DNA of 63,989 bases, counting the filler, from Hausera hauseri (taxonomy: Eukaryota), in NCBI GenBank assembly GCA_046269625.1. It is 11 parts of 11 records of this genome, joined end to end, with 100 filler letters (N's around TTAATTAATTAA, not from the genome) between each part and the next. Parts side by side here need not be neighbours in the genome. Positions count along the whole stretch, not along the records: positions 1 to 4,000 come from JBJURY010828527.1; 10 more parts are not named here. One strand, given 5' to 3'. The position numbers and the translations under genes are program-made. The notes under the pieces are model-generated. The model saw only the letters and a list, made by a program, of their open reading frames with translations, made no database searches and was not told where the DNA came from. Of the stretch, positions 1 through 63,989 are shown piece after piece; the first letter of the stretch is position 1; the number at the start of each line of letters is the position of its first letter.

Positions 1-285
1 ATTTACGCATAAACGGTGTTTCGTGGTATTGGCTTTCTTTGCCATAACTATAGGCAATGGCCATGGTAATTTACTAGGTTCAATGATGTCTTTTTCTAGC
101 ATGGCTTGTATTTGCTCTTCAACTTTCTTTTGGAGTGCTTTTGGAGGTGGGTACCATTTTGGTACTGGTTGTCGTAGTACGTCTATTTCCTGTCCAGTTT
201 GAGGATCCATCATGAATGCTAATTTGAACTCAACCAAATCTGTTCGGCCAATGTCTGTTTCATTTTTGGCAAATATGTTAATGTA
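1..285 (-). pseudogene. Ty3/gypsy reverse transcriptase N-terminus (glycoprotein-first family A1)
   Basis: Minus strand reads IFAKNETDIGRTDLVEF...PVPKWYPPPKALQKKVEEQIQAMLEKDIIEPSKLPWPLPIVMAKK...RLCVN, the typical start of a gypsy RT; truncated by the window edge. Confidence 0.85.
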
Positions 286-1030
286 TTAAATGATGAGATC
301 TGAAAAGTTCTCAAGGTACTCAGCGGCTAGATTTTTCTTTGAATTAGTAAGAACAATATCGAATATATCATCTGCTTTAGTTTCCTTATCTGCAGTCATT
401 GCTGCGATTTTACTATCATATTCAGGTTGGCGAATAATTTCATATGCTTGGCCTAATTTCGTTCTTGCAAACATTGTAATATACTTAGGAGATGAATTCA
501 AAACTACGATGGGAATTGTCCATCTAGTTACACAAACACAATAATGTGGCAATAATAATCCATTTTGAAATATCCGTGGTATGAATTCAATTATTTTGTT
601 ATCTGGAAATATTGTTCTAGCATGCATAACCTTCCTAGAATTAGGTGGTATTTTCTCCATATGTCCTATCCAAACGTCCGTTTCATTGTACGTATCTGGA
701 ATATTCTCATTGTTTGGGCAAAGCGATCCTGACTGCAAGTTTGTGTGAAATCCTTCCAAATTTCTTAATACATTCATTCCTAAAATATATCGTCGATCTA
801 GAGTTGTCATCACATCTAAAGTCACTTTTAGTTTTTTACCACAAATTATAGGTTCGCATTTCCAATACCCATATGGTTTCAGACATTGCTGAAAGGCTCA
901 TGTCGTACCCGTACATTCTTTTGAGGCCAATCTTATTTGTGACTGATATTCTTCCGGTATCGCATGATTTGCTATTAATGAAACGCTGGCTCCGGTATCT
1001 AACATTGCGTTTGTATCAAATGTACCGAAG
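286..1030 (-). pseudogene. Retropepsin aspartic protease followed by a dUTPase-like spacer domain
   Basis: AMLDTGASVSLI (DTG at about 999-991), then ILGMNVL in ORF 286..825 and IPPNSRKV...IPIVVLNSS...TKLG, resembling the degenerate dUTPase-like segment between PR and RT in many gypsy elements. Confidence 0.8.
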
Positions 1031-1799
1031 TGAACTGTCGTATGAGGTCGATTATCGCTTATCAGTTTGAGAAAAGTCAGGATGTGATTATGATCATCTA
1101 TATGTGGCTCTATTAAAGTATAACTTGCTGCATAATAACTTGGTGATCCATTTGATAATATGACAGTTAAACTGTCTAAGGATTGCGGGTCATTTGCTGG
1201 CTCTTTCGTTCGTTGTTTGAATTCAGTTAAATCCGGGTAATAACTTGCACGTTCAGTAAAGTTTTGCTGTATTTTAGCAGGTGGTATTGTTGAAATCAAA
1301 TAATTTGTCCTTCCGTTTGGTTGTTCGATATAATTCTCGTTGGTTGGTCTATTTAGTTTTACTCGATGATGAGGTATAGGTGGCAAATATTTTAATTTTG
1401 GAGAGATTGGTATTGATACTCTATTCTTTTCCATCTTTTGTGTAATAATAGATTGAAGTATTTCTTCTTGCGAATATTTAGGAATACTGTGTAGCCGTAT
1501 GTATTCTTCTCTTTTTCCATATGGATCATTTAGGTCAGATAACTTTGGTAGTTTGTCAATTGTTTGTTTGTCAATCGGACGTATTTTACTTTCATACTGA
1601 GCATCTGGTACTATTTGATTGTTCTTTAATTTTCCTTTCTTTATTGTAAAAAGTTTTCGGATTTTTCTATTCTTTTTCTTAGAAATATTCGGTTTTGAGT
1701 ATTGTCCACGTGTGTTATCATTATCATCTGAGCTTGATGAGGTATCTTCCAGTATCGGATTGTCATTCTTATAATCCACATGCTTCTCCAATTTACCTC

Positions 1800-3290
1800 G
1801 CCATTGCTTTTTATGGTAAGCTTTAATGACTTTGCCAAGCGGAGAAAGTAGAGCACCAATTATGCTTAAAGATAATTCTGTCAGATTGTAAATTTCATAA
1901 TCGTTTAATACTGAATTGATACAAAATTTCAAAATTTGTAGAATAAAATAAATAGCTAGAAATCCGGAAGCTACTTGTCCGAATTTTAAAAATCCACCCC
2001 ACATTTTGTGCCATAGACTGGAAACTATTTTTGTATAAGCATCGGGCATCCACAATCGATCCCATTTTCCTTCTCCAGCAGAATCATCAATTACTCTATG
2101 TATTCCCCTATTTACTACCTGCTCTCTTTTTCTAGGATATGCCAGAAATTTTACAAATGAGTCAATTTCTTTTTTGCTATACAATGCTGACTTTGATACA
2201 TTACTAAACATATTGGTTTCAATGGCATGTCTGAGATTAGTCATCGTCAACTTTTTTGGTTGTTCCTTTACTCTATCTCTATCAGGTAGTCTGACCCATA
2301 AGTCTTGATTATCGTATTTGATAAATAGATTGTTCAGTGCTGTACAGTTTTGAATTTCCGTTAATATTGTGTGTGGCGCCAATAGTTATAGGCTAAACAT
2401 ATCGAATGTCGTCTTTGTACTTAACTGATATTTGTGAATAGCACGGGGTGCCAGTGATTAAAGGTAGTTCCAGTTTCTTACATTTGTAGGTAATAATACG
2501 TCTCCTAGGACTTTGCCCTGGATTCCTTCGCCAAATGGTAATGTTATTGTTATCATATCTGGATTTGAAGCGTAAATAGCCAATCGATTTCTGAACGTCT
2601 CGAAATTTACTATACAGAAATTCTGTATTGTTTCAGAATATATTTTTTCTATCGTTTTGTGGGTGAGATAATATAGGAAATCATGTCTGTTAGCGATATA
2701 GTAAGCAATGTTTACTAATTGAGCTCTGTTAACTGGCGAATTATCTGCCTGCGCAATTTTCTTTTTCCGATATGAAATAATTTTCATATTTTATACCGAA
2801 CACTTGTTGTCCACATTTAACGGTCACGTCTTGTTGTATAAATTTAACTCTTCCTTTTATATCCTTTGATATTATAATTTTAGGGGTTCTCACCTCTGGA
2901 ATTGCTTGGGTGTTTGTATTTTCAAAATTTGTTTCATAATGTCGAGCATAACGTTTTCCTGTCGTTACATTAAATTCGCCTTTTCGAATCTGTACCAATG
3001 AGCAATCATAGCTCTTAGGAGCTGTCCATACTATCGTAGATGACTTTGTGTGACAATGTCCTATTTCTAATTTGCAGAAAGATGCATCCATCATTGTTTG
3101 TACTCGTTTCGAAAATAAAGGTATTTTTTATTTCGACTTCATATTGGTCATGTACTACCACTCCTGAAATGACACCTTTCCCTGTATCAAAATTACCTCC
3201 TCGGCAATTTCCTTTTTCATTCTTATGTCCGACGATCCATTTCTCTTGTTGAGAAATTATATCTGTTCCGAGATTATACATACTCCAGAA
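1800..3290 (-). pseudogene. Chuvirus-like (Jingchuvirales-type) envelope glycoprotein, frameshifted and 5'-truncated
   Basis: Ordered motifs GNCRGGNFDTGKGVISGVVV, CKLEIGHC..TIVW..DC, KCGQQV, FCIVNFE..ASNPD..GIQGKVLGDVL, ALYSKKEIDSFVKFLAYP and hydrophobic WGGFLKFGQVASGFLAIYFILQILKF match the chuviral G pattern; the C-terminal half shares ORF 898..2382 with the protease. Confidence 0.8.
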
Positions 3291-4000
3291 TAAGATGATT
3301 TAGTCGACCTAAGAATCCTTTGTTTGGTAGGCGATTCTCATTATGAGGAAGTAGTGAATCATTGTTTAAATTTCACCTATGATTGTTACATACTTTTTCC
3401 GAGGCCTGTTAATTTCTTCTCACTTTGGATACTTATTTCCAATCCTTATGTTAACATTCTATTTGATATTATACGAATTTAACAACGGGTAACATTTCAA
3501 AAGTTCACTTAGTACTTCTCACATTATTACTATTTTCCTTTAATCTACTTACGTTTCACGAATATAAGATGAGTAATACTTCATAAGGAGTATATTTATT
3601 CCTTTAGTGATTTGCCAATAGAGGAAAAATGCATCTTTTAAACAGAATAGATGATCATTTATTATATTCTTAACCAGGTACAATTCACAATGATATTATT
3701 AATCTTTATTACCGTTAACAACTAGGACCACAAAAATATACTAATTCGTGCCTCGTTTCCTATTTTCACGGAGCTTATTATAAATACATGCTAAGATTAT
3801 ATCACATAATTCCCTTGTTGGCTGTTTAGAGATAATTCGATAATTATCATGTTACACCAGACAAATTTTCTACTCGTTCATTCCCATTCACGTACACTAA
3901 ACGTTTATTGATTTTTCTACTAATTGAGAAAATATACATTTGACGAATAAATTCCGTCTTACTCAGCACTTTATTTACCTTGGCTCGTCCAAGCTTACCG

Positions 4001-4100
4001 NNNNNNNNNNNNNNNNNNNNNNNNNNNNNNNNNNNNNNNNNNNNTTAATTAATTAANNNNNNNNNNNNNNNNNNNNNNNNNNNNNNNNNNNNNNNNNNNN
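4001..4100. other. Artificial contig spacer (N-TTAATTAATTAA-N, 100 bp); also at 11774, 17366, 21689, 25823, 32623, 38659, 43917, 50912 and 54953
   Basis: Identical 100-bp structure occurs ten times; the core gives stops in all six frames. Confidence 0.98.
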
Positions 4101-4446
4101 TCTTTCTTATTATTTTTATAGTATTCATTCTGATAATATAATCTAGTCTGCTGATTTTTATGATAATATTTATTTTGGTCTTTTTTATAACAAATTTTGC
4201 ATTTAGTTTTATAATAAGTACTTTTATCACTATAAAATTCACTAATATCTTTTTTAATATTGCATTTAGCACAAAATCCTTGGGTTTGGGATGTGAATTT
4301 TGGATATTCGCACTGTTTTTTCCCGATCGATTGTGAAAAATGCACCAATGTCCAATTTGGTCATAACGAATGTCTTCTCTCGGAAAATAGACTTTTTTAG
4401 ACATTTTTGATGCTGACTGGGCCGATGAATTAGATGACCTAGCCAT
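4101..4446 (-). pseudogene. Cys-rich fragment: piggyBac-like C-terminal zinc finger running into a CxxC...CxxC ribbon
   Basis: DIRYDQIGHW..KQCEYPK...FCAKCNI resembles the piggyBac tail (compare VRLDSIGHLP..RCRLC at about 16790), followed by KKDISEFY...CKIC. Confidence 0.4.
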
Positions 4447-4706
4447 GCTTTTTTACAGGGGCAATTTTATATTTACACAGAGATTCGGCAACCTCTGTTC
4501 GAAACGTGGGAAGCGGTTTTCTGTCTTTTCCAGGGTTCACACTGTGATACCAAATATGCGTTCACCAATGCTACGTCAATATGATGGTAAATGATACGAT
4601 TCGTCCATTTGTGCGTTTTCATGCGGATTGATAACGATCAAGTTACCAAATCATCAAATCGACACCTCCCATATGTTGATTATATTCTTTCATTATTTAT
4701 GGGCAG

Positions 4707-7370
4707 CAGGGTGGCCCAATTTTTTTTGGAAATTACGTATGTATTGCAGTTAAATGTTTTACTTTCAACATGACAATAAACCACGCAAAAAATCATTAGT
4801 TTTGGTTAGCATTTATTGGTTGTTCAAAGGACATGAAATTTTATATGATATCATTAATGCGATTTTACAGTAATTTTTTACAAATTTACATCATAATATC
4901 AACATTTTCTGAGAATCTATACCATTCTATGGTTACCACATCTCTGCTAATGACAATAAAGTTATTATTTACAAAAAAACAACTATCAAAGTTAGACAAA
5001 GTTCACTAGTCACAGCTGGTCCCAGTCATGTACAGTAGTCATTCTCGCATCACATACGTGATCAGTGTCTGTTTGCTATAGTCTGGAAACCGCTTTCTGT
5101 GATCTTCTATCACTTGAATTAGTCTTTGAATTTTATTTTCATTCTTGATAATAGGGGTGTTGAAGTATGACATTAATGCTCTTGGACGTTCAGCAATGTC
5201 GTTGACAACTTTGAGTTGACAATGCGCTTGTTCTGGATGTACACATGTGAGTCATTCCAGGTTTCTGGATCAGTTGTCATGATGAAATTCACGTCAAGAT
5301 GTAGCAGCTATAAACTTATCAGCTGGTTCAACTCTTTATTTTGTAGATCTGCGCATTTCTCAAGCCGGATACCTCGTATGGTGGCCTCTTGTCTACAATA
5401 TTGCATTCGTTGGCTAATTTGACGCTTTGCCTCCAGTGAAACTCTGTTGGAGAACAATGCCAGTGGAACCAGCTGTGGTCCATCATACCACAAGTGGTTA
5501 TCACGTTTTTGCAGAGCAGCATCTGCCACAGCCTTACTCATCTCAGCATATTGATTGATGTTCCTAAGCAACAGCAAGTCATTAAGAGCCGCATCACTCG
5601 CCAGCGGACATGAGATCCAAGCTTTCATATATACATGACTGACAAACGGACAAAATTGTTAGATTCTTAAGCTCTATTGCTGTCATTTTAAAATGTTCTC
5701 GGAATAGCATAATCTTGAAACAATATATGACTTTAGTCGTCCATCTGACTTGGTGGACAGCACCTGGAAGTAGAAAGCGGTACTTGGTCTCAGTCTCATG
5801 TGGTGCATCAAGAATCAGGCGGTACAAGTTGATGAGTTCTGTGTAATCATCTCGTGGTATGTAGGCATTATCTGATGACTGGTATTTTTGCAAGAAAGTG
5901 ACTACTTCTTGTCGCAGTTGTGTCATGACTGGCAGTAACATACGCGTATCTTCTAATGGCTTGAAGTTCTGTTGAACAATGAGGCTAAAAGGACTGGAAG
6001 CGTTCAAATATTGCAATGTTTGTGCTTTTGCTCGGCCCAAACAATATTGTAAACATTCCAGCGACAATCAATTCATCAACATGATGCCTGTATGCAAAGT
6101 ACAGAAGCTTTTATCCAAGTTGCTGGTCGAGAAGAACACATGCGCCGTTGTGTGCACCTGTGTTGCTGTCTGTTGTGTCGAAACACGCCCACAATGTCAT
6201 GAGCAACTTCCCAGAGATTCAGCAACTGAGTGGTAGCAGCTGCTTGTGCCTTTTCCGGTTCCACATGATGTTTTACTGATGCCAAGTATTTCGCTGACCG
6301 CGTATCCACTTACAGCTACGTCAACCATATCAACATTGGATTTTTGGTCTGATGAACTATTGTTTGTGGTGGTGGTGTCCCTCATAAGCTTGCCATCCCA
6401 GTGAACAACTAAAGGTGGCTTGTCATTCTGGAAATCGCCACGTGTTCAGCTATCAATGTATGACCTGTGAGTTGAACGCTTACGTTGCATTGTTTGCCGT
6501 GAATGTACCACTATACTTAAGTCTTCCGTGTTAGCTTTAGCTATTGCTGCTACTAGTATAGCAAACTTTTTGTCACTCAGATTGATTTGATCTAAGACTG
6601 AGGAAACATCAGGACTATTTAGTGTTTTTTCAAGTAACCTGGATCTTTTGGATTCTACTGCTGTCATATCACATTCATCATCATCATTATCATCACATTC
6701 TGACTTTAGACGTGTCAAATGTCGTTTGTAGTGTGTAGGTATCTCAAACTCTATCTTTTCACTATCATTCTCATCATCATGACTTTAAGTGTTACTGTCA
6801 CCAGAAATATTATATCGAGTGCTGATTTGTGAAATTGACTTGTTTTCTCGAGCCTCTCTCTGTTTCTCTTTCTCGTTTCGCTCCAGTTCTTTTAGCCTGC
6901 AGTTTGCTGATCGTTCCTCTTGTTCCAATTGTTTAACACCGCTCATCACTATTTTCTCAATGTTCTCTGGTCTTCTAGAAGCAAATTATCATCGATTTTG
7001 ATCTGTCTCTGAATACTTGTGACTTACGTCAAACAGTTTCAGCTTGGTTTTAAGCCTTTTTCACGGCATTGTTGAGTAGCAGAGTCTATGGATTTGTTCT
7101 TTTTCAGGAGGTTATATTCATCAACCAGTGACCTCAATTTTCAAGTGATGTTTTGTAATAGGGCTGTTGGTATTTGAGCAGGGACCCATATTAACAGCAA
7201 CTGATCTATTTTAAATTTCAGGCTTTGGGAAAGTGAATTTGGTGTATTGTGATAATAGAAAGTTCACCCCACTTCTGTTGTTAGTAAGACCATTGCTGGA
7301 AGGATAGGTTCTGGCTGGCCAATCAACTATACTGCAGTTTTACTCCTTGTCTTGTGAGACTCCATTAGAC
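4707..7370 (-). mobile_element. hAT-superfamily (hATm-like) DNA transposon with degenerate transposase
   Basis: VVHWDGKL, FDTTATG..GAC, YFAYRHHVDELIV (CxxH-like), PGAVHQVRW..KVIY, NHLWY; CAGGGTGG at 4707 resembles an hATm terminus. Confidence 0.75.
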
Positions 7371-8329
7371 CTAAAGAATTAAGGAAATGATTTAATGGTA
7401 AACTAGTGCCTTTGAATTAAATTAAACATTTTTAAATTTCAAATTAAAATTGCAGACATTGTAAGCAACAATGTCTGCTGCAAGTCATTGCATAGAATAT
7501 CTATTTAAGAATTTTTTAATTTGTAAATAAATACAAGGATTAATCAAATAAGCCAACAATTCATTATCTATATTATACTTAGATCGACTAATTCAGATTC
7601 TGCGTTGTTTCTGCAGGTATTGTAAAATTAAAATACATGTTTATATGAAATATTAACAAAAGGTTGATTATGTATTTCAGCTAAAGGTATGTTGGAAATG
7701 ACATTGCATACGAGAAACACAAAAACTATTATTTGAACAAACTAATTTTGAATAAATTCGTTTAATGTAAAAAGATGTACATATTAACATTGAATCATTT
7801 TTTTGTTTTGTATTTTGTTTTTGTTTATATTTAAAGAGGAGAAGGAACTATTGAGACACTCTGTAGTGAAGCTGTAGTATACATTATGTTTGATCAAAGG
7901 TTCTGTTCTAAGATTAATCAACTCTTGACTACAATATCATCTTTGCGTTTATTATTATAGACCAAGAATTATGGAACAAGGGTCCTATCAGGACAGTGAA
8001 AAACTGCTGCACTACAAGTGGGGTATCTTAATACTGAAGAAAGGCATTTGTGCATATAGCTGGGGTCAATATTAGTCTATGCTTCGATTTGACCCATGAT
8101 ATACCTCTGCCTAAAGGGAATGGACTGTTTGAAAAGGAAAATTCCAATGCTTGCAATTAATAAGCAGCACTAGTAAGATAGGAGTGCAGGACGCCAACCT
8201 CCTTGCTGAGAGTTAGAATCAATTTGGTTTGGGGATGTGTGATGGGTGAGAGAAATTGATACACATGCACGTTTAATAGGTCGGAGATAGGAGGCATACA
8301 GTTTTCAGATTGATCCCTTTGTATTTCAG

Positions 8330-9205
8330 GACTGGTTTTTTCTGTTTTCAGAGCGTAAGACTTTGGTCGTAAGAAAATCCCTTCATGATATTCAACACAA
8401 TCCTTACTATCATCTTTAAATTTTCCAATAACAGCTGAGAATAGAGATGAGTAAAGTGGATCACGCACATCGTAGTTCGAAGTATCTAGCTGCTCATTTT
8501 CAATCATTGGCGGTAAAAGTTGGGATCGTAAGTCAACACCACTGCACTCAAGAAACTCTCCGTGAGAGCAGAAGTGATATTAATCTCGCAGTAAAACTGA
8601 TGCCTGTACATTTCTAATTCGATAGTTTAATTTATACATCCTAAACTTAGACAGATCAATTACTTCCTGACCGATGTATGAAGGCCTGTCTAAAATAACT
8701 ATCTTTATCGAGGAGAATTGCAACTAAATCATCAACTATAATAATAATCTCCTTAAACAGTGCTTTGCTGGTATATGTTATAAGCTTCTTAGAATTATTA
8801 CACAGCCTCAAGTTGGACTTTTTGAGGAGATTCACAACTGTTTTGCCATATAAGCTATTGTTTTTCAGCTTAAAGAAATATTTCTCGAAAGTATTATTTG
8901 CTGCAGGTCTTTTAGCGGTGTTTAAATCAATCTAATCCTTAAACATATAACACTGGTCACATTCAACAGCCCGATAAATCTTTTAAACAACAGCACCTAA
9001 CTCAATGTAAAACTGCAGAAGCAGGTAGTGAATCACGTAGTTGGATTTACGCTAATGTGTCAACAACAATTTCTTAACTTTTGACCCAGGAGAACATTAA
9101 ATGACTAATGCTAAAGGCAGTTGATCTAATTTATCCTGTTTGTCAGACGGAATACTTATATCCACTTCAAACACAAAGCCTCGTTTTTCCTTAACATTGC
9201 TAAGA
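8330..9205 (-). pseudogene. Polinton/Maverick protein-primed family B DNA polymerase, C-terminal fragment
   Basis: GFVFEVDI, FKLKNNSLYGKT, LDTSNY...IGKFKDD, FLRPKSYA. Confidence 0.85.
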
Positions 9206-9210
9206 TAAAG

Positions 9211-9543
9211 TGTGGTTTTAATAATCCATTTGGATTATTCGTAAATAAAACCTTTGATTTGATAACGACAAACAAACTAATAATCATATCTGTAAAAAAA
9301 ATTAATTCAAATTTCAAAATTTTTTATTTCTGAGAAACCATATCAAACACAATTAAAAGAAATGTGGTACACGAAACCGTTAAAAGTTTATAAAATTTGG
9401 GGCACAACACAATAAGGTTAAAACGACGAAAATGTATCAAATTGTCGGCAATTACGAATACGAATAACAGAACAAAAAAAATAATAGTGTATTTACAGGT
9501 CAATCGAGGGTTCAAAGAAACATATTTCTTGTTGAGCACTACA
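9211..9543 (-). repeat. 3' LTR of gypsy family B, copy 1
   Basis: Minus strand TGTAG...CCACA, preceded by the polypurine tract GGGGGAGGGGGTGA (9544-9557); abuts the PolB remnant. Confidence 0.65.
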
Positions 9544-11773
9544 TCACCCCCTCCCCCGTAGCAAAGCAACGACTAAAGAGGTAAGAAAATGGAAGATGTG
9601 TAGAAACGGTGTAGGTTGTCTAAGTGGTCTTTGTATGAATAAAACGATGTACCCCTGCAGTATTAATCTCCTTATTGTAGGTAATAAATGTGACTGATTT
9701 GCGCATTTTCAATGTCTTTAAGTCTGGTTGCGGAAAAGATTAAGGAAAAACAATGTCGGGTTTCGGCGTTGAAGGTGTTGTGTCGTTCAATGACGAAAAA
9801 GAAGGTGGAGGAGTAGATGTAGAAGAAAAGGAAGGAAAGGTTGGAAGGTTAGTAGGAAGAGAGTTTGGAGTAGGGTCAGATCAAGGAGTAGGTAAACGGG
9901 TCAGAATGGAAAAAGATGTAGGGGGTGTAGGAATTGAAAAGGTACAAAACGGAGGAGTTAAAAAAGGGATAGAAGATTCAATTTGGGGGTGTCGTCTACA
10001 AAAAATGCAGGCTTGACGTTGTTGATATGTACCGCTAGTTCCTTACCGTCTTTGGAAATAATGGCATTGTGAGAGTGCAATTTGAAGAGTTTGTAAGGCC
10101 CCAAATACCGTGGCTGAAAACCTCACGGTGTTTGGTTTCTCAGCCAGACAAACTTTGCAGAATATAAATCGTCGGGTAGGTACGTTTTATTTTTATGTAT
10201 TATTCTGCAGAATGAATCTCTACTGACTGAGACAAAATGATTCTGTGCCGTTCGGATAGCTTCGTTTGTTGGTGTATCTTCCAAGGCTGTTAACTCAAAT
10301 AATGAACGTACAGGCGTTCCGAAAAAGGCTTCTGTAGGCGAACAACCAGTAGCAGTAGAAGGATTGTTACGCCAATCCAGAAGAACCAACAAAAAAAGAG
10401 TAGTCAAACTGCTATTGAATTATGCGAGGATTCTCAGTGACGTTTTTAGTGTTATGTGGAATCTCTCTAGAAGACCATTTGATTGGGGGTGATACGGTGA
10501 TGTGTGTATATAGCTGATTCCTAATCGGTTAACGAAAGATTTGAAAAAATTGGACTCAAACTGAGTACCTTGGTCCGTAATAATGAATCTACGGGATCCA
10601 AATTTGCTGATCCAAATGCGTATGAAAACGTCGGCTATTGTGTCCATGTTAGTGTTGTGTAGGGGGACAGCTTCTGGCCAACGTGAGGAACGATCCACCA
10701 CGGTCAAAACGAACTGATGACCGTTTTCAGGAGGAAGAGGGCCAATGAGATCAACATAAACAGACGCGAAACGTGATGTGCAAGGGAAATGATATAGTGG
10801 TGGCTTCAATTGTTTGGCACTTTTAAATTTCTGGCAAGCCACGCACTCCTTAACCCACGCTTGCACATCGGAACGCATAGTCGGCCATATTACTTGCCGG
10901 TGGAATAAGCGAAAAGTTGCCTTAGCGCCAGGTTGGTGTAGAGAATGTACACTGTTAAACGCTTGTCGTTGTAAAGGTGGTATGAGAATTATTACGAAAT
11001 AACCCGGCTTGGAAGTTTCTAAAGCCACGCCGTCAACAATTTTGCAAGATTTAAAAGAGGCGGCTGGTTCTGTTGGAGTTGTACTTGAGTAAAGATTGGT
11101 GAAAAATTAATTGAACCAACCGTCCTAGATAAGAAATCGGCAACCAAATTTTTAAACCCTTTAATATGTTTAATGTCAAAGTTAAATGTCGGAAGATATG
11201 ATTTCTGTTGTTTTAGTTGGCGCGAGGAAGGATGTTAAATAGCCATGATGTTTAGCAAGAGCTTCTGGTCGGTCTGTATGGTAAAACGGCGAGCGACAAG
11301 TAGGTGGGAGAAATGCTTTAAAGCGAGTACAATGGCCAATAATTCACGATCGAACGTTGAATATTTAGTTTCAAGGAATGTTAGCTTACGAGAAAAAAGT
11401 CTAGCGGTTGATTGTCGCCTTCGTGTATTTGATGAAGCACAGCACCTACCGCGGTGGTTGAATCGTCTATAGTAAGGATGAGTTTCGTATCAGGCCTGGG
11501 GAAAACGAGAATGTCGGCGGTTTTAATTCCTTCGTGTAGCTTGTCAGACATATCAAGCAGTTCGGGTGTCACCGGATTGGCTTATGTTTTTTGCCACCGC
11601 TTAAGTGAGCAAATGGTGTGGTAAGTTCAGAGCATTACGTCACATACTTGCGAACGAAGTGCAAAGTTCCCAAAAAGCTTCTCATTTCTGTTGTTGTTCG
11701 AGCTAGTTGTATACTTTTGAGTGCTTCAACCCGTTCAGGCTGAGGAGAATGACCATTTGCTGAGATGATGTGT
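9544..11773 (-). mobile_element. Ty3/gypsy family B copy 1: end of RT, RNase H, integrase, low-complexity tail
   Basis: RH motifs (YSTFDRELLA), IN HSLHQPG..CVAC, VDLIGPLP, TDQGTQF, YHPQSNGLLERFH; colinear with 33545-35770. Confidence 0.9.
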
Positions 11774-11873
11774 NNNNNNNNNNNNNNNNNNNNNNNNNNN
11801 NNNNNNNNNNNNNNNNNTTAATTAATTAANNNNNNNNNNNNNNNNNNNNNNNNNNNNNNNNNNNNNNNNNNNN

Positions 11874-12330
11874 TCTCAGTGGAGATACGGGCTACATACT
11901 GGAGGTGGATGTTGAATATCCAGCTTCCATCCACATAATGCATGAACAGCTGCCTTTCCTCCATTACAGTAAGCCTCCTCTCCATGGAAAGCATAGAAAA
12001 CTGCTCTGTCATCTGGACAGTAGGGAGAGGTATGTAGTCCACTACATAAATCTCCAGCAAGCGGTCAGAAATGGACTCCGCATCACGAAGATCCATCGGA
12101 CCCTGTAGTTCAGCCAGTCAAACTGGCTGAAGCAATATATAGATCTTAATACTAAGCTGCGGACCAATGCCAAGAACGACTTTGAGAAGGACCAGTTCAA
12201 GCTTTACAATATCAGCTTTTTTGGCAACACCATGGAGAATATCCGCAACAGGATTAACATTGAGTTGGTCCGTGAGTGGAAGCGGGCAAAGAAGCTCATT
12301 GCCAAGCCCCATAGATAATCCTATTTGACT
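11874..12330 (+). pseudogene. Polinton PolB fragment
   Basis: GYILEVDVEYP..HEQLPF, YVVHYINL, YIDLNTKLRTNAKNDFEKDQFKL..FFGNTMENIRNR. Confidence 0.85.
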
Positions 12331-12499
12331 TTCCAACTGTATGCCATAGAGACAAGGGGAATCAAGTGACATCATCAGATTTTTTCGAAAATTCAAAGTT
12401 CGATATTCGGGCCAAAAAAATTCGAATTTCAAATATTTGACTCGATATTCTAGATCTCCATACTCGGTTTCCTATCTGTCCCGATCAATGTAATATCGA

Positions 12500-12950
12500 T
12501 TTTTGCTTCCTTAGGGCCTAAAAAACCTATGAGCATTCACCACCACCTGCACCTTCGATTCGATATTATTCGACAACCACTCGATCGATTTAAATTCTAA
12601 TTTCACATTCACATAGTGTACCGTTTTCCAATCGATTTCATCCGGTGCCATGTGCTGATCACCAATATTGGAATTATCGGAAATCCGATATTATTAATTT
12701 ACACCCACTTGCACATGTACAGGTGCACTGCACAGTGTACAAATCGATGCGCCTTGATGTGCACTATCGATTAGCACTTTGTGCTAATCGATTCGATCAA
12801 TAATGCAATGTGCAGCGATCGATTTGTGAAATGTGCAAAAGTGTGCATAGCAACGGTGCCAAACGGCACAGTCACCATGCATGTGCCGATCGATAGTGCA
12901 CCGGGTGTACTATTGATTAGCACATGTGCAGTATCGATTTATCGGTTACC
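12500..12950 (+). repeat. Palindrome-rich noncoding repeat (copy 1), probably Polinton subterminal
   Basis: Colinear with 21040-21410 (+) and 17055-17360 (-); dense ATCGAT/GTGCAC/TGCACA words. Confidence 0.7.
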
Positions 12951-12989
12951 CCCCACCCCGGGGTTGTGGAGAATGCCCATTTTCTCCCT

Positions 12990-14064
12990 ACTTATTCGCT
13001 TTGGTGAATCTTCGGATTCTGGTTTTTGAAGTGCTGAAACCATCAACTTTTCTCCTGGATAGAAACATCTATGTCAAAGAATGACAATGCAATGAGATAT
13101 TCACTGAAGTACCAGAGGTGGCCACTAAACTTCCTTAGTGCACTTTCTGCTGTTTGTGAATCGAGCGAGAACAGTGTTTGCAGAAGCTTCAAATCATTTG
13201 CTGCGGCGATGGTTGAGAGCCGAGACAAGAACCACGATTTCAGGTAATCTGAACTCAAAATATGCAAAGTTCTGCCAAGCCTTTTTGTTCACTGTCGGTA
13301 AGCTTGAAGTCAGAATGTAGAAACAAGATTATCTTGTATGCATATATCAACTTGGCCATGAAGCGAGCTCGATGCAGTGCACCGGATTTGGTTTTGTGAA
13401 CACCACGAGGACGTTCAGCACCCAGAACCAGAATGGTTAGCTCAAGTAGTTATCTGTAATCATCATGGGTCTGAGTATTTTCCAACTGAGAGACTAAGAA
13501 ACTTAGCTTCTCCTTTGAAGTCGTGTACTGCGGCTGTTATTTGTGGGTCGTATGTTTAGCTCCAACCAGACTATCCTTCATATGATCCAGAAGATAAATA
13601 CCATCTTTGCTACGAGTTCCAAGAGCCATACCTATCAAACAAAGCAATTTAACAATCAGGTATGACTAATTTAAATCAATACAATATTTACTTTGTATCA
13701 AGCAAAATGTATTCAATGTTTGCTAGTTCTAGTAACCTATCTACTTCAGTGCCTACTGCATTTAGTATTACAAGTATAACTCACCGTACATTTATCAATG
13801 AAGTTAGATCTCCGCAACTAACAGCACCAAATAGTAAATCCAATGCTATAGCGAAGAAACTTAATCAACAAACAACTCACGATTATAATTCACTTGTTTG
13901 TTTATTACAAAATGGCGACAGGAACTGACCTTGATAGTGATATCATTGATGTCAACAGAACAAAGAAAAGTATGTAAGCTGTCAGTGATCAAATACTAAA
14001 AATAATCAACCGAAAACGAGATTTTCGTACAATATAAAAATGAAAACAACTTGAGCATACCCTA
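12990..14064 (-). mobile_element. Internally deleted hATm-like transposon fragment
   Basis: PGALHRARFMAKLIY, AAANDLKLLQ, KFSGHLWYFSE; minus-strand TAGGGTATG at about 14064 is a possible terminus. Confidence 0.65.
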
Positions 14065-14331
14065 AATATTACCCAAATTCAAAAATATTTCACAGGGACA
14101 CTTCTTTTATAGTGTAGCAACAGTCTGGAGGGTGAGAGTCAACATTTTTAAAACTTTAATTTTTTTCAATATTTAAGGGTGTATTGATTATTGTTTTATT
14201 GCAAATCGTAATATTCAGAATAAAATCATATAATGTGAAGTAATATAAAATAATTTAATAAATAATATGCATGGTTTATCAATTAAATTCTGAGATTTTT
14301 CGATTTTTAAAAAAACTTAATTTTCAACTTG

Positions 14332-17050
14332 TTAACCGTTGCATTACAATATTCAAGTTCTATTATTGCTTGTCATCAATATATCATTTTAGATATCGTT
14401 TTTTGCATTGTATTTAAATACTTGCTTTATATTCTTAAGTTTAATTGCCAGACCATATATCTTAGGAATTTTATTTAAATTATCTATGCATATCATAAAA
14501 TTGTGTAATTTTCTCCTACATATTACGATATGCGATAAAATAATAATAAATACACAATCTCGTTATAACTACACATTTATATTACACCCTGTTTATTCGA
14601 ATTTGGTCCGAAATTTAAACTTCTAATTTTGTGATAATCACCTGGTAAATATTAAAAAATCCTAATTTCTAAATTTAAATTTTCTGCCATGTGGCAATAT
14701 GGTCAAAAAAGCTCCACAAACGTTGTTAATTAAAATGAAAGTTGTTTCTTATTTATTTTTTGTCCCCCACGAATGCTTTCTTTATTACTATGGTCATGAC
14801 GTCATTATGACGTCTCTACCAGTTATCAACATCGATTAAAAGTCAAGAGAATCTTCAACGCAAAGGTAAACTTTACATCTATGTTTAAATGTGTGTGAGA
14901 ACTATTTTATGTGGAGCAGTTACCAATATACTTAAAAATTAATAATTTGTCATTAAACACAGTAAACACAATTTTGATATTTAATTTAGCTATGCGATAC
15001 GTCTGTCCGTATGTTGCCATGTGGCAACAATGGGCAACTGTATGTAATGACCTTACATGAATGGACAATTTATAATTTATGACTGTCAATATAATTTATA
15101 AGTCAACCTTTCTTGGCATTGATATGATTCTTGAAGAAATGGATGCTGATTTGGAGTTCAGAGTAACTCGTTCCGATTGACGCGTGCGACAATTGCTAGT
15201 GATTCCTGATGCGGATGTTTCTGATGCGGAAGTTGATTTGGATGATGATATTGCAACTGGGAACAATAAATGTCTACTTGATAAATCAGATATAGGCACG
15301 GATGATGACGATGTACCATTAGCAAATTATGTTCGTAGCAGCACAGATTAAGATGACGAAGTTCACTGATTCAATCTGAAAGTCGATTATCCTCTCAGAG
15401 GAACAAAAATAATCACAGTTTTCGTTGGTGTGAGATGAGTCAGCCGGTTATTGATACATTTTGGACTGATGTACTACCTCCTGGTACAGATGAAATAGAT
15501 ACTCCAATTAGTTACTTCGAGCAATTCTTGACAAATGAAATGAAACAGGTGATAGTCACCGAAACAAATGCCTATGCTGTTCAAAATGGTTCGAGTTTTA
15601 GAATAACTGTGCTAACTGTGGAGAAATATATCGGAATATTACTGCGAATGGGTATAGTATAGATTATACTGGTTATCAGACTTGGGATATAATGCTATTG
15701 CCGATTACACGAGTCGTATAGAATTTGATGATATTGATCGATTCATTCATTTCAATGAGAATACCAAAGTTGCAGCAAATCGAAAGGACCCGTCTTATGA
15801 TCCACTGCTCAAGATTCGACCACTCCCTGAGAATTTGTGTCATCAGTGTCTTCGGGTAGCTCCAGAACAGAGACAGTCCGTTGATGAACAGATTATTCCC
15901 TTTAAGGGTAAAAATAGACTTCGACATTATTTACACAATACGCCTAAGAGATGGGGCTTTAAAGTGTTGGCCAGATGTTGTAGACATACTGGTTTTACAC
16001 ACGACTGTTATATATGAAAGCAAAGCTCCACAACTGGCAGAAGGAAAAGGTGTTGACTATCAATATGTCAACTTCATCATTCTCTTATGCAAGACACTTC
16101 AGCAACAGAATAACTACATCATATATTTTGACAACTGATTCAACTTTCCAGAACTTAAGTTGAAACCGAAATATTTGGGCTTCCATTCAATTGGTACACT
16201 CAAATCAAACAGCTTCGAGGCTGCAAGCTGAAATCTGAAGCAGAATTACGCAAGAAGGGACGTGGGTCCTATGATGCAAAAGTGAATGCAAACAGTGGAC
16301 TGTATCATCCGACGGTTTGATAACTGTGCAGTTCAAATTCCATCGTCAAACGTTGGGATTGAACCTGTCAAGATGGTGAAACGATGGGATAGCAAAGCCA
16401 AGAAGTTTATTGAAGTGCAATGTCCATTTGTTGTGACCGAATACAACACAAACATGAGTCGACTGGACCTGTTTGACATGCTGGCTGCCATGTATCGTGT
16501 TGACAACAAGAGTCTCAAGTAGTACTGGAACGTTGCCCGTGTTAACAGCTGGATGCTGTACCGTCGAAACTGTAGTCAACTTGGTGTTCCAGAAAAAAGA
16601 CGTATTGAATCTTCTTAGATTTGTGACGAACGTATTACAAGCCTTGGTCATTGTCAACAAGCCAGGACCCACATTGCAGCGCAAGCATGGACGATCGTCC
16701 CTTGCACGAGCAGCAGACAATGAGGAACCAGACGTGGACAAGCCACGACAGAAAAGAGTTGTAATAGCTGCACCTTTGACAAGGGTTCGGCTTGACAGTA
16801 TTGGACATCTGCCACAGCATAAATCTGATAAAGGCCGCTGTCGACTGTGCAAAAAATCAATAATTCGTACTTCGTTTTTTCTTGTGCCTGACTGAAGATA
16901 AACAGTGCTACATTTACTATCATACAAAGCCATAAGTTGTAAGAATCAACAAATTAGCAGAATTGTTTTGCATAACTGTCATTGTTTTATTTTATGTTCA
17001 TTTGTTCATTATTTTGCGCATGTAAATAATGAAATTTAGTGTAACTTTAG
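14332..17050 (+). mobile_element. piggyBac transposon with degenerate transposase (about 15100-16935)
   Basis: TTAA-CCGTT at 14332; palindromic TGCCATGTGGCA repeats at about 14684 and 15015; SVDEQIIPFKG, KRWGFK, YFDN, EYNTNM..LDLFD, C-terminal DSIGH..RCRLC. Confidence 0.88.
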
Positions 17051-17054
17051 TGCC

Positions 17055-17360
17055 TTTAGTCACCGCTGCCATGGAACTTTTGCACTTCGCACATATTGAT
17101 CGCTGCACAGTGCAGTATTAATCGAATCGATCGGGATAAAGCGGTAATCGATAGTGCACATCGATTAGTACACAGTGCAGTGCACCCATGTGCCAATGGG
17201 TGCAAATGAATAATATCGATTTCCCAATAATTCCAATATTGATGATTAGCACATGGCACCGGGTGCAATTGATTGTAAAAACGGTGCAGTATACAAGTGT
17301 GTAATTGGAATTTAAATCTATCCAATCGATTTCGAATAATATTGATTCGAAAATTTATTG
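17055..17360 (-). repeat. Palindrome-rich repeat (copy 2, inverted)
   Basis: Reverse complement aligns with about 12560-12870. Confidence 0.7.
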
Positions 17361-17465
17361 AGGGANNNNNNNNNNNNNNNNNNNNNNNNNNNNNNNNNNN
17401 NNNNNNNNNTTAATTAATTAANNNNNNNNNNNNNNNNNNNNNNNNNNNNNNNNNNNNNNNNNNNN

Positions 17466-19400
17466 AACTAATACGGGTATATCTCAGCATTGCTGCCTAT
17501 CTCATCCCGGAAAGCGTAAAAAAATGAGATCCAAAGCATGGCTCTTCATCGTAACATCCCCGAAGATCTCAAAAACATCCGTCAGCAGCAGCACGTCCGT
17601 CTTTATGTATATATCACTGTATTTCCCTATTGTCCTGGACTGGAACGCATGCCAGACGTTCTGGGCATGCTGATAATCTTCATCACTGATATAGTTATCT
17701 GATAGGATATTGTAAACGTACTTCTTGGCTGGCAATGAGGTTTCATCCAGTGTTTCCCATGAGGTAATATAGTCATAGGGAAACACGCATTTTCTCTTGG
17801 CAAGGTCAAATGTAATGGGGTATAACCGCTTCGCCGCCTTGCGTTTTTTTGCAGGCAGGTTCTCACTAAACTGTCAAGTGAAGAAGATGTGAAACGGAAA
17901 CTGTCTACGAAGCGGCATCTGATTTTCCCAACATGCTTCGTAAAGTGACATGTTTTTCCTCATCATTAGGAATCACATCAATGTTTCCTTCAATGTTTTC
18001 CAATTCTCGGCCGATGAAGTGGGAATCATAGCCACTGAGGTTGTAGAACAATACAGGAACGTATGTACATATTTTGTAACGTAGATTGAAGTTGTTGCAG
18101 GCTACGCCTCGATATGTGACTGTAAAATGGCAGTGATCCCTGACTTTCAAATTTTCCGCTGTGAAGGACTTGTCGCACAAGTAACATGCTGTTGTCTTGC
18201 GCCATTCATCTTTTTGCTGCGTCGACATTCACTGCATCTGTATGCTGCTGAAACATGTTTTTAATTTTATGAGCTATATCTTCAAGTCGTTTCATGAACT
18301 GTGCTGCTGCGCCTGGATCTCTGAATAGAAATGGTTCACTTTCCAGTCCTTTAGAATACATGCAATACGATGAGAGCTCATGATATTGGAATGCTGTTGT
18401 TCTGCTGTATTGTGGATTAGGGCTGCAACTCTGAACTGGACGCAGGATTGCTTCAAAGTCGCAACAGATGCTTATTGGGACATTGGGCTTCTTCTCGAAC
18501 TTCTTAAATTCAATGTAGTCCTCCTTGGGAAATTCTAGCCTAATATAATAATTGTTATTGCAGTACATCTTACGCTCCTTCAGCTTCGCCACAGCTAACT
18601 TGCCACTGAAACAGGACAGACATCTTTTGCATTTTTCGAATTTTTCAATATGTTTCGTAATTTGGGATGTGGCTAGACGTTCAAAATTCTTTATCCAGAT
18701 GAAATGCCTCTTCAGCATCATCTAGTCAGAGAAGATCCCTATGGTGTTCGAATTCAGCATCACATATCTCCAGCGGATAGAATTTGTCCTCCTCATCCAA
18801 TCCCAAGATATTGATGGACATGTTGCAGATTGTCTCAAATTTTTTGACTTCACTATGGATGGAGAGAACTTGATACATTGGAAGTCATAGTTGTGCTGCA
18901 CATGCTTATATAGCCAAACTCGTGAAGCATGATTTTGATTCGTTACAAGTTTCAATAGAATGGCACACATGAAACACATATTGTCATTATTATGGACATT
19001 GACACACGCTTTTTATTAGCGATCCAATCAGGGAGCTGAATATATGAACTACCCCACGTGGGAGAGTACTTGTGAACATACACAATCAATCTCTTGATGG
19101 TTGCCAGAGTCCATCCGCTATTCTTATCCTGGCTGTCCCCTGCTTCACGGATCAGCTTGTCGTTCGCCTCTTGCATCCATTTTGCTATATTGGTGTTTTC
19201 CAATATGGGTCTCTTTTTGGTCTTGAAGGCCCTATTGGATTCTTCGTCATCAACATTGATGTATGTGGCTTCCAGTTTCATATTCACCTTAAAGAATTTG
19301 AACTCAGCCATGTTGTCCTAAAGAATCTCCTCTGTCTCTTCCCTTGTGTATAAGAGGAAATCTCAGAGGGTTGTTTGACCAGTTGCTTCAATAACATATC
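17466..19400 (-). pseudogene. Polinton PolB, N-terminal and exonuclease region, multiply frameshifted
   Basis: SGWTL..GSSYIQLP, CFMCAI, HFIWIKNFERL, CDFEAIL, CYLC..RDHCH..YRG, NLSGYDSHF, FPYDYI, YIKTDVLLLTDVFE. Confidence 0.92.
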
Positions 19401-19416
19401 TGCGGTATTTTTTCTT

Positions 19417-20130
19417 TTATGCTGCCGCATCAACTGGCCGCTGTCTTTGGCTTTTTGATAGAGGCGGTGCGTCTGATGTGGCCATACCTGATGTGGTTGC
19501 GCCTGATGCTGCTGCGCATGATGCGGCTGCGCGTTTCAGTTCTCTAATATACTTTGCGGCTGCTGCACCAGATCCAGAAACATAATGCGAGGCATAATAC
19601 TGCGAAGTATCATACTGCGAAGCACATGCATCAAAATTGTATTTCTCATTAAAGATGGCCTTCTTTGACTTTGATGCGAAGTGACTTAAATGATGTCCAT
19701 GATCATTATAGAACTGTATGTAATCTGCGTCGCATACAGTCTCACATCCTGGGCATATATAAAAGAGGATCCTATTGAATTTGTATCCATAATAACTCCT
19801 CATGGCATTATGACTGTTTTGAGGGTTGTGTATTGCACATGTGTAATACACGTATGAACTGCACCTTTGATTTTGCTTAGGCATAGAAGTCATTATTGGC
19901 ATAGTGGGATTGAATATTTGTTTTTTCGACTTGGTGAAGGGAATCAGGTGTTGTTTATGAGCATTGTAAAAGTCTTCATATTTGGTCTGGCACACTACGT
20001 CAAATGTAGGGCATATATAATACGCAGCCCTGTTGTATAGATGGCTGAACTATTTCTGCATAACGTTGTAGTAATTTCCAGTCTCGTGCATTTGAGCCAA
20101 GCACTGTTTGTATAGATTGCACATGTAAAA
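19417..20130 (-). CDS. Unknown Polinton-associated ORF with a duplicated Cys/His module, upstream of PolB
   Basis: YYICPTFDVVCQTKYEDFYNAHKQHL and FYICPGCETVCDADYIQFYNDHGHHL repeat; ORF 19417..19995 plus an upstream extension past a stop. Confidence 0.45.
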
Positions 20131-21039
20131 ACCAGCCAATTATTTGAGGAGCACAAATAAAAATCTCATTATTCGTGGAAGTGATTCTGAAAATAATGAA
20201 ACATATAGCAATATCAACGCATACTGCTTCATTTATGGATTTTTTAAATTTTCGAACATTCTAGAACACTTTGTTTTACTGCATCAAATAAATTAAATGC
20301 ATTTGGGCGCAAAATAGGTCTTAATACATAGGGAATCGATTAAAGCCATTAGATTCTTCGAATAATGCATACTTGACCAAATATTATCGAATTTTTCAAT
20401 GTATTATCCATTTCGAGACACTTGTAAATACTTTGCACACCTAATTTTTGGTCTACAGCGGTTTTCGGACATGGAGCATCCAATGGTATTATTCGAATAT
20501 TCGAATTCTATCAAAAAGTCGGCTTTGTTATTTAAGTCTCTTTTCGAATATCTGACGTCATATTCGGATTTTCCATATATGGATTTGTATCCCTCTACGT
20601 TTTTAGATTTTTTGATTTTTGCTTCTATTCGAATAGAAAATAAATTATTAGTAAAGTTCGACTTGTATTCGAGTTTTTGAATATCTGATGTCATAATCGG
20701 ATACAGTACATGTTAGTTTCTATTTGTGTACGCTTTTATATTTTTTGATTTCCACTTGCTTGTGTGTTAAAATCAACTTTATAGGTTTTATTGGTAAAAA
20801 AGTTATTAATGATTAAAGCACACTTGCACATGTGCGACTCATCTGAAAAGTGCTATATAGATGCATTAAGACATGAGGAATCGACTGGCGCTCTCAGATT
20901 TCTCAAAAATATTATGGGTGTCAAGATAATCGATACTATTCGGTGAAAATGGATGTTTATTCGAGTTGTGCACTGAATTTCGGAAATCTGAGATGAAAGA
21001 CCCGGGTTCCAATGTGGCACTTCCTGTCTGTTCCCGCTT

Positions 21040-21410
21040 AAACATTTGTCGAATTTTTGACTCCTTGGGACCTAAAAAAAGTATGGGAAATCTGCGTCAG
21101 TTGCACTTTGGATCGACATTATTCGAAACTGACTCAATCGATTTAAATTTTAATTGCACATTCACATAGTACATCGTATTTCCAATCGATTGCACCCAGT
21201 GCCATGTGCTAATCATAAATATTGGCAATAGCGGAAAACCGATATTATTGATTTTTGCACACTTGCATATGTGCTGCATACCTGCGCTGTGCACCGATCG
21301 ATGTGCACTAATATGCACAATCGATTAACACTTTGTCCCGATCTATTTGGTCAATTGTGCTATGTGCACTGATCGATTTGTGAAATGTGCAAAAATGTGC
21401 TTAGTAAAGA
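21040..21410 (+). repeat. Palindrome-rich repeat (copy 3), upstream of PolB
   Basis: Colinear with 12500-12870. Confidence 0.7.
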
Positions 21411-21788
21411 AGACTTTGCTTGGCAAAGTCGGGGGATCGAAATCATGAATATGACTTGGTTTCTTGTCGCTCATAATTCAAATTGAAGTCTAAAGAGTTT
21501 TAAAAAAGTATTTGTTTTTTGTCCAATATTTAAACAAATTAAAAATAAATAATATTTTTGCTTATTATTTATTTTTGCTGCTCCATTACTTTCCCCTCTC
21601 CTTTATGATCATTGTTCACTCTTTTCAACCATTCCACTCTTCTACGAATCATTCTACCATCTTCCATGTTTTTCAACTCCCACTGATGNNNNNNNNNNNN
21701 NNNNNNNNNNNNNNNNNNNNNNNNNNNNNNNNTTAATTAATTAANNNNNNNNNNNNNNNNNNNNNNNNNNNNNNNNNNNNNNNNNNNN

Positions 21789-24120
21789 TCAGAACACAAT
21801 ATTTGTGCCCATGCCTACGTAGATGTTTTTTAGTTGTCGTCCTTTTGGTATTATATCCTTGTCAGCAAATTCTATAATCTGCTAGATAATCCTATCTCTT
21901 CTTTGCTCAGTTGAGATTTTAATCGCTTTATCCATTATTAGGGCGCGTTGGCGTTTTATTATTTCTTCAAGCTGACTTTTCTTCCTAACAGTAATTGCGC
22001 TTGTTTTGGTCTTTTACCTTGATAGTGTATCGGCATTTACATGTTTACTTCCTTGCTTATATTAGAATTCGATAGTATATCTAGAGATTTCTTCGATCCA
22101 TCTGTTAAGCCTGCATGTTGGATTATTTTCTCGTCCTTTCAGGGTAGTGACGGCTTTATGATCAGTAACAATTATGATTTTCTGCCAATACACAAACGTT
22201 AAAATGTCGGAGCGCTTCTTTCACTGCTAGAGTTTCTAATTCAGTAACAAAGTAATTTTTTTCGGCCTTCTTCAAGGAACGTCCTCCATAAGCAATTTGG
22301 TGTTCTAATTCTTCATCTTCTCTTTTCTGTGCTAATTTATGTCCAATACCTTCCTAACTGTCGTCTGTCTTGATTATAAAGGGTAAGTTAAAGTCTGGGT
22401 ATCGTAAAACTGGTTCGCTTGTTAATATCTTCTTCATCTCATCAAAAGCTTTTTGTTCGACGTCTGTCCATTTCCATTTAATTCCTTTTTTAAGTAGGCG
22501 GTATAGAGGTGCATTAATTTTTGAATTATCTGGAACATAGGTTGCGTAATATCCGCAAAGTCATAGCCAGTGTCTTAATTCTTTTTGGTTTTGCGGTTCC
22601 ATGCGGTTTGATATTTTATTAAATAATGGTTTGTCTGGTCTCGATCCTCCTTCTCCAACTATATGGCCAAGGTAGGATACTGCGTTTTGAGCCCATTTAC
22701 ATTTCTTTGGATTTAATTTCAATCCGGCTTGTTCCAGTCTCATTAATGTGTGTTCGATATTTTTTAAGTGTTCCTCTTCTGTCCTTGATGCTACCATTAC
22801 GTCGTCTGGGTACGCAAATGCATGATCCAGTCTCATTAGTATTTTGTTCATCATTCTTGTAAATATGTTTGGTCCGGTGGTAATACCGAACGGCATGACG
22901 TTAAATTCATAGATACCATCGTTTGTTTTGAATGCTGTCTTATAACGATTACATTTTCAATTTCCACTTGCCAATATCCGGATTGTAAATCCAGAGTGGT
23001 AAACCATTTGGCTCCTGAGAGTCGATCTAAAGCCTCCTTTACTGACGGTAATGGGAAGGAATCTTTTATCATAAGATTATTTAAGGCTCTGTAGTCAATA
23101 CAAAATCAATGTTTTGTGGTACCTTTTTTCTTAACCATGAGGATTGGTGAATACCAAGATCTACAGCTGGGCCTAATTGTATCGGCCTTAAGCATTCGTT
23201 GGACTTCCTTCGTTATTTCAGGCCTTAGTGAATGTGGTGGAGGGTACCATTTCGGCATCTTCTTATCCTCAAAATCTATTTCTTCATTTGAACCAGGCTT
23301 TTTTTAAGCGGAATGGTCAGTTTTAACGCTTTCGCTCTACCGATATCTTCTTCGTCCTTAGCGATAGTCGATTTATAACGGCATAATAATTCATAAAATC
23401 GACAATAAGACTCAGGTGAAAACTTAATTTCAACGTGAGGTAAAAATTCGGCATACTTGTAAGACTTTTCTTCACTAGTTATTTACGATACTCTATACGT
23501 GTCTCCTAAAGTAGTATAAGCATGGAGTTTAATGGGAGTCTGCGTATTATTAGCTATTCTAATTGGCACTCGACAGGAGTGTACTTTTGTTAATATATTG
23601 CTGAGTAATATATTTAGATCTAATGTATCCCTTGGTTCAAAATATACTGGTTGATCGTCATCTTGCTGTATCTGGACACAAATTATCATTTTTGTTCTCG
23701 GTGGGATGTCTTCGTCTACAGGTATCCATACCTCTTCGAATTTTCTATATTTAGCGTTTTTCACACCTTTATTCGGTCTGATTTCTATCATCGTCCCCGT
23801 TTGTAGGTCAATTGCTATATTTGTCAACCTTTTTAGTAGATCGCATCCTAGAACTATGTCATTGGTTAATTGCTCAATAACTGCACATTCGTGATGGAAA
23901 AATTGTCCAACTATTTGAACTTCTGGATTCCATTTAAACATTTGTTTTGACAATTGACCAAAAGCTCCTGTACTTCCTGGATCTTTTGTAGACGGTGGAT
24001 ATATTTGTCTTCTCAGTGTTTGAAGTATTGAATCATTTTTGATGTAAGACATCTCGGATCCTGTATCGATTAAGGCCTAAACTTCCCAATCTTCAATAAT
24101 GATTTTGGCAAAGGATCTTC
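21789..24120 (-). mobile_element. Ty3/gypsy pol of family A2: PR, dUTPase-like segment, RT, RNase H
   Basis: ALIDTGSEMSYI (about 24065), IVLGCDLL, CIDYRALN, LDLQSGYWQV, MPFG, AYPDD (YLDD in the sister copy at about 50850), RH ELETLA..TDHKA. Confidence 0.92.
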
Positions 24121-24499
24121 TTTTTATTACTGTTCCGAAACAATTTAATGTATCCTTTGAGCGTTTCTCCGCAGATATTTTATGTCCATTGATTCGGATT
24201 TTGGGGAGGATACTACATTCTCCGACAACTGTCTTAATTCTTCGTTTGGATATAACTCGTTGTTTTCTATGTGCAATTCTGCCGTTTCGTGTGTACTAAC
24301 TAATGGTTCTCGATTGTTGGTGTGTAGTTTTGTATTTTGGAAGGTTTTTAACCTTGGGTTGTTCCAAATTGTTGATATAGTTTCTATGTTCCAAGGTTCT
24401 CTCGGAGATTAAAACATCTTGAGACCATCTGTGAATTGTTGGTAACACATTTTCCATAGGATTCCATAACGTTTCGTTCCTTCATAAGGTTCTTGTACG

Positions 24500-25822
24500 T
24501 TAATTGTTCATTTATAAATTTCCGTCTGATATGAACTTATTGATCGTTTGTCGCAGTCTTCATAGACTGGAGCGGTAGGAGGCAGCATAGGCAATGGCAC
24601 TTTAATGACAGAGTACGTTTTATGTCTGTTTATTCCTGAAAGTGCTTCTCCTCCCTTAGGCTTGTCATCATCTGAGTTATTTCTATGCGTATTCGTTTTT
24701 GTAAATTTCCGCTTCCGCAAGAATATAGGCCTTCCTCTTCGTTTACGATTATAATAACCGACATGGCGTACTATGTCCAATTTCCATCTGTTTTCTTCGT
24801 ATGCCTTTAAGAATTTTTCAAAGGGCGTTATGATCACCGTCAGTATTTTACATGAAAATCCAGTCAATGTAAATATTTCGTACCCATTTATTACTGCTTG
24901 GATGACTGCTTTAATCATTTATATGAGGAAATATATTGCTAAAAATCCGGATGCAGTTTGTCCGAAAATTAAAAATCTTCCCCAAATTTTGTAGAGTATC
25001 TCATTTAGCCTGATATATTGTATCATCTACTACAGAAGCCATGGCTCGGTTTGACTGGTGTGTTCGTTGTCGCGGAAAAGCGAGGAATTGCCTAAAGGCT
25101 TCGATTTCCTTGGACCTGTATATGCCTTTCGACGAGGTGTCTTGAAATTTATCGTCCGTAATTCCTTTTGCAAGGTTTGTTCCTGTTAATTTACTTGGGG
25201 CAGAAGTGATATCTCCATTTGGCAAATTAACCCAGTCTGTTTACTGCGTTTAAACATGGGTTTTCCTAAGCTTGCCTTACAATCTTTAAGGATGGTTGCT
25301 TGGGTCGCGTTATCTAGTAACACTCTCGTCAATGGTGTAGCTAACCTAGGAGTATTCTGATAAATAACAGAGAGTTCCTGAATGCAACGTTTTTCTTCCA
25401 CGTTGATGGGTACGTCTCTCTTTTCGCATTTATAGGTTAGCAATACTTCGCCTGTAACCCGACCGAAAATTCCCTCTCTCATGGGAATTATTGGAGGAGC
25501 CAATTCTGGGTTGGCATATATAAGAGCCGATTTAGTTCTCATAATTTCAGTATCTAATCTGCAGTCATTCATTATCATTTTGTAATACAATTCAGTTATT
25601 TCGACTTGCCCTTTGTAATAGAAGTATTAGTCTCTGTTCTTCAGGTAATCTTCAATTTGGATATTCTGTGTTTCTAGTTTGTAAGTTTTCGCATTTATTT
25701 CCGTTTCTGCAACGAAAATGCCTCATAGTTGGCAGCGAACATCACTACATCACAACAAGAGATCATTTCTTTTTAAATAAATTTCAGTCCGTGTTGATCC
25801 GAGTTCAATATAGTGGATGTAG
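24500..25822 (-). pseudogene. Chuvirus-like glycoprotein C-terminal half, TM and tail, upstream of PR (family A2)
   Basis: NDCRLD..YANPE..GIFGRVTGEVLLTYKC..RCIQELSV..ATPLTRVL, GIYRSKEIEAFRQFLAFP, IWGRFLIFGQTASGFLAIYF..INGYEIFTLTGFS; homologous to 1800-2800. Confidence 0.82.
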
Positions 25823-25922
25823 NNNNNNNNNNNNNNNNNNNNNNNNNNNNNNNNNNNNNNNNNNNNTTAATTAATTAANNNNNNNNNNNNNNNNNNNNNN
25901 NNNNNNNNNNNNNNNNNNNNNN

Positions 25923-39335: not shown

Positions 39336-39713
39336 ATGTCTCACTTGACGACACAACTCATTAGCTTATACCACTCATTCGACAGTCTTCGGAACCACCT
39401 GTACAATCTCGATCGACCTTTGGACAATGCTCGATATCTGCCTCCGGAAGAGCTACTCCTACTTGCTGAGCAGAATTGGAGGGCACGAAAACCTTATCTA
39501 CACCATATGAAGCAGGTTGCTGGTGATATGGAATTTTTATTCAGTAAGATTTTTCGCTCATTTGAAAAAATGACGACGTTGGACGATAATAATACTCGTC
39601 AAGTACGTCAATTTATGAGCGATTTTGTCAAACGTGGTAGTAGTCAGACGGATTACATTCCTACGTGGCAGTCAGCAAATATTTTGCTTGAAGCAATATT
39701 GCAATACGATTAA
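39336..39713 (+). CDS. Hypothetical 125-aa protein, probably Polinton accessory
   Basis: Open ORF with upstream TATAAATA (about 39293) and downstream AATAAA (about 39824), next to TIR-like sequence; no family recognised. Confidence 0.4.
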   Translation: MSHLTTQLISLYHSFDSLRNHLYNLDRPLDNARYLPPEELLLLAEQNWRARKPYLHHMKQVAGDMEFLFSKIFRSFEKMTTLDDNNTRQVRQFMSDFVKRGSSQTDYIPTWQSANILLEAILQYD

Positions 39714-39879
39714 TTCCGATGGTCTCGATCATTCTTCTTCTTCGGAATTGGCTGTTCCCTGTGGTTTGTGTAATCCGAATTGATTCGAACGATTTCGTAC
39801 CAGTTGCAATACTAGTACAAAAGAATAAAAGTTTGATGTATACTTTGTTTTCTCGTTACTCAAAACGATCATTGTAGCG

Positions 39880-40130
39880 AGGTAGGTGGGAAAATGCGTT
39901 GTCCAAAAACTAGGTTAAACAAAAATGTTTGTTATAATCAGATAGGTGGGGAAATAGTGTTTTCCGGAACTGGGTCACAGAAAAAAAATTTTTTAAACGC
40001 TTGTTATAGTCAGAATGTGGTTTTCCGGAACTAGGTCAGTCCAAAAATTTTTCCGACTCAACTCATCTTGCTGAGTTCAAATATGCAGGTGTCCAGAACT
40101 AGGTCAGTCCTACTTTTTTTCCGACCGAAC
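39880..40130 (+). repeat. Short degenerate repeats (TCCGGAACTAGGTCA; GATAGGTGGGGAAA) related to the TIR motif
   Basis: Four copies of the ..AACTAGGTCA-type core; GATAGGTGGGGAAA recurs at about 41307. Confidence 0.6.
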
Positions 40131-40539
40131 GAAATGCCACAATAACAAAAATAAAAAATTAAATAAAATAAACAATATAAATTAAATAAAACAAAAATAA
40201 TAAATAAAATAAATTATTTTAAAATAAAATTATTAATCAAAGACCAAAACTTACGTGGTCCATTCTTCGGCTATAACTAATTCATAGAAATGACTGTAAG
40301 CTAAGTGTCTCGATATTATACATATGGTAGTGTGTCTCTTGGTAATACTTTACTGACAAACACTGTTGATTTTGCAAATATTGAATGTACATTAAAGAAC
40401 AAAATCTAACCAGATGTCCATTATTTCGAGAATGCCGTTTACACTACTAGTAATAGACCAAATCGTGAGAAAAAGTATGACATTTCCATTACTGAGCTTT
40501 TTGACGTCCTACTCCATACACACACAATGTTCCACATCA

Positions 40540-41385
40540 CAACTCATTATTTCATGTTGCATGCATGCATGCATGCATTCAGGCAGGCACATTTCTCGTC
40601 TCGTGCTCACATTTGCGTAACACACACATTTTTTCACGTCACACCTCACTACTTCATATTGTAGACACCTTTCCCGTACCTGTCGTGCTCAAGGTTTGTG
40701 ACGACGAAAATTTTGTGTGACGAGACAAATTTTGGACTATTCGAAATTTTGTTGTGACGATTCGCATTTCGTGACGATGATGATGATGATGGTGATTTCG
40801 ATTTTGACTCTTTCGTTTTCGTTTTTACATCAACGAACAAAAGTATGCGTTTTTCATCAACTTACAATCGTCTGATCGTGAGGCGCTTATAATATGAAAT
40901 ACTCAACTCCTTTTGGGCCTTCTTCTGAAAAAATTTCCACCACCATCTAACTTGCCCAAGGGGGATTTTCACCCGTTTGAAAATTTCCCATTGATTTTTC
41001 CCTATGTTCCCATGGTCAAAAAAAGTTGCAATTGTGCGCATTCGATTTCCCCGGCATTGATTTGACATTTTCAACCGAACACTGTTTCGCCAGTAACACG
41101 TGCCTTGTTTCTTGAAACACATTTCCTGTTTTGATTCTTCTGCTTTTGGCGGCGTCCCGTAATATTTTTGAGTTTTGCTGCGTTATAAATTTTTTCTCGC
41201 CTCGTAGAGCTCTACCGATTTGAGTCGCTGACATATGCGACATATGACATAGGCATCCAACCTGGGGGTCTTCCGACGATGAGACATAAAATGCTCAGAA
41301 TTGCGAGATAGGTGGGGAAAACTTTGTCCAAGGTCGAGCTGAACACTTTTGGAAAATGGGGTTGAAAGCTCACTTCTACCTACTA
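40540..41385 (-). repeat. Probable Polinton terminal inverted repeat (end of left element)
   Basis: Diverged reverse complement of 41494-42330; ends CACTTCTACCTACTA. Confidence 0.7.
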
Positions 41386-41493
41386 ATAGTTTATTTGCGT
41401 TTCAACTATCAAACAACCGAGACAACCATATGTCAGTTTACTGTGCATCCTTGTGGTGCCATAGTACTGCTCATCCATCAACGTCATGCACTG

Positions 41494-42330
41494 TAGTAGG
41501 TAGAAGTGTCCTATCCACTGCACTTCCCAAAAAGTGCTCAGATCAACCTGGGTCCCAGCTTTCCCCACTTATCTCACAATTCTGAGCATTTCATGCTTTG
41601 TGGTCGGAGACCTCCCTATGATTGAAAACACATGTCATGAGTTGCACATGTTACCTACAGAAATCGGTAGAGCTCGATGAGACAAGAAAAGTTTTATAGT
41701 GCGGCGAGAGTTAAAAATTTACAGGGTGGTGCTAAAAGCAGAAGAATCAAAACAGGAAATGTTTTATGAGAAAGGAGACACGAGTTACGAATTACGCAAT
41801 TTTCGGTGAAAATGTCAAACCGATGTTGAATGCGCACAATTTTAACTCGGTCTGACCATGGGAACATGGGGAAAAATTGAGGGGAAATTTTCAAACTGAG
41901 AAAAATCCCACTTGGGCAAGTCAACTGGTGGTGGAAATTCTTTCATAAGAAAGTCCAAAAGGAGTTTAGCATTCCATATTATAAGTGCCTCACAATCAGA
42001 CGATTGCAAGTTTGTGAAAAACGCGTTGGTTTGGTGGTAAAAATCCAAACCGAAATTACCATCATCATCATCATCATCAAAATCACAAAATGAGAATCGT
42101 AAAAATTTCGAAAGTCGCAAATTTTTGTCACACAAAATCTACTTTATCATCATTATCATCATGAGGACATGTACGACGAGTTGACACGTGCAATGGTGAG
42201 GCGTGACGTGAAAGAAGTATGCGTTACGCGACAGACTGAAAATGTGCCTACATGCATGTATGAATGCAATCAAAACGAAATAGTGAGTTGTGACGTGTGT
42301 GTGTGTGTAGCAAAGGGACGTCGAAGTGAT
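41494..42330 (+). repeat. Probable Polinton terminal inverted repeat (start of right element)
   Basis: Begins TAGTAGGTAGAAGTG (AGT-repeat terminus typical of Polintons), directly followed by protease and capsid genes. Confidence 0.7.
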
Positions 42331-42349
42331 GGCAATAATAACGCATGTG

Positions 42350-42770
42350 TAACAAAATACTGTATTTCTCTCTAATTAAACACAAAGTACAATCATTGTT
42401 CATGCAAGTATCTGTAACGTTAGCCACAGTAAGCAATAATGTCCACAAAATAAGGTCAGTGGATGTTGATAATGAAATCGATTGTATTCAACACGATATG
42501 ACGATGGTGATTGTCGTTCAATTTGAGAAACTAACGATGACGGGTAGTAAAATCCGAGCGGATCGAATACTCTGACGACGTTCATCGGATGGTGAACGTA
42601 CACAGCAATCCAATATTCGCCCGGCAACGATGAAGTGTGTGTATTGACAATAAAGCCACCGCCGCCAGTGTGTCGTAAATCACATGGCACATTATCCAGT
42701 GGAAACAAGCCATGAAATTTCGCACCCAAGAGCAGTTTTCCATAGTGATTGAGCTCGTTGGAGCTAAATG
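42350..42770 (-). pseudogene. Polinton adenain-like cysteine protease
   Basis: FIVNTHTSSLPGEYWIAV..FDPLG..YQ..CGHYC; the catalytic His of GxHW reads Tyr here. Confidence 0.88.
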
Positions 42771-42850
42771 TGAATTAAGTATAATAGTAATAGTAGTAAT
42801 AAATTACTTCATAATACAAAGAAGAAAAAGTTAGGCACAGCGGATTTTAT

Positions 42851-43916
42851 TTATGCAATGACGGTTCCGTTTTTCGTTATTTCAACCTCGGCATCAAATA
42901 CACCGTAAATGTACATCACGGTCGACTGCTCCAACGCTTTAGCAAAGTGAACTTCCAGTCGTAGGTTTCCCTGCTGAGGTAGTTGAGTATGATCAACGTC
43001 ATAATCCGGAGCCAGGACAAAGGTGAAGAATTGATAGGTGGATTTGAACAGGTCCATCGGTATGCCATTGTTAATGTTTTTGTTGAGAAAACCCATGTTG
43101 CGCACAATAGATTGCATATATGTGCAAACGTAATTATTATACTCAAAGTCTTGTTTGTACGTCTGAAAGAAATCCTCATTCCGGCCCAAACTGATATAAT
43201 TCACATTGCTTTGGGTAAACATTTCCGAATCGGTCGTATAACTGCCCGTTTGTTGAACAGTCGCTTGAAATGTAACGAGCACAAATTTCGGCAATTGCAT
43301 GTCGTCAAACACTGCATCTTCGTAAAACGTAGTTGAATCTTTCGGTATAGTGTAAAAGACGAGTTCTGTGCGTTGCATCGGGTAAGAGGCATTTTGCGTT
43401 TCCAAGCCCAATCGATGTCCCATGAGCATAGATGGTCCTACCTTTACACGACGTACGTATAATTGTGCCTCGGTAATTTTCAGTATGGGTTTAAGCTGTG
43501 CAATGGCGGTTTCCAAACAAAAGACATTGTAGCTGTGTTTGAGCCAAATCATGGCTTTAACACTGGGCAGTAGATATTTCGGCTGATCGAAAAAGTCAAA
43601 GTACAGCAGTCCACACATTGTAAGTGGTTTTGATTCTGCCACCCATGCCTAACGGTTTGCCGCTGTGGCATTGTATCCGATGGTTTTCGTCAAATGAGTC
43701 GTTTTCGTGTCTGCGCTGTAATTTACAGCCGTTTCAATGAGTGCTTTGATACTGTAGAGACTGGTGTTGCCTTCGATTTTGACGCTGTTCAGAGTCCGTG
43801 AAGCCTCCTGGAACAGTGTGAGGAAAAAGTAATTGGCCAGTGTGACAGTGTCTGTTGCAGCGAGAACCGTTGACGCGTCCTTTTTAACAATGACTTTTAC
43901 ATAGAGTAGCGTATCG
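42851..43916 (-). pseudogene. Polinton major capsid protein, 5'-truncated
   Basis: NYFFLTLF, DFFDQPKYLLP, AQLYVRRVKV, LPKFVLV, GNLRLEVHFAKAL. Confidence 0.88.
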
Positions 43917-44016
43917 NNNNNNNNNNNNNNNNNNNNNNNNNNNNNNNNNNNNNNNNNNNNTTAATTAATTAANNNNNNNNNNNNNNNNNNNNNNNNNNNN
44001 NNNNNNNNNNNNNNNN

Positions 44017-44588
44017 CTCTTAACTATATAATTAAAGAAATAATTTTGAAACCTAATGACGTCAAATCACCTTTAAGGGGAGAAGGAAACTACATGAGAA
44101 TAGTTTTCACGATACAAATATATTAAAAATAATACAATTACCAATACGTCAAGCACAATATCGAATATAGCACCATTTCAATGTCTCTGAGTTCAAGACT
44201 TCAACGTCTAATTTTACTGCAATTTTTCTTGGTACTCTGAGTTGCTCAACAACAGTCACTGATAACTTCTGAACTTTCTGATTTTCCTTAGAGTTTATGT
44301 ACCCCTATGTCTTCTAATTACTTTTCTTATTATTTCATTTTATTCTATTGGTACAATATTTTATTTTCTTTTTCTTGATTAACACTGTTTTATCGTCGCT
44401 GATTAATAATCACATTATTTACAAATCTACAATCATTCTGTATAAATTGATTATTTCTTTTTTTCAAATCCAATTATTTCGATAATACAGTCATATTTAC
44501 AATAGCTGCATAAATAATAACTAGATAATAATTAGATGTCAGGTAGATGCACTAGAGCATATTTTATAGAAACAGCTGTATTACAACA
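44017..44588 (-). repeat. 3' LTR of family A2 third copy, cut by the gap
   Basis: PPT AGGGAGGAGAAA then TGTTGTAA; shares the AAGGTGATTTGACGTCATTAGG block with about 32188. Confidence 0.75.
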
Positions 44589-47133
44589 TTTCTCCTCCCT
44601 GAACGGCATCCTCGGATAAGCCCATTGCATCAGGAGAGGTGCCGTGGGAACGGGGCCTTCGTAACATTTCCATACGTCTTCTTAGACTGGGTCCTGAGCT
44701 GGTGCTTGGTTGATCTATTCTGGGATTTGTTTCGAGTTCATAATTATGGTATGGCTTAATCCTAACTATTCTGTTATAGCTACCGTTTGAGTAATATTTC
44801 AAGTCAGCCGCCTCGGCTCTGCAGATAGGACAAGTGGTTTTTCCATTATTCAACGTCCATTTATTTAAGCAGTCACTGCAATATTTGTGGCTCAATTGGG
44901 GTTATTCAGCACCACGTATCCCTGTTTTAGATTTGTCTCACATACGGGGCATTTGTTCTCCTCTTTCTCTCACTTTTCGTCGTCCAAGTCGACTCTTAGC
45001 ATAATTTCTATGGGTTCTATTACCAACCCGTTTTTGTCTTGGTATAAATAAGCTGAAATTCTCTTTTGTTTCGGGTTTATGGAACTCTTTTTGGGATCGC
45101 ATCCCACAGGTATTAGAGTCCAATCGCTGATAGTGTCTCGATCTAAATCGGAAACTTCACCAGTCGATCGGTATTTTTGATATTGCTTATTTAATACCAG
45201 TTTCATTGATTTATCCACAGGAAGTAAGATTTTACCATTTCGTCTGGACTGAAATATCGGGGCAACGTATTTTCCGATCTTCGGATTTTCCCAGACATAA
45301 GTGTTCTCGTAAACTTGTCTGGCAGGCATTAATTTGACAAAAAACATTGCCTCTTTAATCTTTTGTTTGCTATAATATTCTGTGGCTATTAGCATCCTAG
45401 GATAATCTGCCGTAGTGGCGTAGTGAACATCTTCCGTGGAGTTCTACTTCCGTAGGACGTTTATTTCTGTTATTTGTTCTTTTGGTTTTCTTGTGGACTT
45501 TTCAATGCGGGACTGCATGTCTGATTTCGATGGTTCTTCTGCTGGTATTCTTGGTTTATCTGGTCTTGATGATTTTGAATCCTTTCCGTCCGGTATGTGT
45601 CCTTCTTTTGGTCCCTTTTTCCCTTCTTTACTTTTCTTCTTGAATAAATAATCGAAAAAGTAGGTTTTCCTTTTAGTTGTTTTTCTCATTTCGACCTGTA
45701 ATTCTATCTCTTTCTTGTATGTATTTCCGAGAAACTTCTGGTATCTTAAATAGATTATTATCGGTTGTAACGCCATAACTTGTACTGGGCTTCCCATCTG
45801 TACTTAGTTTATCCCACATTTTTCTTGTTTTAGATCCTTGAGTAGTTATTTGGTAATTCCATTTCGGAGTAATCTCGACATTTCTTGGTGGTGAGTAAGG
45901 ACTGAAGTGCTTTCTATATCGTGTACTGATTCCTTTAAGTTTGGGAAAATTTCGCAGGTTCTGTCCGGGATTATTGGGAATCCATTCATGTTCCCACTTT
46001 AATCCAGCATTTATATCCCTTAGATATTAGGATCGTTGGCTAGCAGTCAACAGTCGGCTTATTTTTATATTTCCTCCAGTCATGGCCTCTACCATTAACT
46101 GTAATCGGCCTTCCACGGTTGGTGGTAGATGACCCTTCTTCTCTTTGACCTTAATTTCCATTTGTCCCATGACAGTCGGGCGGGTTTCTATTTCTCTTAG
46201 TCCAGCTATATGTGTTACCGGTATATCTAATTTTTTATCATCCTCTCTATTTGATACCCTACTAAGACGTGTCCGTAGAAGCATTGTGCTACTTCCTGTT
46301 GCACTAACTTGGAATCCTTTTCATGATTTAATTGTTCCCTTTTAATCCCGGTAACTTCTGCATAAGATTCTAGTACTTTCTTTCTCGGGTTAATGATTTT
46401 CGAATAGATTTCGGCCCCGTTTTCTTGTCGGATGAATATTTCGATTGGAATATAATTTCCTTCTTCTCCTTCTCCATAGTTTATTGCAGCAATCCTGAGA
46501 TTCCTGTCATCAGTTACAAATCTAAACGAATGTTGATGTGCATCCTGTTCTTCTCCAGTGGGTCTTTGCCTAAACTCTAATGGCGGCAATGAGACGGGTA
46601 TTGTCTCTTTTTCAGTTATTTCGACCATCATCTTTACCGGTAAGGCTGCCACACGAAATTCTAGCTCGTAATTATGGATATTCCTACTGCCAAATACAAG
46701 CGTGCTAAAACGACTTTGCCTTCCTTGGAAAGAGCCCCATTTTTGATCTTTCAGCCGATAATAAATTTTTCCGTCAGCCAAATGTACATATATCTTCTGT
46801 TCCTTGTTTGCTGGTACTGGGCCATCTGTTGCAAGGGGTATGCTCTGGCGTCCTTATCCTCTCCCCAGGCATATAAATGTATATCGCTCTGGCTTCTTTG
46901 GTCGTTCCTTTCAGACCGTTTGGTATCTCACCAACTTTTCCGTATTAAATGAAGTTCTTTCCTTGCAATTCCGTATTGATTTGTCTATAGATAGCTTTTG
47001 AATTGGGGATCCGTACAGTCACATATTGCTGTAAAAATTTGTCGATACTAAGTCGACTCGTAGTTTTCTCGGTGTCGATTATAAGTCGGTTCGCATTTTC
47101 CTCGTCGTCGATTCTAAGTCGGCTCGGGTTCAT
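44581..47133 (-). pseudogene. Accessory region of family A2: exonuclease-like domain, unknown domain, RING
   Basis: Colinear with 29257-31743; CPVC..HKYCSDC..CPICR; YSKIINP..VTGIKREQL..VLVGY. Confidence 0.75.
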
Positions 47134-47249
47134 CTGGGTCTGATTACTTACTAATCTAAAAAAGAAAATATAAAGGTTAATCTTTAAACAAAAGATGGTT
47201 TTAAACCAAAACCAATTCTTTGTTTGATGACAGAATAAGCTGATCTGTA

Positions 47250-48670
47250 ATTGTATGGTTATTTTATCATACGGATCTACAGGGTTTTCCAATTCCCTTA
47301 ATTCCCATTCTGAATTTTTATGGCGCTTAGAATAACAGTTTTTGGTAACTAATCAAAAAATCGCAATTAATATAATGAGAACAAACGTTGACAGTATAGA
47401 GATGGATACGATCGGCAGCGTAGTTAATCCCATTGGTGCTTGTGTGGTGACTAGCCTTGTGATTTCCTCGTCTATATTCTCATATGTATGCGACTCGGCA
47501 CGAATTTCGCCTAGGGTATGCATTGTGATGGTTTGATATTGTTTATTTGTTGCATGTACTTGTACTATGTATTCGGTTTGTGGTTTTAATAAATCACACT
47601 CTGTTTGATAAGTACCTTTAAACAGCGTCACGATTTGATTATTATATGTTCGACATACTTATGTATATATTGTAGCTTTGTTTCTCGTCCACAAGGAACA
47701 CAATTTTAGACCGATATGACGAATATTTAATAGGGATGCTCCCTAATTCTCTTTTAGTCACACTGCTTTATGTAGAGGTTGTCGCAATGGCACCAACTCA
47801 AGTGATTGACTTTTTAGTGGTCAATTCTACTGTGATTTTGCATATTCTACTTTCCGGATAATAAGTTCGTAATTGTACGCTTGGTTTATTAGGTCGTACT
47901 TCATATAAATCAAATCTTATTTTAAACTCTTGGTTCGCGGGTAGTTTGCAACAGGGGTGTTGCAAACCTGCACGAATAGAACAATATTCTATTTTAGGAG
48001 TTCGTCCACTTGCTGCTTCGAATGTGATGCTGATTTCTCGGCTGACAGTTAACTCTGTTTTGGTATCTACTTGGATGCATTGTTTTTTCTTGTTTATAGA
48101 GAGTCTCCGAATATTTTCTTCTAATAATCTCACATTCGGGTTGGTAGATCGTAGCAATTCATTGGGTTTTACTCCATGATGTCTGTTACATGCAGAAATA
48201 AGTAATTGAAATTGTGGTTTTACTTCAATATAAACTTCGGTTGAGTCTGGTAAGTATTGGCGATAGGTAAGGTTATAAGTACGCCAAAAATCTATGTCGC
48301 AACACTGCGCATTTTCTCCAGGCTCAAAATCACAATTGACCAAACCAGTTTGAAATCTTCCGAAATCGTGGTGCGGTTTCCAAGTCTTAAATCCAAAACA
48401 TACGGCGTTTGGTGAGTAATAATGAACCGTCATTGATTGTAATAGTTTAGCATCTGCTTGTCTTTGGATATCTTCAATTGTTGGTTTCTTTTCCGTTTTA
48501 ATCGATTCCGATTTTGGTCCGCTCTTCCGAATTCCGTATATATTTCTTAACGTAGACTCATCGTGCCACCATTGGGCTTGTGTTTTCGAAATATAAGAAG
48601 CAATTAGGGACAAATCTAGAACTATCTGAACGTACGAGATCGGTCTGGCAATTATTGAGGAAATTTTTAC
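47250..48670 (-). pseudogene. FN3-like type I membrane protein, N-terminal part in frame with integrase
   Basis: ORF 47798..49237 runs from the IN core through GPY into the signal-like segment and Cys-rich ectodomain; FN3-like motif and TM are in ORF 47353..47631. Confidence 0.65.
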
Positions 48671-48679
48671 CTCGCGTTG

Positions 48680-50911
48680 GCGTAAATTATAACGCTTGTT
48701 TGGCCGTATTTCTGTCTTGACAACTCTTTGTACTGACACAACCTCTTCATTTCCATTTTTGTTAATATACACTGTGGTTGGCGTGACTTTGGTCACTTCG
48801 TATGGTCCTCTGCCGGTGCGAGTTAATTTTAATGAGGTACCTTTCTTGGCTACTGGGTAATGTACATAAACCCAATTTCCTTGTTCTATATCATGCGGGT
48901 TTGCTTTCTTATCATATTGCTTTTTAAATTGCTCTTGATATTCTTGGGATAATTCTTTAACGATCTCCCAACACTTTTGCAATCGCGTTTGTAATACTTC
49001 TGCGAAATTCTGCTCTAAATCTTCGAGATTGACTGTGTATGGCGTCATTCCTAAGTCCGTGGGCAACACGGCTTCGCGCCCATACATCATAAAGTAAGGC
49101 GTAAATCCTGTTGCTGGATGTTGTGTGGTATTATTTGCAAATTGAGTTCCTTCTAAAAATTCATCCCAATCTTTTTGGTACTTAGTCACTACTGTTGACA
49201 GTATACGTATGACGTTAGCATTCATTCGTTCGACCATTCCATTACATTGAGGATGATACGCGGTAGTTGTTAGTCGTTCAATTTCGAATATCTTAGTGAT
49301 TTTCTCGAATAGTTCGCTGGTGAAATTTCTTCCTCGATATGTGAGTATCTGGTCTGGAGCCCGTATCGACAGATAATCCTTCTTACTACGGCTTCTTCTA
49401 AAGTTTCTGCCTTTTGATCAATTAATGTTATCAACTCGACGAAATGAGTTAGTCGATCAATACACGTCAAAATATATTTATTGTTCTTGTGAATAGTAGG
49501 AAGAGGTCCTACAAAGTCCATCGATATGGCTTGCATGGGCCTGTCGGGTACATCAATGGGTTTTAGTTCGGCCATGTAATTTTTCGTCTTCTTTTGTTTA
49601 GTTGCACATACTTCACAATCATTCACTCAATTTGTCACATCAATGTAGATGCTAGGCCAGAAATATTTATTCATTATTCTTTGTAACGTGTTCTTCCAGG
49701 ACATGTGTCCTGACAAGTATGAATCGTGTTCTAACATCAGTACTTCAGTTCGTAAATCTTTTGGAATAACTATCAGTTTCTTTCCTTTACGTTCGTATTA
49801 TAAAATATCTTCATTGCTCTTGTCACTTAGGATGCAGTATTTATGCCCGTGTCTGTGTAAATGTTTCTTTAACTGTCGTCCTCTTGGTATGACATTTTTC
49901 TTAGCAAATTCTATAATCTGCTGGATGACTTTATCCTTCCTTTGTTCTGTTGAAATTTTGATGGCCTTATCTATCGTTAAAGCTCGTTAGCGGTCTATTA
50001 TTTCCTCAAGTTGACTTTTCTTCATTACAGTGATTGCGCTCGCTTTAGTCTGTAATCTCGACAGGTGCATCTGCGTCTACATGTTTGTTCCCTGGCTTAT
50101 ACTAAAATTCAATATTGTATCTTGATATTTCTTCGATCCATCTGTTGAGTCTGCATGTCAGGTTATTTGCTCGGCCTTTTAATGTCGTAATGGCTTTGTG
50201 GTCAGTGACAATTATAATTTTCTGACCGTATACGTAAACGTTGAAATTACGCAGTGCTTCTTTTACGGCTAGAGTTTCCAGTTCGGTAACAGAATAGTTT
50301 TTCTCGGCATTCTTCAAGGAACGTTCTCCATAAGCAATTGGGTGTTCTAATTCTTCATTTTCTCTTTTCTGCGCTAATTCATAACCAATGCCTTCCTTAC
50401 TGGCGTCTGTCTTGATTATAAAAGGTAAGTTAAAATCTGGATATCGCAAAACGGGTTCGCTTCTTAATATCTTCTTCATCTTATCAAAAGCTTTCTGTTC
50501 GACGTCTGTCCATTTCAATTTAATCCCTTTTTTAAGCAGACGATATAGAAGTGCATTAATTTTTGAATTATCTGGCACAGGTTGCATAATATCCGCAGAG
50601 TCTTAGCCAGTGTCTTAACTCTTTCTGGTTTTGTGGTTACATACAATCCGATATTTTCTTCAATAACGATTTATCTGGTTTCGATCCTCCTTCCCCAACT
50701 ATATGACCTAGGTAGGATACGGCGTTTGGGCCCATTTGCATTTCTTCGGATTTAACTTCAATCCGGCTTGATCTAGTCTCATCAGCGTATGTTGGATATT
50801 TTTTAAGTGTTCCTCTTCTGTCCTCGATTCTATCATCACATCGTCTAAGTACGCAAAAGCATGATCCAATCCCATTAACATTTTGTTCATCATTCTTGTA
50901 AATATGGCTGG
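48680..50911 (-). mobile_element. Ty3/gypsy RT(end)-RH-IN of family A2, third copy
   Basis: AYLDD, TDASKEG, CEVC, MDFVGPLP, NGMVERMN, GPY. Confidence 0.93.
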
Positions 50912-51039
50912 NNNNNNNNNNNNNNNNNNNNNNNNNNNNNNNNNNNNNNNNNNNNTTAATTAATTAANNNNNNNNNNNNNNNNNNNNNNNNNNNNNNNNN
51001 NNNNNNNNNNNAAAAACAGAATACGTTTACACAAAAATT

Positions 51040-51390
51040 GTTTTTAATATAAGCCACAATAAGCAATAATGTCCACACAATACTGTTAGTGGATGCTGAT
51101 AATGAAGTCAATTGTATTCAACACGATATGATGACTGCCGTTCAATTTCAGAAACTAACTATGACATATAGTAAAATCCGAGCGGATCGAATACCTTTAC
51201 GATGTTGGTCGTAGGATAGACGTACAAAGCAATCCTATGTTCGTCAGGTAACGATGATGTGTGTGTATTGACAATGAAGCCGCAGGTTTGTCGTAAGTCA
51301 CGCAGTACAGGGTCCAGTGGAAACACACAGCGAAATTATGCGCCCATGAGCAGTTTTTCGTAGCGATTGAGCTAGGTGGAGCGAAATTTA
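51040..51390 (-). pseudogene. Polinton adenain-like protease, degenerate
   Basis: GFIVNTHTSSLPDEH and CGHYC; homologous to 42400-42770. Confidence 0.8.
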
Positions 51391-51515
51391 AAACGCAGGT
51401 TTAAAGCATAACAATATTCATAATCAATTACTTTATGTTATTGCGTAGTAGTAGTAGTAGTAGTAGTTGTTGTTTTTGTTGTAGAGTGATTCATCATAAT
51501 TATTTATTTACTCAC

Positions 51516-52748
51516 TTATACAATGACGGTTTCGTTTTTCGCAATTTCAGCCTCGGCATCAAATACACAGTAAATGTACATCATGGTAGATTGCTCCAAC
51601 GCTTTGACAAAGTGAATCTCCAGTCGCAGATTTTCCTGCTGAGGTAGTTGAGTCTGTTCAACGTCATAGTCCGGAGCCAGGACAAATGTGAAGAATGTAT
51701 AGGTGGATTTGAAAAAATCCATCGATATGCTATTTTTGATGTTTTTGTTCAGCAAACCCATGTTGCGCACAATAAATTGCATATATGTGCAAACAATATC
51801 ATTAGAATCAAAGTCATATTTGTACGTCTCAAAGAAATCCGCATTGCGACCCAAACTGATGTAATTTACATTGATATGGGTAAATGTTTCCGAATCGGTC
51901 GTATAACTGCCCGTTTGTTGAACAGTCGTTTGAAATGTCACGAACACAAATTTCGGCAACTGCATGTCGTCAAACAGTGCATCTTTGTGAAACGTAGTTA
52001 AACCTTTCGGTATGGTGTAAAAGACGAATTCAGTGTGTTGTATCGGGCAACAGGCATTTTGCGTTTCCAAGCCCAATCGATGTCCCATGAGCACAGATAA
52101 TTCTGCTTTTACACGACGTACGTACAATCGTGCCTTGCTAATTTTCAGTATGGGTTTGAGATTTGCAACGGCGGTTTTCAAGCAAAAGACATTGTCGCTT
52201 CGTTTGAGCCGAATCATGGCTTTAATACCGGGTAGTAGGTATTTCGGCTGATCGAAAAAGTCAGAGTACAACGGTCCACACATTGTCAGCGCTTTTGATT
52301 TTGCCACCCATGCCTGATGATTTGCCGCTGTGGTATTGTATCCGATGGTTTTCGTCAAATGAGTAGTTTTCGTGTCTGTGCTGTAAATCAGAGCCGTTTC
52401 AACGAGTGCTTTATACTGTATAGACTGGTGTTACCTTCGATTTTGACGCTGCTTAGAGTCAGTAAAGCCTCCTGGAACAGTGTGAGGATAAAGTAATTGA
52501 CGGGAGTAACAGTGTCTGTTGCAGCGAGAATGGTTGACGCGTCCTTTTTAACAAGGATTTTTACATAGAGTAAAGTATCGTTCAAATCCAGCTATTCGTT
52601 GTCCGAAGCCATAATGCTGAACTGAATGTCAATGTTATCGTCCATTAAAACCGAATCAACTGGGTAGATTACTTTAAATGCCGCATTGTCAATAACAACT
52701 TGTGGCGCGCTTTTGTCAAATATGCACAATTCCGATTTCGCAGATACA
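51516..52748 (-). pseudogene. Polinton major capsid protein
   Basis: KSELCIF..PQVVI, LDLNDTLLYV, DFFDQPKYLLPG, LYVRRVK, NLRLEIHF; close homolog of 42851-43916. Confidence 0.9.
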
Positions 52749-52751
52749 ATA

Positions 52752-53120
52752 TCAATCAAAAATCGTACGACGACGACGTTTGTTTATAGCTGATGAACTC
52801 AATGAGGCTCTACCTTTTCGTCTTCTCATAATCAAGCCACCAGCAGTAAATTGTTCTTTGACTGATTCAACGATTCCGGGTGAAGCGCTTTTTATTTCCG
52901 ACAAGGCGTGTTCATTCAGTGATGGTAAAATCGATTTATTTTCATATAGTACGTCCTGTGCTGCTATTGCTGCCACGGCGCCGATACGCTTCAACAAAGA
53001 AAATGCTAAACGTGCCAACGTACGCAATTATCCAGAGCCATACTGTTTACGAACGAAATACGGTAGTTTCCCGCCCTGCTGCGGTTTACTGTAAATGGAA
53101 ACGATTTCAGAATTAATCAT
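52752..53120 (-). pseudogene. Polinton basic core-like protein
   Basis: QQGG..QYGSG then RTLARLAFSLLK..AQDVL..GG..RRRKGR..RRRRTIFD, just upstream of the major capsid. Confidence 0.6.
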
Positions 53121-53139
53121 GTTGTTGTTGTTGTTGTTG

Positions 53140-54161
53140 TTGTTGGATTCGACGGAAATGAAGAGTTAGACTGGTTGTGGTACCGTACGGAAATTCAATA
53201 AGGTAGCCCGCGTCACATCGGATATTCACTTCAACATTGTTTATAGATGTAGATGCCACATGTAGTTACATTGGATTATCGAGCTTGACAGTGACATTGT
53301 CGCCAGCAATATACTTACTGCTTTCCGGATAAATTGTACGCAGTAGTGGTACACGTACTCCACTAACCAAAATCGGTTTGGTGACATTCACGTAAATGTA
53401 CATTTGACGTAGTCCCGTTTTCAGTTTGGGTTTGAGTGTTTCAACATTTGCCAATACCATAGCCAATGCTTTGTCCAATGAAATGTCAAAAATATCCTTA
53501 GCCAGTTCAACTTTAAGTCCCATTTGTATCTGACTCGAAAACTTTAAATATCGCCTTGTACTTTTGATTTGAAGAAAAGTGCTGACAGAGATGTGCTACA
53601 GATTCGCAATAGACATTGTCGCTAATCGATACGTATGATGTTGACACCGTTTCTTTTGTATAGGTAAACTTTACCGTTTTCTGGTAATATACGGGACTTA
53701 ATTTAGGAGCAACTATATTTTTACTTTTGGTATTTTTTACTTTTTTACTCTATATTTTTGAATCAAAATTTTTGCTCAATCTCAGAGGACTTAGAGGTAA
53801 CAGTGAATTCAAAATCTGCGATACAATGTAAGTTTTCTAAAATAAAAACACCGATCTTGCCGAATATACTGTAATTTGCTTCAGTCATGCAAAATCCCGA
53901 TTCTACAACTGTTATTTTATTGTTAGTAAGTGTCAGAAGACAAGAATGTGTTTTGGTTTTGGTAACAGTCTTGTTGTACATTATTTTTATACTACCTTTC
54001 AGGGTCACCGGTGCGTAGGGAAAGTTAAATTCCGTCAGTGCAATCTCCCATTGTCCAGATAAATCCAAAGGACTATTCCAATCTACAAGGTATTCACTGG
54101 CTAAATTGTTTGGACGAGTCGTCGGACAACTGTTGCTTGGCAACATCACGTAAATACTCAT
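53140..54161 (-). pseudogene. Polinton minor capsid (penton-like) protein
   Basis: MSIYVMLPSNS..NLASEY..PLDLSGQWEIALTE at the N-terminus; MYIYVNVTKPILVSG..PLLR..NPM..IEF..LTLHFRR at the C-terminus. Confidence 0.82.
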
Positions 54162-54199
54162 GATTTCAATGATAATAATGATAGTGATGAGGCAGTTTG

Positions 54200-54952
54200 T
54201 TTATTATCGACATTGACGACGTCGAAAATGTAACGTCAGTGTGTCGTTGCCCCGAACAGAAATTTAATGGGTTCCCAAAATTCATCAAGCATATACATGG
54301 AAATACTGTGCACAATATTGTAAGACAATGATAAGTACATGGGGCTGAGAATATTAACGCGAACAGTTTCATTTGATGTTTTGTATGTGTCAGAATCCAG
54401 TTCGATAGAAGCCAGTAGTTGTTTACGTTTTCCACTAACGAGTACGGATTCGGTTAAGTCCGTTAAAATGTTGATTCGGTGAAATGCTTCATAGAGTTAT
54501 GGCTTGTATTTGGCAACAATAGATCGTCCAACAATGTTTTGATAGAATACGAGTTTTGAAAAACCAAGATTCGGAGCCAAAAATTCATCGAAGGCAAAAT
54601 ATGTAAACTTATCATATAGTATAATCGAAATATGACCATCTGCATTCATTTCACATGTCTTTAAGGCTAATGTAGCCGTTTTCTTTACGTATTCACACAA
54701 TTCCCATTCCGTTTCCATTAGTAAACCGTGTTGTATAATATATGAGCGGAAGACCGATTCCGACTTAGTCTACTTTACTATAATATCGGATTGCGCATCG
54801 GATGAAAGGTCAAAATTTTTACCAATCGTAACATGTCCACTTAGCCGTAGACGTTTTGAGTGTACATTCACTGACTGAAAACCCAATGCCTGAGCATTAG
54901 CTATAGAATTAAACTGCATTTCAATGGGATTTCGATGCACTAGTTTCATACG
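54200..54952 (-). pseudogene. Second, divergent penton-like paralog, 5'-truncated
   Basis: LAPNLGF, then TDLTESVLVSGKRKQLL..SPMYLSL..SISMYMLDE..PIKF..LTLHFRR, parallel to the neighbouring penton C-terminus. Confidence 0.65.
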
Positions 54953-55052
54953 NNNNNNNNNNNNNNNNNNNNNNNNNNNNNNNNNNNNNNNNNNNNTTAA
55001 TTAATTAANNNNNNNNNNNNNNNNNNNNNNNNNNNNNNNNNNNNNNNNNNNN

Positions 55053-55454
55053 TTCTCGTAACGAAACTGGAGTTAATCGAGGTAAATATGAATCTGGTTG
55101 GGTTGTCCAACAATACATGAACGAATACAATCAAGTTTCGTTTAGTGTTTTGATTATCCTATCGACTATAAGATTATATAGATGTTCAATTCACTAGGCC
55201 CCATGGACGGTCGTTTGAATGGCCAGGCCGTTAAAGACCATTTTCTTAAATCGAAACTACCGATTTCAATATTGGGTCGCATTTGGAAACTGTCAGATAT
55301 TGACGATGACGGCCATTTGGATCGGGATGAGTTTGCGTTAGCGTCTTATCTGATTAAAATAAAATTGGATGGTGATGAGATACCGAATACATTACCAAAT
55401 CATTTAATTCCTCCGTCCAAATCAGCACTAGTTGCTCGTGGAGATCTGACATAA
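55053..55454 (+). CDS. Host EHD/RME-1/Past1-family protein, last two exons (EH domain)
   Basis: Exon GWVVQQYMNEYNQ, 47-nt GT-AG intron 55135-55181, then KSKLPISILGRIWKLSDIDDDGHLDRDEFALA..LPNHLIPPSK. Confidence 0.9.
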
Positions 55455-56459
55455 TTTCAGATGATCGACCTTTATCAGACATATCGGATTTTAGTTGTTG
55501 CTCTGACTTGTGTTTTGTTCCTTTGGCCAGATTGTTTTGTAAAGAAATATTCGACTTTTTTGTAACGTTAATTTTCGACAATTTGCTGATTTGTTTCCTT
55601 ATTTTTGTTGATCATCTGACGAATGGGATGTGCTGGAACGTTGACAGAACAATAAACGACTCGCTTTTGAAGTATTTCGTTACATTATTTGGCACTTGGG
55701 TTAGTCTGTGAATATTGCTTAATTAACAATATTCACAGAGCCATTAAGTTTTTTTTCAAAAATTATATCACTGGGTAAGATTTGATTTTTGATAAAAACA
55801 GTCATAGAACATTATTTAACACATCTGCATCTTGAATGTCAGATGTCCCGCATTTCTACGTACTTGTACAATATTACTCACAAATTCATGACACACATTC
55901 AAACATGCATATACAAAAATATCGACAGGTTTCCTCCAATATTATGACCATATTTTAACTTCGTGTTTAGTATGCTATGGCTGTTGCAACAAATCAGATA
56001 CCGAATATTTTTGTGATTTGAAGGAACAAGTATATTATCTGCAACATAGGAGGAAGCCACCAAAAGGGAAGTGAATAAGTGCCATACGTTGTAGAATCTA
56101 CATTATGCTGAAAAGTGTCAAACAATCAACAGCGAAACGAGAAATCATTAACAGTCGAATGCAAATCGTATTAAATGGAACAGGTACAACACAATTTAAC
56201 CCTTTGACTGCATAAGTATATAGGAAATGCGGGAATACAACGTATAAATACACGAAACTACAATATTTTGCAATTAAGTTCTGCGATTTTCCGATTATTT
56301 AAAAGGTTTAATTTTCAATATGGATATATTATATATAATTTTATTGTTGGTTACCATGTAAATGTTTACTTTAACATTTTTTGCATTATATTCGAAGCAT
56401 TGACTTAATATTCGTAGATCATGGAAATATTCAAACTAGCTAATTAATTGCCAAATCTA

Positions 56460-57120
56460 TTAGCAAACACAGAAAAGCAGGCATGATGTATCTTCACAAA
56501 TCTGTGGAAGCCATAGCTGTGCATAATGAAGTTGTGTCTAAGCAACACCTGCATGGAATATTGCAAAGTACAAAAAATGCTATTTTTAATGCGCATGAAA
56601 GCACTTTGTTCTGGAAGCTATCACCCAATCAAACATTGGCATTTAAAGAAGAAAAAATGCAGAGGCAAAAGGGCGAAGGTAGGCGTGCCATTTCTTGTTG
56701 GATGTTCGGTGGCCGGTGAGTAACTCTCTACTTGTAACATGTAAGTTTGCGAATCCAAGATGTTTTCGTGATTTCTCAGTGAAGTATTCGTTTAATTCGA
56801 AAGCATGGATGACTCGATATATTTTTCGACAATTGGTTCAAAAATGGAACAGATTACTGACTCGATCAGGAGTCCTTAGTAGTTGATATAACATGTAACA
56901 TATCGAGTTATTATTTCTCCCACCAAATACAACAGCATATAAATAATCTATGAATTGCCGAATCATCAACAAATATCTAACACTTTTACAGAAGGAAATT
57001 TAACGCTCGATTTTCCCTTTAATCCTCTCGATGCGGTGGTGCATTTTCACGTATCATGACATGCCATGAAAAGGGATACAATCATCAGCTGCTTTCGTTC
57101 GGCTGGATTTTTCCATGACT
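56460..57120 (+). pseudogene. Tigger/pogo (CENP-B-like DDE) transposase remnant
   Basis: IFNAHESTLFWKL.P..TLA, NPRCF, NSKAWMT, FLPPNTT. Confidence 0.75.
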
Positions 57121-57639
57121 GTTAAGACTTTAAGGCTATTAAGACCGCCGTTTACTTGGTTTTAGAGCTTCTTTCTGACAAAGCGACGGAAAACATCACA
57201 AAAATGTAAGCAACCTTTTGGGGTGTTGCAACCCATCTGCAGAACATAGGGGTTGCAACATCCCGAATTTTACATCATAAAATAGCTGAGATCCACAAGA
57301 CAATCCGAGATCAGCGGCAAAATCCGGACACAAGCTCAGAAAACGTGAAATAACACGAATTACAAAATTGAGACAAAAGTTTCTAATTGAAACAGATCGG
57401 AAAATAACGTTGATCGATAGTTAGAAATGTTGGATTGCACAGCGTAAATTAAACCGGAAATTTTAAATTCAAATTGTGCAATGAATAGAAAATGTTTAAA
57501 AGCTTTTCAAATTGAGTTCTCAAAATGTCTACGATTGTTTTTAACGTTGCATTTTAAACAAAGTGACCTTGATATGTCTTTTGGAAAATTCTGAAAAATA
57601 AAAATCGGGTAATTTGATCATGCAATTGTTCGCGGCATC

Positions 57640-59290
57640 CGTTCGTTGCTGTTTCGTTATAACGCCACCTTCGCATTCCACCGGTGTTTTGTCCTGTTCC
57701 AATCGATATACATTTGTATTTTCTCAATATAACGCCATTCTCTCGCTGTTCGTTTTACGCCGCTGATCTTCGTGTACCTAGAAACATGATTCACTTGTTA
57801 TAACGCTGTTGTAGCATTATGCTGCACAATGGTACGAGTATGCAAGCTGTCATCTCGTTTCTCCATGGGGTAGCATATATGCTAGCAGCGTGTATTAAGT
57901 CAACTGCAGGCAATGGAATTGTTTTAAAGGAGGTATGGATGCAGCCAGCATATAGGGATAGAGTGCTGAGAGGAATATATCCGTCTATGCGCTATACAGA
58001 ATTTGTATCTCCATTTTTAATAATCTTATTGTTGCATAATGAATTCACAAAAGCGTAGGCGTGAGTCAATTACCCTTGAGAAGAAGAAAGAGATATACCT
58101 GCTTGAAAAATTAACCCTACGATGTCAAAGAATGAAATTGGAGAACGATTCTCACTTTCACGAACAACTGTTCGAGATATTTTTAGTCAGGCTGAGAAGT
58201 ATGAGAATTCTACTGTTGGTTTGTCCAAGCGACAAAGATTTGGAAAATTTAATAACTTGGAAGACGCTCTGTTTAACTGATTCACCCAAAAGCGTGTCAG
58301 CATCATCATCTTTACTGATGACCTGCTAAGAGAAAAGACGACGAAACTTGGTGAGCTGTTGAATGTATAATAGTTGGTGGCTGCAGCGATATAAGACAAG
58401 ATTCCATATTTCACAGTGACGACTCTGCGAGGAAGGCGTGTCGATTTCTCCACTCATCGCTGAGGAGCACCTTACTAATTTAAACATTGTACTAGCAAAT
58501 TCTTGCTATGACCCAGACGATATCTACAACGCGGACGAATCGGGGTTGTTTTCCAGCTCATTTCCGACCAGACGCTGGCCCACAAGAACGAAAGCTGTCA
58601 TGGTGTCAAAAAGAAGCAACGAATCACTTTTCTACTGTGACGCAACTCCACCGGAACAGACAAGCGACAATTGCTGATTATTGGGACATCGGAAAAACCA
58701 CGACGCTTCCAGAGCTTCAATCAGCATTTCTACTGCACTCACACAGCAAACAACTAAGTGTTGATAACTTCTAACATCTTCCAAGAATGGCTACTGCAGT
58801 TAAACAAGCAGCTTGCTTCTGAAGGGCGCATCGTTAATGATGGTCTCAGCAGCATAAAGATATACTTCTCCCACCAAGTATCACTGCCAGTCGGCAACTA
58901 TTGAACAGTGGTATCATCACCAGTTTCTATGCTCAATATCGCAAGCTTCAAGTCAAGAGAATGGCGGAATTGGTTCTAAGTGAAAGTGAAAAGACAGGTT
59001 GTCATCAGACTTTCCATAAAATGTAATTGCCTTTCTTATGAATAAATTGCAAATTAATCAATTTCGATTTATTATATCAATTGATCAATACAGGTTTTAT
59101 GAGCATAAACAGACTAGCAGATTTTGCGCCTGGGCTATTGAATACGAGTATCAACAACAATTTTGTACTTGTTCCTAGTAATTTACTGTATCGCTCAATT
59201 TCGCATTTTATTCGTGTTCGATACTACACCACCCTCACCTTACGCCGCTTTTTCGTAAAATCCAGTGAGTAGCATTATAATAAGTGGTTG
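57640..59290 (+). mobile_element. Tigger/pogo-like element remnant
   Basis: KRRRESITLEKKKEI HTH start, DDIYNADESGLF, IIGTSEKPR; repeated TATAACGC subterminal words. Confidence 0.75.
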
Positions 59291-60769
59291 TTCATTACTC
59301 ATAACTAATCAAAATATCTTGTATTTATAAATTGTTGAAAGACTGTTGATTTCTTAAGGATAGTTTTCATTGGTTGGTTTGGCTCAGATAAAACAATTGG
59401 AATTTTGATATCGGGAAGTCTTGAAATGGTGATTGTTGTACGAATGTAGACGGTAATGCTTTCGATGTAAGCTCCGCCTTGTGTTGTAGTTTGTTCAGAT
59501 CTATTATAATATTTCAATCTTGATTTAAATGATGATAATGTTTGGATTTTCGATGTTTTTCTTCGTTTCAATTTAATGATTCTCGAATGCTCATTAGTAA
59601 ACAGAGGTTTTCGATTTGGACATTGACGAATTCGGTAGTAGACCTGAAACGGATTTTGGTGTGAGAATTTTTTGGGAATTATCTTCTGTTTCGACAATGG
59701 ATTTATCGAGTTTTTTGTCGCTTAACGCTGATGGACTAATCGATAATCGAGAAAAAATTCTGAGGACTGAAATGTTTGATTGATTGATAGCCTGACTGCC
59801 AACGAGCACAAACCGATGAGCGGTTATCAGACCCGAAAATTCGTGTCAGCTTAAAGGCGTGCAACATTGGCCATGTCGCCGGAAAAACCGGGATTGTGTC
59901 TGCGACCAAAGCAATACAAGGACGACGAATAACTTCACAACATTATTCCAAATTTCAGAATATCTTCAATATCCCAATGGAAGTAATATTGCAGAAGTAA
60001 AATTGCAGAACAAGTCTATTATGGCGACATCTTGCAACAAGTCTCAAGGTAAAAGAAAAAGTCACTGTTGATGAAAAAGTACTCATATAGGCGAAGGATG
60101 GGCCATTGGCAACAAGAATACTTCACAAATTTGTACTTTAATCAAATGAATCAAAGTAAATAATTAGTAAAAATGAAATTCAAGTATACAGATGACTATG
60201 TTTACATATTACTTGTTTTATTAGTGTGATTACTTTTGTCAATACCTAATAATATACATGGCAGTACTTTTACTAATTGTTGCACAAAAATTGTTATAAA
60301 TATCACCTCCTTGAACAAGCACAAACAAATTTTCCTTAGCGACAGGGAAAGCGATACCCTATGTATATGATGAACAATTGAATGTAGCCTGAGAAACGAC
60401 CTACAATGTTTTTCTGACAACTTTGCGGCCTTCAGAAGTCATAATGCATCAAGATGATCAAAAATGTTATAAAGTTACCTGAAAATATCATACCCTATGT
60501 TAAAGTAAAGTAATTTTCCGTGTGAATGTAAAAATTATAAGAGCATAATGAGTAAAAAAATCAAACAATCATTTAAAAATCTCTAGTCTGACACGATCGA
60601 ATCTAGATACAAAAATGGACGAAACGATCACAATAATATACAATAGTATTCACCAATTCCAATAAGTTATTTTGACGCACTTAACAACTGTTCTTCTTCA
60701 CTGACATAACTATGGTAATCACTGTTTATGCCCATTGATAATTGTCTTCTTTGTACTTTTGGTATTTTT

Positions 60770-60895
60770 TAGGTTTTATTCTGATGAATCTTTAATCTAA
60801 TTAACATAGTCATTGGTTCATTCTTGTAGATCTTTAATTCATTTGACTGAGTCACTGGTTTATCCTGGTGGATCTTTAATCCAGTTGACTTAGTC
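60770..60895 (-). repeat. About three copies of a 42-bp tandem repeat inside a short ORF
   Basis: TTAAAGATCCACCAGGATAAACC / TTAAAGATCTACAAGAATGAACC / TTAAAGATTCATCAGAATAAAACC; peptide LKIHQDKPVTQSNE. Confidence 0.6.
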
Positions 60896-62884
60896 GCTAC
60901 CTTTACTTCTTTCTGATGTCTTTTAAATGTCTTTTTGCGAAGTGATTTTCCTCTAGGTTTTCTGTAAGGTTCAAATGTCTCTGTCCTGTTTTCACATGGA
61001 GCTATGCTGTCAGATGTCATTTATGTCACATTTATAACATGTATTTTGCACAGGTTATATACAAAGTTGGCAAATGTCTTCAGTTTTGCGGACAAGTCCT
61101 GATGCCCTAAATTCAGGCATACAAATTTTTTAATTTGTTGATTCAGTGGAAAATTAATACCATTTAAGCCTGTATCAAAGCTTACAACAGGAACAATCGT
61201 ATGTCATTATAAGTTATTCCCTAAACACTTCTCAGACACTATTCCTTGCTTTCTGTAAGATTTTTTTCTATACATTTCTTGAAGGAGAGAGTCCTATCAA
61301 AGGCAACCCAAGGTGCTTTAACCCCCGATTCCTTTCATTGGTCTTAACACTGTACTGAAAGGACATACTTGTTGAGTACCTTTCTGTCATCATCAAACCA
61401 AGGAAAGATAATACAAGAGAGCCTAAAAGTTATAGATTATAATTTTGCAAAATATTTATGGAAAGTTCTTGAAAAGATAAATGTGGAACAGTTGAGCATA
61501 AAACTTAAAAGCACAAGACATCTACCAGCCACACTTGGTGGTTGATGACCTGTCATGGGGACTCATTGGTCTCAAGGTAAGAATTCACTGCAGGTACTAG
61601 AGGTCCGGGGATCAAGTCCTGGTGGAAGCACTTTGAATTTTTTTCTCCTGGACTGAATATAACAAAAATTTTCCCAGATCATTGGGTAGTTTGTTTGGTT
61701 TGGCGATCGGACATCGCAAGTTGCATTTTTCCTTCCTGAAGAGCACACGGGTACTAGGCAAGTTACGAGGCTTATCCTCGTGGGGTCCGAACCCATGCGT
61801 TGCACAGCCGTTTTGAGTGCACCCTTTGGCTGGGGCTCCGCGTTTTCCACTTTACCCTTAGTGCCTGAGGTCCCATGCAGCCATCTTCGTCACAGTCTAG
61901 GCTTTACTGGCTGAGCCATCCTCTGAACCTTTGCTTTCAGAGATTGGATCAGCCAGGGAAACAGCTGGGGACAACCTCCCCCTGCCCGAGTGCAGGAAGA
62001 GGCAGCAGAGCCCTGTCTGTTCCTAACAAAGAGCACCATGAATCCCGGCGGACTCCATGAAGGTAGGGTTGCCTCGATTGACTCACCTAGAAGCAGCCAG
62101 CCCTTGCTCCTCATCACTGGGCAGTGAGAATGGATGTGCTTGCACATTGATGTGCACATTACAGATTCCTTGGCAGAAGTAACCTAACGTCTGCCCAAAT
62201 CTATCAGGACTTCGTTGGTGCAACAGAGCTCAGTACCATCGATCTCCAGAATGCGAGAACTAGGGATTAAATACGCGAGCGTCATGTCGGACGTGCACGA
62301 TGACTTGTTAATCAACACAGAACTGGCATAGTTGACTATCACACGCTGCGGGAAATAGTGATGCGGGGATCTGAGCACCTATGGACTTGTTCCGACAGTG
62401 ACGATGATCCAGCTCATAACTCATAACGGTGGAACGACAACTATATATTGTGTGTGGGCTGCGAAATAAGTTAGATTCATCAGAATGAATAAGCAGCCGC
62501 GGATCAAAGCAGCAGTGTTGGGTTGGGAACTACAGGTGCCTCTGTTACCTCCATTGGAATACTTCACAGTCCAAGACAGGAACATCAAGTTAGTAACGGC
62601 CGCTTTAAGCTATAGCCACGGGAAACGAAAACCTCGGCAAACAAAATCACTTGGAAATGGATAGGCTATTGCAAACAACAACAAGTAAAACACAACTTGG
62701 TCTACCGAAAAAGGAGTGTCAGCTACGGCGCACAAGCCAATAAAGAACACCACGCATATGCGTGAATTGCCTGTCCAGTTAGTTTAGTGAGTTGTCTGAT
62801 TAAGATCATCGAGAGAGTTTGGAAAGATGGGCTGCTTCAAAAACTGTTGAAACACAAGACAGAAGGAAATTGTACATCTGGATT

Positions 62885-63120
62885 GTGGTCGCAGGGGTCG
62901 CATGGTTGGTACACTTGGCGGCTGAGTCTTGTGGCGCGGGTTCAATTCCGGCCTCCGGACCTCAGGCTTACCCAGCCTGAAATGGGTACCAGGATTAAAA
63001 AAAAACATGGGAAATAAATGCAGCAAGAAAGGTGGTGGCGTCTCTACTCACAAAACCGAAACCTAGAAAAATGAAGGCACTAACACTCCATTCCCCTACG
63101 GCATCGATAATGCTATGGTA
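62885..63120 (+). mobile_element. tRNA-derived SINE-like insertion
   Basis: A-box-like TGGTTGGT, B box GGTTCAATTCC (about 62938), then CCCAGCCTGAAATGGGTACCAGG, resembling a Nin-type core. Confidence 0.6.
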
Positions 63121-63129
63121 TTTACTAAC

Positions 63130-63960
63130 ATCTGGATAAAAGATATTCTCCATACTGCACAGTTCGAGTTAAATAGGGTGGGCTCCTGAGTCATCGCGTT
63201 AATCTCCAGGAGGGTGTACCACAAGTTGATTTACATTCCCAGCTCTATTCATTGTCTTTATCAATGATATGGCAGAAGACATACCCAACAAGGTCTCCAA
63301 AGCTCTGCATGCTGACGACTTCGCAGCTTGGGGTACAACATATCAAATATCAGATTTAAGGTACCGAATGCAGGAAATACCGAAAACCACCGAGAAATTG
63401 ACGTCAAAAAGTGGAGTGCAGATTAACATATCAAAGACATTGTCAAATTGTCAGCATGCTTTTCTCTGTCAGATTAGAGAAAGTCAAACTGCAGCTTCAA
63501 GGTCGTAAACTGGCATTGAGAGATAATCCCGTTTATCTGGGGATTATACTGGGCAAACGATTAATGTGGTAACCACATCTGAGAGAGATAGAAAAGAAAG
63601 CAACCAAAACTTTCCTTTATGTGAAGAAAAAAAAACCAACAGGGACGACTTGGGGAGCCAACAACATTATCCTGAAGGAAGTCTACTTCGGCGCAATTAG
63701 AGCCATTTTGGAATACAGCGCGTCTTCGTGGGATACCGCGAGCAAGTCAAACACAAAACGCGTGACGGAATGATATACAATTCTAACTTAAGGGTGATAA
63801 CCAGAGGAATGAAAACCACCCCAATCACGGAAATGGAAAAACTGACAAATATTCAATCACTACAAGACAGAAGAGACAGAAAAGTGTGGATCTACACTGA
63901 GAAGTTAAAACGAGAGAATGGAGAGGGAAACTCGAGGCCCGTGACTAAACAGTAAATAAA
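63130..63960 (+). pseudogene. Non-LTR retrotransposon RT remnant
   Basis: GVPQ, LFIVFINDM, HADDFA, YLGIIL..L.W..HL, RAILEYSASSW. Confidence 0.85.
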
Positions 63961-63989
63961 CAAACACATATGGGTATGAACAAGGCACT

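Follow-up and report, generated by a model that had tools for sequence, protein, structure and literature searches.

A decayed, probable Ty3/gypsy-type element of Hausera hauseri with a predicted class III envelope glycoprotein in frame upstream of its protease

A chuvirus-like glycoprotein (G) that reads in frame into a retropepsin protease (PR) was found on a contig of Hausera hauseri (JBJURY010828527.1, assembly GCA_046269625.1). The contig occupies positions 1-4000 of the 63,989-nucleotide stretch of 11 contigs and N spacers analysed here, referred to below as the window. It very probably holds a decayed copy, truncated at its 5' end, of an abundant Ty3/gypsy-type element that has a class III envelope gene in frame upstream of PR and reverse transcriptase (RT) and likely has gag 5' of env, as in Burro and the GAG-ENV-POL errantiviruses. 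The original prediction held that env in Metaviridae and retroviruses lies 3' of pol, a view overtaken by passages in PMC6431247 and PMC13524379 that describe gag-env-pol elements with a mononegavirus- or chuvirus-like G. To judge by sequence, the window family is a divergent addition to this already published layout, its G being at most 33% identical to that of any relative found.

Structure of the element

The features of the G-PR contig, and of a second G-PR family elsewhere in the window, are as follows:
1..285, minus strand: spacer and start of RT (about the first 70 residues), preceded by the stop at 288-286 and cut by the contig end at base 1 (tblastn, RT comparison)
433..687, minus strand: dUTPase-fold domain between PR and RT, a predicted fold (structure model, Foldseek)
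757..1047, minus strand: retropepsin protease, LDTGA at 1002-988, broken by the stop at 900-898 (Pfam, motif, profile)
898..2385, minus strand: C-terminal part of G, transmembrane helix (TM), linker and first half of the protease in a single open frame (ORF call, Pfam, motif scan)
1050..1760, minus strand: predicted cytoplasmic linker from G to protease, without CCHC (motif scan, alignment with relatives)
1819..1893, minus strand: second, weaker hydrophobic stretch, 1.3-1.5 (hydropathy)
1918..1974, minus strand: TM helix of G, aa 138-156, mean hydropathy 2.0 (hydropathy; position common to all relatives)
2386..3263, minus strand: central section of the ectodomain of the class III glycoprotein, broken into four pieces that correspond to profile positions 129-428 of 648 (tblastn, Pfam, and a G profile built on database proteins)
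3264..4000, no strand: flank outside the family, near single-copy depth, without G, gag or head match (depth, profiles)
21789..25822, minus strand: second, separate G-PR family, decayed (Pfam, profiles, tblastn, depth)

The minus-strand ORF at 2385..898 runs from stop to stop over 495 codons, or 494 aa if counted from the TTG at 2382. At the local composition the chance of a 495-codon open frame is about 4e-18, and that of the 245-codon linker staying open is 2e-9. Pfam matched Monjiviricetes_fusion (PF24664) at aa 20-229 of the ORF (E 4e-26) and the RVP protease at aa 444-483 (E 8e-6). The original prediction of a 494-aa ORF joining G, TM, a low-complexity linker and an LDTGA protease stood with regard to G, the TM and the LDTGA motif; the linker is rich in K, I, P and S and not truly low-complexity, and the ORF contains roughly the first half of the protease, being closed within that domain by the stop at 900-898. 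The WG motif and the catalytic DTG are 333 residues apart in the window copy, as against 130-390 in 13 relatives. No CCHC knuckle occurs in the ORF or in any frame of segment 1-4000. The hydrophobic stretch at 1893-1819 is likely membrane-adjacent and not membrane-spanning, a topology that we infer.

Beyond the stop at 900-898 the same frame continues for 203 codons with the rest of the protease and the dUTPase-fold domain. The model of this domain has pLDDT >90 across residues 71-150, and the Foldseek matches listed are all dUTPases (best E 9e-4). RT follows downstream, as had been predicted, with its first approximately 70 residues in the same frame behind the stops at 900-898 and 288-286 and running to the contig end; from the C-terminal part of G through TM, linker, PR and dUTPase fold to RT, the frame is thus interrupted by these single stops. 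The RT piece, whose best matches are MLV (E 0.008) and Ty3 (E 0.27), is not long enough to be typed; polyproteins aligned to it carry gypsy-type RT_RNaseH and Integrase_H2C2. The predicted in-frame fusion of G upstream of the protease was borne out, the pol being probably of Ty3/gypsy type.

Upstream of the ORF the glycoprotein is broken. Frame changes near 3125, 2760, 2495 and 2385 split the G of the window copy into five pieces, which together correspond to positions 129-634 of the 648-position profile. Its signal sequence and first approximately 130 residues, the first fifth of G, are absent, and the G profile found nothing past 3263 on contig 1-4000. Sequencing depth drops at the point where similarity to G ceases, and the copy is therefore 5'-truncated inside G at approximately 3260. 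Everything 5' of this point has been lost from the copy, which is a decayed, dead fragment. No repeats were found for segment 1-4000 among the matches listed, and both element ends are missing from the contig.

Abundance and a second family

Depth was calculated by aligning contigs of two runs, X1 and X2, to positions 1-4000 and summing them; it is not equivalent to copy number, and the source sample may be X1 itself. All 24 bins of 1-3216 had a summed depth of 2,134-13,805 in X1, falling to 755 at 3217-3350 and to 1.4-5.3 over 3351-4000 (five bins). The shape was the same in X2, with 37-262, then 23, then 0. Over the linker the X1 depth was 2,969-4,796, the lowest bin (2,969) lying across the TM-linker-PR junction within 1207-1742. 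The linker is tiled by contig pieces with 24-37 differences, and no single contig spans G to PR. A fusion confined to a single copy would produce a dip in depth at the junction, and since there is none the junction is common to the family. The G-PR order is a family trait present in many copies.

The second family has the same order, with G at 25734-24820, TM, linker, PR at 24106-23825, and RT and RNase H at 23252-21915. It is 27-44% identical to the first family at the amino acid level, and blastn found no match between the two. Its depth is at least 878 in 30 of 30 bins, and the best match of its RT is Ty3 (E 2e-19). Decay hides the frame across its linker, and its G is cut by the contig end. 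No gag, LTRs or PBS of the window family were seen; since both window G-PR copies end inside G, the missing gag is uninformative. No gag profile or head match was found anywhere in the window, a weak blank in that the profile combined two real gag sequences with the non-gag head of P0154.

Database relatives

The ORF was compared by phmmer with 1.84 billion representative proteins, which gave 195 matches at E <=0.001, the best 150 of which were listed. PR follows G in one ORF in 10 of the 13 best matches by Pfam, and in at least 11 among the 150 listed; the protease profile was built from the matches themselves, so Pfam was taken as the independent count. The other three of the best 13 are P0004, which ends 25 residues past G, the stand-alone G P0010 and the fragment P0011. 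P0018, with a protease-like piece ahead of a G piece, was left out of the 11. The PR-dUTPase-fold-RT region of the window aligns with the G-PR polyproteins at E 1e-24, and four proteins (P0006, P0009, P0151 and P0154) continue through RT, RNase H and integrase. Word-index protein searches at near or longer lengths (one pass covering 2,898-5,000-aa proteins only) returned no match, and no related locus was present in the metagenome contigs or the prokaryote genome contigs searched.

A CCHC knuckle lies upstream of G, within one ORF, in four of the 11 G-PR relatives (P0006, P0007, P0012 and P0092) and downstream of G in none. The predicted lack of a capsid or CCHC between G and PR thus agrees with both the ORF and the relatives. 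The remaining seven have no knuckle; four of them start at or inside G and three have heads of approximately 150 residues. P0092 matches Retrotrans_gag at 79-173 (E 1.7e-4, just below the curated Pfam cut-off), and the N-terminus of P0012 aligns with this gag region (E 5e-10). The P0012 N-terminus also resembles Retrotrans_gag/Ty3_capsid clusters (0.94), with an Atlas shared-feature count of 153, under the 170 mark; no capsid was retrieved when P0012 was searched by sequence against the PDB. Ahead of G in P0004 there is a weak Bcl-2 match, below the curated Pfam cut-off, and the head of P0003 is similar to that of P0004. A hydrophobic stretch lies approximately 20 residues ahead of the G start in eight of the nine relatives with a complete G start. 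The placement of G in the gag position, part of the original prediction, was not supported, as the window copy breaks inside G at approximately 3260 and four of the 11 G-PR relatives have gag or CCHC upstream of G.

Several polyproteins contain two to seven protease-like domains (P0007, P0151, P0003 and P0009), P0151 having seven, one of them behind integrase. P0006, a 2,627-aa CCHC-G-PR-RT-RH-IN protein, is an NCBI hypothetical protein of a Flavobacteriaceae MAG, which probably reflects animal contamination of the bin.

Identity of the glycoprotein

For the model of P0004, a natural relative (pLDDT 81), structural matches were obtained with herpes gB from the PDB (E 2e-13) and with chuviral G from a set of viral models (E 3e-43), on the basis of which the family is assigned to the class III fusogens. 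The G of the window would accordingly be a Monjiviricetes-type, chuvirus-like class III glycoprotein, as predicted, with the family taken from the Pfam match on the ORF and the fold from the relative. The best matches to the window ORF are polyprotein Gs (E 1e-21), and named chuvirus Gs come at ranks 27-28 (E approximately 1e-8). In two quick trees of the unbroken part of G (193 columns), the window G forms a long branch that is separate from the chuviruses and groups as sister to the polyprotein clade, with a support of 95 when its long-branch partner P0104 is included and 87 without it. Proteins shorter than 600 aa were left out of both trees, except P0002 and P0008, and the second tree was also built without P0104, P0139, P0091 and P0090 (long branches) and P0154 (a duplicate).

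Comparison with known elements

Burro/GYPSM1 of planarians is described as a giant gypsy-like element whose env, with matches to mononegavirus glycoproteins, lies between BCL2 and PR (Arkhipova and Yushenova 2019, PMC6431247). The same account presents it as the first case of an env placed in frame between gag and pol. It describes the element as very abundant, with a dUTPase-like domain separating PR from RT, an N-terminal gag, CCHC, SUMO-like and BCL2 cargo before env, and an ORF of approximately 5,000 aa in more than 30 kb with LTRs. The window copy is like Burro in that env lies in frame directly before PR (ORF 2385-898), a dUTPase-fold domain lies between PR and RT, and abundance is high. 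It is likened to Burro by description only, the 3.3-kb remnant lacking the region of gag, cargo and LTRs; Burro-like heads are found among the relatives, Bcl-2-like in P0004 and with knuckles in P0007. From G to RT the window copy differs from the 4,844-aa relative P0151 in having a single protease and in lacking ankyrin repeats.

A gB-type env in GAG-ENV-POL order is reported from Nematoda, Bryozoa and Platyhelminthes in Chary and Hayashi (eLife 2026, PMC13524379), where nine flatworm elements (six of Schmidtea, two of Prostheceraeus and one of Macrostomum, with up to 215 copies) are described and Sacco et al. 2022 (J Gen Virol) is cited for the nematode elements. Both the HSV/gB-type (class III) env of these errantiviruses and its position 5' of pol are found in the window copy, which belongs to a decayed and divergent lineage. 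The nematode non-canonical endogenous retroviruses reportedly include a metavirus with an RNA-virus glycoprotein before pol. By eye, the domain I-II rows of the Smed env shown in PMC13524379 have a cysteine and motif pattern like that of window 3263-2760. By analogy, the window element would work like Burro and the GAG-ENV-POL errantiviruses, the defining features found in it being the class III env, its place 5' of pol and in frame before PR, and the dUTPase-fold domain.

Other known systems differ. In Anakin-type BEL/Pao elements, G is a separate 3' gene. These elements carry a G of the same chuviral family (described for Anakin and others in Dezordi et al. 2020, PMC7642597) and were rejected as a match, since the window G is fused 5' of PR and no BEL-type Pfam family occurs in the window pieces or the relatives. 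The Gs of Lishi spider virus 1 and Hubei chuvirus-like virus 1 share the Pfam family and fold of the family G; they are stand-alone proteins of 650-670 aa, approximately 25% identical over the matched part, and lie in another region of the tree. A non-retroviral endogenous chuvirus, in which G stops shortly after the TM, was rejected because the frame runs for more than 300 codons into the protease. Troyka, of which no member encodes an envelope according to the text of PMC12440569, was rejected because the window element has an envelope G by Pfam.

Alternative explanations and proposed function

Three accounts compete with the gag-env-pol reading, and the idea of a one-off event is the least credible of them. 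It holds that a deletion, in this copy only, joined a gypsy protease to an inserted chuviral G or to an env that belonged to another element lying upstream. The window copy is indeed rearranged by its 5' truncation, and the genome is rich in mobile elements, but there is no single-copy dip over the TM-linker-PR junction and diverged copies tile the linker. Moreover, a second family of high depth throughout has the same order, at least 11 natural G-PR ORFs exist among the relatives, and the linker length of the window copy falls inside their range. A deletion fusion in one copy, named in the original prediction as what would overturn it, is thereby already largely refuted. An unlikely but more serious contender is that the family has the same gag-env-pol layout with a Monjiviricetes G captured independently of the Burro/Smed lineage, an account that overlaps the preferred one in mechanism. 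The distance of the window G (33% at best) and its long branch outside the polyprotein clade leave room for a separate capture, as do the modest support for its sister position and the finding, given in PMC13524379, that the POL tree does not unite the GAG-ENV-POL elements as a monophyletic group. The polyprotein Gs are nevertheless far ahead of the named chuviruses as best matches, and the PR-dUTPase-fold-RT region aligns with the same proteins.

It is also improbable that the element belongs to a capsid-less or re-ordered lineage opened by G, whose capsid would have been lost, come from elsewhere in trans, or lie 3' of integrase. Such a lineage would be consistent with the blank for gag and head across the window, with the long branch of the window G outside the polyprotein clade, with unassigned ORFs 3' of integrase in relatives of the second family, and with the ENV-GAG-POL order that PMC13524379 describes in two mites, which suggests that the order is labile. 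However, both window copies stop inside G, the closest relatives with long N-termini have gag or CCHC upstream, and the 3' ORFs gave weak matches to exonuclease, FN3 and RING and none to a capsid. A slightly less probable version combines both ideas: a separate enveloped gypsy lineage with its own capture of a Monjiviricetes fusogen, G first without an upstream capsid, pol entering particles on the env tail, and a capsid lost, borrowed or 3' of integrase.

In the preferred gag-env-pol reading, gag likely lies upstream of G, as four of the 11 G-PR relatives have gag or CCHC there and none has it between G and PR. An intact element would then encode one polyprotein, gag followed by G and then pol. 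An internal signal sequence behind gag would direct G to the ER membrane in type I orientation, and host signal peptidase would cut it off gag. The TM would stop transfer, leaving the linker and pol cytosolic on the tail of G, a topology that would work only if the hydrophobic stretch at 1893-1819 does not span the membrane. Within the budding particle the element protease could subsequently free PR, RT-RNase H and integrase, and G, as a trimeric fusogen, may allow the element to spread from cell to cell, such as from soma to germ line.

Other elements in the window

Two further copies, at 25923-32622 (plus strand) and 44017-50911 (minus strand), are 87% alike; over RT/RNase H, their similarity to the second G-PR element is 79-83%. 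Behind integrase, in frame, there is a putative second surface protein, made up of a signal-like stretch, a region that is rich in cysteine and FN3-like, and a TM. Hydrophobic pairs occur at the equivalent post-integrase place in P0006, P0009, P0151 and P0154. After that TM there are further ORF pieces with a weak RNase_T match (46230-46853, E 0.017) and a RING match (44584-44901, E 3.5e-5). An ordinary gypsy without G is present in two copies, 77% alike, at 9500-11773 and 33500-38000 (minus strand). The ORF pieces at 38759-43916, 51012-54952, 17466-21688 and 8160-8900 resemble remnants of the capsid, penton and DNA polymerase of Polintons; Pfam gave no match on these pieces, and a long degenerate inverted repeat lies within 38759-43916. 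A piece of an EH-domain host gene lies at 55182-55451 (plus strand; Pfam EH, E 3e-19).

Significance

Because its layout is published and it is a dead fragment, the window copy is a poor entry point for further study, and intact natural relatives such as P0006 and P0092 are better ones. What the window adds is two divergent, very abundant families to the little-studied group of polyproteins that join a class III fusogen to retroviral enzymes. A single polyprotein of this kind would imply processing by signal peptidase, with pol predicted to be tethered to the env tail rather than to gag.

Follow-up and report, generated by a model that had tools for sequence, protein, structure and literature searches.

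Two decayed copies of a Ty3/gypsy retrotransposon in the window (the whole analysed stretch of 63,989 nucleotides of Hausera hauseri DNA) carry, behind the integrase, a gene for a predicted membrane protein with an ectodomain that likely consists of three FN3-like beta-sandwiches. This is a real, conserved and apparently undescribed accessory gene of an env-bearing gypsy family. The reading that we favor, with a probability of roughly 0.4, is that the encoded protein acts as the attachment partner of the gB/chuvirus-like fusogen of the same family, a function that we infer from the predicted architecture of the protein and the position and exchange of its gene.

The element copies and the gene behind the integrase

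The window consists of 11 contigs of 4-9 kb each, split by 10 runs of N, all of which (10/10) are the identical artificial spacer N44-TTAATTAATTAA-N44. Because these separate contigs were joined artificially, the chuvirus-like fusogen discussed below is not a neighbor of the membrane-protein gene, and closeness within the window was rejected as a sign of genomic neighborhood. Mobile elements are numerous in the source animal, and they are decayed. Copy A lies on the minus strand of the contig at 44017-50911, and copy B on the plus strand of the contig at 25923-32622. Both are copies of a Ty3/gypsy LTR retrotransposon, with the reverse transcriptase (RT), RNase H and integrase in the order typical of this group (the protease precedes the RT in a sister copy) and a polypurine tract followed by an LTR beginning with TG, and both are dead. 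Their contigs end inside pol, neither extending upstream of the RT; the contig of copy A stops at 50911 and does not include protease, env and gag. The LTRs of the two copies share just 32 bases at their start and 72 further along, the rest being mostly unalignable. Matches of the downstream stretch to SUMO in a PDB sequence search (E 0.025 and weaker) were treated as chance. The family is present in high copy number: 16,995 contigs cover the membrane-protein gene, in 30 of 30 bins. Run X1, to which we refer below, has a word content of 0.34 and does not represent independent support because a relation to the source is possible; joints within it were not taken as splicing.

In copy A, an open frame extends from 49417 to 47798 on the minus strand (539 codons between stops, of which 479 start with the Met at 49237) and leads from the integrase core through the GPY module and KRYNLR to a signal-like stretch of hydrophobic residues, followed by a region rich in Cys. 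Translation and hydropathy analysis agree with the preliminary description on this point. The 294 open codons past the integrase end far exceed what chance would produce, the longest stretch among 2000 base shuffles being 161. The frame ends at 47798, ahead of the FN3 motif and the helix, both of which had been described as parts of the same ORF and in fact lie past stops and a frameshift; the lesions in this copy are stops at 47800 and ~47770, a frameshift at ~47657 and a stop within the helix at ~47355. The LxPxTxYxVxVxA motif occurs at exactly two sites in the six frames of the window, 47589 (-) and 28801 (+). The like gene that had been reported at 27690-29136 is indeed present in copy B, again in frame behind the integrase; the span 25923-31752 (+) of this copy is 86.6% identical to copy A over 5.9 kb, with breaks at ~27446, ~27516, ~28022 and ~28572 (Table 1).

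Table 1. Features of copies A and B and of the env-bearing sister copy, in window coordinates
Feature	Position	Strand	Basis
Copy A, broken stretch with the RT end and RNase H	50105..50911	-	Pfam RT_RNaseH_2 E 1.5e-34; translation; spacer from 50912
Copy A, integrase, from H2C2 via the core to the GPY module and the KRYNLR end; frameshift ~49361	48685..49750	-	Pfam rve E 5.1e-6; translation; indel list
Copy A, signal-peptide-like stretch in the integrase frame, T-Q-A end	48575..48655	-	hydropathy; alignment to P0001 N-terminus; DNA context
Copy A, domain 1, predicted FN3-like sandwich with four Cys (C...C...CC)	48190..48433	-	P0001 model strands 76-137; hhalign E 7e-4 vs domain 2
Copy A, domain 2, predicted FN3-like sandwich with the same four Cys	47825..48106	-	P0001 model residues 191-282, block pLDDT 60-76
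Copy A, domain 3 (FN3 motif 47589) after a Thr-rich linker, interrupted by a stop and a frameshift	47510..47797	-	translation; indel list; model residues 328-398
Copy A, transmembrane helix (stop within), juxtamembrane Cys and basic residues, Tyr-x-x-Ile tail	47254..47403	-	translation; hydropathy; alignment
Copy A, downstream accessory gene(s), broken	44584..47130	-	Pfam; dN/dS 0.29-0.38
Copy A, DEDDh-like stretch, weak	46230-46811	-	Pfam RNase_T E 0.017, below or near cut-off
Copy A, RING finger, C-terminal	44584-44901	-	Pfam zf-RING_2 E 3.5e-5, below or near cut-off
Copy A, polypurine tract	44600-44589	-	sequence inspection
Copy A, probable 3' LTR, TG start at 44588	within 44017..44600, far end not fixed	-	sequence inspection
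Copy B, membrane-protein gene in the integrase frame, broken ~28022 and ~28572	27710..29136	+	translation; indels; alignment
Copy B, transmembrane helix	28987-29043	+	hydropathy
Copy B, membrane-protein gene stop codon	29134-29136	+	translation
Sister copy, chuvirus/gB-like fusion protein, protease, RT, RNase H, integrase start	21789..25822	-	PF24664, RVT_1, gag-asp_proteas

A search with the N-terminal 290 residues of the copy A protein (48670-47801) among 1.84 billion representatives produced two matches, only one of which is real; the other, P0002, is a low-complexity repetitive sequence and was dropped. The real match, P0001, is a protein of 479 aa (E 5.7e-45) from a single 4939-base contig. 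Because this intact protein aligns to both the front half (35% identity over 275 columns) and the back half (37% over 122), the broken pieces in copies A and B were once one protein. P0001 begins at its own Met immediately ahead of the signal stretch, shares this stretch, the helix and the Tyr tail with the two copies, and has its C-terminus at the same position as copy B, following the Tyr-x-x-Ile motif; the pattern of 10 Cys residues from the ectodomain to the stalk is largely common. Taken together, these comparisons show that the predicted product of the gene is one single-pass type I membrane protein. Longer homologues of the copy A ectodomain were not detected (0 of 1518 candidates), P0001 was its own only near relative among 3335, and the locus scans came back empty for both viral_contigs (0/8 and 0/2 stretches) and metagenome_contigs (0/130 and 0/77). 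No shorter homologues were found by alignment search, which is uninformative because it was restricted to proteins of 30-54 aa. Neither a host donor nor an orthologue, which would point to the capture of a host receptor that had been suggested, was found among the 1.84 billion representatives with the 290-residue query, P0001 being the only real match.

Matches to PF24664 (Monjiviricetes fusion) were detected on two other contigs of the window, 1-4000 and 21789-25822, and each lies upstream of a protease. On the second contig, that of the sister copy, this match is located at 25189-25626 (E 1.1e-13) and is accompanied by RVT_1 (E 3.5e-23) and gag-asp_proteas (E 0.0035); the contig ends ahead of where the membrane-protein gene could appear. 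The RNase H of the sister copy is 87% identical to that of copy A and 84% to that of copy B (84-88% for RT/RNase H overall), and the fourfold differences are 17/32 and 13/31 relative to A and B, compared with 11/32 between A and B. These distances being all of one order, the copy with env is a close sister. The element at 1-4000 (PF24664 E 4e-26), which is more distant, has the fusion protein, its helix and the protease in a single open frame, 901-2385. By eye, the Cys spacing of this env resembles that of the Schmidtea C1a rows. Very probably, then, the family has a chuvirus/gB-like fusogen as well, a conclusion that rests on the sister copy; the fusogen that had been placed alongside the membrane protein was seen on another contig and not on those of A or B. 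The family is probably of the known GAG-ENV-POL type, and its layout, a composite across contigs, is probably gag, env, protease, RT, RNase H, integrase, membrane-protein gene, pseudo-exonuclease-RING gene and LTR.

Predicted fold of the ectodomain

P0001 was modelled with five pieces of the window as alignment rows. Overall confidence in the model is low, with a mean pLDDT of 51, a pTM of 0.27 and 230 of the 479 residues below 50; the predicted sandwiches, at residues 76-137, 191-282 and 328-398, have block pLDDT values of mostly 55-76, whereas the Thr-rich linkers are of low confidence, and a helix occupies residues 432-465. For comparison, the single-sequence model of the copy A ectodomain has a pLDDT of 31. 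In a Foldseek search of the PDB with the P0001 model, the best match was to fibronectin 10-12 (E 1.1e-8), with sDscam and gp130 also present; there were 223 matches at E<=0.001, the top ones being tandem FN3 chains. The named matches in the viral library include FN3-containing phage and algal-virus proteins. In VIA comparisons, for which Z values of 7-8 are commonplace, the best score was 8.8, to fibronectin 4-7, with two non-FN3 Ig-like sandwiches reaching 8.0-8.2; domain 2 matched the cytokine-receptor chain 4nn5_C (Z 7.6, rmsd 4.2 over 95 residues), and domain 3 (residues 328-398) matched single FN3 domains (Z 7.3-7.7, rmsd 2.7-2.9 over 75-81 residues). All language-model neighbors belong to FN3 clusters (0.80), which we treat as a lead only. 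Together with hydropathy, these results support the type I topology and the FN3-like fold that had been suggested, and the structure prediction and Foldseek comparison proposed as a check, when run on P0001, indeed matched tandem FN3 chains best; the number of such domains in the model is, however, three rather than the single one originally noticed.

Domains 1 and 2 resemble each other and share the C...C...CC pattern (hhalign E 7e-4), whereas the similarity of domain 3 to domains 1 and 2 is not significant (E 0.16 and 0.33, respectively). The Leu-x-Pro-x-Thr-x-Tyr corner ahead of strand F is a motif of FN3 domains; it is present in domain 3 of A, B and P0001, and domain 2 retains the Leu and a Tyr/Phe. 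In Pfam scans, fn3 scored 13.8 bits in domain 3 of copy B (E 0.072), short of the gathering cut-off of 25, and gave no match in P0001; PDB sequence searches found no FN3 chain. The WSXWS motif, the mark of type I cytokine receptors, is absent in P0001, A and B. At the level of the model, the FN3 matches single out no specific receptor family. No class I, II or III fusogen family (F-type, gB-type or phlebovirus GC-type) was identified for this protein in the Pfam scans or among the fold matches listed.

Probable exchange of the gene between sublineages and its proposed translation

The comparison of copies A and B yields dN/dS of 0.07-0.22 in pol, with dS of 0.40-0.77. In the membrane-protein gene, dN/dS is 0.93 in the ectodomain and 1.19 from domain 3 to the tail, without a sign of purifying selection, and the dS, 0.06-0.10, equals the dN everywhere else in the element. 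A ratio near 1 had been put forward as an indication of neutral evolution. Such values were indeed obtained, and their use as proof of neutrality was rejected given that synonymous divergence collapses over the gene: with dS at the level of the decay background, the ratio is uninformative and measures post-insertion decay rather than the history of the gene. Fourfold differences amount to 9/137 in the membrane-protein gene, compared with 51/153 in pol (p 7e-9) and 23/79 in the downstream gene (p 1.5e-5), and the drop persists when CpG sites are removed (3/113 in the gene vs 35/121). Synonymous divergence falls abruptly at the end of the integrase. On the simplest reading of these sequence differences, a block of ~1.8 kb looks to have been shared recently, via recombination, by two diverged sublineages.

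That the low synonymous divergence instead reflects an RNA-level constraint or an assembly chimera appears improbable to us. The whole-element comparison covers two copies only, and the contigs derive from short pieces of a repeat family, both of which would favor such an explanation. However, the run X1 copies show third-position variation both across the signal and linker, where the excess is mild (16 of the 33 places listed, p 0.05; second positions, 5) and many variants are at intermediate shares, and at the integrase end (6 of the 6 places listed). Synonymous sites thus do not look frozen, and the pattern mildly favors purifying selection. A long antisense frame over the gene was looked for, and none was found. 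As for a chimera, copies A and B differ by 6-8% over the gene and have their own indels, and therefore are not one collapsed sequence.

Both copies (2 of 2) have an open frame leading from the integrase into the signal stretch, at whose start neither A nor B has an in-frame Met; in run X1 (544 contigs over 48420-48740), there is no indel at the junction among the rows listed. In our proposal, the membrane protein would accordingly be translated at the C-terminal end of the Pol polyprotein. Its signal sequence, being internal, would open the ER channel, signal peptidase would cleave past T-Q-A, and the ectodomain would fold and form disulfides in the lumen, with the helix serving as an anchor. 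The polyprotein would have crossed the membrane once before, at env, so that the two glycoproteins would arise side by side in a single membrane. There are precedents for such an arrangement: in Burro, env is described as being in frame with pol (accessible text of PMC6431247), and in Atlas virus, the glycoproteins are described as closing one Gag-Pol-Env polyprotein (accessible text of PMC9094657).

Given that P0001 has its own Met before the signal stretch, not every member is fused to Pol, and the fusion may be incidental. The start codon could come, instead, from a spliced mRNA or, if the host is a flatworm, from a spliced-leader trans-spliced mRNA, with the open frame being incidental, a possibility that we take seriously while doubting it. 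Apart from the Met of P0001, this possibility is in line with the AG dinucleotides that follow pyrimidine runs just upstream in the Met-less copies A and B, with the presence of AUG in flatworm leaders (as reported in the accessible text of PMC9851317), and with the typical origin of the ORF3s of LTR elements from spliced messages (as stated in that of PMC5408684). It does not sit easily with the junction free of stops and indels in 2 of 2 copies and among the run X1 rows listed, given that a separate ORF would tolerate such changes, nor with the leader AUG being out of frame at the best-looking acceptor. Translation from a spliced mRNA is compatible with any proposed function.

Proposed function and relation to known elements

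As an attachment partner, the protein would reach the budding site through sorting by the juxtamembrane Cys and the Tyr-x-x-Ile tail. There, the Thr-rich stalks would present the FN3 arm to a ligand on the host surface or in the matrix, and the bound arm would keep the particle or the donor cell against the target cell as the fusogen fires. Sublineages would swap the entire gene, which is how a module facing the host is expected to behave. We count for this function the tandem FN3 domains, the Thr-rich stalks, the sorting-type tail, the proposed place in one polyprotein with env and the cassette-like exchange, and against it that no contig contains both the fusogen and the membrane-protein gene. 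To our knowledge, the class III fusogens of chu- and rhabdoviruses act without a partner. The complete scheme of a two-glycoprotein entry machine, in which a class III fusogen before the protease and an unrelated, cell-derived attachment protein with three FN3 domains after the integrase are parts of one membrane-threading polyprotein, and the attachment gene is swapped like a tropism cassette, is, taken as a whole, unlikely, if worth stating.

A different role, which we deem possible and somewhat unlikely, is that of a cell-surface modulator rather than a virion protein, that is, a mimic or decoy that would soak up a ligand, damp an antiviral signal or block re-infection, forming a counter-defence cassette with the pseudo-exonuclease-RING gene. 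The fold neighbors include the ectodomains of gp130, IL-12R, IL-20R, IFNAR2, CD45 and ROS1, the short tail with its endocytosis-type Tyr motif is kept at 35% identity, a RING gene lies downstream, and the block exchange fits host conflict equally well; yet, WSXWS is missing in P0001 and the copies, no host donor was found among the 1.84 billion representatives with the 290-residue query, and the FN3 matches favor no receptor class. Copies A and B may themselves lack env because modules are exchanged, and, in that case, they would represent an env-less sublineage in which the protein is the sole surface protein and promotes cell-to-cell contact. Their contigs end short of the region upstream of RT, and the env-bearing sister is somewhat more distant from them (17/32, 13/31) than A is from B (11/32); nevertheless, we regard this as quite unlikely in view of fourfold distances of one order, which make the env-bearing copy a close sister, and of the same env-protease layout in the second, more distant element (1-4000). 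Finally, the dN/dS of about 1 between A and B would also suit a host retrocopy without function that rides in the element as a passenger. Such an origin is highly improbable, considering the precise in-frame position and full signal-to-tail anatomy of the gene, the 35-37% identity to the intact P0001 with the Cys residues, helix and tail motif kept, and the many copies of the family, which cover the gene along its full length (16,995 contigs, 30/30 bins).

Attachment, the function that we favor, would set this family apart from the elements known to us from the literature. GAG-ENV-POL errantiviruses with an HSV/gB-type ENV have been described in Platyhelminthes, Bryozoa and Nematoda (Chary and Hayashi, PMC13524379). 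They are similar in the Ty3/gypsy order of pol and in a class III env before the protease, as seen here in the sister copy; in contrast, the main text of that paper contains no mention of fibronectin, an exonuclease, RING or a 'transmembrane protein', and no second membrane-protein gene behind the integrase. The giant gypsy-like elements of planarians, Burro/GYPSM1, have an env in frame between gag and pol and share RING and host-modulating accessories with the present family, but are 25-30 kb in size and have an ORF1 that holds MATH, BIR, BCL2, ankyrin and other domains, and fibronectin does not appear in the accessible text of the review (PMC6431247). In the bdelloid Vesta and Juno elements, non-fusogen ORFs likewise occupy the env position and include small transmembrane ORFs and DEDD exonucleases; these ORF3 products are, however, of 210-230 aa, are described without FN3 domains and replace env instead of accompanying it (accessible text of PMC5408684). 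Atlas virus, a nematode belpaovirus, similarly has a receptor-binding, GN-like protein beside a GC-like fusogen, but is a BEL/Pao element, with a phlebovirus-derived pair encoded together (accessible text of PMC9094657). Unlike in Atlas virus, the putative partner here is FN3-like and is separated from the class III fusogen by all of pol. Among cellular proteins, FN3-array receptors (fibronectin 10-12, gp130 D4-D6, sDscam FNIII1-3, NCAM, CD45) resemble the predicted protein in the tandem FN3 domains, single helix and short tail, whereas the identity is 7-18%, with no match at the sequence level; unlike these receptors, the protein has the four-Cys C...C...CC pattern in domains 1 and 2, lacks Ig, kinase and phosphatase domains, and has no WSXWS. 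In the open-access literature, we found no description of an FN3 membrane-protein gene paired with a retroelement fusogen; Repbase and subscription papers could bear on this.

Even if the gene is a mere accessory ORF, it would add a new type to the ORF3 catalogue, and if it is not an attachment gene, it may represent a new kind of retroelement-borne receptor mimic. The block-like exchange points to selection at the host interface, and the intact, natural P0001 makes a ligand screen possible. The gB-type fusogens of such elements have no known receptor or partner; the FN3 surface protein, if it indeed acts in attachment, would provide the missing targeting step on the route that retrotransposons with env take to germ or stem cells outside Drosophila.

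Contig joints and other gypsy-type elements

Identical artificial spacers (N44-TTAATTAATTAA-N44) at 4001-4100 and nine other sites divide the window into 11 contigs, and findings based on gene neighbourhood are unsafe where they span these spacers. The second element with the fusion-protein gene upstream of the protease (ENV-before-protease) is more distant than the sister copy, the related element with a chuvirus/gB-like fusion protein, to which it is 27-46% identical in aligned pieces; a single open frame (901-2385) encodes its fusion protein, a helix and the protease. The two copies of a different gypsy family share 77% identity, and no post-integrase gene is evident in either.

Features mapped in the window
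Feature	Position	Strand	Remark
ENV-before-protease element	1-4000	-	
Different gypsy family	9536-11772; 33537-38456	-	two copies
piggyBac-type transposase remnant	15357-16014	+	PF13843
Broken frames	17466-21688	-	
Related contigs	51012-54952; 38759-43916	-	
Inverted repeat	40518-42306		long, imperfect
Downstream gene	44584-47130	-	long, broken; after membrane gene
Downstream gene	29260-31760	+	long, broken; after membrane gene
Tandem repeat	47040-47126		33-base unit, 2.6 copies
GAG/GTAAAA	48670-48680	-	splice-donor-like
Host EH-domain exon	55182-55451	+	PF12763, E 3.4e-19

Capsid-like and polymerase-like frames

In the two related contigs, which are 82% identical across 1.5 kb, the frames resemble a major capsid gene of the Polinton/adintovirus kind with a putative adenain-type protease behind it; Pfam and PDB searches gave no support for this likeness. 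The broken frames at 17466-21688, which we take to be protein-primed DNA polymerase-like, include an Endonuclease_7 match (17908-18228, E 5.5e-5), and related pieces recur at 12469-12869 and 17050-17351.

Genes flanking the membrane gene

In both copies of the decayed Ty3/gypsy element (A and B), the gene downstream of the FN3-like membrane-protein gene contains a weak DEDDh-like stretch lacking a clear catalytic motif, ends C-terminally in a RING finger, and has a dN/dS of ~0.3. The tandem repeat that opens this gene is one unit shorter in copy B than in copy A. Immediately past the integrase end, a splice-donor-like site is kept at corresponding positions of both copies; pol transcripts could use this putative donor to skip the membrane gene.
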